Shown: in pieces, positions 1 to 64,000 of the stretch | Layout of the letters: each line of letters begins with the position of its first letter | How positions within the stretch are numbered: the stretch's first letter is position 1 | Assembly (NCBI GenBank): GCA_963848135.1 | Contig: CAWKCK010000017.1 | Coordinates: 682,001-746,000, forward strand | Direction: 5' to 3' | Length of the DNA stretch: 64,000 nucleotides | From: an uncultured delta proteobacterium | GTDB lineage: Bacteria; Desulfobacterota; Desulfobacteria; Desulfobacterales; SG8-13 | The notes under the pieces: generated by a model | Seen by the model: the letters and a program-made list of their open reading frames with translations, nothing else | Database searches by the model: none | What the model was told of the DNA's origin: nothing | Made by a program: the position numbers and the translations under genes

Positions 1-1
1 C

Positions 2-520
2 GTCGCCGCTGGCGGCATATACACCGGCGAGGACATTTACAACTTCCTTAAATTAGGGGCAGCCGGTGTCCAACTGGGCACACGATTTGTTGCCACCTAT
101 GAGTGTGATGCGGATGATGCCTTCAAGCAGGCCTACATCGATGCCAAAAAAGAGGATATGGTCATCATCAAGAGCCCGGTGGGGATGCCCGGCAGAGCGA
201 TTCACAACGCATTTATCGATGGGGTGAATCAAGGCAAGAAAAAACCGTTCAAGTGCCCTTTTCATTGTATTAAAACGTGCGAGGCTCACAAAAGCCCCTA
301 TTGTATCGCCATGGCACTGGGAAATGCGCGCAAGGGAAAATTCAAAAACGGTTTTGCATTTGCCGGAAAAAACGCATACCGGGTCGAAGAGATCGTATCT
401 GTAGCCGACCTGATGAATTCCCTGATAAGAGAGTACTCCCTGACAGCTGTTTCAAGGTTGTCTCTCGGGGATGCCGATGGGGTCCTGGACGATCGTTTCC
501 AGGCCATGGCTGCAAGATAA
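2..520 (+). CDS. Nitronate monooxygenase (2-nitropropane dioxygenase) family protein, 5' partial
   Basis: Frame from base 2 reads VAAGGIYTGEDI...GAAGVQLGTRFVAT.ECDA, then SPVGMPGRAI, CPFHCIKTC and YCIAMAL..A.KG...GFAFAG, typical of this family. Confidence 0.85.
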   Translation, partial: VAAGGIYTGEDIYNFLKLGAAGVQLGTRFVATYECDADDAFKQAYIDAKKEDMVIIKSPVGMPGRAIHNAFIDGVNQGKKKPFKCPFHCIKTCEAHKSPYCIAMALGNARKGKFKNGFAFAGKNAYRVEEIVSVADLMNSLIREYSLTAVSRLSLGDADGVLDDRFQAMAAR

Positions 521-551
521 CGTAACGGGCTACTATACAGATCGCAAGCGT

Positions 552-2273
552 TCACGGCTTTTTCTCCCCTCGATAAGCGGCTGCTTTTTCATGATCGTTC
601 ATGGTTTGGTAGCAATTCGCGATGTATTCCTTGGCCTGGTGTGAGTGCTTGAATGGCAACATCTGAGCCAAAGCCTCGTCAAATCGCGCCAGGTTCATGA
701 AACTGACCCCCAGGCAAATATTGAGGTGCTCGTTTTGCGGGTAATGACGCACCCCCTCTTCGAGAATCGCATGGGAGCCCTCGAAACGCCTCCCCTTCTG
801 AAGGATTATCCCGAGCCCGAGAAAAGCCCGCTGGTCCGGGTGATAGCCCAGCGCTCGCCGGTAAAGAGCTTCGGCGATTGAGGCCTTGTTCGGGATGGCC
901 TCGATACCGGCATAATCGCCATGATCGAAAGTCATGGCAAGGCGCGAAAGAAAATCAGCGTTCAGCTGATAGAAATCTTCCCTGTCTTCCAGTTCCAGTG
1001 CTGCCACGGCATCGGGTAACCCCTCGTAAAAACTCTGCCGCAAGTCTCTACCGAAAGATAGAACCTGTTCCTGATCCAGGTTTGGATCGGTTTCAAAGTA
1101 GAGGATGTCCTCGATGCGTTCGAGCCATATGTCGTCCGTGACGCCGGCGGCCTGTTTATAAACTTCATACAAGGCCGTTCCGGGAAAAAGGTCGAGTATG
1201 TAAAAAACAACACTGAGAGGTTTGATACGCCTGATCAGATCGATGGTTGCCTGTATCGTCTGCTGTGTCTCACCTGGACAGCCGTATATGAAATAGGCCC
1301 GGGAAAGCATGCCGTAACGCGTCGTCAGTCGGAAAGCGCGCTCAATCTGGCTGTCGGTGAATTTTTTATTCAACAGGCGTCGTATATTCGCTGATCCGCT
1401 TTCAACGCCATAGCTGATTTGAATACAGCCGGCTTTGCGCATCCAGGTGAGAATCTCCCGGTCGACCATATCGACACGGGATATGGCCTGCCACGTGATC
1501 TGGAGATTTCGCTTGAGAATCAAGCGGCAAACCTCCCGAACGCCTTTGCGGTTGACGGTGAAGGTGTCATCGGAAAAGAAAAAATGGCGCACGCCTTTAC
1601 GGCTCAAGTATTCGAGTTGATCAACGAAATAATCGGGCGAGTGGGAACGAATTTTCCGGTGCCAGAAATTCGGCGACCCGCAAAATGTACAGCCGCCAGG
1701 ACAGCCGCGGGTCAGTGATATGTGTCGATAGGTAAAGTGCTGCGCCGGATTGGTCAGGGCGTCGAGTTCCTTTATCTGCTCATCGCATTCATTGAAAATC
1801 ACACTTCCGTTCTGACGCTGGGCAATACCGCCGATAGAGGCCACATCGGCGGAACGGCCTTCGCCCAGGCTCTGAACCAGTTTTAGAAAGCTGTGTTCAC
1901 CTTCACCGATGACCACATAATCAATTTGGGAAAAATGTGTCAGCAAATGATTCCACAGATAGGAAGCGCCGATACCACCAAAAACAATACGAACACGTGG
2001 ATCGACCTCTTTGGCGATCGAGGCGATATCGATCCCGCCCCAACGGTTGGCATGCAGGATCGAAAACCCGATGATATCCGGCTGCTTCTCCTCCAGCGTC
2101 TCACGGATCATGTGCGGTGTCCGATGGATGTCAAACCAGTTTAGCACTTCGACATCGTGGCCATGCTGCTTACAGAAAGCCGCCACATAAAAAATTCCCT
2201 GAGGCGGTACGCTGATCTCGTCGACATGGACACGGTCTTCGAGGAAATATGGATAAATGAGGAGAATTTTCAT
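552..2273 (-). CDS. Cobalamin-binding (class B-like) radical SAM protein with C-terminal TPR repeats
   Basis: N-terminal B12-binding domain (MKILLIYP...VFGGIGAS...VIGEGE), TRGCPGGCTFC CxxxCxxC motif, YGVESGS, and TPR-like C-terminus. Start placed at ATG 2273. Confidence 0.85.
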   Translation of the reverse strand: MKILLIYPYFLEDRVHVDEISVPPQGIFYVAAFCKQHGHDVEVLNWFDIHRTPHMIRETLEEKQPDIIGFSILHANRWGGIDIASIAKEVDPRVRIVFGGIGASYLWNHLLTHFSQIDYVVIGEGEHSFLKLVQSLGEGRSADVASIGGIAQRQNGSVIFNECDEQIKELDALTNPAQHFTYRHISLTRGCPGGCTFCGSPNFWHRKIRSHSPDYFVDQLEYLSRKGVRHFFFSDDTFTVNRKGVREVCRLILKRNLQITWQAISRVDMVDREILTWMRKAGCIQISYGVESGSANIRRLLNKKFTDSQIERAFRLTTRYGMLSRAYFIYGCPGETQQTIQATIDLIRRIKPLSVVFYILDLFPGTALYEVYKQAAGVTDDIWLERIEDILYFETDPNLDQEQVLSFGRDLRQSFYEGLPDAVAALELEDREDFYQLNADFLSRLAMTFDHGDYAGIEAIPNKASIAEALYRRALGYHPDQRAFLGLGIILQKGRRFEGSHAILEEGVRHYPQNEHLNICLGVSFMNLARFDEALAQMLPFKHSHQAKEYIANCYQTMNDHEKAAAYRGEKKP

Positions 2274-2378
2274 TTTCTTGCCACCAGATTGATCTCGAAA
2301 AATTGACATTTGATATTGTTCGCGTATCATAGGGCCGTTGATGAACCGAACGCATCGAGCCTTCGGAAAGTTTTCATT

Positions 2379-2506
2379 AACCGGTAGCGGAAGGAATCAT
2401 CAGCGACTTCAGCGCGCAAACGCATGCATAAGGCAGCCTAATGCATTCAGATCCCGCTATGGCGGGACCCGCTTTCACTGCTGCTCATTCCCCTCCGCTC
2501 TGGTTT
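2379..2506. repeat. Imperfect inverted-repeat (MITE/REP-like) intergenic element; related partial copy at 46609-46661
   Basis: AACCGGTAGCGGAAGGAATCATCAGC pairs imperfectly with GCTGCTCATTCCCCTCCGCTCTGGTT. The reverse complement of the right arm aligns with 46609-46661. Confidence 0.55.
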
Positions 2507-2598
2507 AGCATTTTCAGGAAAAACGCCCCTGAACCAATTTATGTCGCGTCGGATTCAATTCAACTGTCAATAATTTCAACACCCTTTTCGATTCCAAC

Positions 2599-4215
2599 AT
2601 GAAGAAACCAACGCGTTATATCAAGGCCGTCCTCTTCGACTTCGACGGCACGCTCACCCGGCCTGACTCGCTGGACCTGTCGATCATCAAACGCAAGATC
2701 GGATGCCCTGAGGGCAGTCTAATCCTGGAATACATCGATTCACTGCCAGCACCGGATCAAAGGGAAAAGGCCCTGAAGGCAGTGGATGCATTCGAATTGT
2801 CGGCTGCGGCAGAGGCAAAACCGAACGCGGGCGCGGAGGATCTTGTCCGGTTCCTTCGCAACCGAGGCATCCGGGTCGGAATAATTACGCGCAACAGCCA
2901 ACAGTCCGTTTTAAGGGCCCTTAAAAACTATCATAGAATAACCGTCAATGATTTCGATTTGATTATCACGCGTGACGATCCGGTCAACCCAAAACCGAGT
3001 GGAGACGGCATCCGGCTGGCCGCTCGGCGACTCAATGTGGCAACGGATGAAGTCTTGATGGTCGGCGACTACCCGATGGACATCGAGGCGGGTAAACGGG
3101 CCGGAGCCACAACGGCCCTGCTGGCCAACCCCCACCGGATCGACACCTCTGACATTGAGAGCGATTTCAGCATCGACAGCCTTAGCAATGTTAAGAATAT
3201 CGTGCGCATGGGATCGGCCTTGCCCAGTGGTAAACTCCCGAATGATCTGCTGGCACAATTCCTGGATCAATACGGTTTTGAAGACCCAAAAGTATTGATA
3301 AAGCCGGCGATCGGCGAAGACACGGCGGCGGTCGACGTTCGAGAGGAAGAGGTCCTGGTGCTCAAATCGGATCCGATCACTTTTGCTTCCGACGCCATAG
3401 CAGAATATGCCGTGATCGTTAACGCCAATGACGTGGCCACCGCCGGTGCGACCCCGCGCTGGTTCCTTACGAGCCTGATGTTTCCGGTGGGCACCAGCGC
3501 CTTTATCATTCGCAAAGTGATGAAAGACCTGAGCGACGTTTGCAGGTCTCAGAACATTACACTCTGCGGCGGGCATACGGAGATCACAGATGCGGTGACA
3601 CGACCAGTGATCACCGGCATGATGGTCGGAACCGTCAATCGGCAATCATTGATCGACAAGCGAAACATGAAGCCCGGCGACCGGGTTTTGATGACAAAAG
3701 CCGTCGCCGTGGAAGGTACCGCCATCATTGCCAGGGAATTCGGAGACCGACTCGTGAGAATCGGCGTGCCACTGGCCGAAATCGAAAACTGTCGCGGATT
3801 TCTGGACAATATCAGTATCTTGCCGGAAGCAGCCCTGGCTTTGAAAGTCAGCGGTATCAGTGCCATGCACGATGTGACCGAAGGCGGTTTGGCAACCGCT
3901 CTGGCGGAACTCAGCCTCGCCGGAAATCATCGGATCCGGGTCGATATGGAAAAAATCCCCATCTTCCCCGAAACGGCCAGGATCTGTGGTTTGCTAAAGC
4001 TCGACCCACTGGGGTTGATCGGCTCCGGCAGCCTGCTTATTTGCTGCCGAAATTATGCCGCCAAACAGCTGGTGCAAAACATCCGCAAGGCCGGAATCGC
4101 CGTATCGATTCTCGGCGAGGTGCGCGAGGCCGGCAGTGGTATCGAAGCGCTGCGCCAGCACCAACCGGTTCCCTGGCCGCAATTTGAAGTGGATGAAATC
4201 ACGCGCCTATTCTAA
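2599..4215 (+). CDS. Fusion of HAD-family phosphatase and AIR-synthase/HypE/ThiL-like (PurM-fold) domain
   Basis: HAD motifs FDFDGTL, KP, VGDY..D in the first ~200 aa; then GEDTAA, KSDPIT, NANDVATAGATP, GGHTE and MHDVTEGG. Confidence 0.85.
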   Translation: MKKPTRYIKAVLFDFDGTLTRPDSLDLSIIKRKIGCPEGSLILEYIDSLPAPDQREKALKAVDAFELSAAAEAKPNAGAEDLVRFLRNRGIRVGIITRNSQQSVLRALKNYHRITVNDFDLIITRDDPVNPKPSGDGIRLAARRLNVATDEVLMVGDYPMDIEAGKRAGATTALLANPHRIDTSDIESDFSIDSLSNVKNIVRMGSALPSGKLPNDLLAQFLDQYGFEDPKVLIKPAIGEDTAAVDVREEEVLVLKSDPITFASDAIAEYAVIVNANDVATAGATPRWFLTSLMFPVGTSAFIIRKVMKDLSDVCRSQNITLCGGHTEITDAVTRPVITGMMVGTVNRQSLIDKRNMKPGDRVLMTKAVAVEGTAIIAREFGDRLVRIGVPLAEIENCRGFLDNISILPEAALALKVSGISAMHDVTEGGLATALAELSLAGNHRIRVDMEKIPIFPETARICGLLKLDPLGLIGSGSLLICCRNYAAKQLVQNIRKAGIAVSILGEVREAGSGIEALRQHQPVPWPQFEVDEITRLF

Positions 4216-4355
4216 ATTCAATCTCCTCCGGCTTTGCTGGAGGAATTATATAATCATCATGGACTCAGAGATTTTTAACGTCTGGAATTGTCGAACTTTG
4301 GGAATCTCTCCAGTAAATATGGGAGTTTAGCGATGGTTATTATCCGAGGATTCAG

Positions 4356-4994
4356 TTAGTTGCGCATTATTCCGTCTTTGAATATTCCAAAGGCAAGATC
4401 CAGAGTTTCTCTGAGAAAATCCTTCTCCGTATTGATAATGCGTTTGCTGGTCGTCCACAAAACCACACCTGAGAACAACGACCAGAAAATATCGGAAAGG
4501 GCCATTGGATGGAGATCGACAAAAACGCCGGATTTGATTCCTTGATTGAATATGCGTGACATGCCGCCGATGGACTTGCGGGAGAGATCTTTGATTTCCT
4601 CCAGGAGTTCTGGGGATAAGTTTTTGAGCGTTTCGCTCGACTGGAGGTGAAACATGTTGATAATCACGAGAGGATCGAACTCGTAAACATCGTACATCGC
4701 GTCGATCATGGCATCCAGTTTTTTCTCCGGATCGAGTTCTTTGGAACTCTCAACGTGCTCAACCCGGATGTGCAAATAATGCAGTATCCTGAGAGAAAGG
4801 GATGCATACAGTTCTTCTTTGTTTTTAAAATAGAGATATAGCGTCCCGGGACTGAGCTCGGCTTCACCGGCAATATCGTCCATGGTTGCCTTGTTAAAGC
4901 CTTTTTCCGAAAACACTTTCTTGGCGGCAACGATAATCTGTTGCCGGCGTCTTTCCCGTTCGCGCTCCTTACGTTCAAGGATTCCCATAGTCAC
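4356..4994 (-). CDS. TetR/AcrR family transcriptional regulator
   Basis: [40 protein letters not shown] helix-turn-helix. Confidence 0.92.
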
Positions 4995-5385
4995 CCCGCT
5001 GCATGAATCGAATTTATTCGCAAAATGACCTATAGTTTATTTGCTTAATTTGGTCAACAACTAGTGTCATAAGGCGGATCGGCAACCACGCCTTTGACAC
5101 GCGCCTTTTGAGTTACAATTACGCCATCTGAGTATAAAATTATTGGCCATTTGAATGTGGAAAGCTCTTTGAAGTGTTATGATGTCGTAACATGTTCATA
5201 TTGCGTCATATTCTATCTGATTTTTAATCCTGCCTGAAATACAGATACAAATCGACCTTATCACATGTTTCAGAACAAAATGAGCGACCACCAGATGCAG
5301 GGTGGCTTCCATTCATCATCTCTATTAAAGCAACCAGCGATGGAACATTGTATTACGTGTGAAAATGAGCTGTAATAGCGCGACC

Positions 5386-5751
5386 CTAAAACTCAGTCTC
5401 ATCCAGATTCTTATATTCTGATCCAATATCGTCTTGTAATTCATTAATCGCATCGATAATCCTCAAAAATTTTTCTCCAAAACTTGTGAATCTATATTCA
5501 ACCCTTGGCGGCTTTTCCGGGAATACAATTCGCTCCAGTATCCTGTATCGTTGAAGCTTGCTTAACCTTTCGTTCAGCACCTTCGCAGTTAAACCCTCAG
5601 TAGCGTGCACCATAGATCCGGGTCGGTTAATTCCATGGTGAATAAGATCCATTACAGTAAGAGACCATTTGCATTTTATGACGTCTTCCACAATTGCTTT
5701 GGCGTCAGGAACATTCGATTTTTTTAAATTTTTTTTCTCTTTCATTTTCAA
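5386..5751 (-). CDS. HxlR-family winged-helix regulator
   Basis: KCKWSL...LTAKVLNERL..L...R.VFPEKPPRVEY.FT.FG. Confidence 0.85.
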   Translation of the reverse strand: MKMKEKKNLKKSNVPDAKAIVEDVIKCKWSLTVMDLIHHGINRPGSMVHATEGLTAKVLNERLSKLQRYRILERIVFPEKPPRVEYRFTSFGEKFLRIIDAINELQDDIGSEYKNLDETEF

Positions 5752-5871
5752 TAATTAACACCAATTTGTAAGTATCTTTCCTTTCAGTGCTTGGTTGAAT
5801 TAAATGGTTTGCGTCGTAGATTCTATCCTGTTCAGACAGCATTAAAAACACTGAAAAAAAAGGATTTTATT

Positions 5872-6651
5872 ATGACACTCGTCAATATACGTACAAAATA
5901 TCGTTATTCAAACATAATAGGGCTGTTATTCTTCACAATGACTTTGCTCCTTGCAGGAACTGTATCTGCTGATAGCGGAGTTCAACCAACCCCAGTAGCG
6001 CTATCGAATGATTTGGAAATTGAGTCAGCATCTGTGCACTTTATCAGCGAATTAGATTCATTGGCTTTTGAATTACTTGTAGTCGGTAAGGCAGGTGGCA
6101 TAGTTCCGAAGGCCAAAGGACAACTAGACGGGGCCCCGGTATTAGCGTATGTGTTCGTGACTGATCTCAAACCAGAAATAGTTGGTTTTGGGCCGGTCGA
6201 AGGCGGCATTCTCGCATTGGCCATTACTGTTCATCCCGATTTTGATGATACTCCATTATGGGATGAAAATGTTGATGGCAATTATGAGAATGACGGCTAT
6301 CTATATCACACGCATTGGGTAGTGTTAGTATCAGATAAGCGGGTTGAAGGTGGCCTCTCGGTGGCTCAATTCCTAAAAGATGACACTGCAGTGATACTGC
6401 CCCCTACAAATCCCGGCATGTCCATTTACTTGGATAGTCCGGGTCACCCCGTTAATTTGAAAGGCAACAAATTACAGGTAATCGTCCCGGGTTACCGGCT
6501 TAAGAGAATAACCAAATTTGCCTTTGATGCTGTATCTGCCTATCTGCAGGTAAACACGAGCGACAATACAAAGCCCATGCTCGGCGTATATAAGGTTTAC
6601 GACGTGCTTTCCGGTGATCTCAGTCTCCCTTTTAAGGTGGACACCCGCTAA
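5872..6651 (+). CDS. Exported hypothetical protein with acidic DxNxDG loop and HTHW motif
   Basis: Signal peptide ending VSA-D; HPDFDDTPLWDENVDGNYENDG..YHTHWV; RBS AAGGA before ATG 5872. Confidence 0.7.
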   Translation: MTLVNIRTKYRYSNIIGLLFFTMTLLLAGTVSADSGVQPTPVALSNDLEIESASVHFISELDSLAFELLVVGKAGGIVPKAKGQLDGAPVLAYVFVTDLKPEIVGFGPVEGGILALAITVHPDFDDTPLWDENVDGNYENDGYLYHTHWVVLVSDKRVEGGLSVAQFLKDDTAVILPPTNPGMSIYLDSPGHPVNLKGNKLQVIVPGYRLKRITKFAFDAVSAYLQVNTSDNTKPMLGVYKVYDVLSGDLSLPFKVDTR

Positions 6652-6883
6652 AAGGCATGCGCATCTGAATACCAACGAAATGGCTTTTCAGATGCTTGTT
6701 AGATGATGAGGCGCAACGAGTGTTGGTATTCCATTGCTTTTGAGGAAATTCCGAAAGTTTTTGAAATGCCCCTTACCCGCTGCAATATCAAAAAAATAAA
6801 TGGCCGCTCTGTACTTCCAGCCATTAGGGAAACGTATCAAATCAGGATGATACCCTATAGTTTTTTTGTAAGTTTTACTAACA

Positions 6884-7030
6884 TCAGCAACAGTCGCCTA
6901 CTGGCAGATAACAAGGATCTTCATACTGGCCCTCCTTATTGACAATGTAACAACAGCACAGATTGGCGCGGTCCTCAGAGTCTGCCTGAGGCATTTTGCA
7001 TTCAACAATTTCTTCTTTATCTTCTTTCAT
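6884..7030 (-). CDS. Small 48-aa cysteine-rich peptide (not in ORF track)
   Basis: GAGGA RBS, then MKEDKEEIVECKMPQADSEDRANLCCCYIVNKEGQYEDPCYLPVGDCC*, with 7 Cys. Confidence 0.6.
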   Translation of the reverse strand: MKEDKEEIVECKMPQADSEDRANLCCCYIVNKEGQYEDPCYLPVGDCC

Positions 7031-7430
7031 GATGCAGTCCTCTTATTTTAGAGGTAATATTTTCTATTATAATAGGCATTTTCACCCACATTGCCAAACT
7101 TTAGCGATTAAAATCAGGTCTTATTAGTAAACTAGATGTGCATAGGCGGTCAGGAAAAGCTGAATATGCCTTCTCTGATCAGATGATCTTCTATTCATCT
7201 GACCTCCTTAAAGCTGGGTGCAGGTTTCAACTACTTTAAACTTTGTTGGAGTGATCAAAATAATAGTGGTCTGTGAAATACAATTGCAATTTTTCATTAA
7301 AAGATTTTTTATAAAAGAAATAAATGATTCATATGTCTCCTACAAGCAGGTGGCAATGACTTAAGAACCTCTACCATAGCTCTTCTCATAAAGACATTTT
7401 ACTCAGCACATTTCACATTTGCGCCAAAGC

Positions 7431-7652
7431 TTATGCGGGGTTTTGTTGTTTTAAATACAACCCCAGGCTATGATCCCGCTTCCTAATTAGAATACCGCCG
7501 ATTTTTTTCAAAGAAAGAATTGCGTTTGACAGCAACCGGGCAATTAGCTCAAAGACCGCCTGGTCATGCATTTGCCTTCCCCGTTTCACTAGTTGCTCAA
7601 ATTCCTCATAACCACCTACCGATTCTATAACACTATTATTTTTCCAATCCAT
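7431..7652 (-). CDS. Small hypothetical protein divergent from LysR
   Basis: Strong RBS AAGGAGGTG before ATG 7652; 73 aa MDWKNNSVIESVGGYEEFEQLVKRGRQMHDQAV. Confidence 0.65.
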   Translation of the reverse strand: MDWKNNSVIESVGGYEEFEQLVKRGRQMHDQAVFELIARLLSNAILSLKKIGGILIRKRDHSLGLYLKQQNPA

Positions 7653-7763
7653 GCTGCACCTCCTTGTGGGTTGTTTTGCCGGTACAGGCAATCGTTTTTC
7701 GTTTTACTTGAAACCATTTTGGCTATAGATTATTGTTCAGTAAATACCTAATTGTCATCATGT

Positions 7764-7783
7764 GTTGTGCAAATATGCACAAC
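7764..7783. promoter_or_regulatory. Palindromic operator, probable LysR site
   Basis: GTTGTGCA-AATA-TGCACAAC, perfect 8-bp arms, between divergent genes. Confidence 0.55.
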
Positions 7784-7851
7784 TTGTCTGCGGATCGACA
7801 CCGCACATGTTCTAACTATACGGAATTTTTGCATTAAATAATTTTAGAGAA

Positions 7852-8760
7852 TTGAATATGGATTTAAACTGGGACGACATGCGTTTTTTTCTTGCCCTCT
7901 GTCGAACACATTCATTTGTGTCTGCAGCCCATGAGCTCAAGCTGACGCATAGCACGGTGGCCCGTCGGATATCTGCTTTGGAAGCTTCACTGAAAACACA
8001 ACTTTTTCAGCGTACGGAGAAAGGCTGTCGGATCACCTCCGCAGGAGAGGCGCTGCTTCCATATGCCGAAAGGTTGGAAAGCACTGTCATTAACCTTGAG
8101 GGAAGCGTCTCGGGCATGGACAATCAATTGTCGGGATGCATCCGAATTGGAACACCGGACGGGATCGGTAATTGTTTTCTAGCCTCTCGACTGAGCAAAT
8201 TTCAAAACAATCATCCTGCTCTGGAAGTGGAATTGATTCCCATTCCAATGTATTACAGCCTTTCAAAACGAGAGATCGATATTTTGATCACGGTGACGAG
8301 ACCGAAGGTAGGAAAATTTATTACGCGAAAGCTGACCGATTACAAACTGGGCCTGTTTGCAACAAGACAATATCTGGAAAACCACCAGGAAATTACTAAA
8401 AAAGAGAATCTTCGGGGGCATCGATTTGTTGGCTATATTGATGATCTGTTGTATGACCCGCAACTAAGGTTTATGGAGGAAAATTACCCAGGGGTGACGC
8501 CAATATTTCGATCCTCAACGATTATTGCCCAAATGAACGCTGTTGTTGCTGGAGCCGGGATAGGCATCATTCCGTACTTTATGGCGCATGCAGAAAAAAA
8601 CTTGGTTCCTGTATTGCCAGGGCAAAGTATCGAAAGAAGATTATGGCTCCAATTTAGTTCGGATTCAAAGCAAATCGCTCGTATAAGGACAACTATAGAC
8701 TTTATCATAAGCCAGATCAGAGCAGAAAAAGACCTTTTCCTTACACTCCCAAATGGTTGA
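7852..8760 (+). CDS. LysR family transcriptional regulator
   Basis: LNWDDMRFFLAL....SFVSAAHEL.LTHSTVARRISALE..L...LFQRT helix-turn-helix plus substrate-binding domain. Confidence 0.93.
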   Translation: MNMDLNWDDMRFFLALCRTHSFVSAAHELKLTHSTVARRISALEASLKTQLFQRTEKGCRITSAGEALLPYAERLESTVINLEGSVSGMDNQLSGCIRIGTPDGIGNCFLASRLSKFQNNHPALEVELIPIPMYYSLSKREIDILITVTRPKVGKFITRKLTDYKLGLFATRQYLENHQEITKKENLRGHRFVGYIDDLLYDPQLRFMEENYPGVTPIFRSSTIIAQMNAVVAGAGIGIIPYFMAHAEKNLVPVLPGQSIERRLWLQFSSDSKQIARIRTTIDFIISQIRAEKDLFLTLPNG

Positions 8761-8957
8761 GGCCTTTTGGTTGGGAACAATTGTCAAGAGTCCCCAATAA
8801 TGGTCAACTTAGCAAAGCGCTTACATTTATGCCAAAGTGTTCTATAACCAATTCCAGTTAATCAGATAGGCCTACAACAGATAATGCTGCATTTTTTGAA
8901 TTAAAGAACGCCCTACAATTGTGATTCTCGAATACAGCCAATTGCAAAGATAGATTG

Positions 8958-9131
8958 CCCCCCAATGACGAACCATACCTGTCCAAGATTAGGATCGCGC
9001 AGGATTGTGGCAAAGGCACGTCATGCGGCTTCACGAGTCAGCGAATATTCAGACTCTGCATAAAATGAAATCTTCAAATCAACGAAAACCGGTATGTCGC
9101 CCACACTATCGGACCTTACTTGATCAGACAT
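8958..9131 (-). pseudogene. N-terminal remnant of a GNAT acetyltransferase
   Basis: RBS AAGGAG; MSDQVRSDSVGDIPVFVDLKISFYAESEYSLTREAA*RAFATILRDPNLGQVWFV, with an internal TGA and truncation. Confidence 0.45.
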
Positions 9132-9180
9132 TGCTGATATACATCTCCTTAGGTCTATATTTGCTTGTCACCCGTCTGCG

Positions 9181-9720
9181 CTAACCTTCCACAGCTAAGC
9201 GGTCTTTTCCTAATAATCTAAGAAACACTATGTAATGCGTTACAAGAAGCATCGGGACCCAGAAGGAAGGAATCCAATAAGACGCTCCCATAAACGGCCC
9301 GATGTTATGGAGCGTTCCCATTGTAATGGCGTATAACAAGTCCAATGTCCCGAACAAATTAAATATCCAAAGTAGTGCTATCTTGTTCGAAGATTGTTTT
9401 CTTACAGCTACTAGCGCGATAACTGCTAGAATCGCAGTAATCAGGTCTCCCATGGCGGCGGGGACGGCAAAAGCTGACGGCATTCCCTTTATTACAGCGC
9501 CTGACGAGAGAAACATCAATCCCAGGTGTCTCAAGGAATGAAAAAGTAGAATCGGTTGGAACAAAACCCGATCGCTCAATTGCTGAAGATGTGGGATAAG
9601 ATACATTCTGGCGACTATAAAAAAGACGATTGTGCTCAATACAAGGTTCATTGCTAAAATCCGATCGGTGATAATTGATTCCATCATCCACCTCCCATGG
9701 GAAGATAGGTTCATCCACAT
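9181..9720 (-). CDS. Hypothetical integral membrane protein
   Basis: About 5 hydrophobic segments; LLFHSLRHLGLMFL, FAVPAAMGDL, WIFNLFGTLDL. Real start may be one of the downstream Met codons. Confidence 0.7.
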   Translation of the reverse strand: MWMNLSSHGRWMMESIITDRILAMNLVLSTIVFFIVARMYLIPHLQQLSDRVLFQPILLFHSLRHLGLMFLSSGAVIKGMPSAFAVPAAMGDLITAILAVIALVAVRKQSSNKIALLWIFNLFGTLDLLYAITMGTLHNIGPFMGASYWIPSFWVPMLLVTHYIVFLRLLGKDRLAVEG

Positions 9721-9818
9721 GTTTTACAGTCAATTCTTGGATGGTTAATTTTATTTATGTAGTCACTACAATTAATATAGTTACTTGCAATAAAATGTCC
9801 AGATGCTATATTTAGGTT

Positions 9819-10130
9819 ATGAAAAGACAATATAATTTCGACTGTCCGGTTGCCCGAACCCTCGATATCATCGGTGAACGCTGGACTATTCTTATTTTGC
9901 GAGATTTGTTTTTAAACGAATCAAGACGTTTTCAGGATTTTTTGGAATCGCTGAAGGGGATTGCACCCAATACCCTCTCAAGTCGTTTGAAGGTGCTGGA
10001 GGCCGAGGGTATTGTTGAGCGGAAAATGTATACAGAACATCCTCCGAGGCTGGAATACCTTCTAACAAAAAAGGGTATGGATTTGGGCCCAGCACTTAAA
10101 GCCCTTAGGGATTGGGGTACTATGTATTAA
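9819..10130 (+). CDS. HxlR-family regulator (N-terminal CP redox motif)
   Basis: DCPVARTLDIIGERWTILILRDL...GIAPNTLSSRLK.LE...PPRLEY.LT.KG. Confidence 0.92.
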   Translation: MKRQYNFDCPVARTLDIIGERWTILILRDLFLNESRRFQDFLESLKGIAPNTLSSRLKVLEAEGIVERKMYTEHPPRLEYLLTKKGMDLGPALKALRDWGTMY

Positions 10131-10224
10131 GGTAACTTTACTGAGGTCAAACTACCAGGAATCATTTAATCAAGGTTTTAGTTCTTAATAATAACACGCA
10201 ATTGTTTGTTAAGTGCTTCTTTGA

Positions 10225-10731
10225 CTAAATGACGTTTCTGTTGATAAATCTCAATATAGATTCTCGGGCAGGACCTGCTGGACTTCCTTCCAAATGCTTG
10301 TAGCATGGAAGGCAGAGGCATACTGAGCCTTTGATACGGCAGATGCTTCGGCCTTCAATTAGCCGATCGCAAAGATCACATATTGAATTGCTTTCCAGGC
10401 TTTTGGTTATCATTAACTCTTCTGTTTTCTTTAATAATTTCGCACCTATGCCATATCTTAAATCTCGTAATTTTTTAAGTTCATTACACCAGCGAATCCG
10501 CACTCTATAACCTGCAAAGGTGTCAGGGGCGGGCGATTTAGCGAGTAAATCCGGCATTACGATTGTCGTCTCATTGCCGGGCACCAACGGCAGATGGCTC
10601 TCAATATAGATACCACCTTGGCTGAAGTTGAGCAATCGAGCGACAGCAAGCTCCTCTGTATCTTGTATTTTAAACTGGAGCGGAACTTCGACCTCGTTTC
10701 GGGTGAGTGTCCGATACTCCGTGCTGATCAT
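10225..10731 (-). CDS. PilZ-domain protein with C-terminal Cys-rich (Zn-finger-like) tail
   Basis: RxxxR (EYRTLTR) and NFSQGG PilZ motifs; C-terminal CDLC...C......CLCLPC. Confidence 0.75.
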   Translation of the reverse strand: MISTEYRTLTRNEVEVPLQFKIQDTEELAVARLLNFSQGGIYIESHLPLVPGNETTIVMPDLLAKSPAPDTFAGYRVRIRWCNELKKLRDLRYGIGAKLLKKTEELMITKSLESNSICDLCDRLIEGRSICRIKGSVCLCLPCYKHLEGSPAGPARESILRFINRNVI

Positions 10732-10813
10732 GAATATAATCCTTTCTTGCTCCGATCCTCCCTTGGATCTGTTTTTAAGTGTATCAAATATTCTATATCG
10801 GAAGACCTAACCC

Positions 10814-11194
10814 TTAGATCGCGGAATGATTCTTATCACTCTTTTTAACTGCCGATAATTCTTTATAGAGTTTCCTGCATGCTTTTTTGCAGTCGATACA
10901 ATAGGTAGTAACGGGTCGCGCTTTGAGTTGCTTCAGGGCAATTTCTTCACCACAAATTTCACAAATCTTGAATGTGCCTTTGCCTAATCTTTTGAGAGCA
11001 TTCTTTATCTTCCGAATAAGCTTGCTTTCGCGATCCCTGATGCGAAGAGCCAAATCCCAATCAGTTTCCAAGGACATCCCGTCAAGAAGGCCGGACGCGT
11101 ATACCGTTGTATCCAGCAGTCCAATAATAGTGTGATCATCTCGCTGCAGAAGATGATCCCATTCCTTAAAGGATTTCAACTCTGAATTTTTTAT
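10814..11194 (-). CDS. dksA: DksA/TraR C4 zinc-finger paralog, atypical (ATA start, altered coiled-coil tip); possibly a pseudogene
   Basis: LRIRDRESKLIRKIKNAL..L..GTF.ICEICGEEI....LKARPVTTYCIDC. The homologous N-terminus begins ATA-AAA-AAT-TCA-GAG after a GGGGGG RBS. Confidence 0.7.
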   Translation of the reverse strand: MKNSELKSFKEWDHLLQRDDHTIIGLLDTTVYASGLLDGMSLETDWDLALRIRDRESKLIRKIKNALKRLGKGTFKICEICGEEIALKQLKARPVTTYCIDCKKACRKLYKELSAVKKSDKNHSAI

Positions 11195-11262
11195 AAGTCA
11201 CCCCCCGCAACAACCTCATTTTATGGTTGTTGCCCCGAAACCTTGTGCCACTCTGGATAGCC

Positions 11263-11673
11263 TTAATTCTCCAATAAAGACGCTTTAGATCGAGCTGTGG
11301 TGTTACATCGCCTCTCTTTTGATCGAAATGGATGTGAACTATTACATGATTTGATCAACCGATTTTTGCCCAAAATGCCGTTAACCGACTCCTTGAGTCT
11401 GTCGATAGCATCCTCACTTCGGATGAAGTAAACAAGCACCGGGAATTCCGGACATTTTTGTTTAATTTCAAGCAGAAGAGTAAAGCTGTCGAACCCCTCT
11501 GACAGAGTATTCAGCAGCATCATGTCCGGCTGAAACTCTTCTATGTGTTCCCAGAGCGAATCGGCATCATCAACAATTGCCGTCCGATATCCTTCTTCGC
11601 GCAGTGATTTGGAAACCAAGTACCGGTTATGGGGTTGATCATCCGCAATGAGAATATGGGCTATTTGGTCCAT
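11263..11673 (-). CDS. Stand-alone receiver domain, atypical (acceptor Asp replaced by Asn)
   Basis: HILIADD, then PDMMLLN at the position normally PDLVLLD. Confidence 0.7.
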   Translation of the reverse strand: MDQIAHILIADDQPHNRYLVSKSLREEGYRTAIVDDADSLWEHIEEFQPDMMLLNTLSEGFDSFTLLLEIKQKCPEFPVLVYFIRSEDAIDRLKESVNGILGKNRLIKSCNSSHPFRSKERRCNTTARSKASLLEN

Positions 11674-11718
11674 CGATTGATCCTCGCATTTTATCGATTT
11701 TTGACATCTACTGGTAAA

Positions 11719-12216
11719 TTATTGGCCATATTGTAGAAACCTTCCGCCTTTCTTATGATTTATGTTTCCCAGGAGCTCTTGCACCGCATCGATGCCGAAC
11801 GGTTTAAACAACCACCCATCGGCCAGACCGGAGTTTAACTCGGCAGCGACATCGGATTGTGCAAACCCTGTCATGATCAAAACGCCTGTCATCGGGGAAT
11901 CATCCTTTACTGCTATAGCCAACTGGTAGCCATTCAGATCCGGCATGTCGTAGTCAGTGACCAATAGATCAAATTGTTCTGCTAAGATTGACAGTCGCGC
12001 CTCATTACCTCCCGAGGCTTTTTTAACATTGCATCCTATGCATTCGAAAATGGCGGCTACCACTTCGAGCACATCTTTATCGTCATCGACGACGATCACC
12101 TTCATTGGTTCGGGATCTGAATGACCGTTGAATTGCTTTCGGTGACGATCTGTCCCCCTATTCGCTGTTGTCATCTCGATCGGGTCTTCGATTTCGTCCA
12201 TTTGGATGCCCTCCAT
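11719..12216 (-). CDS. Response regulator receiver protein
   Basis: VIVVDDD, FDLLVTDYDMPDLNG, IMTG, FKPF. Confidence 0.85.
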   Translation of the reverse strand: MEGIQMDEIEDPIEMTTANRGTDRHRKQFNGHSDPEPMKVIVVDDDKDVLEVVAAIFECIGCNVKKASGGNEARLSILAEQFDLLVTDYDMPDLNGYQLAIAVKDDSPMTGVLIMTGFAQSDVAAELNSGLADGWLFKPFGIDAVQELLGNINHKKGGRFLQYGQ

Positions 12217-12468
12217 TATTTAAATCCCGAATAGTCCAGATGGGTATTAAGTGCATCATGAATCTAACGCCGATTTAATCGATGATCTCAAGCTTTATGC
12301 GCCTTTTATGTTTTCAGCCACGGCAGAGGAGATCGTGCGCAACGCTTCGACTGTTGAGATGGTTAGAGCCGGTGTGAGGATATTTGGGGAACTATGTTAT
12401 ATTGGAATATTATTTGGGGAATAACAAGACGAGTTAGCTATGAGTATAATATGGGGATAAAACCAATA

Positions 12469-12705
12469 CTACTCAATTTGAGTAAGGTACGTTTTCAGAT
12501 TGACGGCTTTGTGTTTCAAGCCCAGATTGCGGCGAATGTTGTGCCGGTGAAAATCGATCGTGCTGGTCGCCAACCCCATCAGTGCCGCAATTTCCTTTGT
12601 GGTTTTTCCTTGGCGTATAAGGTTAGCGACCTGGCTCTCAGCAGGAGAGAGCCGTGTCATTCCCATGGAAAGCCGCTGCGCCAGGGGGAAGACGATATCA
12701 TCCAA
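12469..12705 (-). CDS. LuxR-type HTH protein (probably a truncated PAS-LuxR regulator)
   Basis: [45 protein letters not shown], with no sensor domain. Confidence 0.7.
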
Positions 12706-13193
12706 GTTCGATTCAATTACAATCCCTTCCGGTTGTTATCCTGGAATCCATCTGGTTAGTCCTCCTAATTTTACTCAGTAAGCCAAGGTATTTTATAAAA
12801 ATTGTCTTTCAGCAAGAAATCAGCTGGACCGGAGGGATTTGGCCTCCGGGTTTTTTTAGGACATCGAAATCGGAATGATTTACCTGCGATGATAGGGTAC
12901 TCGCAGATTTTCCTTATTCATAATCACGTTTGGCATTATGAGTTGATTTTCTCCCTCAATTTACCAGATGCCTTAAATGTCACAACTCTCCTTGGCCTTA
13001 ACATCATTGCCTCCTCTTTTAACTATCTAAATTTAAATTATTTATACTAATAAAGTTTGGTAATATAGGGTTTTTGGTTTAGATTTATCTTTGATCCTCT
13101 TCATATAATGACTAAGGTCACTGAACTGCTTCGGTGCTTACGCGGGCCTGATCGATTGCCGCGGGACTGTTGGTTCAAATGGCGTCTCGCCTC

Positions 13194-13442
13194 CTACTCC
13201 AGAGCGATGACAATTTTCTCGTTCTTTTTATGCTCTTCGATTTCGACCAGCGTTCCTTGTGCGTCAGGATTTTCCGAGAGTCTAATAATTTCCTCTATAT
13301 CAATTCCCTTGTCCTGAAGGATTGCTGTCAATCTATAAGGGATTAGCTTGGATGCAATTTTGAGAATATTACCAGGAATAGTTATGGTTGTTTCCGGTTC
13401 TGTTTCGCCTCTTTTGAATACACGAATCTTCAAGTTGGCCAT
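13194..13442 (-). CDS. Small hypothetical protein
   Basis: RBS AGGAGG; 82 aa MANLKIRVFKRGETEPETTITIP...KIVIALE. Confidence 0.7.
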   Translation of the reverse strand: MANLKIRVFKRGETEPETTITIPGNILKIASKLIPYRLTAILQDKGIDIEEIIRLSENPDAQGTLVEIEEHKKNEKIVIALE

Positions 13443-13677
13443 GTCTCTTGCCTCCTAATACTCAATTTCCGATGCCTTATGGTTTATCGAGAACATCGAA
13501 AAGCAAACAGGATTGTCAAACTTGTGAAAGCTTGCCACTAAATATACCTTTCAATCCGCTAAAATCTTTCCAAATACCGTGTTCGAATCACAAAGATTCA
13601 AGATGTTTTCCATCTGTTCATGAAATTTTTAAATACGCACAGAACAGATTGATTTCATTTATTTTTATGAACCATTA

Positions 13678-13995
13678 TCAGGATGTAATGCTTTCGCTTA
13701 TTTCGTAATGCTGTGATCTATCATCATGTCTTTAAAGCACTTTTCTTGCTTTTTCAGGTACATATTATTTCTGGTAATTCACCCCAGCGATCTGTTTCAC
13801 TGCTTCCAAAGAATCAAAACGCATGATCGTAATAAACTCTACCTCGTTGGCTAATTCTCTTCTTAGAAGCTGGATTCCGCGATAACCTGATACATTTTAG
13901 GATGCGATTGTAGGGAATATTTCAGTTTTTAGGAGGGTCCCATATATGTCTGCATTTTCGAGTGTTGTCCAGCCATGCCAGATTCTGGATATCAT
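13678..13995 (-). pseudogene. Antibiotic-biosynthesis-monooxygenase-like (dimeric alpha/beta barrel) pseudogene with three in-frame TAA stops
   Basis: MISRIWHGWTTLENADIY..LL.TEIFPTIAS*NVSGYRGIQLLRR...EVEFITIMRFDSLEAVK..AG..YQK*YVPEKARKVL*RHDDRSQHYEI. Confidence 0.75.
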
Positions 13996-14177
13996 TTTTC
14001 AACGTCCTTCAATTTGAGAATTTAGCATGAAAAAGGGACCTCTATCAGAGTGTGCCTTCTTGCCATTTTGTGGAAATTCAGATTCTGAGAATTTTCAATG
14101 GATAGGATCTGGCTATCTCAATATCTAAAGTCGCTCTTGGGGATGTTTAAATACCAGCTTATTTTTTAATCAAAGGA

Positions 14178-14486
14178 TTACCAGAGCCCAATACCGTAAA
14201 CATTGTACTGTGTTTTGGCACCCAGATGTTTCTCCATCTTATTGACTATTTCTAACCTTTTTGGATTTTTTTTCCATTCCTGCCAATGTTCTTTGGTCGT
14301 CCATTTGCTTATAACAATGCACTCCTCCGGACGTTCCAGATTATATATTGTTTCACCAGATAAATATCCAGGTTGCCTTACAGAAAGCGACCTGATTTCG
14401 ACTAAATCAGGATGAAGAACTTTTGCATTAACACCATCTTTTGTTATTCTCTTAATTAGAACTCCTATGGCCATGTTGCTCTCCAT
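14178..14486 (-). CDS. Antibiotic biosynthesis monooxygenase (ABM) family protein
   Basis: RS...QPGYLSGET.......C.VISKW.T.E.WQ.W...P.R. Confidence 0.8.
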   Translation of the reverse strand: MESNMAIGVLIKRITKDGVNAKVLHPDLVEIRSLSVRQPGYLSGETIYNLERPEECIVISKWTTKEHWQEWKKNPKRLEIVNKMEKHLGAKTQYNVYGIGLW

Positions 14487-14810
14487 ACTACTATTAATTA
14501 AATGTGAAATTTTGAAAGGGGAGTGGTGTGGACTGTAGGGAGCTTAGCGAAAAAAGACAGGGCAGCTTCAGGCACAATGTAGGCTAATAACAATTAAATC
14601 GATATGGCAAGAATTGTCAAGATTTTTGGGCGTCGATTAAAGACCGAAACTCCACTTACCTTGCCAATCTCGGAACCATCTAAATTTTCGTGTATCATAA
14701 CGATACAGTCTGGCTATCTCACCAAATCCCAGGGGGTGATAGGTGTGGAACCATAGCAACAGGCGCAAGTTTTAACTACCAGACGATCACAAACATCTCC
14801 CTAATATTTC

Positions 14811-15179
14811 CTAATTTAGACCTGCCTTGCGAAGACCTTCAACAATTTTAGCTCGATCCTTCTGTTTTCGAAAAACAGAACCATAACTATTGATCTCGAA
14901 AAACGGTTCGAGCAGAAGAACTTCCTGCGTTTCACGCTCAGCATCATCTAAGCGACCAGCTTGTGCATATGTGGCAGCGAGAATGATATGATTACCAGCC
15001 CAGTCCTTTTTTCGACTCACACCCTCTTCTAACACCTTGATAGCTTTATCATATAGTCCTCTTAAGTAATAGCCAATCCCAAGAAACATGTAACTACCCG
15101 GCACCTGATTTGGATCGAACCGAAATGCTGTCTCCAAGGAATGGATAGCTTCATCTGTCTTACCCGACCAAAGCATCAC
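14811..15179 (-). pseudogene. TPR C-terminal fragment (typical tail of adenylate-cyclase/TolB-N TPR proteins), 5' end cut by a repeat
   Basis: TPR repeats ending ...GLRKAGL; no RBS or proper start; abuts the repeat at 15199. Confidence 0.6.
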
Positions 15180-15198
15180 TTGACCAACATTCCTGACT

Positions 15199-15277
15199 GA
15201 CTATAGCGGAACGACATCTTCCTTGTACCTGCGGCAACGTCACCAAAGGCGAGCAAGCCTCGGCAATCGCTCAAATT
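15199..15277 (-). repeat. 79-bp partial copy of a MITE-like element (inverted relative to 19106-19184)
   Basis: Reverse complement matches 19106-19184 at 75/79 positions (manual alignment). Confidence 0.85.
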
Positions 15278-15387
15278 TGGTATCAGTATCACAGGTTTAA
15301 TAGATCGTGAAGATTGACGCTTGTAACCTATTGCTAAGTAGACTATACGTGCCATTTTGCGAGTTATTAGATAAATGGGGCAAAACA

Positions 15388-16080
15388 TTGATAGGAACCG
15401 TCGTTAATACATTTAGCATCATCATTGGTAGCCTGATTGGCTTGTTTTTTAAAGGAAGCATACCTGAAAAATACAGCAAGACAATCATGCACGGTGTTGG
15501 TCTTGCTGTCATTCTGATCGGCCTTAAAACAGCGCTTAAAACTGATGCGATCCTGATGGTAATTATTAGTCTCGCAATCGGGAGTTTTTTGGGAGAGTTG
15601 CTTCGAGTCGAAGATAGACTGGATCAACTCGGCAATTGGATAGGAAGACGACTCTCAAAAGATAGCGAGGGGATTTCAAAAGGCTTTGTGAGTGCCAGCC
15701 TGCTCTATTGTGTGGGCGCGATGGCGATTATTGGTTCAATGGAGAGCGGCTTGACGGGAAATCACCAGACACTGTTCGCCAAATCCATCCTTGACGGGAT
15801 TGGATCGGTCCTATTTGCATCAACATTAGGTATTGGCGTTATTTTTTCTGCTGTCTCCGTTTTTATCTATCAAGGTCTTCTTACATTAACCGCATCATCG
15901 ATCAAACCATTTTTATTACCCGAAGTGGTTTCGCAAATGTCTGCCGTTGGGGGACTGCTCATTCTGGCTATTGGCATCGGTCTGCTGGAGATTAAGAAAA
16001 TAAAGATTGGCAACATGCTCCCGGCAGTATTTATTCCTCTTGTTTACCAATTTTTGAAACACTTTTATGAGATACTTTAA
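15388..16080 (+). CDS. DUF554 (YdfK-like) membrane protein
   Basis: GTVVN...IIGSLIG, GFVSASLLYCVGAMAIIGS, AKSILDG, NMLPA; TTG start at 15388. Confidence 0.9.
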   Translation: MIGTVVNTFSIIIGSLIGLFFKGSIPEKYSKTIMHGVGLAVILIGLKTALKTDAILMVIISLAIGSFLGELLRVEDRLDQLGNWIGRRLSKDSEGISKGFVSASLLYCVGAMAIIGSMESGLTGNHQTLFAKSILDGIGSVLFASTLGIGVIFSAVSVFIYQGLLTLTASSIKPFLLPEVVSQMSAVGGLLILAIGIGLLEIKKIKIGNMLPAVFIPLVYQFLKHFYEIL

Positions 16081-16336
16081 AACTCACTGATTTTGAAAAC
16101 GCTTTTTGATCCATGCGCTTCTGAAATCAGAGTGGGCAGAATGTTCCTTTACCTCTCAACTCTTTACAGCGTGTGAATTCAACTTCATAATAGTTGAGAG
16201 CATCACACATAAAACGTAGCCAAAGAAACGACAGGTTACTTACCACACAATCAATTGTCGGAAGTCGGAACAATTGTCAGGATAGCATCTGGCTATATTC
16301 AGAAAATCGACCACGTGATAGATCAAGGATCATAGC

Positions 16337-16444
16337 GAGACTGTCGAAAAAGTCCGATTCTGATATTTTTTCTAATTTCGCATGGTTGAAAATCAGATAG
16401 TTATGAACCCTGAAATAATTCTTTTAGGATTTTTCGACAGTCTC
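16337..16444. mobile_element. 108-bp MITE with IS1182/IS5-like terminal inverted repeats
   Basis: Perfect 15-bp TIR GAGACTGTCGAAAAA ... TTTTTCGACAGTCTC, AGC on both flanks, and no ORF inside. Confidence 0.75.
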
Positions 16445-16600
16445 AGCTGATAGTACCACCCGCCTCTTTCTTTTGTTTTGTTGGATCAATCTGTAACGCT
16501 CGCCTAAGCTGCACCTGGAGCAACGCGGAAGGTGCCATTCTTGAGACGTTTGTTATATGTTTTTGGCTCCGATTCTGTGACCAGCAGACTGTAAGGGCCT

Positions 16601-16639
16601 AAAGAAAAGGCGGCGTTTCAGATTGTATTGAAACGCCGC
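16601..16639 (-). terminator. Intrinsic terminator after katG
   Basis: GCGGCGTTTCA...TGAAACGCCGC stem with an A-tract on the + strand upstream (U-tract on the - strand). Confidence 0.6.
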
Positions 16640-16772
16640 GCTTATATGTTGCCAATAGCTTATATCGTTCAGAACATCCGTTAATTTTATTTGTGGCAGT
16701 TATCACTTCCTGATCATCCGATATGCAGTTCAGAATACGCTTCAGAAGCCCTCGAAGACGTTTATGCGACGA

Positions 16773-18998
<2,226 letters not shown>

Positions 18999-19092
18999 TC
19001 ATGCACCATGCTGCTATGAATAGCGTGCTTCGGTGCCCATCTATATCTAATTAACTTTTGCGGACTCATCGATTGATTTTTAGTGACTATTG

Positions 19093-19270
19093 GAAACTTA
19101 AACCTAATTTGAGCGCTTGTCGAGGCTTGCTCGCCTATGGTGACGTTGCCGCAGCTACAAGGAAGATGTCGTTCCGCTATAGTCGGCTATGTGGGACGGC
19201 ATATGACGCCGCAGATGTGGCAACCCTTTAGAGGCGGATAAAGACCGGCAATCCCGAAACGGTTTTAAAT
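19093..19270 (+). mobile_element. MITE-like element (fuller copy) between katG and the katA relic
   Basis: Core 19106-19184 is repeated at 15199-15277; imperfect terminal IR; CAAGG...GACGCCGCAG core shared with other local elements. Confidence 0.6.
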
Positions 19271-19398
19271 ATTAAAATCAAACGATGATAGAATTCCTTA
19301 AAAAAAAGCAGTTCCCCCTCTATTTATAATTTGAAACGTTCACTTTAGGTTAAAGGATCTTTAGAAGAACGTCGCACCATTTTTTGAGCACAAAATTT

Positions 19399-19475
19399 GC
19401 GGCCGGCTGTCATTACATTCTGATTATCAGCGACAGAGCACCAACATTATCGGTCAGTTTTTTCTTTTCATACAT
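19399..19475 (-). pseudogene. katA: 5' relic of monofunctional heme catalase
   Basis: RBS AAGAGG, then MYEKKKLTDNVGA[1-nt frameshift]PVADNQNVMTAGR, matching the conserved KLTT.AGAPV.DNQN..TAG catalase N-terminus. Confidence 0.7.
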
Positions 19476-19518
19476 CTTGACCTCTTCATTAATTTAATAA
19501 TAGAAACAAAATATCATA

Positions 19519-19533
19519 TGATAATGACTATCA
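19519..19533. promoter_or_regulatory. Fur/PerR-type 7-1-7 box upstream of the katA relic and katG
   Basis: TGATAAT-G-ACTATCA, one mismatch to TGATAATnATTATCA. Confidence 0.65.
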
Positions 19534-19553
19534 ATTAGCGGCAAAAAAATATA

Positions 19554-19997
19554 TCAAACTTTCTCTGCCATACAATTGCTGCATATACCGAAAAAGTCCA
19601 ACCTATGATTCAGAATTTTGAAATTAGTCTCTAATGCGACCTTTTTTTCCATTTCATCCAAACTATCCAAGGCTGGGTCGACAATTTTTTTACACTTGAT
19701 ACAGATGACGTGCGGGTGAGGGGTAGGCTTGTTTCCATCATAGCGGTTACTCCCATCTGGGAACCCTAACTCAAGGACTTCACCAAATGATTTAATTAAT
19801 ACAATATTTCTGTATACAGTGGCAAGACTCATTGTTGGAAATTCTTTTTTTATCTGGACATGGATATTTTCAACACTGGGATGGCCTTCACTTTTGGCAA
19901 GAATTTTAGCGATAGCCAGCCGTTGAGGCGTTATCTTGTGGCCATTATCCCTTAATTTTTGGATGATGATTTCAGATCTATTTTTATGGTCTGCCAA
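19554..19997 (-). CDS. perR: Fur-family peroxide regulator PerR
   Basis: KITPQRLAI, HPS, SLATVYRN, RYD....HPHVICIKC and GICSNC Zn motifs; adjacent to catalase. Confidence 0.85.
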   Translation of the reverse strand: MADHKNRSEIIIQKLRDNGHKITPQRLAIAKILAKSEGHPSVENIHVQIKKEFPTMSLATVYRNIVLIKSFGEVLELGFPDGSNRYDGNKPTPHPHVICIKCKKIVDPALDSLDEMEKKVALETNFKILNHRLDFFGICSNCMAEKV

Positions 19998-20018
19998 CTG
20001 AAGCCTCTTTATTCTAAA

Positions 20019-20033
20019 TAATAATATTTATCA
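20019..20033. promoter_or_regulatory. Second Fur/PerR-type box (autoregulation of perR)
   Basis: TAATAAT-A-TTTATCA, two mismatches to consensus, about 20 bp before the perR start. Confidence 0.5.
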
Positions 20034-20629
20034 TTTAACATTGATTTTCTTTTCAGTCAACGCCTATTTCAATCGTTCACATATGATCACTTCATTGGTT
20101 AATTTCTACCAATTTTAATCTGTTCAATAATGGTATAATCGCTCGGTTTTAGATTTTTATTTTGAAGCGATGATTTCTTTTGTCAAAGCTCACTTTTAGT
20201 TAGTTTGAAAAAATAAGTTTTATCTCGTACAGCTTGCCAGTCTCGCAATAAACTGATTTTACGTGGTTACATCTGTCTATCAAAACCGTTCGGTCATAAA
20301 AACATCGCAACGGTATATTGGATTCATTGCAAATAATTTCGTTTTTAAAAGACAACGCCATTCTCTGAACAGTGCCATTCATTTGACAAAAACCCAATAA
20401 TATATGGAATTGCGTTTTCAACTCAAACGGCACAGGCCAAATTACTCGCGAGATTCAGGCATTACAACGACCAATCAATTTCCAGGGCCGAATCCCGGCA
20501 TGTTGACAATTCTTCATTCTTGACAAAACAGACTTCAGAAGATAAAGTTTGGTTCTCTCCAACCGCGCATACCCAACCAATCCCGGCGCCATAGCCGGGA
20601 ATCCATATTCGTTGTAGAAGGGCCCTGTT

Positions 20630-22006
20630 ATGAAGCATCCCTCTGCGGAGGAAGCCCGGATCATCATAGAAAGCGTCGCCGAAGGCGTTTTCACGGTAGA
20701 CGTGAACCGGGTGATCACATACTTCAACAGAGCTGCCGAGAAGATTACCGGTTTCAACAGATCCGAGGCCATCGGACGCTACTGTTGGGAGGTTTTCAAG
20801 GCCGATATCTGTGATCAATGTTGTTCTATACAACAAACTCTGGAAAGCGGGGATTCTCTTATAAGCAGCGAAGTCTTCATCACCAATTCCGAAGACAAAC
20901 GTATACCCGTCAGTATATCGACCGCCTTGTTGAAAGACGAGAGAAACCGGCTGCTCGGGGCTGTAGAAACCTTTCGGGATCTTAGTGAGGTGCGGCAACT
21001 GCGGCGTGAACTGGCCGGCACTTACATCTTCAGTGGGATCATTAGTAAAAATGATACAATGCTGCGTTTAATAGAGGTCCTTGAATCTGTGGCTGAAACG
21101 GACATTCCGATTCTGATGGAAGGCGAGAAGGGCACCGAGAAAGAGCTTTTTGCAAAAACTGTCCACGCCATGAGCCTCCGGAAAAATGGTCCACTGGTTA
21201 CCACCTGCTGCCGAACGCTGCCCGAAGCCCTACTGGAAACCGAACTTTTCGGCTACACCGCCGACAGTGATACGAAAACAGAACACGATAAACCGGGGCG
21301 GGTTGCCCTGGCGGCAGGGGGTACTCTGTTTCTTAATGATGTGGATGCCTTGTCACCGAAACTTCAGAAACACCTCGTCAGAGTTTTGCGCGACAAGGTC
21401 TTCGAACCACTGGGTGGCAAACGGCCGGAAATTGCCGATGTTCGTATCGTGGCGGCCACACGTGGACGGCTGGCCGATGTGGTGGGACCGGAGGGATTCC
21501 GCGAGGATCTGTACGAACTCATGGGCTCTGTCATAATACGAATTCCACCCTTGCGTGAACGCAAGGAAGACATTCCCCTGCTGATCGACCACCTGATCGC
21601 AAAACACACAAATCTCAATGGCAAATCTGTCAAGGGCGTTTCACCGGAAGCATTGCCGCTTCTGATGGCTTATAACTATCCCGGAAATACCCGCGAACTC
21701 GAGCGTATTATCGAATACGCCCTGGTTATATGCCCGGACGGGCAGATCCAGATCGCCCACCTGCCGGAAATTCTTTTCAAGAAACCGAATCATCAATCGC
21801 AAGCAGAAACCCAAGAAATCCCCCCGGCAGCAAACTCCCTGATGACTGTCGAACGTTCTTTCATTTATAAAACACTGATGAAAAACGCTTGGAATCGTAA
21901 AGCCACGGCTGCGGAAATGGGTATCCACCCGACAACTCTTTGGCGCAAGATGAAACGTCTCAATTTAAAAATGCCCGTCAATCTTCGCCAGGGCCGAAGA
22001 AAATAA
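20630..22006 (+). CDS. PAS - AAA+ - Fis-HTH enhancer-binding-like protein with degenerate sigma-54 activation motifs
   Basis: PAS domain; GEKGTEKE; ETELFGYTADSDT with no GAFTGA; FLNDV; YPGNTREL; C-terminal HTH. Confidence 0.85.
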   Translation: MKHPSAEEARIIIESVAEGVFTVDVNRVITYFNRAAEKITGFNRSEAIGRYCWEVFKADICDQCCSIQQTLESGDSLISSEVFITNSEDKRIPVSISTALLKDERNRLLGAVETFRDLSEVRQLRRELAGTYIFSGIISKNDTMLRLIEVLESVAETDIPILMEGEKGTEKELFAKTVHAMSLRKNGPLVTTCCRTLPEALLETELFGYTADSDTKTEHDKPGRVALAAGGTLFLNDVDALSPKLQKHLVRVLRDKVFEPLGGKRPEIADVRIVAATRGRLADVVGPEGFREDLYELMGSVIIRIPPLRERKEDIPLLIDHLIAKHTNLNGKSVKGVSPEALPLLMAYNYPGNTRELERIIEYALVICPDGQIQIAHLPEILFKKPNHQSQAETQEIPPAANSLMTVERSFIYKTLMKNAWNRKATAAEMGIHPTTLWRKMKRLNLKMPVNLRQGRRK

Positions 22007-22084
22007 CGCCGCGATCGGGCGGTTCGCAAAAATGATTACCACCCGGCTGCGAGGGTCACAACACACGCTACTTCACTTCTCACC

Positions 22085-22868
22085 ATGCCTCATATCGATA
22101 CCGTCGGCAATCGTCTCCATTATACTATCAGCCATGCAGGCTCCCGGTCCGGATCATCTCTAGTGTGTGTTCACGGATCCGGCGGCAGCCTCACCCATTG
22201 GCCCGAAAAGTTGCGGGCGCACAAACGTAATCTGCGTGACCGCCGTCGACATGCCCGGCCACGGAAAATCGCAGGGAAAGAGCCATGACACGGTTAAGGG
22301 CTATGCCGCCGTGCTTGATGCATTTATTAGGGCAATGAATTTTTCACGGGTGATTCTGATGGGTCATTCCTTGGGTGGGGCTATTGCTCAAACGCTGGCG
22401 CTCGAGGCGCCGACATGGCTGGAAAAGATCATTCTCGTCGGAACCGGCGCACGCCTGCGCGTAGCGCCGTCTATTTTTGAGGCCCTCCTGGTCGGAGCGG
22501 GATCTGCTGCTGATCTTATCAGTGCCCGGGCGTTCGGCCCTTCAGCCAGGCGGAATCTGGTAGATGTTGTTCGACGTGAACTACAGCAGACACCGGTAAT
22601 GGTGACTCGAAATGATTTCAGAGCCTGCGATGGGTTCGATGCCATGCAGACCATCGAAAATATCCGTATCCCCACTCTGGTAATATCCGGCAGTGAGGAC
22701 CAGCTGACGCCCCCCAAATACGGTGCCTACCTGGCGGCTAACATTCCAGGAGCCAGACATGTGATTATTCCGAGCGCCGGGCACATGATGGCGCTCGAAT
22801 ACCCCGATATCTTCACAAAGCACGTCATAACGTTTCTAGATCCAACCACAATCCAGTCAGAAGAATAA
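22085..22868 (+). pseudogene. Alpha/beta hydrolase split by a frameshift near 22220-22235
   Basis: First frame has CVHGSGG...W; second frame has AVDMPGHG, GHSLGG, D and AGH triad motifs. Confidence 0.75.
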
Positions 22869-22942
22869 CCCGCGGCAAAGTCGTCTCGATCAAATGACGC
22901 AAATCTATGCCGTTTTGAAATTGGTGCCTCAGCGGACATGTC

Positions 22943-23066
22943 AACGGTTTTCTGGGACGCTCTTATATCCGGCGTGCGGGCTTCAAGGAACGAGACGAGC
23001 CTTTCGTACGTCGCAGTGAAATGAAACGAAGCACAACACAGTAGAAGAACGTCTCAGGAAGCCGTT
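22943..23066. repeat. Long-hairpin MITE/REP-like element between convergent genes
   Basis: AACGGTTTTCTGGGACG ... CGTCTCAGGAAGCCGTT (17-bp IR; the three mismatches are all G-U compatible); CAAGG/CGTAC/CACAGTAG core. Confidence 0.65.
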
Positions 23067-23472
23067 AGAATTCTTTGTAGATTCGCGCCAATGCATGCCC
23101 CGGCGCCTCAATCACCAAATCATTGAAATAACCGTAAGGCGTCTGGCGGGCCGTATACCCTGCAGCAAGGAGACGCCTTTCGACGCCGTCAATCAACGCT
23201 TTGGCCTGTTCCGGTTCGGCCTTCTGCTCTCCCAGGTGGGTGAAGGAATGCAGAATTATCTGCTTGGTATCCCACTTGCGCGCCAACCACTTGGTATTTT
23301 TAACCAGCTTCGTCTCTGCCGAACTGCCCGGCACGAAATCATTAGACTCTACATGGATGAAAGCGACGATCGCGTTTTCGTTCTTTGCCTCCGCAGCCGC
23401 AGGGGCATCTTCTAAGGTTTTGATCGTCGGCGCCCAGTCGAAACGGGTGCAATACCAGAGTAAAATGCGCAT
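23065..23472 (-). CDS. Free-standing archaeal-type threonyl-tRNA synthetase editing-domain protein
   Basis: MRILL, AFIHVE, IILHSFTHL, TPYGYF, APGHALARIYKEF resemble the tRNA-Thr_ED domain. Confidence 0.8.
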   Translation of the reverse strand: MRILLWYCTRFDWAPTIKTLEDAPAAAEAKNENAIVAFIHVESNDFVPGSSAETKLVKNTKWLARKWDTKQIILHSFTHLGEQKAEPEQAKALIDGVERRLLAAGYTARQTPYGYFNDLVIEAPGHALARIYKEF

Positions 23473-23608
23473 GGTTACTACAGTATCAAGCAGGTATCAC
23501 CTGGCATGAATGCATACCGCCAGGAAAAATATTTTTAAAAAAGTTCCGGTAGACGTTTGAAAGCCGGCGTCGGGAAGGACGGCGAACTTGGGCTGGCAGG
23601 CGATCCAT

Positions 23609-25615
23609 TCATCCGACAAACACATTGAGGATGTCCTTACGGGCACTCGCCCGCTGTATGACCACCTGTACCAAGTCTTCGGGTTTAAGGATCAAACCGC
23701 TGGTAAACGGGATCTCACATTCAAGCATGTATTCCGGAATCAGAACCTGGTACCCGCGGCGGCGCTTGGAGAGAACGATGGCCTCTTCTTTCTCCCCGAT
23801 GCGTTTTTCCAGGTATTTCAATATCCAGTAACGGAGACGCCGCTGCTGAAGGCGCGACACTTGGCTCATCGGCAGTTCCAATTGTTGAATGATGTTGTCT
23901 ATTTCAGCGGCGGAGTAGAGGGTTTCCAAACCGAATGCCGCCCGGACCTGGCGTTGGGTGACCAGATCGCAATACTTTCGTATGGGAGAAGTTGCCGTCA
24001 CATACGCGTCGAGTCCGAGACCGGCGTGGGTTTCCGCAGCGTGGTTGAGTACGAACCGGTTAAGCCGTCTGCGCTGCATGATATTCTGAAACAGACTGTC
24101 CGAATCCCCTTGATACAGCCGTTCTTTGGCCTCTGGCTGGGAACGGAAAACGGCCGGTATTTCACGATCTTTAAGAAACCGGGCCATGAGCCAGTTGGCC
24201 ATAATCATCAATTCGGAGACCAGCATCCGGCCGGGGCTCTCCCGGTTTATTCTGTTCACCGAAACCTCGCCCGTCTCTCCAACCCAGACATGAATTTCCG
24301 GCAGTGTTATCTGTATGGCCCCGGAGTCCAGTCGATACTTGCGAAATTTAGCCGCCACATCCTTCAAGATGATGAAATTCTGATTATCATTGGCCAGAAG
24401 ATTCACGTCATAATAGGTGAGTTGCTGATCGACTTTAACCAGCGATGGGGTGACATCGACCGAGACAATATCTAATCCTGAACTGAGTTTCACCATCGTG
24501 CTGATGGCCGGCCGAAGCTGACCCGCTTTCAGGCTGCAGAGGTCTTCGGCGAGACAGGCCGGCAGCATTGGTACTCTTTGATCCGGCATGTAGATCGAAC
24601 TGCAACGATTCTGAGCTTCCAAGTCGAGGGGCGTGTTCTTTTTTACCCGGTGCCCCACATCAACGATATGTACCCCGAGCAGGTAATATTCATCATACTT
24701 TTCAAGGCTGAGGGCATCATCATAGTCAAGGGTGGCCTGGCCGTCCACGGTCATCAATGACAGTTTCGTAAAATCGCGCCGGGGGGATGGTGGCGGTATT
24801 TCGACGGAGAGCGACCCCGCCGATTCCACAATTTCATTTGCAGCCGCGCTAACCTCCCGGGAAAATGCGGTCGGGACATCGAGAACCATCAGATCTGTGT
24901 TTTCATCTTCGCTCCAAACGCCGAGCTTCACCAAAGCTGGAAAAAGATCGATCGGTTCAGGGATACCGGCACCCGAAAGAATCTCCCTTCCCAGGGTATA
25001 ATCGGGGCTGTCTTTGCCGAAAAGGTAAACCGATTTAAAAGCTTCGATCAGTTTTTGTTCATCGGCCGTGGAGGAAGAGGTCTGACGGTGTTCGTTTTTC
25101 TGTAGCACCTTTAACCAGGTAATCCCCTTGGTTATCAATCGGCTGCGGCGCTCCGCTTCCTTTATTTGGGCAACAATCCGATCAACCTGTTCCGGCGTGT
25201 AGGGAAAGAATCGATCCGGATTGAACTTGAAATACAGCCGATTACTGAAAAAAGCCCGGATAACCGCCGCCTCATGATCCTGTGACGGACTGTTGGGAAA
25301 ACAAAACGCTGTCATTGTTTCCAGATCAATCCATTCCTGTTCACTGTTTAGTACTTCCCACAGTTCCTTGATATCCACACCGTCGATGAGTTTTTCACGC
25401 CGACAGGCAACATGCTTCAAGGCTTCAACCGTTTTTTCCCTTCCGTGGCCAAGGTCGAGACGTTCTTTGCATTTGTGGGACAACCGATTGGCAGACAGAT
25501 TCACCTCTCGGTTGTTCTGGTTCAGAACGCGCAAGCGCTTGTCTCTGACCTCGAGAACGACGGCGCACATTATCTTCTCACGGTCGATATATTCTACAAT
25601 GTGACCCATTTCCAT
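23609..25615 (-). CDS. RNB-domain exoribonuclease (RNase II/R family)
   Basis: TVDGQATLDYDDALS catalytic motif, SIYMPD..VPMLP, VSELMIMAN, HAGLGL..Y...TSPIRKY.DL. Confidence 0.9.
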   Translation of the reverse strand: MEMGHIVEYIDREKIMCAVVLEVRDKRLRVLNQNNREVNLSANRLSHKCKERLDLGHGREKTVEALKHVACRREKLIDGVDIKELWEVLNSEQEWIDLETMTAFCFPNSPSQDHEAAVIRAFFSNRLYFKFNPDRFFPYTPEQVDRIVAQIKEAERRSRLITKGITWLKVLQKNEHRQTSSSTADEQKLIEAFKSVYLFGKDSPDYTLGREILSGAGIPEPIDLFPALVKLGVWSEDENTDLMVLDVPTAFSREVSAAANEIVESAGSLSVEIPPPSPRRDFTKLSLMTVDGQATLDYDDALSLEKYDEYYLLGVHIVDVGHRVKKNTPLDLEAQNRCSSIYMPDQRVPMLPACLAEDLCSLKAGQLRPAISTMVKLSSGLDIVSVDVTPSLVKVDQQLTYYDVNLLANDNQNFIILKDVAAKFRKYRLDSGAIQITLPEIHVWVGETGEVSVNRINRESPGRMLVSELMIMANWLMARFLKDREIPAVFRSQPEAKERLYQGDSDSLFQNIMQRRRLNRFVLNHAAETHAGLGLDAYVTATSPIRKYCDLVTQRQVRAAFGLETLYSAAEIDNIIQQLELPMSQVSRLQQRRLRYWILKYLEKRIGEKEEAIVLSKRRRGYQVLIPEYMLECEIPFTSGLILKPEDLVQVVIQRASARKDILNVFVG

Positions 25616-25910
25616 AACAGGCCATACTAACAACCGATCATTTGAAAGTCAATTAGAGCCGCCGGTTCAAAGCTCCCTGCCAACGACCGGCAGAGCAACA
25701 CCGCAGGACTCTGGTTGCAAAGCGGAGACTGTTGACGATAAAAAATTTGACCCCATTATTCCATGAGATTTTCGAGTCAAAATTACCGCATAGTAAGCTG
25801 AAGGGTTCAGCGGGAGAGTGCGCTTCTGGACGCTGCCGCTTGCAGATGAATTCGCCAGTCACTATATTGAAACGGAAAACGCCATTATCAACCCATCCCC
25901 TGGACAGCAC

Positions 25911-27674
25911 ATGACAATGAAACCAATCGAACTGATCAAGCCGTATTTTATAGAGAATCGTTATCTGATCGCGGTCGGCTTGCTCAGTCTGATCGTTGTC
26001 GATGTGCTTCAGCTATTTATCCCGCGGGTGATCAAATGGGCGGTGGACGACCTGATGACCATGCAGACCGATGCCTTCGGCCTGCTCATCTATGCGCTTT
26101 ACATGTCCGGGATCGCCCTGCTGATCGGCGTGTTTCGCTTTGTCTGGCGGCGCTGCCTGCTCGGTACGTCGCGGCGGGTGGAGGAAGGCTTGCGCAATTC
26201 ACTTTTCACCCACCTTCAAAGCCTCTCAGCGTCGTATTTCGACCGGGCCAAAACCGGTGATCTTATGGCCCATGCCACCAACGACATCCAGCAAGTGAGG
26301 ATGGCAACAGGAATGGGCCTTGTGGCCCTGAACGATGCCGTTGTTCTGGGAACCGCGGCCATCGGATTCATGGCCTACATCAATGTTCGCCTGACCCTAC
26401 TGGTCCTTATTCCGATGCCGCTGATTATCTTCGGGGCGCGATTTTTCAGCAAAAGGATGCACCGGCGGTACCAGAAAGTACAAAGCGCTTACGCCGAATT
26501 AACCGAGGCGGTCAGGGAACGCTTTACCGGAATCCGAGTGGTAAAGGCTTATGGTTGGGAAGACAATGAATCCGCACGGGTGGAAGAGATTTCCCGAAAC
26601 TACATCAGAAAAAATCTCGATCTGGTAAAAGTCACCGGTGCCTTTTTACCGATGATGATGTTTCTGACGAACCTGAGCCTGGCCATCGTTATTTATGTCG
26701 GAGGCCGCCAAACCATCACCCAATCCATAACACCGGGTGATTTCGTGGCTTTCATTAGTTATCTCGGCCTCCTGACGTGGCCGATGATGGCCCTTGGGTG
26801 GGTCACAAATCTGATTCAGCGCGGCAAGGCATCCCTCGACCGCTTGGGCAGCGTTTTGGCCACAAAGGCGGAAATCTCCGACCAGCCCGGTGCGATTGCA
26901 TACGCCCAGAGCCAGGGGGCCATCACATTTGAGAATGTTCGGTTCTCTTACGCCCCGCAACCGGGTTCCAGGTCAGTAACCGCTCTCGAGGACATCGATC
27001 TTCAGATCAGACCAGACAGTATAATAGGCATCGTCGGTCCGCCCGGCAGCGGTAAAACCACTCTTCTCAATCTGATCCCGCGTCTTTATGATGTAACCAC
27101 TGGACGCATTTTACTGGACGGTAGAGACATCAGGGAATTGACCTTGTCAAGCCTCAGGTCCCAAATTGCATTTGTCCCTCAGGAACCATTTCTTTTTGCC
27201 GGAAGCATTCGCCAGAACATCACCCTGGCTCGGGAGCGCTTCAGTGAAGACGACCTTGAATCCGCCGCCCGAAAGGCTGCCATTCATCGTACGATCGATT
27301 CTTTTCCAAACGGCTACGACACCATCGTTGGAGAAAAGGGCGTCATTCTCTCGGGCGGTCAAAAGCAGCGGATGGCCCTGGCACGAGCCTTTCTCGACCC
27401 TGCGCCGATACTCATCCTAGACGATCCGATCAGTCAGGTTGATCTTAAAACCGGTACCACCGTCGTCTCCAACATCCGGGCCATGGCCGGGGGCAGAAAT
27501 GTGCTTATCGCCTCTCACCGACTATCTGCGGTTCGATTCGCTGATACCATCATCACGTTGGACGGGGGGCGAATCCTGGAATTCGGTACACACAATGAAC
27601 TTATAGAAACCGACGGCTACTACGCCAAAACCTATCGCCTCCAAGAGATCGAAGAGGATGCGTATGTCAACTGA
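25911..27674 (+). CDS. ABC exporter ATP-binding/permease subunit (degenerate-site half of a heterodimer)
   Basis: TMD plus GPPGSGKT, LSGGQKQR, ILDDP (catalytic Glu replaced by Asp), SHRL. Confidence 0.92.
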   Translation: MTMKPIELIKPYFIENRYLIAVGLLSLIVVDVLQLFIPRVIKWAVDDLMTMQTDAFGLLIYALYMSGIALLIGVFRFVWRRCLLGTSRRVEEGLRNSLFTHLQSLSASYFDRAKTGDLMAHATNDIQQVRMATGMGLVALNDAVVLGTAAIGFMAYINVRLTLLVLIPMPLIIFGARFFSKRMHRRYQKVQSAYAELTEAVRERFTGIRVVKAYGWEDNESARVEEISRNYIRKNLDLVKVTGAFLPMMMFLTNLSLAIVIYVGGRQTITQSITPGDFVAFISYLGLLTWPMMALGWVTNLIQRGKASLDRLGSVLATKAEISDQPGAIAYAQSQGAITFENVRFSYAPQPGSRSVTALEDIDLQIRPDSIIGIVGPPGSGKTTLLNLIPRLYDVTTGRILLDGRDIRELTLSSLRSQIAFVPQEPFLFAGSIRQNITLARERFSEDDLESAARKAAIHRTIDSFPNGYDTIVGEKGVILSGGQKQRMALARAFLDPAPILILDDPISQVDLKTGTTVVSNIRAMAGGRNVLIASHRLSAVRFADTIITLDGGRILEFGTHNELIETDGYYAKTYRLQEIEEDAYVN

Positions 27675-29610
27675 CACCAGATACTTTGAGGAAAAAACCC
27701 TCGGCAGGACTTACGATACCAGACTCCTGCGACGCCTGTACGTGTTCAGTCGCCCGTTTACCAAACCCATCATCTGGTCCGTGCTTCTGGTGATGACAAT
27801 TACGGTGCTCGATCTTTCCATTCCGTATGCCACCAAAATAGCGATCGACCGCTACATCGCCCCCTCAGGCCCGGACGGGATGCGTATGATCGAAGTAGAC
27901 ATGCGGGATGCTTCGGCACGCGCCGTGGTCGAAAAACATCCGGCTCTGTTCAGCATCCAAGGATCTCGAGCGCTGATTGCGACAGACAAGCTCGGCCGGC
28001 TGACCAGCAGTGAAATTACCGTGCTGCGCGCGAAGGACATCAAAGGCTTGGGACTCATTGCGGTTCTTTTTCTTGCCATTATCGCCTTGAATTTCGTTTT
28101 CAATTTCTTTCAGAAGTGGATTATGGTGTACACTGGCCACATGATCATGCATGATTTGCGGATGCATCTCTTTCGGCATATTCAATATCTGTCGTTGGAA
28201 TTCTTCACCCGTAACCCGGTCGGAAGGTTGGTGACCCGTGTGACCAACGATGTGCAGAACATGGATGAGCTGTTTACCTCAGTGATCGCTTTCGTGTTTA
28301 AAGATCTTTTTCTCCTACTCGGCATCGCGACCGTTCTGATCGTCCTCGATTGGAAACTGGCCCTGGCCACTTTCACCGTCCTTCCGCTCGTGGGGCTGGC
28401 CACCGTTATTTTCTCTGCCAGGGCCCGGGACATCTTCCGGCTGTTACGGGTTAAAATAGCAGAGATCAACACCCGTTTTTCAGAAACCATCGGCGGAATG
28501 AAAGTCATTCAGCTCTTTCACAACGAGGCGGATAATTACCGCACTTTTAAAACCTTGAACCATGAAAACTTCCTGGCCGGTATGCGACAAATCCGCGTTT
28601 TGGGGCTCTTTCTTCCAACGGTCGAGGTCCTGGGGGTTCTGGCAACCGCAATTGTCATATATGTCGGCGGCGGTGCCGTGATGACGGAATCTCTGACCTT
28701 CGGCACTCTTGTCGCGTTTATCGCTTATATAAAAATGTTTTTCCGACCCATCCGCGACCTGGCGGAAAAATACAATGTCCTTCAAGATGCAATGGCATCG
28801 GCCGAGCGCATTTTCCTTATCCTCGATAGCAAGAGCCGGCTGCCGGGACCGAGGTTATCCGTCGGCACTGCCCACCGCCTTGAAAGCATCAAAACCATCG
28901 CACTCGATGGCGTCTCTTTCAGCTACCTTCCCGGCGAACCCGTACTTCATGACATCAATTTGACCATCACGGCCGGCGAGGTCCTTGGCGTGGTCGGCCC
29001 CACCGGCTCCGGCAAAACATCCCTGATCAATTTAATCACCCGTTTCTACGATCCGAGCAGTGGGAAAGTACTGATCAACGGTATCGACGCCCGTGAATAT
29101 GAGCCTCAGGCGTACCGTACCAAAATGGCCCTGGTCATGCAGGACCCTTTTTTATTTTCAGAATCGATCCGGGACAACATCTTCCGCAGCGAGGGTAAAA
29201 TGACAGCGGCAGAAATGGATCATATCCTTGCGGTTTCCAACTGCCGGATCTTGACTGACAGGTTGCCGGACGGCGCCGACACCATGCTCTCCGAAGGCGG
29301 CACCTCCATTTCAAGCGGCGAACGCCAACTTATCTCGATTGCCAGGGCGTTTGCCCGTGAACCGGAGCTGATCCTCTTCGACGAAGCCACCTCTTACATC
29401 GATACCCAGACTGAAATTAAAATACAGGAAGCATTGGAAATATTGATGAAGGGTCGTACATCGATCATCGTCGCCCACCGGCTTTCAACGGTACGCTACG
29501 CCGACCGGATCATCGTCCTCAACCGCGGCCGCATCGTCGAAACCGGCAGCCATGAACAATTGATGGCTCTAAAAGGATTCTACTACAGCCTGCGGCAATT
29601 TCAAGATTGA
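27664..29610 (+). CDS. ABC exporter ATP-binding/permease subunit (partner half; MdlAB/YheIH-like pair)
   Basis: GRLVTRVTNDV, GPTGSGKT, ISSGERQ, LFDEATS, AHRLST. Confidence 0.92.
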   Translation: MSTDTRYFEEKTLGRTYDTRLLRRLYVFSRPFTKPIIWSVLLVMTITVLDLSIPYATKIAIDRYIAPSGPDGMRMIEVDMRDASARAVVEKHPALFSIQGSRALIATDKLGRLTSSEITVLRAKDIKGLGLIAVLFLAIIALNFVFNFFQKWIMVYTGHMIMHDLRMHLFRHIQYLSLEFFTRNPVGRLVTRVTNDVQNMDELFTSVIAFVFKDLFLLLGIATVLIVLDWKLALATFTVLPLVGLATVIFSARARDIFRLLRVKIAEINTRFSETIGGMKVIQLFHNEADNYRTFKTLNHENFLAGMRQIRVLGLFLPTVEVLGVLATAIVIYVGGGAVMTESLTFGTLVAFIAYIKMFFRPIRDLAEKYNVLQDAMASAERIFLILDSKSRLPGPRLSVGTAHRLESIKTIALDGVSFSYLPGEPVLHDINLTITAGEVLGVVGPTGSGKTSLINLITRFYDPSSGKVLINGIDAREYEPQAYRTKMALVMQDPFLFSESIRDNIFRSEGKMTAAEMDHILAVSNCRILTDRLPDGADTMLSEGGTSISSGERQLISIARAFAREPELILFDEATSYIDTQTEIKIQEALEILMKGRTSIIVAHRLSTVRYADRIIVLNRGRIVETGSHEQLMALKGFYYSLRQFQD

Positions 29611-29834
29611 CCCTCGCCCCACTCTCGACAGCGTCGCCCCTCCCTGGTGAGGCTGCCTTTCAACCTGCCGTACATATCACTTGCCAAATCAAAATCGACA
29701 TGTTATTGGTTCTTTTCTGCGAGTTAATAGGTTACTGAACACCTTGAAAAATCTATGTATTTCACTCAGGCTTAAAGAATCGGAGGTCAATCCGGTTCAT
29801 GTATTGTTAACCTAATACAAGAGGAGGAGGATAG

Positions 29835-31598
29835 ATGGCTTACGATGCGGTAAACATGGCAGACTGGCAGATTTCCGAGGCAGCCGAGAAAAACATGCCG
29901 TCACCGGATGAATGGCGCGAGAAACTCGGCCTACAACCGGATGAGATGCTGCCGATGGGGAGACTGGCCAAACTCGATTTTCTCAAAATCATCGACCGTT
30001 TAAATGACAAGCCCGACGGAAAGTACATCGAAGTGACGGCCATTACGCCGACACCCTTGGGCGAAGGAAAAAGTACCACATCCTGCGGCCTGATGGAAGG
30101 CTTGGGAAAACGTGGCGTCAATGTCGGCGGTGCCTTGCGGCAACCTTCCGGCGGACCGACCATGAACGTCAAAGGCACTGCTGCCGGCGGCGGCAACTCG
30201 CTGCTGATTCCCATGACCGAGTTCTCTCTGGGTCTGACCGGTGATATCAATGACATCATGAACGCCCACAACCTGGCCATGGTGGCGATGACCTCCCGGA
30301 TGCAGCACGAGCGCAACTACAACGACGAGCAGCTTCAGCGCCTGACCAAAATGCGGCGGCTCGATATCGACCCCACCCGGGTGGAGATGGGCTGGATCAT
30401 GGATTTTTGTGCCCAGTCTCTCCGGAACATCATCATCGGTATTGGTGGTCGTTTCGACGGCTACACCATGCAGTCCAAATTCGGCATCGCGGTCGGCTCC
30501 GAGTGTATGGCGATTCTGGCCGTTATCCGGGACCTGGCTGACCTTAAAGAACGGCTCAACAACATCACCGTGGCCTTCGACAAGAGCGGCAAACCGGTCA
30601 CGACCGGCGATCTCGAAGTCGGCAACGCCATGACCGCCTTCATGCGCAACACCATCAACCCCACTCTGATGTGCACTGCCGAGTACAACCCGTGCATGGT
30701 CCACGCCGGTCCGTTCGCCAATATCGCCGTCGGGCAGTCCTCGATCATCGCCGACCGTGTTGGTCTCAAACTGTTCGACTACCACGTGACCGAGTCCGGC
30801 TTTGCGGCCGACATCGGCTTCGAAAAGTTCTGGAACGTCAAGTGCCGGTTCAGCGGCCTCAAGCCCCATGTGTCGGTTCTGACATCCACCATCCGCGCCC
30901 TCAAGATGCACGGCGGCGGACCCAAGGTGGTGCCCGGCATTGCCATGGCCGAAGAATACCAGAAGGAAAACCTCGATTTGGTGGAAAAAGGCTGCGAGAA
31001 CATGGTTCATCTGATCAATGTGATCCGCAAAGCCGGCATCAACCCGGTGGTCTGCATCAACCGCTTCTACACCGACACCGATGCCGAGTGTGCTGTCGTG
31101 CGCAAGGCCGCTGAAGCGGCTGGTGCCCGTTGCGCCGAATCGAAGCACTGGGAAAAAGGTGGTGACGGGGCGCTTGAGTTTGCCGATGCGGTTATCGACG
31201 CCTGCAACGAGGAGAACGACTTCCAGTTCCTCTATCCGCTAGAGACGAAACTGCGTGATCGTGTCGCCAAGATCGCCAAGGAAGTCTATGGTGCCGACGG
31301 GGTGTCCTGGTCCCCAGAGGCCGAGGCCAAAGCCAAAATGCTGGAAAGCGATCCCAAGTACGCCGATTTCGCCACCATGATGGTCAAGAGCCACCTGAGC
31401 CTCAGCCACGACCCGACCCTCAAAGGCGTGCCCAAGGGTTGGACCTTACCGATCCGCGACGTGCTGATTTATTCCGGCGCCAAGTTCCTGTGTCCCTGTG
31501 CCGGCACCATCAGCCTGATGCCAGGGACCGGTTCCAATCCGGCTTTCCGACGGATAGACGTGGATGTCAAAACCGGTAAGGTTTCCGGCCTGTTCTAA
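29835..31598 (+). CDS. fhs: Formate--tetrahydrofolate ligase
   Basis: [21 protein letters not shown]...[28 protein letters not shown]; strong RBS GAGGAGG. Confidence 0.97.
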
Positions 31599-31622
31599 CT
31601 CGATGCAACATCCAGACAAACC

Positions 31623-31655
31623 AAAAGCCCGGGGCATTTGCCCCGGGCTTTTTTT
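31623..31655 (+). terminator. Intrinsic terminator of fhs
   Basis: AAAAGCCCGGGGCA-TT-TGCCCCGGGCTTTTTTT. Confidence 0.85.
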
Positions 31656-31876
31656 ATTCCACCTTTTCTAAATAGCCCGTGTAATAATCGGATCCCGGAT
31701 ACGATTCCCTCTTTATAGCGGTTATCAAAAAAACTTTCCGTTATTCGAACGTTTTTTCTAAAACCACTTATACCACCCCTTTTGTATATTGGAATCTATT
31801 TTTGGAAAGCGGTATAATAGCCCGTTTTATCGGTTCACAGGGTTGCAACGGCCAATATGCTTAAGACCACAGAATT

Positions 31877-31984
31877 GTAAGCGTTAACAGGGTGCCGCGG
31901 ATGCAAGGCGTCGGGCGCACAGACGTACTTTTGCACATCAAGTGCCCAACAACAAAGCAGATGCGGTGCCCCGTGAATGCTTAC
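31877..31984. repeat. 108-bp MITE/REP-like element, copy 1
   Basis: GTAAGCGTTAAC...GTGAATGCTTAC terminal IR; colinear with 39493-39600 (88/108 identical by manual alignment). Confidence 0.8.
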
Positions 31985-31993
31985 GGCCCGTCT

Positions 31994-33274
31994 TCATCGT
32001 TCGTCAAGAGCTATGTAATCCGTTTTTTTCTGACCGGTGTATATCTGCCGCGGGCGGCAAAGCTTCCATTCGGGATCGTCCATGCTCTCCTTCCACTGGG
32101 CAATCCAGCCGGGCAGGCGGCCGATGGCAAACATGACCGTAAACATACTCGTGGGAATCCCCATGGCCCGGAGCACGATTCCGCTGTAAAAATCGACGTT
32201 CGGATAGAGGTCGTGGTCGATGAAGTATTCATCCTTCAATGCCACCTCTTCCAGTTCCATGGCGATGTCCATCAGTGGATCACTCAGGTTGAGTTTGTCG
32301 AGTATTCGGTGGCACATCTCTTTCATGATCTTGGCTCTTGGATCGAAAGTTTTATAGACCCTGTGTCCAAATCCCATGAGCCGGAAGGGGTCGTTTTTGT
32401 CTCTGGCCCTTTCGATGAAGGGTTTGATCTCTCCGCCGTTGTTTTTAATATTGGTCAACATCTCGACCACCGCCTGGTTGGCACCACCGTGCAGCGGTCC
32501 CCAGAGAGCGGCAATGCCGGCTGAAATGGCAGCATAAAGATTAACGCGCCCACTGCCCACGATACGCACCGCTGCAGTGGAGCAATTCTGTTCATGGTCG
32601 GCATGCAAAATCCAGAAAACGTTCAGGGCTTCGACCAATTCATCATCGAGCCGGTATGGTTTAACCGGCGTATCGAACATCATGTTGAGAAAATTGGCAC
32701 AATACGTCAGGTCCGGACGCGGATAAACCACCTTATGCCCCCGGGAAATTTTATAAGATATGGCGGCCATGGTGCGGAGCTTGGAAAGCAGCCGTGTCAT
32801 GGTAATGTTGATCTCTTCCTCGGTGCTCTGCAATTCGGGATAAAAACTCCTCAGGGCATTGACCATCGATGACAGAATCCCCATGGGGTGCGAAGCGCGC
32901 GGATATTTTTCATAAAAGACACGCATGTCCTCGTGCACGAGTGAGTTATCGTTCAATAACACCGAAAACCGATTGAGTTGGGTCCGATTGGGGAGATGAC
33001 CGTTGATCAGCAGATAAGCGGTTTCAATAAAAGTGGAACGCTCTGCCAACTGCTCTACCGGTATGCCACGGTATCGCAGAATCCCCTTTTCACCATCCAT
33101 GAAGGTGATTTCACTGTAACAACTGCCGGTGTTGGCATAGCCGTAGTCGAGGGCGATCAAGCCGCTGTCCCTGCGCAGCGTCGAAATGTCGATGGCCTTT
33201 TCACCTTCGGTCCCGACCACCACCGGTAGTTCATAGGTTTTGTTTCCGTGTATGATTTTGACGGTTTCACTCAT
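31994..33274 (-). CDS. gltA: Citrate synthase (type I/II, Si)
   Basis: GILRYRG, HPMG, ILHADHEQNCST, GPLHGGAN, LMGFGHRVYK..DPRA, YPNVDFYSG; start MSETV at 33274. Confidence 0.96.
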   Translation of the reverse strand: MSETVKIIHGNKTYELPVVVGTEGEKAIDISTLRRDSGLIALDYGYANTGSCYSEITFMDGEKGILRYRGIPVEQLAERSTFIETAYLLINGHLPNRTQLNRFSVLLNDNSLVHEDMRVFYEKYPRASHPMGILSSMVNALRSFYPELQSTEEEINITMTRLLSKLRTMAAISYKISRGHKVVYPRPDLTYCANFLNMMFDTPVKPYRLDDELVEALNVFWILHADHEQNCSTAAVRIVGSGRVNLYAAISAGIAALWGPLHGGANQAVVEMLTNIKNNGGEIKPFIERARDKNDPFRLMGFGHRVYKTFDPRAKIMKEMCHRILDKLNLSDPLMDIAMELEEVALKDEYFIDHDLYPNVDFYSGIVLRAMGIPTSMFTVMFAIGRLPGWIAQWKESMDDPEWKLCRPRQIYTGQKKTDYIALDER

Positions 33275-33680
33275 ACAAATCTCCCGTTTCCCGTTGATTC
33301 TTGAAATCAGTTTAACGTTGAGGTCCCCGAAGCGCCATAAGCTTGTACTTATTGCTGCATTCGACGGAAATATCAAGCATCTTTTGCGTGCATCCTTCTC
33401 TTCCTTTTCTGAACGACTGGCACTGACCGGCACTGGCTGCACACACCACACGGTTATATCTCGCTGGTAAAAAAGAGTGGAGATGCCGCGGTTACCTGTT
33501 ATCCAATATCTGCCATTTCTGAATCAGACAGATCCTTATTAAAACCGTGACACCGTTGATATTGAGTCAATGCCCGATATATTATTATGAAATGTCGGAA
33601 TAGGCCCGAATGCAACGGTTTATTTACAGACGACTCCGTCTGTATTAAGATGTAGAAAAAACTCCGGATTGGAGGTGGAC

Positions 33681-34487
33681 ATGTCCTTCAAGAAAAATCT
33701 TCTAAAGAAAATCGAGATCGACAGCCTGGTCGCCAAAGTGATGGCATCCGTCAGGCCGCTGGAAAGCGGCCGCAAGGTGGACAAGGAAGCCATGCGCACT
33801 CTGCTCGAAATGGCCGGCTACACCCTTCGCAAGGAAAGGGATCTCGACCTCTACCTGGAGGATGCGGCCGCAACGAAGGGCAATATCCTGGTCCTTGACA
33901 ATGACCTGACCATTTACGACACCACGGTCGAGGACGTGGTCATACGCAAAAGCCCCTACCTGAAGGATATGATCAGCGTTCGAAACATCATCAAGATATT
34001 GAACGACAAGGACGTGGTTGTCAGCAAAAAGGAATCCTCGGTCAGGCATGTCCAGCAGGCCTGTATTGCAACACTCGACCTTTCGTACGATTCATCCGCG
34101 ATTGCCGATATCGCGATCGATGGCGTGGCGTCCCTGGAAAGCCGTTACGCTGACGGTGTGATCGAGGTTGTCGATATGTTCGCTGTGCTGCTTGGTTATA
34201 AACCGCCACCCAAGATTTTTTCACTTCGCCCGCATCACGTCAGGGGAGCCCTGGAAGAAAAAGAAAACGGAGAACTGTTATTCGGTCCGGTTGCCATGTA
34301 CAGCCCGGAGAGCAATACCATGAAAGTCATCAATACGCCCATCAGCTCAAACGACAAAGCAAAAATGCAATATTATAAAAATGTCGCATCCGATGAAGAA
34401 AAAGCCCCCATCAGCGGTGAAGCCGCCTTTAAGTTTCTGAAAGAAGCTGTTTTGGAGACAGCACCGATTCTATCTGCCGGCGCTTAA
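33681..34487 (+). CDS. Hypothetical protein
   Basis: RBS GGAGG before ATG 33681; about 268-aa ORF with coding-like codon use. Confidence 0.75.
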   Translation: MSFKKNLLKKIEIDSLVAKVMASVRPLESGRKVDKEAMRTLLEMAGYTLRKERDLDLYLEDAAATKGNILVLDNDLTIYDTTVEDVVIRKSPYLKDMISVRNIIKILNDKDVVVSKKESSVRHVQQACIATLDLSYDSSAIADIAIDGVASLESRYADGVIEVVDMFAVLLGYKPPPKIFSLRPHHVRGALEEKENGELLFGPVAMYSPESNTMKVINTPISSNDKAKMQYYKNVASDEEKAPISGEAAFKFLKEAVLETAPILSAGA

Positions 34488-34809
34488 GCCCTCTCCACCA
34501 TACCCCCGGTTTTTCCGCGGCCATGAGCCCTAATGGGAGGCCCTCGGATTGCCCATTCTCCGCCTGCACATTACAGAAGTTCATCACTCCTCAATACATT
34601 CTGCCAGTGCCCGTTTCCATAGCTGGTCCCCCTTTCTCCGCTACCATCAATTTAATAACGAAAACACCGCCCAGCGGGCCAAAGATTCCTGGGATTTTGA
34701 ACTTGATTTAACACCGCTTATAGAGTAAAGAGTCTAACTTGGCCGATCCTAAACCAGCCAAACGAACCCACCGCCGCTTGACGGTGGGTTCGCTATAGGG
34801 AATGGATGT

Positions 34810-34841
34810 TAGCCCGGATATTTCATGAAATATCCGGGCTA
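34810..34841. promoter_or_regulatory. Perfect 32-bp palindrome in the leader of the CBS-SLC13 operon (attenuator or operator)
   Basis: TAGCCCGGATATTTCATGAAATATCCGGGCTA is self-complementary, followed by TTT and about 20 nt later by the RBS AAGGAGG. Confidence 0.6.
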
Positions 34842-34873
34842 TTTGGGGAACATATCTATAAAGGAGGTAATAA

Positions 34874-35440
34874 TTGAAACGATTCCGAGTGAAAGACCTG
34901 ATGGTGCCGCGGGATGAATATGCGATCATCAGAGAGAGTGCCTCGATTTTCGAGGCAGTTAAGGCTCTCGAAGCGGCCCAGCAGGATTTCGATCAAACGC
35001 GCTACCGGCATCGAGCCGTTCTGGTAGAGGACGAGAACAGGCGCATCGTCGGAAAATTGGGACAGCACGACATCTTACGAGCCCTGGAACCCGGCTACGA
35101 TGATATCAAATCGAAAAGCTCGGCCGTCGCCCACCTGGGGTTCAGCAAACGTTTTATCGAGTCGATGATCGAAAACTACCGGCTCTTTGATAAACCCTTG
35201 GAAAAAATCTGCGAAAAAGCGGGTCAGCAAAATGTACGTAAATACATGCACGTGCCCTCTGAAGGCGAATTTATCGAGGAGGAGGCATCTCTCGATCTGG
35301 CGATTCATCTTCTGGTGCTCGGCCACCACCAGTCATTGCTGGTGACCAGGGGAGAGGAAATCATCGGCATTCTCAGATTGACTGACGTGTTTGCCGCCAT
35401 TTTCCATTCCATGGAAGAATGTTTTGCCAACCAGAAATGA
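34874..35440 (+). CDS. CBS-domain protein
   Basis: VKDLMVP..EY..I, VLV.DE...IVGKL.Q.D.L..LEP.Y, GILRLTDVF; TTG start with AAGGAGG. Confidence 0.88.
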   Translation: MKRFRVKDLMVPRDEYAIIRESASIFEAVKALEAAQQDFDQTRYRHRAVLVEDENRRIVGKLGQHDILRALEPGYDDIKSKSSAVAHLGFSKRFIESMIENYRLFDKPLEKICEKAGQQNVRKYMHVPSEGEFIEEEASLDLAIHLLVLGHHQSLLVTRGEEIIGILRLTDVFAAIFHSMEECFANQK

Positions 35441-35495
35441 CTATTGAAACGGGCTGATGTTATCGAAAAAATGGTCAAATGTAAGGAGGAAGTGA

Positions 35496-36977
35496 ATGGC
35501 TACCGATGCTGTAGTGGGCGATCAACGTACGGCGATTAACTGGCGTAAAATCATCTTTTTGTCCGTCGGTATTTTACTCTTTTCCATAGTTTACCTGGCA
35601 CCGCCCTGGCCGGATGCTGTTGATCCCATGGGTGAGCATTTTCCCTTAAGCCGTGAGGCAAAGGGCGCACTGGCGATCTTTCTTCTGGCCGGCACCTGGT
35701 GGGTGTTCGAAGTCGTGCCCATCGGCGTGACAAGCCTGGCGATTGGGGTTCTTCAGGCTCTGTTTCTGATCCGTCCGGCCAAGGTTGCTTTTAAAGACTT
35801 TATGGATCCCTCGGTGATGTTCATTTTTGCCTCGATTATGATCGGTCTGGTCTTTACCAAAGTCGGATTGACCAAACGCTTGGCATATAAGATGCTGGCG
35901 ATTGTTGGTGAAAAAACAAGTATGATCTACCTAGGGGCTTTCGTTGTTACCTCCGCCCTTACCCATATTATGGCTCATACGGCGGTGGCAGCCACCATTT
36001 ACCCACTATTGATTTCGATCTATGCTTTGTATGGTGAAGGAGATAAGCAAACCAAGTTCGGCAAGGGATTATTTATCGGTATGGCCTATGTCGCCGGTGC
36101 CGGCAGCATCGTGACCCTGCTGGGAGCGGCCCGGGGTGCCGTTGCACTGGGTTTTTATACAGATATCATGAATCAAAATGTCAGCTTTTTTCAGTTAAGC
36201 TATTACATGTTTCCTGTTGGCTGGCTGATGACGTTTCTCCTATGGGGTTTTTTTATGATTTTCTTGAAGCCGGAAAAAGACCGTATCCCCGGACTCAGGG
36301 AAAAAGCCAAACAACTGAATTCGGAACTCGGCCCCATCACACGTAAGGAAATCACTGCATCAGTCATCGTCTTCGGCTGTATTCTGGTGATGTCCCTGAG
36401 GTCCTTCATTCCGGTCCTGAAACCGGTCGATAAAACCGCCATTATTCTAATATCGACAATCATGTTCTTTATCACCGGCATCTTGGACCTTGAGGATCTC
36501 GAAGATATCCCCTGGAACATCATCCTGCTGTTTGCCGGTGCCATGAGTATCGGGTTCTGCCTGTGGGAAACCGGGGCTGCCAAATGGATGGCCGTCAACT
36601 GGCTGACAATGTTCCAAGAGTCCAACTGGTTCGTATTTGTGATGAGCATCGCCTTCTTTGTTATGATGATGACAAATTTCATCATGAACGTGGCCGCGAT
36701 TGCAATTTCGCTTCCGGTGGCGCTGGTCATCGCCCCTTATCTCGGTGTGGCCGCCGAAGTGATCCTGTTTGCTTCCCTAGTGGTCGCCGGTATGCCGTTT
36801 CTGCTGCTCGTGGGTGCAGCGCCGAATGCAATCGCCTACGATTCCAAACAATTTTCAACCGGTGAATTTTTTCTTTACGGCATTCCAGCAAGCATTTTGC
36901 TGATGCTTGTCACCGGATTTGCCGTATATATCTTGTGGCCGTTGATGGGGATGCCCACAACGCTGGGTGCTGGGTAA
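35496..36977 (+). CDS. SLC13/DASS family anion permease
   Basis: WWVFEVVPIGVTSL, GLTKRLA, IPWNIILLFAG, TNFIMNVA, AAPNAIAY; many TM segments. Confidence 0.92.
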   Translation: MATDAVVGDQRTAINWRKIIFLSVGILLFSIVYLAPPWPDAVDPMGEHFPLSREAKGALAIFLLAGTWWVFEVVPIGVTSLAIGVLQALFLIRPAKVAFKDFMDPSVMFIFASIMIGLVFTKVGLTKRLAYKMLAIVGEKTSMIYLGAFVVTSALTHIMAHTAVAATIYPLLISIYALYGEGDKQTKFGKGLFIGMAYVAGAGSIVTLLGAARGAVALGFYTDIMNQNVSFFQLSYYMFPVGWLMTFLLWGFFMIFLKPEKDRIPGLREKAKQLNSELGPITRKEITASVIVFGCILVMSLRSFIPVLKPVDKTAIILISTIMFFITGILDLEDLEDIPWNIILLFAGAMSIGFCLWETGAAKWMAVNWLTMFQESNWFVFVMSIAFFVMMMTNFIMNVAAIAISLPVALVIAPYLGVAAEVILFASLVVAGMPFLLLVGAAPNAIAYDSKQFSTGEFFLYGIPASILLMLVTGFAVYILWPLMGMPTTLGAG

Positions 36978-37050
36978 GTTCTGTCTAGAATCATTGGCAC
37001 AGAGGGGACATATGAGATTTTCATATCTCAACCACAAACAATCATAAAAG

Positions 37051-37095
37051 AAACCGCTCCTGAATCCGGCTTACGGCTGGCTTCAGGAGCAGTTT
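37051..37095 (+). other. Intergenic stem-loop
   Basis: AAAC.GCTCCTGAA...TTCAGGAGC.GTTT. Confidence 0.45.
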
Positions 37096-37151
37096 GTGCA
37101 TCAGCTAACTGCGCACACCGTGATTGTCTACCACATTGCGATGGAGGAAGG

Positions 37152-38573
37152 ATGAAACAACTCGAAAAACTGCGCGATCGAATTATTCAACGGGTTGACG
37201 TCAATTTGAGACGTTTCGATTTTGATGTACCGGGTTTCCTCAAATACTATGTTCCACTGAACAAGATGGTTAAATATTACGCCCTTTACGGCATCACGCC
37301 CCACCACCCCCTACACTATCAATTTAACTATTCGAACCTTGCCGGAAGCAACATTCTGGGACGGTGCAAGGTCGATAATTCGATACTGTATAAATGTGAT
37401 ATCCGTGGTGACGAGCTGAAATCCTGCGGTGATGTCATACACTATGAAGGAACCGACATCCCTCTCGAATATGACGAAACGATTCTGATCAAAGACAGCT
37501 TTCTGATCAAAACCCTGGTCCACAACTGCTCGCACAATCCGGAAAACCCGGAACTGTTCCTGATCAAGAATACAGCCTCAGCGGCCTATGTGAACATCCA
37601 CGGCTCATGGATCGAAGGCTGTTTTCTCAATCCTTTCAGCACGGTTGACTTGACCAGCCTTCACGGCTGCTCTGTGGGAACATTTGCCTACCTTCAGGTC
37701 GGCGAGATTTGGCACAAGCAGATCCCCTCCGGTCAGATTTGGGTCAAGGCCGAAGATCAATTCGATTTCAAATATAACTTTCCCGAAAAGGCGCTGAAAA
37801 AATATATCGACTTCCATCCTGATCGCCGACCCACCGGAATTTTCATCGATTTTCTCGAAAGCCGCAAGGAAGATTTTCAGGACGTCTTCAACGTGGTTCA
37901 CTTTTCAAACCCGGTGTCTGTTCCGAAAAGTGCTTCCCTCAGCCCTTACGCTGTCGTGAAACCCAAGACCCGCATCGCTGATAACGTTCTCATCGCCCAG
38001 CATGCCTACATCGAAAGTTCGGTCCTTGGCAAAGGGGCGAATGCCCAGGAGCACTGTTACATCATCGACTCGAAGCTTAAGGGCAACAATGTGACCGCCC
38101 ACGGGGCTAAACTGATCGACGTCGTGCTTGAAAATAATGTCTTTGTCGGGTTTAATTCATTCCTTCGGGGCACTTTCGAGTTTCCATTGCGGGTTGGAGA
38201 AGGTGTTATCGTCATGCCGCACACCATTATCGATATGCAAGCATCTCTGACGATTCCACCGGGCCATCTGGTCTGGGGGCTGATAAGAAAGCCGAAGGAC
38301 CTGAAAGAGCACAGCATCGCTCTTGAAGACCTGGCCAAGGTGAAGGACAAACTCAAAATCGGCGCTATGGAATTCGTTGGCAACGGCAAAGCTTTCGTCA
38401 ATGCTTTTCAACACCGTATCGACCATATCCTCGAGGCCAACGGGGCTTATTACGACGGTAAAAAGAACAGGGGACATGCCCAGAGAGTCCAGCACATTGC
38501 CTATAACATCATTCAACCGCATCCGCTCGGCGTGAAGAAAGGGGTCTATCCGACCATCGACATTCGATCGTGA
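37152..38573 (+). CDS. Tandem left-handed beta-helix (hexapeptide) protein, two gamma-carbonic-anhydrase-like domains
   Basis: Two LbH repeats. Domain 1 has IRGDE, LVH and NIHG; domain 2 has NAQE, TAHG, VFVGFNS and IPPGHLVWG. Confidence 0.75.
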   Translation: MKQLEKLRDRIIQRVDVNLRRFDFDVPGFLKYYVPLNKMVKYYALYGITPHHPLHYQFNYSNLAGSNILGRCKVDNSILYKCDIRGDELKSCGDVIHYEGTDIPLEYDETILIKDSFLIKTLVHNCSHNPENPELFLIKNTASAAYVNIHGSWIEGCFLNPFSTVDLTSLHGCSVGTFAYLQVGEIWHKQIPSGQIWVKAEDQFDFKYNFPEKALKKYIDFHPDRRPTGIFIDFLESRKEDFQDVFNVVHFSNPVSVPKSASLSPYAVVKPKTRIADNVLIAQHAYIESSVLGKGANAQEHCYIIDSKLKGNNVTAHGAKLIDVVLENNVFVGFNSFLRGTFEFPLRVGEGVIVMPHTIIDMQASLTIPPGHLVWGLIRKPKDLKEHSIALEDLAKVKDKLKIGAMEFVGNGKAFVNAFQHRIDHILEANGAYYDGKKNRGHAQRVQHIAYNIIQPHPLGVKKGVYPTIDIRS

Positions 38574-38625
38574 ATCTGGGGAGCATGCCAATGCCGCCGA
38601 ACCCGATAACCTGGGATCGATCGGG

Positions 38626-39372
38626 TTATTTTTTGAAAAAATTCAGCAAGGCATGCAGGTTGGTCAAGGGATGCGGCGGGCAGCCGGGAATGAACAAATC
38701 CACTGGCAGCAGGCTGTCAAGGCCCGGAGTGATTTCCGGGCTGCCCCTGAAAGGACCGCCGCTGAGCGCACAGCTGCCCACGGCAATGACGACTTTAGGG
38801 GACGGCACGGCTTCGTAAGTTTGAAGCAGTGCCGTTTTCATATTGACGGATATGGGGCCGGTGACGACGATACCGTCTGCGTGGCGCGGTGAGGCCACGA
38901 AATTGATCCCGAACCGGGCCAGATCGAAGAAAGGGGTGGCCAGAACGTTCAAATCCGCTTCACAGGCATTGCAGCCGGCGGCTGATACCTGGCGCAGCTG
39001 TAGAGAACGGCCGAATAACTTCTTAAAGTGCTGCCGGGAATGATCGGCCAGTGAAGGCAGGGAGCCGTCGGTCATTAAATGCTCTTTTTCGGCAACCGAA
39101 AGTTCAAAATTCCGGGTAAAGGAGACGAACCGGCCTTGGGAAATCCGTTCGCACGTGCCGCAGAATACGCAGCGTCCCATATCGATCAGTTTGCGCCCGG
39201 CATCGATCGCATCCTGGGGACAGGCCGCCGCGCATTTGGTGGCCAGTTCACTCGGAGCCTCCTTATGAATTTGCGGTAATCCGCGATAGCGGGCCGGAAG
39301 TTTGATTTCCTTTTTAGGATACGCACTGGTTCGGTATCCCTGTTCAAACCTGTTTTTCAATGTTTTGAGCAT
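38626..39372 (-). CDS. ehrS: Ehr small subunit: ferredoxin (HycF-like) fused to NuoB/HycG-like Fe-S domain
   Basis: YRGLP, CAAACP, CVFCGTC, then GCNACE, ASPRHAD, GSCA, PGCPP. Confidence 0.85.
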   Translation of the reverse strand: MLKTLKNRFEQGYRTSAYPKKEIKLPARYRGLPQIHKEAPSELATKCAAACPQDAIDAGRKLIDMGRCVFCGTCERISQGRFVSFTRNFELSVAEKEHLMTDGSLPSLADHSRQHFKKLFGRSLQLRQVSAAGCNACEADLNVLATPFFDLARFGINFVASPRHADGIVVTGPISVNMKTALLQTYEAVPSPKVVIAVGSCALSGGPFRGSPEITPGLDSLLPVDLFIPGCPPHPLTNLHALLNFFKK

Positions 39373-39492
39373 GGTCGTCTCACGTTTGACGCTCGTCGGG
39401 TTGATGGCCGCTTGGTTGCATCTGACCGCACATACGACAATTTTAACCGTTCATTGCGTTGCAACGTCCGATGTGTTGTAAACCACCTGAAA

Positions 39493-39600
39493 GTAAGCGT
39501 TAACAGTGTACCGCAGATGCAAGACTTCGGGCGCGCAGACATACTTTTGTGCATCAATCGTCCGACAACACAGTAGATGCAGTGCTCTCTGAACGCTTAC
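39493..39600. repeat. 108-bp MITE/REP-like element, copy 2, inside the ehr operon
   Basis: GTAAGCGTTAAC...CTGAACGCTTAC; homologous to 31877-31984. Confidence 0.8.
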
Positions 39601-39606
39601 CGATAA

Positions 39607-41124
39607 TTAGAGATCGAATCCGCAGTATGACAGATTGTAGCTCTTGTTGTTGAGCGGAAAATCTGAAATTCCGGTATCCCGCAAGGACATGGCCAGTCCG
39701 TTCCAGTTATGAAAAGAAGGATCCTTGACCTTGTAACGCAAGATCCCTCCCGCAGTGTCGGTCAACACGCAGTGCGACAATTCTCCGCGCCATGCTTCGT
39801 TGATTGCCACCACAAATGAAGCCGGCGCTAAAGTCGCATCGAAAGCTTCGACACAGGCCGTGTCGATCGGTTCGCTCAGCCAGGACTGAATCATTTCGAT
39901 CGATTGTATCACCTCATCCGCCCGGATCATGGCCCGCGCGTACACGTCACCTGTGGATTTGGCATTCTCGGGGATATACTGCTGCCCAAAGTGCCCGGTG
40001 GGAAAACAGCGCCGAACATCATACGGAAGGCCGCACGCCCTGCCGGCCGGCCCTACCAAGCCCAGTTTTTCCGCCGTCGCCGTACTGACCGCCCCGCAGT
40101 CCTCAAACCGGGACCGGACACTGGAAGTGGCAAACAGCAGGTCGATCACATGTTCGACCTGGGGTTTAAGTTCGTTCAAACGTGCCATCAGCGTGCTGCG
40201 ATCCTCGTCGGTCACAGGGAAGCGGACCCCTCCGGGGCGCACCAGCCCTTTGCCAAAGCGGTTGCCGCACATCCACAGCGTCAGGTTAAGGAAATCACCG
40301 CGCATCCGGCCGAAGTAATTGGCCGGCGGCAAAAAAGCGACATCTCCGCTGAGAGCACCCAGGTCGCCGATGTGGTTGGCAAGCCGTTCCAGTTCCAATG
40401 CAATCAACCGGATGATGTCCGCCCCGGTATCGGGTCGGACCGCAGTCAATGCCTCAACCGCCTGGGCCATGCACAGGCTGTTTCCGATGGCGGTGTCGCC
40501 GGCAATCCCCTCGGCCAAAATTGGCAACCGTTTGGCGTCGGCATCGAGCAATAGTTTTTCAACACCACGATGCTGGTAGCCCAGTTGAATTTCCAGATGC
40601 AGCACGCGCTCTCCGATGCAATTGAACCGGAATTGACCCGGCTCGATAACGCCGGCATGCACCGGGCCGACTGCCACCTCATGGATCTCATCGCCTTCCA
40701 CGGCATAATAATCGTATCCGCCAGGGATGTCTTGGCTGTAATCGTTTCCGAAGACATCCGGTCTGCCGAGGTCGTTGGCGTGATAGCGAACCATCTTCAA
40801 CCAGGGATGTCCCTCGGGTACAATGCCGAACTGTTCGGCAATTTCGCGTTCGAACATGTGGAACGGTTCGCACTGCAACGTCATAGCCGGATAAGCGTCC
40901 GGCGCATCGCATCCGGCAACCAGGAGTAGTTCGGTCCTGAGCACCGCCAGAAGTTTGACCGCAGCGCCGTCCTGGTAGGCGAAATAGTGCACAACTTTGC
41001 CCCCGCCTTCGACGACCGCCAGAGCCTGAGTGCGAAAGTCTTCGAAATCAAAATGCGGGATGCGTTCTCTGTCAATCGCCTGCCCATTTCCGATCTGCAA
41101 AAAACCCGTCTCCATTGGCGTCAC
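39607..41124 (-). CDS. ehrL: Ehr large subunit (HycE/HyfG/NuoCD-like, lacking Ni-binding CxxC motifs)
   Basis: FEREI, VGPVHAGVIEPG.FRF...GE, LGYQHRG.E; AEGIAGD replaces RxCGxC; ends NKSYNLSYCGFDL with no DPCxxC. Confidence 0.88.
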   Translation of the reverse strand: MTPMETGFLQIGNGQAIDRERIPHFDFEDFRTQALAVVEGGGKVVHYFAYQDGAAVKLLAVLRTELLLVAGCDAPDAYPAMTLQCEPFHMFEREIAEQFGIVPEGHPWLKMVRYHANDLGRPDVFGNDYSQDIPGGYDYYAVEGDEIHEVAVGPVHAGVIEPGQFRFNCIGERVLHLEIQLGYQHRGVEKLLLDADAKRLPILAEGIAGDTAIGNSLCMAQAVEALTAVRPDTGADIIRLIALELERLANHIGDLGALSGDVAFLPPANYFGRMRGDFLNLTLWMCGNRFGKGLVRPGGVRFPVTDEDRSTLMARLNELKPQVEHVIDLLFATSSVRSRFEDCGAVSTATAEKLGLVGPAGRACGLPYDVRRCFPTGHFGQQYIPENAKSTGDVYARAMIRADEVIQSIEMIQSWLSEPIDTACVEAFDATLAPASFVVAINEAWRGELSHCVLTDTAGGILRYKVKDPSFHNWNGLAMSLRDTGISDFPLNNKSYNLSYCGFDL

Positions 41125-41205
41125 CTAACTCGGTTCTATCAATAAATTGAATCCAGGCTGTATTCAGGCCCCGTCGAAAATTTATAGTTTGAATGCGCCT
41201 CTATG

Positions 41206-42621
41206 TTACGGCCCGGTAACATTCACTGCGTTGATTATCGTTTGGTACAAGGTGCCCGGCATCCAGAAAAAGAGCACGATAGAGGTCAGGAGCAGTGCGA
41301 ATTGGGGCCAAACCATGTGGGGGATTTCTTTCGCCTGGATTTCGGCCTCGGTGCTGCTGAAAGCGATCTTCATGACATGGTTGGCAAATCCGGCAAAAAT
41401 TACACAGATGCTCAGAATAAACAGTCCCACCCCCCAATAATGTCCGGTGCGAAAAGCGCCGAGGATAATGAAAATTTCACCCAGAAATATCCCGAACGGC
41501 GGCAGGCCGGCTATACCGACAAATCCGCCGAAAAATGCCACAAAGGTTTTGGGCATCAGTTTGGCAAGGTTTCCGGTGCTTTCTATCAAACGACTGCCGT
41601 ATCCAAGGAGAATATTTCCGGAACACAGGAACAGAGCCGATTTTATCAGGCTGTGATGGATCAGGCACAGCACGGCGCCATAGGCCCCTATTCCACCAAT
41701 GCCGGTACCGAAGGCAATGATACCCATGTTTTCGATACTCGAATAGGCCAACAGCCGTTTGTATTCGGTCTGCCTGATGATGAACGTGGCCGCTGCCAGC
41801 ATGGATACCAGGCCGAAGACGATCAGAATGGTGCCGGAGAAATCCCCCAGCCCTGCGGCCTGCATGATTTTATTGGTTTTGAATATCCCCAGGTAAGCAC
41901 AGTTGAGCAGCACACCCGACAAAAGGGCCGATGCCGGACTGGGGGCTTCACTATGCGCATCGGGCAGCCAGGTGTGCATCGGCGCCAGTCCCATCTTGGT
42001 ACCGTAGCCCACCAGAATAAAAACAAAACCGGTTTTGAGCCACAATGGATCGAGGCGTTGGGCCACTTCGGTCAGCGAAGAGAAGGCCACCGGAACATCC
42101 ACCCCGCCCACTTCCATGGAAAAGTCAATTAGAACCGAGCCCAGAAGGGCCAGTGCGATTCCCACCGAGCAGATCAATACATACTTCCAGGTGGCCTCGA
42201 GGGAAGCAGGCGATCGGTGGGTGTATATCAAGGGTGCACTGGCCAGCGTGGTGGCCTCGATGGCGATCCACATGACCATAATGTGGTCCGAGAGGGTGAC
42301 CATTGTCATGGTGGATAAAAAGAGCAGCATCGAGCCAGTGAAAATGTTCTCCGATCGGATATCGGCTTTTTTGAGATAGGCGATCGTATAGATGGAGATC
42401 AGGAAAAACAGCAGTGAAATGACCAGCAACGACAATAATCCCTCGGGTGTCACGGCGAAATAATCTGGAAACAGCGCTGTCGGCCGACGGATCCACAGCG
42501 AAAGTGACAGCAGCAGGTGGATGGCTCCGGTGATCACCAGCAGCGGCCGTCCGAAGGCCCGCGGGAGGAAAAAGGCGATGACACCGGTTAAAAACGGCGT
42601 CATGAATACAAGTTCAACCAT
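41206..42621 (-). CDS. hyfF: Proton-translocating antiporter-like subunit (HyfF/EhrD)
   Basis: WIAIEATTLAS, SLEATWKY, GYGTKMGLAPMHTWLPDAHSEAP, KRLLAYSSIE. Confidence 0.88.
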   Translation of the reverse strand: MVELVFMTPFLTGVIAFFLPRAFGRPLLVITGAIHLLLSLSLWIRRPTALFPDYFAVTPEGLLSLLVISLLFFLISIYTIAYLKKADIRSENIFTGSMLLFLSTMTMVTLSDHIMVMWIAIEATTLASAPLIYTHRSPASLEATWKYVLICSVGIALALLGSVLIDFSMEVGGVDVPVAFSSLTEVAQRLDPLWLKTGFVFILVGYGTKMGLAPMHTWLPDAHSEAPSPASALLSGVLLNCAYLGIFKTNKIMQAAGLGDFSGTILIVFGLVSMLAAATFIIRQTEYKRLLAYSSIENMGIIAFGTGIGGIGAYGAVLCLIHHSLIKSALFLCSGNILLGYGSRLIESTGNLAKLMPKTFVAFFGGFVGIAGLPPFGIFLGEIFIILGAFRTGHYWGVGLFILSICVIFAGFANHVMKIAFSSTEAEIQAKEIPHMVWPQFALLLTSIVLFFWMPGTLYQTIINAVNVTGP

Positions 42622-42632
42622 GAGAAACACAC

Positions 42633-43274
42633 CTATTCCTTTAAGGTTCTGAGCAGTGCCGTGTCCACATCATCGAAGGCCTGTTTGATATTCTGCAGAA
42701 TGACTGCCATTATCATGACCCCGGCCAATACGTCCAGAAGGATGCCGAATTCCACGATATGGCGGGCGCGAACGGAAAAGCTGGTGCCCACCAGATAGAT
42801 GCCGTTCTCCATCACGATATAACCGAGAACCATGGCAATCGCATTGCGACGGGCCATGAGCAGGAACATGCCCGCTGCCAGCAGGGTTATCGCGGTCGGG
42901 AGTAATAACGCGTTGCCGCTGGCCTGGGGTAAATTGAATTTCGGACTGACGAAAGTAGCGGCCACGATGAGGATCAATCCGACCAGAAGAGAGGCATGAT
43001 AGCCAACAATGGGCTCGACCTCCCGACGGATAGCGACTTTTTTAATCGCCAGATAGATGCATAGGGGGATGACGATACCCCGAATCAAAAGGGTAACCAG
43101 CGTAAACACGGTTCCACCGGTGGTCAGGTCATGGCCGATAAACAGCGGCACAATGGACACCGCCACGCCCTGAAAGGCGATAATTTTGATCAATGCCGGC
43201 AACCGACTGGTACCGAACGAGAATAAAACCGACAACAGAACCAAGGCTAATAGTGTATCGACGGAATCGATCAT
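42633..43274 (-). CDS. hyfE: Membrane subunit (HyfE/EhrC)
   Basis: AFQG, RREVEP, GYIVMENG, VEFGILLDV; ATGA overlap with the upstream gene. Confidence 0.85.
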   Translation of the reverse strand: MIDSVDTLLALVLLSVLFSFGTSRLPALIKIIAFQGVAVSIVPLFIGHDLTTGGTVFTLVTLLIRGIVIPLCIYLAIKKVAIRREVEPIVGYHASLLVGLILIVAATFVSPKFNLPQASGNALLLPTAITLLAAGMFLLMARRNAIAMVLGYIVMENGIYLVGTSFSVRARHIVEFGILLDVLAGVMIMAVILQNIKQAFDDVDTALLRTLKE

Positions 43275-44188
43275 CGCATGAACTCCAGGGTAATGACGGT
43301 TGCAAAAAATGCCAGGGCAAAAGATGTCAGGACAAACTGGGGCACCTTGTCCATCCGGTATCGGGCCATGACAGACTCGGTGACGCCGACAGCTGCGTAA
43401 ACCAATGCCAGAATGCAAAAGAACAGGCCGATATCTGCCAGCGTGCTGCCGAGCGTAAACGGGCAGATCAGCAAGCTGACCAATGTCGCATAGAAGAATA
43501 GCTTTAAAAAGGACCCCAACTCGATCAAGGCAAAATCGGGTCCGCTGTGATCCAGCACCATGACTTCATGGATCATCGTCAATTCCAGGTGGGTTGCCGG
43601 GTCATCCACCGGTACCCGTGAATTTTCCGTCAGCAGGATAATAAAAAATGCAATAATCACAAACAACAAGGGCGAACCGGCTGTTTGCCAGAGCAGAAGG
43701 GGCTGACCGCTCGAAAAATAGGCCGCCAGACTCAATTGCCCGGTGAGAATAGTAAACAGGATTAAAATCATGAACAGTGTGGCTTCACAAATAATAGGGA
43801 AATAGGCCTCACGGGCCGCACCCATACCTTCAAAGGGCGAGGCGGTGTCCATAGCGGCGGCAATCGTGAAAAACCGCCCCAGGCCAAACAGGTAAAGCAG
43901 CAGGATGATATCTCCGTTGAAAGAAAATAGCGGTGGTTGGCCGGCAATGGGTAAAAACATCAGTGCCGTGACAGCAGCAGACAGAGAGACCATAGGGCCC
44001 AGTTTGAAAATAAAGGTGGTACTGGTACTGTAAACCGACCCCTTTTTGAACAATTTGATCATCGTAAAATAGTTGATGAGCAACGGCGGCCCTTTTTTGC
44101 CGCCAAAAAACGCCTTGACCTTGAGGATAAGCGCTGAATACAGCGGTGCCAGAAATATCGCCAAGGCCAGAATGATTATGGATCTCAT
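43271..44188 (-). CDS. hyfC: NuoH-like membrane subunit (HyfC/HycD/EhrB)
   Basis: GPP, MDTASPFEGMGAARE, ENSRVPVDDPATHLELTMIHEVMVLDHSGP. Confidence 0.9.
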   Translation of the reverse strand: MRSIIILALAIFLAPLYSALILKVKAFFGGKKGPPLLINYFTMIKLFKKGSVYSTSTTFIFKLGPMVSLSAAVTALMFLPIAGQPPLFSFNGDIILLLYLFGLGRFFTIAAAMDTASPFEGMGAAREAYFPIICEATLFMILILFTILTGQLSLAAYFSSGQPLLLWQTAGSPLLFVIIAFFIILLTENSRVPVDDPATHLELTMIHEVMVLDHSGPDFALIELGSFLKLFFYATLVSLLICPFTLGSTLADIGLFFCILALVYAAVGVTESVMARYRMDKVPQFVLTSFALAFFATVITLEFMR

Positions 44189-44239
44189 TACAATATCCCC
44201 ATCCTTATCATGTATCGCGAGGGCTGCCGCCTCCCCGGG

Positions 44240-46198
44240 CTAAACGAAAAACAGCAGGGCCACAATTGCCAGCAGAATATAACCGATATATAAGTGTATA
44301 TCCCCGTGTTGCAGCCAGCGCAATTTGTCGAAAAGCGACAGAATCGGTCGCACAACGATGCGTTCCATGTGCAATTCGGCAATATCATTGACGTGGCTAC
44401 GGTAATGGGTTTGTTGGGGGAAATTCCCCCGTACCTTCAGTTCGTCTTCGGTCAAGGGTGCGACCGGTCTGAAAAACTCGAGAATCGAAGCGGCATAAGA
44501 AGATCCCGTGTACTGCATTTTAACCGTGGGCTGGGTGAATCCGCAGCCCCAGGTGCCGGATCGGGTAATGGTTTTGCCCCTATACAAAGCTGTGCGTAGC
44601 GCCAAAATGACGAAAAAAACGGCGAAAATGAGAGCGGCGGCTCGGGTAATGTTTCCGGTCAGATGCTCAAAGGGTGCCAATGGAACCACGCCGTAACCCA
44701 ACTGCAAAGATGCAACGGCCTTGACCGCCATGGTCATAAACAACGTCGGAAACACGCCGATGACGATGCAGGCAATTGCTAGCACCAGCATGGGGATCAG
44801 CATCATGGGCCCGTCTTCATCCACTCTTTCCGCGGCCTTGCTGCGCGGCTCACCTTGAAAGACAACGCCCACCACCTTGGTGAAACAGGCCAGGGCCAGC
44901 CCCCCAATAACTGCCAGGCTCACGATCGCCAAGAGGCTGAACGCAAAGTCTGTCCTACCCAGTGCAATGCCGCGAAAACCGCCGAGATAGATTAAAAACT
45001 CGCTCACAAAACCGTTTAGCGGGGGAAGACCGGATATGGCCAAAGAACCGATTAAAAAAGTCGTCCCGGTAATCTTCATCTTCTTGATCAGACCGCCCAG
45101 AAGATCGATGGACCGTGTGCCGGTTTTGCGCAACACCATGCCGGCCCCCATAAACAGGAGGGATTTAAAGATCGAATGGTTCAAGACATGCAACAGTCCG
45201 CCGGCAAATCCGAGCACGGCCATGACCGGTTGGTCGGCAGAGACCCCGATCATTCCAATTCCGATACCGATCAGGATGATCCCGATATTTTCAACACTAT
45301 GGTAGGCCAGCAGGCGCTTGAGATCGTGCTGGCCGAGTGCGTAGACCACGCCCAATACTCCGGATAGGATACCGGCAATCAATACGATGTCGCCAAACAA
45401 CGCCGTATGCCAGTCCAACACCGCGTAGATGCGAACGATCCCGTAAATGCCGGTCTTGATCATGACGCCCGACATCACGGCGGAGATATGGCTGGAAGCC
45501 GCCGGGTGGGCATGGGGAAGCCAGACGTGAAAGGGGAAGACACCGGCCTTGGAGCCAAAACCGATAAAAGCCAGAACAAAGACGAGAATTTTGGCAGCAT
45601 CCGGCAAGTTGGCTGCCGCATCGAAATCGATGCGGCCCGTATGGGCATATATGACAGCGAACGCTGCAAATATGAACATGGCCCCCACTTGGGAAAATAC
45701 AAAATAAAGATAGCCCGCGCGTCTGTTTTCTTCAATTTCGTAGTTGTAAACCACCAGGAAAAACGACGCCAGGGACATGATTTCCCAGGACAGCATAAAG
45801 CTAATCAGGTTACTGGCGGTCACCACCAGCGCCATGGCAGCAACGAGAAGGCTGAAAAAAAAGTAATGGACCGCCGTCCGAAATGCTTTGGCAGGGTTGT
45901 CCATGTAATGAAAACTATAAAGGGCAGCCAATAGTGAGACGGCGAAAATGGCGATAAGGAAAAAAGAGGATAGTGCGTCCAATTGAAACGTCAGGGAGAA
46001 AACATTCAGGTAACTGAAAGAAACGGAATAGATTTGGGGTTGGAACAGTTTAATTGTCGCATAGACCAGCCCTATCAGGCATCCAAAACCGATGCCCAGA
46101 ACACCGGCCGCTTTCATGAAGACAAACTTACGCCCAAAAAAAAGAGGCACAAGGCCTCCGTAAAGGATCAACGCTACCGCAAAGAAAAAGTGATTCAT
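44240..46198 (-). CDS. hyfB: Proton-translocating antiporter-like subunit (HyfB/HycC/EhrA)
   Basis: WEIMSLAS, GFGSKAG.FPFHVWLPHAHP, KRLLAYHSVENIG, GLPPLNGFVSE, WGCG, MQYT. Confidence 0.9.
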   Translation of the reverse strand: MNHFFFAVALILYGGLVPLFFGRKFVFMKAAGVLGIGFGCLIGLVYATIKLFQPQIYSVSFSYLNVFSLTFQLDALSSFFLIAIFAVSLLAALYSFHYMDNPAKAFRTAVHYFFFSLLVAAMALVVTASNLISFMLSWEIMSLASFFLVVYNYEIEENRRAGYLYFVFSQVGAMFIFAAFAVIYAHTGRIDFDAAANLPDAAKILVFVLAFIGFGSKAGVFPFHVWLPHAHPAASSHISAVMSGVMIKTGIYGIVRIYAVLDWHTALFGDIVLIAGILSGVLGVVYALGQHDLKRLLAYHSVENIGIILIGIGIGMIGVSADQPVMAVLGFAGGLLHVLNHSIFKSLLFMGAGMVLRKTGTRSIDLLGGLIKKMKITGTTFLIGSLAISGLPPLNGFVSEFLIYLGGFRGIALGRTDFAFSLLAIVSLAVIGGLALACFTKVVGVVFQGEPRSKAAERVDEDGPMMLIPMLVLAIACIVIGVFPTLFMTMAVKAVASLQLGYGVVPLAPFEHLTGNITRAAALIFAVFFVILALRTALYRGKTITRSGTWGCGFTQPTVKMQYTGSSYAASILEFFRPVAPLTEDELKVRGNFPQQTHYRSHVNDIAELHMERIVVRPILSLFDKLRWLQHGDIHLYIGYILLAIVALLFFV

Positions 46199-46762
46199 AA
46201 CGCCCCTTTTTAGTCCGGCAATATAACAACCCGACAGCAGGTAAAGGCTGGGAAACGGATCCTAGCGTCCGGTAGAATTAGAAGTTAGGTTTCAGCAGGC
46301 GTGCCGACCTTAAAGAGCCCAATTTAAGTAAATAATTTTGGTTGTATATTTTAAAATCAGTTTTGAGTCAACCCTGTTTAGAACGAGGACGTAACCCCCT
46401 CCAAAGATCAGATTTTGAAAAAAATGATCCTGGGTACGACCAATCAATGAAACGTTGATACGAACTATTGACCTGTGCGATTTCGTCCGAACCGATTGAT
46501 TCGCCCTCGAATTTTCTCTCAGTGTTTTATTCAAAAAGGGCATTGATCCCTTTCGATTTCTTAGATCACATGGCTTGAATGGGTGAAGGAAATGCTTAAG
46601 CTATTTAAAAACCTGAACGGAGGGAATGATCAGCAGCGAAGGCGGGCATTGCCTGAATGCACAATTGCCGGATGAATCAATGACATTTTTCCTTTTTAGC
46701 CATCCCCTGAATGGCACTATGTTTAGCATGTCTATCAATTTTCAATACAGGAGTTGCCGTCT

Positions 46763-47317
46763 ATGAAAACATACAAGGTAAAGGATACGATGGTGCCGTT
46801 ATCCGAATACACCACCATCAATCAGAATGCGACCCTTGGGGAGGCACTTATCAGCCTGAGAGATCTCATGCAGAATTCGGTGCACGATCACAATATCCAC
46901 CGCAGCCTCCTGGTATTGGATGATCACGTCAAAGTCGTCGGCAAGTTGAGCCAGCTGGATTTGATTTTGGGCCTTGAAGAAGGCTATCGTAAGATTGGCG
47001 ATCTGAAAGGGGTGACTCACTCTGGCTATGATCCGAAATTTATCAAAGCCATGATCGAAAAAAACAGGATGTGGGAAAAGCCGCTGGATGAAATCTGCCG
47101 CAAGGCGATTGGAATCAAGGTCAGGGACATCATGTACACACCGACCCGGGGCGAATACCTGGATTCAGAAGCCTCCCTCGACGTCGCCATCCATCAATTG
47201 GGAATGGGGCGGCACCATGCCCTGCTTGTGACTGAAAAAGACCGGGTGGTGGGTGTCCTGAGGTTAAGTGATATCTTCGATGTGGTCGATGAGGCCATCC
47301 AGAAATGCAGTCTCTAA
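46763..47317 (+). CDS. CBS-domain protein, paralog of 34874-35440
   Basis: VKD.MVPL.EY, HR..LV, VGKLSQ.D, KPL..IC.KA, GE....ASLD.AIH.L..G.H..LLV, G.LRL.D.F shared with the first copy. Confidence 0.88.
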   Translation: MKTYKVKDTMVPLSEYTTINQNATLGEALISLRDLMQNSVHDHNIHRSLLVLDDHVKVVGKLSQLDLILGLEEGYRKIGDLKGVTHSGYDPKFIKAMIEKNRMWEKPLDEICRKAIGIKVRDIMYTPTRGEYLDSEASLDVAIHQLGMGRHHALLVTEKDRVVGVLRLSDIFDVVDEAIQKCSL

Positions 47318-47964
47318 ACCCAGCCTGTAGTGGCTTGACGTCCGGACTAAAAAATATCCTAATTTGCGATATCGGCGATGTCTGCAATCCGATTCAAAAC
47401 CGCCAACAATCATTTTTAATATTGGATACGGATTCCTCTTGCTCACCTCCTCGCCATACCAGGAGATCGGTGTCGACCGCGCCCGCGCGACCCTCAAGGC
47501 CCGTTTTCTGTCCCAGTTTGCATCTGATGTTATCAACAAGGCCTATCCTGAGCTTCACCAAAAGATGGTCCCCTACACCGCAGTGTTAGATTGGAGTACG
47601 CGGAATCTTGAAGTCATTTGAACGAATCTTCCGGCGTATGCCTCCCCTCTCCAGTTGGTTTAAAATCTCAAGCTTCATCGCCTCCTCATAGAACGATGTT
47701 TCCAAGAATTTCTCAATTAATCTTTACTTTTTCAGACACCTGTTAAAGCTTTTTTGCTTGATCCAAAATTATTTTTTGCTCCAATTTCCTTGGACAATTC
47801 GATTGAACGCTTCAGATAGACTTGGGCTTTCTGTTCAGTTACGAAATAATTGCCAATGAGAAAAGGAATGTTTTTGATGATGTTTGATCATGATCGTTTT
47901 TTACCAGAAAGGCGTCATTCAGAATGTGCTCGACGAAATGTAAATTGCAAAATTAAGTTCCCGT

Positions 47965-47980
47965 TGGCATCCAGAATGCA
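47965..47980 (+). promoter_or_regulatory. Candidate sigma-54 promoter (-24/-12)
   Basis: TGGCAT-CCAGA-ATGCA with GG-N10-GC spacing. Confidence 0.35.
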
Positions 47981-48223
47981 TATATTAGCAATGCATATAT
48001 TTGTTATGAACACCGATAGCATTGGGGGTGCAGTCGTGAAATGCCTCTTTTATAATAAAACCACCGGATAAACCGTATAGCTTACTGATGGAAATTTTCG
48101 TTCAAACCATGTGGTAACTGGAGCCGAGGGGGAACTTTCAGTAGGTGCTGTGGCGCTAAAAATTCTTTTACCATGTGATAAAACACGTGACACGGAGGGT
48201 GATTCTTCGAGATATTTAAACAA

Positions 48224-48413
48224 AGGTTGAGCGGCTCAGGGTTCAACGTTCCGGGTTAGAAAAACTCCCAACCAGCTCCTAGCAAAGTGAATCAACTGTT
48301 ATATGTTAATACAGCTTTGTCGCCCAATGGGTGAAGTCGGGTATTCCGGATCTTTATCAATATAGTAAGCAGGTTCAAACATTGGTAACCTTTGAACCCT
48401 GAACCTGGAACCC
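48224..48413. mobile_element. MITE-like element with heptamer-periodic inverted ends
   Basis: Left GGCTCAG-GGTTCAA-CGTTCCG-GGTTA; right TAACC-TTTGAAC-CCTGAAC-CTGGAAC. Confidence 0.55.
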
Positions 48414-48464
48414 ATCAGTTTAGGTTTGAGATTCATCAGACGCGTTCAAAAAAGGAGGGTAGCC

Positions 48465-48764
48465 ATGAACAACCAGAAGGTATCCAAAAAAGCAGGCCGC
48501 CGCAGGGTGTCTTTCACGTTCTATGCCCCGCAGGCCAACAAAGTTATGCTTTTGGGCGACTTCAACAACTGGAAAGCCGGGGCCTCCCCGATGAAAAAAA
48601 ATACCGACGGACTCTGGCAGAAAATATCTTATCTTTATCCCGGGAAGTACGAGTACCGCTTTCTGGTGGACGACAAGTGGTATTGTGACCCGCGCAACTT
48701 GAAGCGCTGCCCCAACTGCTTCGGTTCCGAGAACACCATCATCGAAGTCGAAGCGCGGAAATAA
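48465..48764 (+). CDS. Glycogen-binding (CBM48/AMPK-beta-like, isoamylase early set) domain protein
   Basis: V.F.F.AP.A..V.L.GDFNNW, G.W.....L.PG.YEYRFLVD..W..DP; RBS AAGGAGG. Confidence 0.9.
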   Translation: MNNQKVSKKAGRRRVSFTFYAPQANKVMLLGDFNNWKAGASPMKKNTDGLWQKISYLYPGKYEYRFLVDDKWYCDPRNLKRCPNCFGSENTIIEVEARK

Positions 48765-49102
48765 GTCCTCAGATCGCTCTGTAACATCTAAATTCAAACG
48801 CGCTCTATCTTGACGACCAATATGTTTTGAGAAAGCATGATACGAAATGCTGGAATGTGGATTGTTAAGCGAAAAACGTATCGAGTTCGACTTGCCGGTT
48901 GTTCTGGACGTGTTCCGGGAAGATGAGATTATTGTGGAAGAAGCGAGTTGTTTATTTCAGAAACAGCTGTTCTGAGGTGGGAGTTAGAAGACATGTGGAT
49001 TCCCATTTTGGAATATCGATCGCCACTCGAAAAGGTAGATTTCTATGACTGGCCGGATGTTGTTCGTGAGTATGATATCAAGTATCAATGCGGGACTTGC
49101 CG

Positions 49103-52100
49103 TTAAGACTTGCCCGCCACTGCCAATGACAGCATCGAAGATGCCGGTTTACCATCCGTTACCGCCGCCGGCTCTTTGACTGTCACCTGCTCTTGCGTTA
49201 TACCGCCTTCCATTGTCAGTTCATCAACGATCGCCTGTCCCCTGGCGGCAGCCAGTTCATTCAGGGTGGATTTATCGAAGGGTTCATTCTCTACCAAGCG
49301 GGTATATGCGGCCTTCGACAAAGCGCCCGGATCCCCACCCTTGGCCGATGCGTCCGGCGGGGAATTGCTATCGGCGCCCTCATCCGGTTGACTGGCGATG
49401 GCGCCTTCCAGCTTCTTAAGTTCTGACGCGCCAAAGCGCTCCTTGAACATAGATGTCAAAGCTTTTTGGGTTTCGGGGCTACCGAAATCGACCGGATCGG
49501 GTTTTTCATCCGGCGCAAGCGTCGTTCCAAGCTTCGCGGCCAGAGAACGGCGCACGCTCATACCCTTAAGGGCGGCTCCATCGACTTTGGTACTGTAACG
49601 GCCCTGGATTTCGAGAGTCAGCTGCGGCCGCTGCCGCAGCGCCTGCGCCAATTTATTGATTTTTTCCTTTTCAGGTGGCGACAACGCGTATTCTCCGGGC
49701 TCGAAAGCGATGGTGTCGAGGTCATCTGATCCGCCGGGAATCATTCCACCCAGGACACGGAACGGTGCCGTCACGATCTTGGTGATCAGGTTGAATAGGG
49801 CCTGACCAATCAGGTGCCCGTAACTGAATTTGGGATCATTCAGATCGCCTTGCACCGGCAGGCCGATATCGATGACACCATCCGTATTCTCCATTAGGGC
49901 AATGGCCAGATCCAGCGGCAAGTTGGTGGCATCAGGGGAGTCCACTTTTTCGCCGAGTTGAATGCGATCCACGACAATCTTGTGATCTCCCTTGAGCTGC
50001 CCATTGTCAATTTTGTACTCCAGGTCAAGGGATAGCTTACCCGAGTCGATTTGCCGGCCGGCAAATTTTCCCGAGTATGGGGTCAGGTTGCTCATCTCGA
50101 TGTTGTGAAAGTCCATGGTAATGTCCGTGAAACCCACCGGATCGAACGTATTGATCTCCCCGCCGATTTTCGCTTGTCCGTATTGATCGACCTTGCCTTC
50201 GAGTTCGACCTGGGCGCGGGCATTCCGTGAGGATGACATCCCGGCAATCACCCCGCTGAGCGCCTCGATTTTTGTGCCGAACTGGGGTGTCAAGGTAAGG
50301 TCGGCAAAATCAAGGCTCGCATTGTCGACCCGCACCTTTTTTACGCTAACCGGAAAGCTTCCGTTCTTAGTGTCCTTTGCGGCACCGCCTCCTTCCGGTA
50401 TAGCGGTACCGCCCCTGTCTTTCATCACATTGGCCAGATTGACAGATCCATCTTCATGGATAATCAATTGAGCGACCAGCTGTAACAGTTTGAGTTCTCG
50501 AATGTCGAGCCGATTCGGCTGCAAGGTTAGTTTGAGCTGCTCGGTACTGAGCGCTTTCCATCCCAGTAACGTATCCTTTGAATCGGGCTCGGTGATTCTC
50601 AACCGGGCCAAGTTGAATCCCCCGGCGTAAGCAAGATCGCCACCGGCAGACTTCTGGCCATAGGTCAATTTCCCGCTGGAAGAAAACGTGCCGGAATGCA
50701 GCACGATATCTGCCACGGCATCGACGATGGGTTGGAAGGGTGTCAGTGCCACCGCGTCGATGTTGATTTCAGATTCCAGCGACGGACCGGTGGGGTCGAA
50801 AGTGCCGCTGGCAGTCATGCCGCCACCCTCCCGGATCTTGAAATCCAGGTTGAATCCCGTGGGGGATTTGCCGTCGACATCGCTGAGGCTGATATTCAAG
50901 GGTTCAATGAAAAATAGCTGCCCATCCGGTTTTAATGCACGATCACTGATGCTGGCTGTAAGGCCTGAGAACTCGATTGTTTTCGCAGAAAATTGCCACG
51001 GCTCGCCCTTTGCTGCCGCCTCCTCGGATTGGCGCTGAAGGGTGCGACTTTCCGGGGGGACGATCAGGTGAAACAGGTTGACTTCTCCATTGGCATTACG
51101 CTCCAGGATGATGTGGCCCCCCTCGAAACCGACCCGCGATACCGTGAAATTGCGCTGAAGAAGATCGAAGGCACCCTCCTGCAACACAAGCTGGTCAACA
51201 CGGATCAATGGCTCGGGCACCTCTGCCAGACCGGCATGGACGTTATCGAGGTTGACAGCCATATTCTGTGCCCGCAGGTTTGTCGGGCCTGCGCCGGCTT
51301 CAGCTTCGATACTGAAATTTACTTTTACGGCATCGATCCCGGCGGCCGATTCCGGCGCGACGCTCGCATCGCGGTACGCAAATGCGATGCCATCGATCTC
51401 GACGTTCCCCATTTTTACTTTCCACGGCGCATCTTTATCACCATCGACCGCGGACGGCCCCTTGTCTGTTTGGGGTAATGGGGGCGAGGTATCCCCATTT
51501 TTGGGTGTCGGTCCTATTATTCGCTTCAGGTCCAATGTCCCCTTTTCGTCGACCGCCATTCGTACCGCGCCGCCGCTCAGCGCCACGCGTTCAATTTCCA
51601 ACTGCCGGGTCGCCAAATCAAAACGGGCGTTGTTCAGTTCGGTTGTTCCGATATTCAAGAATGAATCGGTGGCACCGTCTAACTTCAGCGCCAAATCGGA
51701 GAGACGGACGTCGAGACGGCTGAGTATCAACTGAGGTTCTGCCGGGCTGAAATCGATCTGATAATCGGTACTCACCTGCAAATGCCCTTCAGGGGGTTCG
51801 ATATTGATCGCGTCGCTGACAAATTCATACATGGTGGCGGCCTGAACGTTATCAAATGCAAGGCTGCCCGACGATCTGATCGGATTCAGGAATACTTCCC
51901 CCGTCCATTTCAGTTCCGTTCCGTCGTCGGTGATTGCGGTCAGTGAATAGGGACCTTTCCGTTCGGGAAGGGTCGATATATTTTTAAGTTCAAGATCTAC
52001 CGGGCTGATCTTCACGGTGGCTGGGGTGGATTGGCGACGGTCGGAAATATCGATTTCACCTTCCTTTATCGCGACAGAGTAAAGCAAAACACGCATCGGT

Positions 52101-52552
52101 TTCGAATCCGCCTCCGTCGGTGGTGTTTCAGATTTGGATAGCATCCGCGTGAGGTTGAGTGTACCATCCGGTTCGAAAACAATGTTCACCACCGGTTTCA
52201 CGAGCTCGAACTGACGGAACGTCCATGCCCAGCGGAACAGGCTGCTCAATTCAAAATCGACAAGCAAACTCTCGAATCCCGCAATCGGGCGAGCGTCTTT
52301 CTCGCTGAGAAGGACGCTATCGGCCGCAAAGGTAAACAAAAAGGGGTTGATGCGAACCGCACCGATGCGGATGTCGCGCTGGAGGTGTTCCTGCACCAAT
52401 TGCGGCACGTATCGCTTGACCAAATAGGGGGTGAGAAAGAAGCCGGTAAGGCCGTAAAAAAGCACCAAACTGGCAGCGATGATGATGCCTTTTCCGAGGA
52501 AACGTCGCCAGAATGACTTTGGGGAACGATTATTCTCTATTTTCTCTTGCAT
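49103..52552 (-). CDS. DUF748 domain protein (repeated, AsmA-like) with OmpA-like C-terminal region
   Basis: N-terminal TM, RINPF, repeated beta-taco segments, TPYSGKFAG..I..GKL, LPLDLAIAL..GVIDIGLPV.GDL.DP.F. Confidence 0.85.
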   Translation of the reverse strand: MQEKIENNRSPKSFWRRFLGKGIIIAASLVLFYGLTGFFLTPYLVKRYVPQLVQEHLQRDIRIGAVRINPFLFTFAADSVLLSEKDARPIAGFESLLVDFELSSLFRWAWTFRQFELVKPVVNIVFEPDGTLNLTRMLSKSETPPTEADSKPMRVLLYSVAIKEGEIDISDRRQSTPATVKISPVDLELKNISTLPERKGPYSLTAITDDGTELKWTGEVFLNPIRSSGSLAFDNVQAATMYEFVSDAINIEPPEGHLQVSTDYQIDFSPAEPQLILSRLDVRLSDLALKLDGATDSFLNIGTTELNNARFDLATRQLEIERVALSGGAVRMAVDEKGTLDLKRIIGPTPKNGDTSPPLPQTDKGPSAVDGDKDAPWKVKMGNVEIDGIAFAYRDASVAPESAAGIDAVKVNFSIEAEAGAGPTNLRAQNMAVNLDNVHAGLAEVPEPLIRVDQLVLQEGAFDLLQRNFTVSRVGFEGGHIILERNANGEVNLFHLIVPPESRTLQRQSEEAAAKGEPWQFSAKTIEFSGLTASISDRALKPDGQLFFIEPLNISLSDVDGKSPTGFNLDFKIREGGGMTASGTFDPTGPSLESEINIDAVALTPFQPIVDAVADIVLHSGTFSSSGKLTYGQKSAGGDLAYAGGFNLARLRITEPDSKDTLLGWKALSTEQLKLTLQPNRLDIRELKLLQLVAQLIIHEDGSVNLANVMKDRGGTAIPEGGGAAKDTKNGSFPVSVKKVRVDNASLDFADLTLTPQFGTKIEALSGVIAGMSSSRNARAQVELEGKVDQYGQAKIGGEINTFDPVGFTDITMDFHNIEMSNLTPYSGKFAGRQIDSGKLSLDLEYKIDNGQLKGDHKIVVDRIQLGEKVDSPDATNLPLDLAIALMENTDGVIDIGLPVQGDLNDPKFSYGHLIGQALFNLITKIVTAPFRVLGGMIPGGSDDLDTIAFEPGEYALSPPEKEKINKLAQALRQRPQLTLEIQGRYSTKVDGAALKGMSVRRSLAAKLGTTLAPDEKPDPVDFGSPETQKALTSMFKERFGASELKKLEGAIASQPDEGADSNSPPDASAKGGDPGALSKAAYTRLVENEPFDKSTLNELAAARGQAIVDELTMEGGITQEQVTVKEPAAVTDGKPASSMLSLAVAGKS

Positions 52553-52704
52553 GTGACACCCTTTTTCTTGCTGATATTAACCGTTTCACAATGAACGTGG
52601 ATGCCAACAAATATTAGGCGCCAGGGCAGTAAGTCAAGCCATCCGCTGCGATAGACCAAAGGAATCGTATGAAAGAATGACTAATTCCCAGAGCCCGACG
52701 GCCT

Positions 52705-53121
52705 CTAAAGAACTACGGCCATCAATGTCACCATCGCCTTGGCGACCAGTTTCTCCGATTTTTTATGGAGGGAGAACACTTCCGACTCTGAAACGATGAT
52801 TTTTTTACCGGGGTGGACAACCCGTGATCGGCAAATAAGCGTGTCCCCTACCGCCGGTTTGAAATAGTTTATCTTGAACTCGATGGTCAGAATCCGCTCT
52901 TTTTCCGACACCAGGGTGAAGGCAGCGTACCCGGCCGTGTGGTCGGCCATGGTCGCCATGACACCGGCATGGACGAAGCCATCCTGCTGCCGATGCATTT
53001 CCTTGACAGCCAGTCGCGTTTCAAAAACTCCGCTGTCAACCCGATCCACCACGAATCCACAGTGGGCAGGGAACCCCTGCCGGTAATCTGAAGCCAGAAA
53101 TGAAAATCGCTCTTCCTCCAT
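52705..53121 (-). CDS. PaaI family thioesterase
   Basis: HRQQDGFVHAGVMATMADHTAG, TIEFKINY.KP. Confidence 0.9.
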   Translation of the reverse strand: MEEERFSFLASDYRQGFPAHCGFVVDRVDSGVFETRLAVKEMHRQQDGFVHAGVMATMADHTAGYAAFTLVSEKERILTIEFKINYFKPAVGDTLICRSRVVHPGKKIIVSESEVFSLHKKSEKLVAKAMVTLMAVVL

Positions 53122-53229
53122 ATGGAAACCCTCCAAATTGTCCCGTTGCTGTAACTAAAGTAGATTATTTGAATCTGACAGGGTCGTTTTTTTATTGCAT
53201 AAAGGCCGCTCGTCGTGCAAATTATTATT

Positions 53230-53697
53230 ATGAGTCTTATATTTTGCAGCTATTACGAATCGCCTATCGGCATTGTGGAAATCGTCGGTACGTCGACGGC
53301 GATAACCGAATTGAATTTCGTCGATGAAAGACGCCAGGACGCCGTTACCCATCCGAATGTTCGTAAGGTCAAGCAGCAGGTGGCCGAATATTTCGAGGGA
53401 AAGCGCCGCAAATTCGATATCCGGCTGGCCCTCGGCGGAACTGAATTCCAACAGCAAGTCTGGCAACGCCTGCAGACGGTACCCTATGGCCGCACGGCAT
53501 CCTATCAGGATATTGCCAGGGGTATCGGTCGACCTGCGGCCGTAAGGGCCGTCGGCGCCGCCAACGGGCGCAATCCGGTCGCCATTATCGTACCCTGCCA
53601 TCGCATCATCGGTAAAAACGGTCACCTGGTAGGATATGGCAGCGGCCTGTGGCGCAAGGAATGGCTGCTCAAGCACGAAGGATACCTGTTGGTCTAA
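53230..53697 (+). CDS. ogt: Methylated-DNA--protein-cysteine methyltransferase
   Basis: GTEFQ..VW, PYG.T.SY, RAVGAANG.NP..IIVPCHRIIG. Confidence 0.95.
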   Translation: MSLIFCSYYESPIGIVEIVGTSTAITELNFVDERRQDAVTHPNVRKVKQQVAEYFEGKRRKFDIRLALGGTEFQQQVWQRLQTVPYGRTASYQDIARGIGRPAAVRAVGAANGRNPVAIIVPCHRIIGKNGHLVGYGSGLWRKEWLLKHEGYLLV

Positions 53698-53870
53698 TCC
53701 TCATTCAGAATCTGCCCACTCTGTACCATCTCTAAGCGACATACGATCCGACAAGATTGTCACACTTCGGCCGATGGAAGCCAACATCATTGGGGCACCC
53801 GTCATTGGGTTGCGGGCGAGTCCCTGCCGAAACCAATTGAACGGTAGCGCCCGTTGTATTATCATTGGTT

Positions 53871-55712
53871 ATGCTGTGCCCGAAATGCCAAGCCGCTATC
53901 CAGGAACCATCAAATTTTTGTCCGTATTGCGGCGTTGATTTACATAAACGCCGATCCTATCGATCGTGGATTGCCCTTATTGCCGCCGGCTCGCTGATTT
54001 TGGCGGCCTTTGTGATCCTATTGGTCTCATCCGACCCGATTCCTGGCACTCGAAATTCTACGGATCATACCCATAATGAACCTTCCGCAACGCCACCCGA
54101 AGCGTCCACCGAACCGCAATCTGCCGTTAGAATCCCGACCAGGACCGCGCCGGTCCGCATGCCATTGCCGACCGGGGTGGTGACCATTTATGACATCGCC
54201 GGCAACCAAATAAGAGAATACCCGGCCGCTGTGATCGCCGAGGGATGGTTGGCCCTCCCAGTGGACGTCTGCATGGGAGGATATTACTGGCAGTTTACCG
54301 GCAATGGTGGTGACGTTTTTGATATCGTCGGCGGTATCATCGGCGAGGAGGATGAAATTGGAATATGGCAATTGCAAAATGGCAATACACTTTTGGGTCC
54401 GCGACTCTCAGCTTGGATTCCCGCAAAGACCCTCCAGTGGACTTCTATTGTATCGGAAAATTCGGTTAACGCGGTCTCGATGACCATTGTTTCGGATCAA
54501 CGCTATGTTCTGAAAATCGCATCACCGTCGGTTCCGGATGAACCGGGTGTTTTTTCTCAGGATGACCACGTGGTGGGTTGGACTTTCAGCGGTGCGGCAA
54601 AAACCGGCTTCCTGTGGAATGGGCTCGATGGTAAGGATCTTGTTTACGATGTCAGCGTGACCGATTACTATCGTGCATCGTTCGAAAACAGTCGTGAAGA
54701 GAAATTCATTCTGGCCTTGGCCCAAACAGATGCTGCGCCTCAATTACAGTTATCCGCTTTTGCCGATGCCTTTCTTCTGGACCCAAAATACACGGTTACG
54801 GCGACTCCCCGGCACCTGCGGCGTGAAAACATCATTGCCCGGATGCGTGGTTTAATCAGGCGCCTCATCGAAAACGGACAATCGGCAGAGGCAGCCGACG
54901 GATTTGACGGACGCAGACTGGCTGCAGCGGGGGACATGGCTCTGATCACCGACGTTGTCGGCGTCACACTGAACAGTTACGGTTTCGGTGCGGCCGTTGA
55001 TCTTATGGAAGCTGTCCAGTCGGACCTCGTTGGCGGCATCGATAGCGAGTCGGAAGAACTCGAGGCTGCCCGCAGGCAGGTTTATGGTAAATGGTTGGCG
55101 ACCTCAATCAGAGACGGTGAAATCCAAACGGCCTGGCAGATTTACGACCGCGCCGAAACCGCTTTCCCGCATGATCCACAGATCCATCTTTTGGGGGTTG
55201 AACTGGCGCTGGCATCCGGCGACTGGCCGTCCGCCCAGCGTTTGCTCGCCATGCAGGTCTACCCCGCCGAACTCTCTGACAGGGTCGCGCTTTTAAAAAG
55301 TCAGATTGCTGCTGCAAAAGGCGAAGAGGGAAAAATCATTGTCCGATTCAATCCCGGCTCACGCCAGATACCAGTGAAAGCAGATCTGGGTGGTCGAATC
55401 GAACAGAACTTTGTAATTGACACCGGGGCGACGATGGTCACCATCCCTCGGTCTACGGCAGAAAAACTGGGGCTGCCCGATGAGAATTCATCCCCCCGGC
55501 ACCAGGTTCAAACGGCCGGCGGAATCATCAATGCATATGAGGTGGTGCTTCCCTCCGTGCAACTGGGCAACTCGCAGGTCGAAAACGTCAGAGCCCTTGT
55601 GCTCGATCTGCCTAACCAACCGAATATCGGTCTTCTGGGCATGAATTACCTCAGCCATTTCCGGATGAATATCAATACCGAGATCGGCGTGTTGACCCTG
55701 GCCCCAAGATAG
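53871..55712 (+). CDS. Zinc-ribbon/TM/TPR protein with C-terminal retropepsin-like aspartic protease
   Basis: CPKC..FCPYCG, TM helix, TPR-like region, FVIDTGAT and GLLGMNYL. Confidence 0.8.
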   Translation: MLCPKCQAAIQEPSNFCPYCGVDLHKRRSYRSWIALIAAGSLILAAFVILLVSSDPIPGTRNSTDHTHNEPSATPPEASTEPQSAVRIPTRTAPVRMPLPTGVVTIYDIAGNQIREYPAAVIAEGWLALPVDVCMGGYYWQFTGNGGDVFDIVGGIIGEEDEIGIWQLQNGNTLLGPRLSAWIPAKTLQWTSIVSENSVNAVSMTIVSDQRYVLKIASPSVPDEPGVFSQDDHVVGWTFSGAAKTGFLWNGLDGKDLVYDVSVTDYYRASFENSREEKFILALAQTDAAPQLQLSAFADAFLLDPKYTVTATPRHLRRENIIARMRGLIRRLIENGQSAEAADGFDGRRLAAAGDMALITDVVGVTLNSYGFGAAVDLMEAVQSDLVGGIDSESEELEAARRQVYGKWLATSIRDGEIQTAWQIYDRAETAFPHDPQIHLLGVELALASGDWPSAQRLLAMQVYPAELSDRVALLKSQIAAAKGEEGKIIVRFNPGSRQIPVKADLGGRIEQNFVIDTGATMVTIPRSTAEKLGLPDENSSPRHQVQTAGGIINAYEVVLPSVQLGNSQVENVRALVLDLPNQPNIGLLGMNYLSHFRMNINTEIGVLTLAPR

Positions 55713-55746
55713 ACCGCGTCCGCCACAAAAACTTGGCGCCAACCAT

Positions 55747-55786
55747 AAAAAAGGGCAATCCATCCTTAAATGATGAATCGCCCTTT
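55747..55786 (-). terminator. Terminator between the convergent protease and csp genes
   Basis: AAAAAAGGGCAATCCATC...GATGAATCGCCCTTT. Confidence 0.55.
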
Positions 55787-55809
55787 GAATACGTCGTGGC
55801 CCGGCCGAA

Positions 55810-56010
55810 CTATACCACCATAACGTTCACCGCCGAAGGTCCCTTTGGCCCCTGTTCGACTTCGAAAGTTACCCGGTCGCCCTCTTGCAGGGTTTTAAAA
55901 CCGGATCCCGTAATGCCGGAAAAATGAACGAATACATCCGGCCCACCTTCCTGCTCAATAAACCCATAGCCTTTTTTTTCGTTGAACCACTTCACTGTCC
56001 CACTTGCCAT
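55810..56010 (-). CDS. csp: Cold-shock protein
   Basis: [18 protein letters not shown]...DVFVHFS; RBS GAGGGG. Confidence 0.96.
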
Positions 56011-56681
56011 CGCCGTACCCCCCTCTTTCCTTAATCTTGATATTTTAGCATGTTGCAATGTACCAATACGGCAGGCACCCATCGACAACCGGCTCATATC
56101 TTCAGGGCGAAACCGACCCGCCGCTACCCACATAAGGGTTACAGATAACTCAATATAATATCCCGAACAGCGTTGAAATCAAGTATTTTTTTAAAGCCCG
56201 GTCTGTTTTAGAGCTTACAACGAACGCCGCCTTAGACCCGTTAACCCTCTTGCCCGGTGAACGGTGTTAGAGCATATTGGGCTTGCTTTTGAAAAATGCC
56301 TGTGTTTAAAACCTGTTAGGTCCATTGGCCGAGACAATCGTTTTCTCAGTGTCGATCCGAATCGAATGTCCAATGACGATTTGGTGAGTGTTTGTCCAGA
56401 AATGGTAGAATTCGGCCCTGGGCAAGGCCGCAGCGATATTGCAACCGCAGTTGCGTAGCACCGATAGGTCGAGGATTGCAAACGATCGGGAACACCGGCG
56501 CGGAACGAAAGATGTTGTAAATGGATGCTCAATGGTTAACAGTTGTTGTCAGCTGCGAAAAAGGCCTTAACCAACAAAAAGGAGGTGATCCGTCGTAAGA
56601 TACTATACCTGATGCTATAACGGAGTGAAGAGTTCTGTTCCATTCAAGCTAATCGTTCAGAAAAGTGAAAGGGGAAAGAAA

Positions 56682-57659
56682 ATGAGATACAAAAAATTAC
56701 TGCTGCCGCTGGTCTTGTTGCTGGCCGTTTGCCTGATGCTTCCGGCCGGTTCGGTGGATGCCGCTAAACGACGCTTCGTATCGATCGCTTCCGGTTGGGT
56801 CACCGGTGCCTACTTCCCGATGGCCGGTGCCATTTCCCGGGTTGCCTACAAAAATTTGCAGGATAAGGGCATCAAAGTGACCGCGGAATCATCCGGAGCC
56901 TCGGTGGCAAACGCCAAACTGATCGGTGCGGGTGACACGGACCTGGCCATCCTGCAAAATGACATTGCCTCCTACGCCTATGAGGGCAAAAAACCGATGT
57001 TCGACGAGAAGATTACGAACTTGCTCGGCGTTTGTACCCTTTTCCCGGAACATGTCCAGCTGGTGGCGCGCAAGGATTCCAACATCAAGTCTCCGGCCGA
57101 TCTGAAGGGCAAGAAAGTGGCCATCGGGCCGGTGGGATCGGGCACGACCGAAAACGCCATGCAGATCCTCGAAGCCTACGGACTCAAGGTTGAAGACCTC
57201 GCCAAAGCCGAACAGTTGACTGCCGAACAATCCGCCGACTACCTCAAGGACGGTCGGCTGGATGCCGTTTTCTTCACGGTGGCCGTCGGTGCCGCAGTCA
57301 TTGTCGATACGTCCATCGTCGTCGATACCACGATTGTTCCGATCTCCGGTGCGAATGTCGACAAACTGGTCAAAAAATACCCGTTCTATGCCAAGCAAAC
57401 CGTCCCGGCCGGCACCTATAAAGGCAACGACCAGGATGTTCCCACCGTATCGGTAATGGCGATGCTGGCCGCCAGGGCCGACCTCGAAGAAGACATCGTC
57501 TACTCGATAATTAACGCCATGTATTCGGATATCGATCAACTGCGCAAGGCCCAGGCCAAGTTCAAAGACATTTCACCTGAAACAGGCCTGGTCGGCATGA
57601 GCGTACCGTTGCATCCCGGCGCCAAGAAGTACTTCACCGAAAAGGGCATCCTCAAGTAA
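56682..57659 (+). CDS. TAXI-family TRAP solute-binding protein
   Basis: Signal peptide; IASG..TGAYF, SGASVAN, LQND, GSGT, VPLHPGA.KYF.EKG. Confidence 0.93.
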   Translation: MRYKKLLLPLVLLLAVCLMLPAGSVDAAKRRFVSIASGWVTGAYFPMAGAISRVAYKNLQDKGIKVTAESSGASVANAKLIGAGDTDLAILQNDIASYAYEGKKPMFDEKITNLLGVCTLFPEHVQLVARKDSNIKSPADLKGKKVAIGPVGSGTTENAMQILEAYGLKVEDLAKAEQLTAEQSADYLKDGRLDAVFFTVAVGAAVIVDTSIVVDTTIVPISGANVDKLVKKYPFYAKQTVPAGTYKGNDQDVPTVSVMAMLAARADLEEDIVYSIINAMYSDIDQLRKAQAKFKDISPETGLVGMSVPLHPGAKKYFTEKGILK

Positions 57660-57687
57660 ACGCCCCCAATCGATCATAGATCCAGAC

Positions 57688-57728
57688 TACGGGGGACTTT
57701 TTTGTCCGTTTGGGTAAAGTCCCCCGTA
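57688..57728 (+). other. Intergenic 13-bp stem-loop (mRNA stabiliser or partial terminator after the SBP gene)
   Basis: TACGGGGGACTTT...AAAGTCCCCCGTA. Confidence 0.6.
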
Positions 57729-57811
57729 AATTTCTCATCTCCGCAGCCGGCCTGCTACGATTGACGCCTGTCCGGCAATTAACCCGAAATATGCTATCTG
57801 GAGGCAAAGAA

Positions 57812-59905
57812 GTGCCTGAAGACAGATCCTCTGACCTTGAATCAAGCAAGAAGATGATGAAAGAGGCTGAAACTGGATCCCGTGTTCTCTCCGGAAAGGC
57901 TCGTTTGATTGTAGCCGGCATTGCCATTTCAATGTCTCTTTTTCAGCTTTATACGGGTCTATTCGGAGAACTACCCGGTTCCAAGCAGCTGTCCGTGCAC
58001 TTGAGCTTTGCGATGGTTTTATGCTACTTGTGCTACCCGCTTCGAAAAAAATCACCCCGGGACAGGATCTCCACCCCGGACACCTTTATGGCGATTGTTG
58101 CCGGATTCTGCGCACTGTATCTGTTTCTTAATTACGAACATGTGGTGACATCGGTGGGCAATCCCGCCCCATATGATCTTGTCATCGGCGGTGTCTTGAT
58201 CGTTTTCATCCTGGAGGCCACCCGGCGCAGCGTCTCGCCGATGCTCCCGATCATTACGATCATATTTCTATTGTATGGTTATTTCGGCCCCTACCTGCCG
58301 GGAGAATTCGCCCATCGAGGTTTCAGAATCCAGCGCATTATCGACCATATTTTTATGAGCGGCGAGGGACTCTGGGGGGTGCCCCTGCGCGTTTCAGCCA
58401 CCTTTGTCTTCCTCTTTGTTCTCTTCGGGGCCTTTCTAGATAAAATTGGCGCGGGAGAATATCTCATCAACCTGTCTTTTTCCTTGATGGGACGCTACAG
58501 GGGGGGGCCGGCCAAGGCAGCGGTCGTGGCCTCGGCTGCCATGGGATCGATTTCGGGATCTTCAATTGCCAACACGGTCACAACCGGCGCCATGACTATT
58601 CCGCTCATGAAAAAAGTCGGTTTCAAACCCCACACGGCCGCGGCTGTCGAAGTCGCTGCCTCCACCAACGGTCAACTCATGCCGCCAATCATGGGGGCGG
58701 CTGCCTTTATTATGGCCGAAATGATCGGTATTCCCTATGTTCAGATCGTCAAGGCGGCTTTTATACCCGCGATTTTATCGTATACCGCTATTTTCTGCAT
58801 CGTGCATCTGGAAGCCGTCAAAGACAATATCCGCGGTTTGACCAAAGAAGAAACACCACCGATGCTGAAAACATTTCTTTCCGGCGTCCACTACCTCATT
58901 CCGTTGGTGCTGCTCATCTACCTGTTGCTCGTTGTCATGTGGACCCCCACGACATCGGCCTCGTGGTCCATTCTTGTGGCAGCCCTGGTTGCAGCCGGGA
59001 ACAATCTCTACCGCACCAGTGTCTCTTTTCCACGGATGAAGGCCCAGAACCTGATCAGCAATGATGCAGCCTATCTGGCCTACCAGCAGAATTCTCGAAA
59101 TTACTTCCCCCGCCGGACGGTTAAGGAAATCCTGGATTCTCTCGAAACCGGTGCCAGGAACATGGCCGGCATCGCGGCGGCATGCGCCTGCTGCGGCATC
59201 ATTATCGGCGTGGTGACACTCACCGGCCTGGGTTTGAAAATGGCCGTGCTCATTACCGAAGCCGCCGGGGGCAGCCTTCTTCTGACCCTGATTTTTTCGG
59301 TATTCGCCTGCATCATCCTTGGTATGGGGCTCCCGACTACCGCCACTTACATTATCATGGCCGCCATGACCGCTCCGGCGATCATGACCATCAGTGCCGA
59401 TTTGAACCTGGGACTGCCGATCGTTGCGGTTCATCTTTTCGTCTTCTATTACGGTATCGTCGCCGACGACACACCCCCGGTCGGTCTGTGTGCCTATGCC
59501 GCTGCCGGTATTGCCGGGTCCGACCCGATTAAAACCGGTTGGAAGAGCTTTCGACTCGACCTGGCCGCCTTTACGCTACCGTTTATGTTTATCTATAACC
59601 CCAAGCTGTTAATGATCAACACGAACTTCGCGGAACTGGCCTATATCATTCCGCTATCAATTCTGGGGATGTTCTGCTGGTCGGCATTCATTCAAGGGCA
59701 CTGGCTGGTAAGAACGTACATCTGGGAGCGGTTTCTCTTTTTGGGGCTGGCCTTTTTGCTCGTCAATCCCGGCCACTTGTCTTTCGGCGATATCCATTTC
59801 AATAAGCACTTTGTAAACATGGTCGCTATTGCCGGCGTGGTACTGATCTATTTCTGGCAGCGATCTCGGAAAAACAAACTTGTCGCCAAAGAGGTTTCGG
59901 TATAA
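57812..59905 (+). CDS. TRAP transporter fused 4TM/12TM permease
   Basis: GGPAKAAV, SGSSIAN..TTG..TIPLMK, GMGLPTTA.Y, TPPVGL; GTG start after GGAGG. Confidence 0.93.
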   Translation: MPEDRSSDLESSKKMMKEAETGSRVLSGKARLIVAGIAISMSLFQLYTGLFGELPGSKQLSVHLSFAMVLCYLCYPLRKKSPRDRISTPDTFMAIVAGFCALYLFLNYEHVVTSVGNPAPYDLVIGGVLIVFILEATRRSVSPMLPIITIIFLLYGYFGPYLPGEFAHRGFRIQRIIDHIFMSGEGLWGVPLRVSATFVFLFVLFGAFLDKIGAGEYLINLSFSLMGRYRGGPAKAAVVASAAMGSISGSSIANTVTTGAMTIPLMKKVGFKPHTAAAVEVAASTNGQLMPPIMGAAAFIMAEMIGIPYVQIVKAAFIPAILSYTAIFCIVHLEAVKDNIRGLTKEETPPMLKTFLSGVHYLIPLVLLIYLLLVVMWTPTTSASWSILVAALVAAGNNLYRTSVSFPRMKAQNLISNDAAYLAYQQNSRNYFPRRTVKEILDSLETGARNMAGIAAACACCGIIIGVVTLTGLGLKMAVLITEAAGGSLLLTLIFSVFACIILGMGLPTTATYIIMAAMTAPAIMTISADLNLGLPIVAVHLFVFYYGIVADDTPPVGLCAYAAAGIAGSDPIKTGWKSFRLDLAAFTLPFMFIYNPKLLMINTNFAELAYIIPLSILGMFCWSAFIQGHWLVRTYIWERFLFLGLAFLLVNPGHLSFGDIHFNKHFVNMVAIAGVVLIYFWQRSRKNKLVAKEVSV

Positions 59906-59919
59906 ACGTCGAAGAACCG

Positions 59920-60438
59920 TTGCGGAAAAAGCGGACAGCGGCAATCCTGATCAGTATCGTCGTCGTGCTACTGGCGATAGGTTTGGTCGTTTCGGTTGAC
60001 ATTCTGACTGTACGGCTGCCGCGCCGGGATTTCAAACCGGTCCTCGCTTTACATGTCACCCAGGGGAGTGAATTCAGCCTTAACTACCGTCACTCGGTGG
60101 AATTGACGGAAGTCGAGGGCCGTTTCTTGATCGGAGAAGGACCCGTGCTGCTGATCAAAGAGACACGTTTCACTTCCGTCGGCTCCGGCCTGCCGAATAC
60201 CCAGACGGATAAAACCCGCCGGGAAAACGGATGGTTCGTGGTCGATGAAGGTCCAAAAGTCAGCGGCGAAATCCGCTTTTTTATTTCCCCGGTCAACCAG
60301 ACTCGACTGATCATTGAGGGCCGCCCTTTTCCGTTCGACCACCTGGAGCCGGGAACGCTTATCGCCATCAACGTGGAACGGATGCCGATTTCACGATGGC
60401 TTGTGCTGTGGGCAGCGTTGACAGGAACGGCCGAATGA
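59920..60438 (+). CDS. DUF1850-like TAXI-associated protein
   Basis: F.L.Y.HSVE, ETRF.S.G.GLP; typical TAXI operon position. Confidence 0.75.
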   Translation: MRKKRTAAILISIVVVLLAIGLVVSVDILTVRLPRRDFKPVLALHVTQGSEFSLNYRHSVELTEVEGRFLIGEGPVLLIKETRFTSVGSGLPNTQTDKTRRENGWFVVDEGPKVSGEIRFFISPVNQTRLIIEGRPFPFDHLEPGTLIAINVERMPISRWLVLWAALTGTAE

Positions 60439-60539
60439 ATCGGATAATAGTAGTTAAACTTAACTTGGTGTTGAAAAACGTCATGGACGCCGGCAAGCAC
60501 AATAGTCTTTCAACAGCCTGCTAAAGAGGAGAACAAACG

Positions 60540-61382
60540 ATGCCGGAACTTGCCTATTTAAACGGTGAAATTCTGCCCATAGAAAAAGCATACGTATCGA
60601 TCGAAGATCGAGGCTACCAATTCGGCGATGCTGTCTATGAATTTATCGCCAGTTACAATGGAAAACTCTTCTGCCTCGACAAACACCTGGACCGCCTTGA
60701 GCGTTCCATGCAGGGGCTTTCCATGCCGACGATACCGCAAGAAGATATTCACAATGCAGTAATGAGCCTTTTTGAAAAGGCCGGCATTTCCCGGGCCGGC
60801 ATATACATGCAAATCTCCCGTGGCGTCTCCCCTCGAAACCATCCTTTCCCGGAGTCTGCCCAGCCCCAATTCGCAATGACCATACGTCCGGTGGAAGAAA
60901 AACCCCCGGAATTGCGACAGACCGGGGCAACAGCAATTACCGTGGAAGATTTGCGCTGGGGTCGCTGTGATCTAAAAACGGTGCAGCTGTTGCCGAACGT
61001 ATTGGCCAAGCAGATGGCACAAGAAGCGGGTGTATTCGACGCTATTTTCGTCTCACAGGAAGGCGTGGTCAGGGAAGCCACCAGTTCAAATATTTTTATT
61101 GTCGCCGACGGACGGTTGGTGACCCATCCCCTGACGCCCCAAATACTTCCTGGCATCACCCGCACGGTAGTAATTGATCTATGTCGCTCCATCGATCTGG
61201 CAGTGGAAGAACGTTTCTATAGTATCGATGACCTTTTCAGCGCCGAAGAAGCATTCTTGACCGGAACCGTCACTGAAGTTCTTCCGATTGTCACCGTCGA
61301 CGGCAACCGCATCGGCAACGGTCGCGTCGGTTCGGTCACCTCACGTCTGTACAGAGCGTTGCGAGAGATGGCCGGCGCCTGA
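60540..61382 (+). CDS. dat: D-amino-acid transaminase (aminotransferase class IV)
   Basis: EDRGYQFGDAVYE, HLDRL, Y.QISRG..PRNH.FP, RWGRCDLKT..LL.NVL, ILPGITR. Confidence 0.85.
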   Translation: MPELAYLNGEILPIEKAYVSIEDRGYQFGDAVYEFIASYNGKLFCLDKHLDRLERSMQGLSMPTIPQEDIHNAVMSLFEKAGISRAGIYMQISRGVSPRNHPFPESAQPQFAMTIRPVEEKPPELRQTGATAITVEDLRWGRCDLKTVQLLPNVLAKQMAQEAGVFDAIFVSQEGVVREATSSNIFIVADGRLVTHPLTPQILPGITRTVVIDLCRSIDLAVEERFYSIDDLFSAEEAFLTGTVTEVLPIVTVDGNRIGNGRVGSVTSRLYRALREMAGA

Positions 61383-61575
61383 AACCCGTGGCGGAAAACG
61401 ACCGACGCTTACACGGTGAATGGAGTAGAAGCCGTGAAATGCTGCTGGATGATATCTCTTTTCAAACAATATATTCCGAAATGCGGAAGAACGGTATAAG
61501 TGGCTGGTGAGATAACCCGGGTAGAAAGTATGCCCACCACCCATACAAACCCTATCGTCCCCAAAAAGGCTGAAA

Positions 61576-62055
61576 ATGAGCGTCGATCTCTGCCATGCAA
61601 AACATGCTGTCAGAAGAAAAGTTTCGGCAGTGCTGGCTGTAGTGATTTTGGTGCTGGCAACCACAGGCTGCGAAAATTACGGTAATCTGCAACGCGACGA
61701 TGCGTTGACCAGCGCTTTTGAGAGTTACACTCTGCCGCTTAATTTCACGTATTATTACTACGGGCCTGACAACATGCCCTACGCCATCATGGGTATCGGT
61801 TCCAGCTACAGGCTTGAATCGAAATTGTGGCAGACGGTGGATCTTGAAACCGATCGGTTCAAGAAAATGATTAAGTGGGTCTGGACGGATCACAACTACA
61901 CCCCCTCCGGGGCATACATTATGGGGCCTGGGGGCGACCGAATTGGAATCTGGTATTCAAGCATCGATCACGCTGCCATTAGCGTGAACGAGACTCAAAA
62001 AACCATTGGCGTCACTCCGGATAAACCATTTCTGCGGGGCGGTCCGGGCAAATAA
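61576..62055 (+). CDS. Hypothetical lipoprotein
   Basis: Hydrophobic stretch ending LATTG-C; YYYYGP...PYAIMGI; IGIWYS. Confidence 0.7.
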   Translation: MSVDLCHAKHAVRRKVSAVLAVVILVLATTGCENYGNLQRDDALTSAFESYTLPLNFTYYYYGPDNMPYAIMGIGSSYRLESKLWQTVDLETDRFKKMIKWVWTDHNYTPSGAYIMGPGGDRIGIWYSSIDHAAISVNETQKTIGVTPDKPFLRGGPGK

Positions 62056-62154
62056 ACCGGCATCGGCCATGGGGTATTGCAAGCGATAATCGATAGCCCT
62101 GTCGCCGTTGTAGCGGCGCGATGAAGACCGATTGTCGTCATCGAAATCGGCTAC

Positions 62155-62295
62155 CTAATTTTTCTCGTGCACCGTATCGACGTCCTCGATACCGGGCATT
62201 TCGTTTTCCCGGCTGACGAAGATCAGATAGGCATACGCAGCGATCAGGCACACAACCAGCAACACCATTCCTATGACTGTCAGTAGCGTTGTCAT
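62155..62295 (-). CDS. Small single-TM protein (46 aa)
   Basis: RBS AGGAGG; MTTLLTVIGMVLLVVCLIAAYAYLIFVSRENEMPG. Confidence 0.55.
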   Translation of the reverse strand: MTTLLTVIGMVLLVVCLIAAYAYLIFVSRENEMPGIEDVDTVHEKN

Positions 62296-62366
62296 TTTAG
62301 CCCACCTCCTGCTTTCCTCTATCGAGTTGAAAGCGAACCACACCAAAAATACATTCAGGCATTGAT

Positions 62367-62765
62367 TTATCCGGTGGCGCTAATGCTGCCCAAATGCTTC
62401 GAGATTGTGTAGAGAAGCGACTCGAATGGAAACGGTTTCTCAATGACGTCGTGTATCCCGTAGTTAAAAACGCGTGACATGGGATCAACATCGCCAATGG
62501 CGGCCACCATTATCTTGATCGAACCGGGACAGTAACCCTGCGCAATTTTCAGGAATTCAAACCCATCGATACCGGGAAGACTGAAGTCGCTGATGATGAT
62601 ATCGAAAGAGCCTTCCTTCAACAAACCGATTCCTCCGGCACTGGAATAAGCGCTTTCGAGAGCGCACCCCTCACCCAATAGCGCTTTTTTTAACGTATCG
62701 CGAATGTAAGGGTCGTTTTCGACCAAAAGCACTCTGAGTCCGCAAAGTTTATGAAGGTTAATCAT
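62367..62765 (-). CDS. Stand-alone response regulator receiver
   Basis: VLLVEND, FDIIISDFSLPGIDG, IEKPF. Confidence 0.85.
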   Translation of the reverse strand: MINLHKLCGLRVLLVENDPYIRDTLKKALLGEGCALESAYSSAGGIGLLKEGSFDIIISDFSLPGIDGFEFLKIAQGYCPGSIKIMVAAIGDVDPMSRVFNYGIHDVIEKPFPFESLLYTISKHLGSISATG

Positions 62766-62978
62766 CTTGGGTTCCTATCCGATTAAGCGAATGTTTTATG
62801 CAATCACGACATAGAAACCCTACAAAGATCATGCCAGTTCATCAAAAAATTAATTTTTATAATAATAATAGATTGTTAAGCCGACTCAAACAGGAAGATG
62901 ATCGGGTGTGAGGTAACAGGTGGGTGAAATGCCCCGATTTCTTTGGGCAAAAGGCACAGGGAATGTGCCCGTCTGTCG

Positions 62979-64000
62979 CTATCGGGGTTTCCGGCAAAAG
63001 AAGTGGAAATTGAAGGGGTCATCGGGAATCTCCAGGACTCGAATCATTTGAAAGCCGGCGGCGCCGAGCATTGACTCCGCCTTCTGCCGGCCCCACATCA
63101 TTCCGAGACCGGGGCCACCGTTCACCAGGCCAACCGGCATGCAATGCATCAGGCTGACCGTGTACAGGAACGGTGCCATCGCATGGGTCATGTTGTCTGA
63201 AAGCCGGCTGCTGGCGGCAATATCGATCATTGAAAGAAGCCCGCCAGGTTTCAAGATCGCGTAAATACCATTCAGGGCCGCTTGGGGACGACTCTGATCG
63301 TGAATGGCGTCAAATGCGGTGACATAGTCGAATGATTCCCGAAGCTCTTTATCGGCATGTAGTGCAGCGGCATCCAACGTCAAAAAGGTCGCATTCGACA
63401 AATTCGACCGTGCGGCATCTGCGCTCGCCTTCTCTATGACATCGCTCAACATATCGATTCCGACAAACTCGCTGTTGGGAAAAGCCTCTGCCATTAGGAT
63501 CACGGCAATTCCCTCGGCACATCCCAGGTCACAGACGCGAATACCCGTCCGCAATTTCTCAATCAACCGCCCCCCGTCGATGGTTGGCAGAAATCGGCTG
63601 ACCAAAACCTGCCGATGTTTGGCATTGGCCAGTTGGGCCATGAAAGCCTGGAATTTCGGATAGTTTTCGTACCCAATCCCTTCTCCGCTGGAGAAATTTT
63701 CGACAACGGAATCAAAGGCACATGACGTCAGCAATGGAATTTCTTGCGTATAAACACCTAAATTAGCATTTCCGGCACGCCGGGTGATCAGATCGCCATG
63801 TTCACGCGGCAGGAAGAAAAGATCCACCCCATTGTCTTCGATGGATATATCGACGACCTCTCCGCAGACCATCACCCCCAACCACTCTTTCACGTACCTT
63901 TCGTCCATTCCGGATTTTTCGGCAATCGTGGAAGCCGGGGCCGGCGTGTCAATCGCATCCATCACATCCAAAAGGCCGGTTCGGTAACCAATCGCAAGGG
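62979..64000 (-). CDS. Class I SAM-dependent methyltransferase with N-terminal winged helix, 5' partial
   Basis: AIGYRTGL, ERYVKEWL, VCDLGCAEG, FDAIHDQ, YTVSLMHCM, GLGMMWG; frame open to the window edge. Confidence 0.88.
   Translation of the reverse strand, partial: LAIGYRTGLLDVMDAIDTPAPASTIAEKSGMDERYVKEWLGVMVCGEVVDISIEDNGVDLFFLPREHGDLITRRAGNANLGVYTQEIPLLTSCAFDSVVENFSSGEGIGYENYPKFQAFMAQLANAKHRQVLVSRFLPTIDGGRLIEKLRTGIRVCDLGCAEGIAVILMAEAFPNSEFVGIDMLSDVIEKASADAARSNLSNATFLTLDAAALHADKELRESFDYVTAFDAIHDQSRPQAALNGIYAILKPGGLLSMIDIAASSRLSDNMTHAMAPFLYTVSLMHCMPVGLVNGGPGLGMMWGRQKAESMLGAAGFQMIRVLEIPDDPFNFHFFCRKPR

Follow-up and report, generated by a model that had tools for sequence, protein, structure and literature searches.

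The gene at positions 37152..38573 of the window, a stretch of 64,000 nucleotides from the genome of an uncultured delta proteobacterium, encodes a hexapeptide protein whose family is named in databases only as 'transferase' or 'carbonic anhydrase/acetyltransferase-like'. The initial annotation proposed that the residues of a gamma-class carbonic anhydrase (gamma-CA) metal site are divided in this protein between two domains, which raises the question of whether both domains together form one site, and which reaction such a site would serve. The reading frame is open throughout and begins with ATG, giving a product of 473 amino acids.

37143..37147, + strand: ribosome-binding site GGAGG, 5-9 nt before the ATG (sequence inspection)
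37152..38573, + strand: whole gene, member of the 3C8V / PF18776 family (open reading frame and translation; 3c8v_A match)

The closest solved structure is PDB entry 3C8V, titled 'putative acetyltransferase' YP_390128.1 from Desulfovibrio desulfuricans G20 and deposited in 2008 by structural genomics. The 3c8v_A match (E 9.2e-150) covers residues 1-471 of the 473-aa protein without gaps, and in the alignment as printed the key site residues are all identical. Foldseek placed the structure model on the 3c8v chains with TM 0.92-0.96 and rmsd 1.5-1.7 A, at a structural-alignment identity of about 49-50%; in VIA, model residues 1..473 correspond to chain residues 1..473, so the residue numbers of 3C8V apply to this protein as well. 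Pfam PF18776 (Hexapep_loop) matches residues 151-173 (E 9.5e-12, 44.8 bits vs a cut-off of 31.5), and the generic repeat PF00132 also passes (28.6 vs 27). Full-length similarity and PF18776 place the protein among the 3C8V-type two-domain hexapeptide proteins, a family of 2151 database proteins at E <= 0.001. A search for fused family forms of 829-2365 aa found none, which is weak evidence.

Literature searches returned no paper on the function or site of 3C8V / YP_390128, the crystal structure of which is unpublished, and none on the PF18776/Hexapep_loop family. Searches combining gamma-CA, sulfate transporter and Desulfo found nothing; those on tandem or pseudo-trimer gamma-CAs gave nothing relevant by title, and those on Ehr and carbonic anhydrase only unrelated papers, in both cases among the matches listed.

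The two beta-helix domains read from the sequence in the initial annotation are borne out by a confident monomer model built from 99 sequences (pLDDT 93.3, pTM 0.93), which was used in place of a model from 31 close sequences with pLDDT below 50 at residues 1-161. It contains ladders of short strands at about residues 44-209 and 253-377, separated by a helical linker, and is divided as follows.

37281..37778, + strand: domain 1, residues about 44-209, a divergent left-handed beta-helix, the 'two-His' side (model strand ladder; Hexapep_loop; interface ladder)
37779..37907, + strand: helical linker, residues 210-252, with helices 212-218, 230-236 and 239-247 (model)
37908..38282, + strand: domain 2, residues 253-377, a gamma-CA-type beta-helix, the 'one-His' side (hhalign; VIA)
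38283..38570, + strand: C-terminal helix and tail, residues 378-473, with H425, E428, N430 and G441-H442-A-Q444 (model; co-loss)

Besides members of the protein's own family, a separate Atlas search with residues 40-215 brought up only DUF4954 (0.88), a likeness that is a lead only.

Domain 2 is the half of the protein with a direct relationship to gamma-CAs. Against the profile of the genome's own Cam-type family, hhalign gave 99% and E 3.6e-18, and paired N297/Q299/E300/H317 with the N-I-Q-D and A-H-G motifs. The numbering of these motifs was verified against a Cam-numbered PDB chain, so that the four residues correspond to N73, Q75, D76 and H117 of Cam, the gamma-CA of Methanosarcina thermophila.

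38040..38051, + strand: N297-A-Q299-E300, equivalent to Cam N73/Q75/D76 (column-for-column alignment; E300 in the predicted interface)
38100..38102, + strand: H317, equivalent to Cam H117 (aligned to A-H-G; in the predicted interface)

The VIA match list, obtained with the whole-protein model as query and filled by domain 2, has only gamma-CA family entries at ranks 2-46, after 3c8v (Z 19.4-21.4, rmsd 1.8-3.7 A, 150-169 residues). They include PaaY, YrdA, Cam, CcmM and complex I subunits and cover the model range of about 247-452. The C-terminal helix 412-430 of the model falls inside these matches, and the left-handed beta-helix is followed by the C-terminal alpha-helix typical of gamma-CAs. 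Domain 2 together with this helix is a full gamma-CA fold and a bona fide gamma-CA homologue. The other face of the site is missing from it: E288 stands at the position of Cam R59, I305/D306 at that of H81 and I322 at that of H122. Of the two isoleucines assigned earlier to the remaining His positions, I322 stands, while the equivalent of H81 is D306, with I305 opposite a gap; neither position has His.

The assignment of domain 1 is transitive, because the domain of the main family alone is not significantly similar to gamma-CAs (E 0.028 over 29 columns against the Cam-type profile) or to domain 2 (E 0.017, 16 columns). The latter result also means that sequence comparison does not establish an internal duplication. 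The connection is made by a distant clade of shorter relatives, whose domain 1 profile, of 3 sequences only, matches the Cam-type profile at E 7e-4, colinearly through R-x-D-E, H81 and H122. The same profile matches domain 1 of the main family at E 8e-38, with insertions of 18 and 4 residues. In this alignment R85, D87, E88, H124 and H150 correspond to Cam R59, D61, E62, H81 and H122.

37404..37415, + strand: R85-G86-D87-E88, equivalent to Cam R59/D61/E62 (aligned to R-A-D-E of the genome's own Cam-type enzyme)
37521..37523, + strand: H124, equivalent to Cam H81 (transitive alignment; in the predicted interface)
37599..37601, + strand: H150, equivalent to Cam H122 (transitive alignment; in the predicted interface)

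A different pairing, of H150 with Cam H117 and E155 with H122, came from a forced longer alignment without confidence. It was rejected because E155 is replaced in the short clade (D, D, I), because this clade aligns colinearly with the other pairing, and because a His stands exactly 5 residues before H150 in 20 of the 92 relatives. Domain 1 has no N-x-Q-D motif, and P, H, S or A occupies its Cam H117 position. The Ala145 noted there in place of the third His is present in this protein, but is not a trait of the family, in which the position varies (P 50, H 20, S 8, A 5 and N 3 of 92).

All residues named in the initial annotation (R85, G86, D87, E88, H124, A145, H150, N297, Q299, E300, I305, H317 and I322) were found at their positions, and the site residues among them are conserved in the alignment of homologues. 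A pattern of 13 positions (R85, D87, E88, H124, H150, N297, Q299, E300, H317, H425, N430, H442 and Q444) is kept whole in 86 of 92 full-length relatives, which are 34-95% identical to the protein. The remaining six have each lost 3-9 of the 13 positions at once. Counted singly, R85 and D87 are kept in 91/92, E88 in 90/92, H124 in 91/92, H150 in 89/92, H317 in 90/92, N297 in 86/92 and Q299 in 87/92, while position 300 is Glu in 92/92 and never the canonical Asp of gamma-CAs. In the six degenerate relatives the C-terminal H425, E428, N430 and G441-H442-A-Q444 are lost together with N297/Q299. Left out of the counts are P0164 and P0191, whose translations are frameshift-like and of low complexity, and P0135 and P0141, which are truncated. 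The three short-clade sequences, counted apart, also keep all 13 positions at an identity of only 26-30%; a metagenome scan for the context of this clade yielded no clear member, only 26 weak matches at 23-30% identity across domain 2, and was not used. As judged from these alignments, the split-motif pattern is more than chance.

The two domains are predicted to pack against each other with an ipSAE of 0.92 (runs 0.92, 0.90 and 0.93), compared to 0.01 for the best control, in runs with a custom alignment and a riding ligand, unlike the calibration of the tool; the predictor may simply be reproducing 3C8V, the solved homologue. At the ipSAE mark applied, 58 of 80 solved complexes pass, and so do 2 of 110 mismatched pairs. 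Contact agreement between runs was at least 91%, and partner pLDDT at least 90. The predicted interface includes residues 83, 85, 122, 124, 146, 148 and 150 of domain 1 and 283, 284, 300, 301, 317 and 318 of domain 2; N297 and Q299 are absent from this residue list. On the domain 1 side it continues as a ladder (67/69, 83/85, 122/124, 146-150, 162-166, 178-182, 194-200), and the contacts of 164, 178-180 and 196 with 357 set the rungs in a parallel, one-to-one register. H124, H150 and H317 all lie in this predicted interface, with the same caveat of a possible copy of 3C8V.

The three histidines of the Cam site (H81, H117 and H122) thus all have equivalents, spread over the two domains, and so do the helper residues E62, Q75 and N73 and the R59-D76 pair, as the conserved E88, Q299, N297, R85 and E300. 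Equivalents of Cam E84 and N202/Y200 were not identified in the 473-aa protein. The residue content does not fit the homotrimer of identical subunits with three equivalent sites seen in Cam-type enzymes, each domain being without one half of the residue set. Sequence and model together make it probable that a single composite Cam-type metal site is built from both domains. The earlier proposal that each domain kept one face, leaving a single site, is upheld for the sequence split and the in-register predicted interface; for the metal site itself it is likely.

Cam offers the nearest comparison (1QRG, 1THJ): its residues 5-213 superpose on domain 2 and the C-terminal helix (Z 20.0, rmsd 2.1 A, 164 residues), and its R59, D61, E62, N73, Q75, D76, H81, H117 and H122 all have equivalents in the 473-aa protein. 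However, the homotrimer of Cam has its three sites all alike, whereas the residues are split here between unlike domains, allowing at most one site per chain; D76 is replaced by Glu (E300), and domain 1 has the 18- and 4-residue insertions. The N-terminal gamma-CA domain of CcmM, from beta-carboxysomes, belongs to the same Cam-type R-x-D-E class. The genome's own Cam-type enzyme matches CcmM at E 6.7e-26, and CcmM chains match domain 2 in VIA with Z 18.6-19.4. CcmM differs in being a homotrimer fused to RbcS-like repeats, and the 473-aa protein scores 20.9 bits against the NCBIfam CcmM cut-off of 550.

A comparable arrangement is that of the heterotrimeric CA1/CA2/CAL2 module of Arabidopsis mitochondrial complex I, where, as described in passages of PMC8290278, the complete set of His is present at a single interface, as is proposed here for the interface between domains 1 and 2. 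In the same passages N99, Q101 and D102 are assigned to the one-His subunit and R86 to the two-His subunit, which is how the roles are shared between domains 2 and 1. This confirms, for the plant module, the statement in the initial annotation that Asn73 and Gln75 come from the His117 face. The likeness of the 473-aa protein to the plant module is apt as an analogy only: there, three polypeptides sit on complex I and each CA subunit has both faces, whereas here two domains, each with one degenerate face, are fused in a soluble bacterial protein.

The genes upstream may point to the process in which the protein takes part.

34874..35440, + strand: CBS-domain protein gene, in the same cluster (PF00571)
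35496..36977, + strand: DASS-family anion symporter gene, directly upstream (PF00939 E 2.2e-41; TIGR00785)

The product of the DASS gene is likely a functional partner of the 473-aa protein. A DASS gene lies directly upstream in 24 of the 67 loci with enough upstream DNA, and is accompanied in related loci by the CBS-domain gene. Among 54 loci with full flanks, an anion transporter of the DASS, SulP or TauE type is adjacent in 27, and about half have no adjacent transporter. Of 301 sampled genomes of the phylum, 24 have the family; every one of these is dsrA-positive, as against 159 of the 301 overall. The host genome has two canonical gamma-CA genes besides this gene. A promoter and terminator scan of 34400-38750 was uninformative, since the 6 and 5 sites found are close to the 4.4 and 4.7 in shuffled sequences.

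According to the main text of PMC11887813, 26 sulfate reducers have a cluster in which a DASS sulfate transporter occurs with CBS proteins and Cache-domain kinases, and the carriers of these clusters are regarded as sulfate importers. In that main text the terms 'transferase', 'hexapeptide' and 'carbonic anhydrase' never occur. The gene described here is found in many sulfate-transporter clusters and is therefore a candidate for a missing component of sulfate uptake or of its pH/bicarbonate balance.

On these grounds the protein would be located in the cytoplasm and pair two gamma-CA-type left-handed beta-helices within one chain, as a pseudo-heterodimer. Domain 1 would supply the two-His side of a Cam-type centre, with R85, D87, E88, H124 and H150, and domain 2 with the C-terminal helix and tail the one-His side, with N297, Q299, E300 and H317; H425, N430, H442 and Q444 probably also belong to the latter. 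In the model the two sides pack in parallel and in register, like neighbouring subunits of a gamma-CA trimer, so one metal site per chain would result, compared with three in the homotrimer. A hydroxide on the metal (Fe2+ or Zn2+), assisted by E88 and Q299/N297, would interconvert CO2 and bicarbonate or carry out a hydration much like it. Working beside the DASS, SulP or TauE carriers of sulfate reducers, the enzyme would provide or take away bicarbonate and protons while anions are imported. This account, of a one-site gamma-CA-type enzyme beside anion carriers, is the best explanation as a whole and about evenly balanced between right and wrong. CO2 hydration as the reaction is plausible, if somewhat short of even. 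Many gamma-CA-like proteins with all three His are not known to have CA activity, and the two canonical gamma-CA genes of the genome, the constant Glu at position 300 and the loci with no adjacent transporter also speak against the account.

The same residues and neighbours could be read differently. The composite site might bind but not convert an anion (sulfate, sulfite, thiosulfate or bicarbonate), the protein being a cytoplasmic sensor or regulator that tunes the neighbouring carriers or the neighbouring two-component system. In crystals of Cam the metal can bind sulfate, in 10 of 60 loci the next gene downstream encodes a dCache kinase, the representative P0122 is a receiver-domain fusion, and the cluster with CBS proteins and Cache-domain kinases, like the restriction to dsrA-positive genomes in the sample, would suit such a role. 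Yet the catalytic set of Cam (the equivalents of E62, Q75 and N73) is kept whole beyond the metal ligands, E88 would be needless in a pure binder, and the typical 473-aa form has no DNA-binding or signalling domain in a Pfam search, which leaves a sensor rather doubtful. A metalloenzyme with a gamma-CA-derived centre and another substrate, such as a sulfur oxyanion or a small carbonyl or thiocarbonyl compound of sulfate respiration, would account for the three unrelated carrier families as neighbours, the confinement to dsrA-positive genomes, the Glu at position 300 and the co-loss of the C-terminal H/N/H/Q motif with N297/Q299. It would also fit the further conserved residues T164, D166, Y180 and N335 (in both clades) and H357 and D361 (in the main family), which line the interface 1-2 rungs above the His triad; of these, the invariant N335, H357 and D361 are a hint that the function is more than CO2 hydration. 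These residues may merely stabilise the domain interface, however, and no tool result points to a candidate reaction, so that this alternative appears distinctly unlikely.

The database names and the title of 3C8V suggest instead a hexapeptide acyl- or acetyltransferase, or a PaaY-like thioesterase, with its active site at the domain interface and H317 as general base. Residues 255-361 weakly match models of GlmU, LpxD and LpxA, GlmU chains come next after 3c8v in Foldseek, and the top VIA match after 3c8v is a PaaY. Nevertheless, the best curated model, glmU TIGR01173, scores 23.6 vs 366.85 bits, LpxD and LpxA are likewise far under their cut-offs, and Foldseek aligns GlmU with a TM of just 0.16-0.21, while the 45 best non-self VIA entries all belong to the gamma-CA family. 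With the gamma-CA residues as the conserved set, divided between the domains, and with no recurrent acyl-carrier or CoA-related genes found nearby, acyl transfer is quite improbable. A non-catalytic accessory or assembly subunit, such as the gamma-CA-like proteins in plant complex I, is suggested by a complex-I/hydrogenase-4-like six-gene operon (Ehr-type) adjacent in 16 of 80 loci, in two arrangements: convergent with the gene in this window, and co-directional and downstream of it in a distant lineage. But 12 of these 16 loci are close relatives sharing synteny (79-95% identity), the other 64 loci, several of them short, have no such operon within the sequence available, and the strongly conserved catalytic-type residues favour chemistry, making a role within this membrane complex very improbable.

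The one-site gamma-CA-type enzyme can be extended into a wider proposal, which is speculative and unlikely to hold in full. A gamma-CA ancestor would have been duplicated, fused and subfunctionalised into a single-chain metalloenzyme with one site, an unrecognised part of anion uptake in sulfate reducers. It might form a metabolon with DASS, SulP or TauE carriers and, in some lineages, with the Ehr module, and might turn over a sulfur oxyanion or link the supply of bicarbonate and protons directly to sulfate import, possibly under phosphorelay control.

If the one-site enzyme is real, more than 2,000 proteins with 'transferase'-type names would be one-site gamma-CA derivatives. Bacteria would then have, naturally and in a single chain, what plant complex I has in its asymmetric gamma-CA module, and the family would be a clean example of a symmetric interface enzyme subfunctionalised after duplication. 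Since a crystal structure of the 49-50% identical homologue 3C8V exists, the central claim can be checked quickly.

The pairing of a carbonic anhydrase-like protein with an anion carrier has parallels in SulP-beta-CA fusions and in BicA-type SulP bicarbonate carriers, as a CA-like protein also stands beside SulP- or DASS-type carriers here. Known transporter-CA fusions involve beta-class CAs; unlike in the SulP-beta-CA fusions, the protein here is a gamma-class derivative and is encoded separately from the carrier. According to PMC5840216, the long SulP proteins found in sulfate reducers group with BicA.

The gene is a 473-codon open frame at 37152-38573 (+) of the window, with an ATG start and GGAGG 5' of it, and every residue named in the initial annotation, which had proposed one active site split between domains 1 and 2, was found at its position in the translation. 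In Pfam the 473-aa protein matched two models and no others, PF00132, the generic hexapeptide repeat (28.6 bits; cut-off 27), and PF18776, 'Hexapep_loop' (44.8 bits; cut-off 31.5), and the NCBIfam models for GlmU, LpxD, LpxA, CcmM and CaiE matched residues 250-375 only far below threshold. The protein is therefore real, and it is a hexapeptide protein whose type the family libraries leave undecided. It belongs to the family of 3C8V, a 'putative acetyltransferase' from Desulfovibrio desulfuricans G20, which it matches over its full length without gaps (E 9.2e-150) and with all key residues identical. Literature searches found no paper on the function of 3C8V, YP_390128 or PF18776. A word-index search gave 2151 relatives at E <= 0.001, which the databases call 'transferase' or 'carbonic anhydrase/acetyltransferase-like'; an exhaustive search of 50%-identity representatives gave 149 matches, about 30 of them full length, and the family is therefore compact.

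A structure model built from 99 sequences (pLDDT 93.3, pTM 0.93) superposed on the four 3C8V chains with TM 0.92-0.96 and rmsd 1.5-1.7 A. It contains two ladders of short strands (about 44-209 and 253-377) with a helical linker between them, and a long helix (412-430) followed by a tail C-terminal to the second ladder. In the VIA structure list, ranks 2-46, following 3C8V, are all members of the gamma-carbonic anhydrase (gamma-CA) family (PaaY, YrdA, Cam, CcmM and complex I subunits), with Z of 19.4-21.4 and coverage of model residues of about 247-452. The genome of the window carries two canonical gamma-CA genes, one of them of the Cam/CcmM type and matching entries of Cam, the Methanosarcina thermophila enzyme, at about 2e-23; a profile of residues 250-440 matched the family of this Cam-type enzyme with 99% probability (E 3.6e-18, 139 columns). 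Domain 2 is thus a gamma-CA fold. The numbering of Cam residues R59, D61, E62, N73, Q75, D76, H81, H117 and H122 was set via a Cam-numbered chain in the search output.

Domain 2 residues and Cam positions in the profile alignment
N297: Cam N73
Q299: Cam Q75
E300: Cam D76
H317: Cam H117
I322: at the Cam H122 position
D306: at the Cam H81 position, with I305 opposite a gap
E288: at the Cam R59 position

At the level of sequence comparison, domain 1 of the main family is by itself too divergent for such mapping: it matched the Cam-type profile at E 0.028, over a stretch placing R-G-D-E on R-A-D-E, and domain 2 at E 0.017. A bridge is provided by a rare short clade (P0225, P0227 and P0229; 349-355 aa, 26-30% identity to the protein), the domain 1 of which has near-canonical gamma-CA spacings as read from the sequences, with N or P at the Cam H117 position. 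Along R-x-D-E, H81 and H122 it is colinear with the Cam-type profile (E 7e-4, 65 columns), and its alignment with main-family domain 1 (E 8e-38) shows insertions in the latter of 18 residues after R-G-D-E and 4 residues after H124. Because the short clade aligns with both, R85/D87/E88 correspond to R59/D61/E62, H124 to H81, position 145 to H117 and H150 to H122, the three-sequence profile (E 7e-4) being the weakest link; these two alignments bear out the initial assignment of the domain 1 residues. A forced alignment of H150 with H117 and E155 with H122 is less likely, as the short clade does not conserve E155, and pairing H150 with H117 is also disfavoured by the His found at 145 in 20 of 92 relatives. 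Each short-clade cluster has a single member and the split residue set of the main family; genomic context was sought for all three and not found.

Conservation was counted over 92 full-length relatives with 34-95% identity; two translations that look frameshifted and two truncated sequences were left out, and the short clade was counted apart.

Relatives, out of 92, keeping each of the thirteen site positions
R85: 91
D87: 91
E88: 90
H124: 91
H150: 89
N297: 86
Q299: 87
E300: 92
H317: 90
H425: 88
N430: 86
H442: 86
Q444: 88

All thirteen positions are intact in 86 of the 92, and in all three short-clade members. Each of the six exceptions (P0124, P0131, P0132, P0146, P0148 and P0149), which may be degenerate paralogues, has lost 3-9 positions jointly; N297, N430 and H442 are absent from all six, and the two lacking H317 also lack H150. 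Such all-or-many loss would be expected of a single functional unit that extends across both domains and the C-terminal tail.

According to passages of PMC8290278, the sole complete site of Arabidopsis complex I combines H130 of CA1 with H107 and H135 of CA2; CA1 also supplies N99, Q101, D102 and Y207, and CA2 supplies R86. N, Q and D thus come from the subunit with one His and Arg from the subunit with two, which confirms the initial placing of N and Q on the His117 face and likens CA1 to domain 2 and CA2 to domain 1. When residues 1-250 and 251-473 were folded as two chains with Zn included, the interface reached an ipSAE of 0.92 (runs 0.92, 0.90 and 0.93) against 0.01 for the best control, a mark attained by 58 of 80 solved complexes and 2 of 110 mismatched pairs and only a rough guide here (own alignment, ligand present). 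Contacts agreed by at least 91% between runs, with partner pLDDT of at least 90. The two chains are parts of a single protein and pack against each other anyway, and the result may be a memory of the solved homologue 3C8V, thus showing likeness. The predicted interface comprises 67/69, 83/85, 122/124, 146/148/150, 162/164/166, 178-180/182 and 194-200 on chain 1 and 265-268, 283/284/286, 300/301/303, 317/318/320, 334/335/337, 355-357 and 375-377 on chain 2, the best-defined pairs being 357 with 164, 178-180 and 196. The predicted register has seven parallel rungs per side, one-to-one, with the rungs of R85, H124 and H150 opposite those of Q283, E300 and H317, respectively. Given the six-residue helix repeat, neighbouring gamma-CA subunits would be expected to pair in this register, since H117 and H122 lie in the same hexapeptide, as do D76 and H81. 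No residue of the 18-residue insertion is on the predicted interface list, which suggests an excursion and not an additional rung; N297 and Q299 are likewise absent from the list.

The gene is preceded on its own strand by genes for a CBS-domain protein and a DASS-family anion symporter; 3' of it, convergent, lies a six-gene complex-I/hydrogenase-4-like operon (38626-46198, -). Context was sampled at 80 related loci in different species genomes (577 relatives confirmed).

Neighbours of the gene at related loci
DASS gene directly upstream, same strand: 24/67 loci with enough upstream DNA
SulP-STAS gene upstream, divergent: 5/67
TauE gene upstream, divergent: 3/67
CBS-DASS pair downstream: 3/60
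Cache-domain histidine kinase directly downstream: 10/60
LUD-domain gene directly downstream: 4/60
Any anion carrier adjoining the gene: 27/54 loci with full flanks

PMC11887813 describes, from 26 sulfate reducers, a DASS-type sulfate-transporter cluster that also includes two-component systems and CBS proteins, and the neighbourhood of the gene is this cluster; the main text of that paper does not mention the gene, with 0 occurrences each of 'transferase', 'hexapeptide' and 'carbonic anhydrase'. Passages of PMC5840216 count DASS and SulP proteins among the candidates for sulfate carriage and group the long SulP proteins with BicA, a carrier of bicarbonate. Among 301 evenly sampled genomes of the phylum, 24 (17 of 199 genera) had a member of the family, with a single match each; dsrA was present in 159 of the same genomes and, when the two lists were compared, in all 24 carriers, an association and not a test, related genomes being non-independent. 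In P0122, a 593-aa database representative (52% identical), the receiver domain of a response regulator is fused N-terminally, which hints at phosphorelay control.

The operon appears to encode an Ehr-type complex that lacks a NiFe site, not a hydrogenase, because its 505-aa NuoD/HycE-like subunit lacks the CxxC motif and scores under every NuoD cut-off. A second arrangement of these neighbours was seen at locus L111 (G301:C331:8000-27000, reverse strand), in the same genome as L056 and from a distant lineage. There the gene (59% identical) precedes the complete Ehr-like operon in the same orientation, and on its upstream side a SulP gene is divergent.

The structural interpretation of the initial annotation is supported by the split residue set and the joint conservation of its members, by the fold of domain 2 and by the predicted in-register interface, and a composite metal site between the two domains is probable. 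One Fe2+ or Zn2+ would be bound by H124, H150 and H317, its hydroxide aided by E88 and Q299/N297, with R85-E300 as a clamp between the domains; CO2/bicarbonate interconversion would then serve anion uptake or cytoplasmic pH/bicarbonate balance. The protein is like gamma-CA in its predicted interface site and fails as a gamma-CA homotrimer; literature searches did not find the composite one-site idea in print.

Against a plain carbonic anhydrase stand the two canonical gamma-CA genes already in the genome, the invariable Glu at position 300, a conserved C-terminal motif co-lost with N297 and Q299, and extra conserved interface residues above the His triad (T164, D166, Y180 and N335 in both clades, H357 and D361 in the main family). 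Among the other readings weighed, a non-catalytic anion sensor or regulator is unlikely and a metalloenzyme acting on another small substrate is quite improbable; an acyltransferase or thioesterase is very doubtful, and an accessory subunit of the Ehr-like complex highly improbable. CO2/bicarbonate interconversion at the composite site is plausible and is preferred to each of these.

Several minor features of the window were also observed. The 174-nt spacer between the DASS gene and the frame holds a 9-bp inverted repeat (GCTCCTGAA ... TTCAGGAGC, 37047-37090) with no T run after it, which could be an attenuator or an RNA-processing hairpin. Immediately 5' of the cluster (29835-33451) are genes for formate-tetrahydrofolate ligase (+) and citrate synthase (-), neighbours shared with no relatives other than the closest two, L001 and L002. 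Within the operon, the frames listed at 42633-43418 (-) and 43271-44188 (-) overlap by 148 nt, and the downstream one of the two, a hydrogenase-4 membrane subunit-like gene, probably starts later than its listed coordinate. The region 4001-16000 has a G+C content of 0.41-0.44, against 0.47-0.56 elsewhere in the window, and may be a foreign or specialised island.
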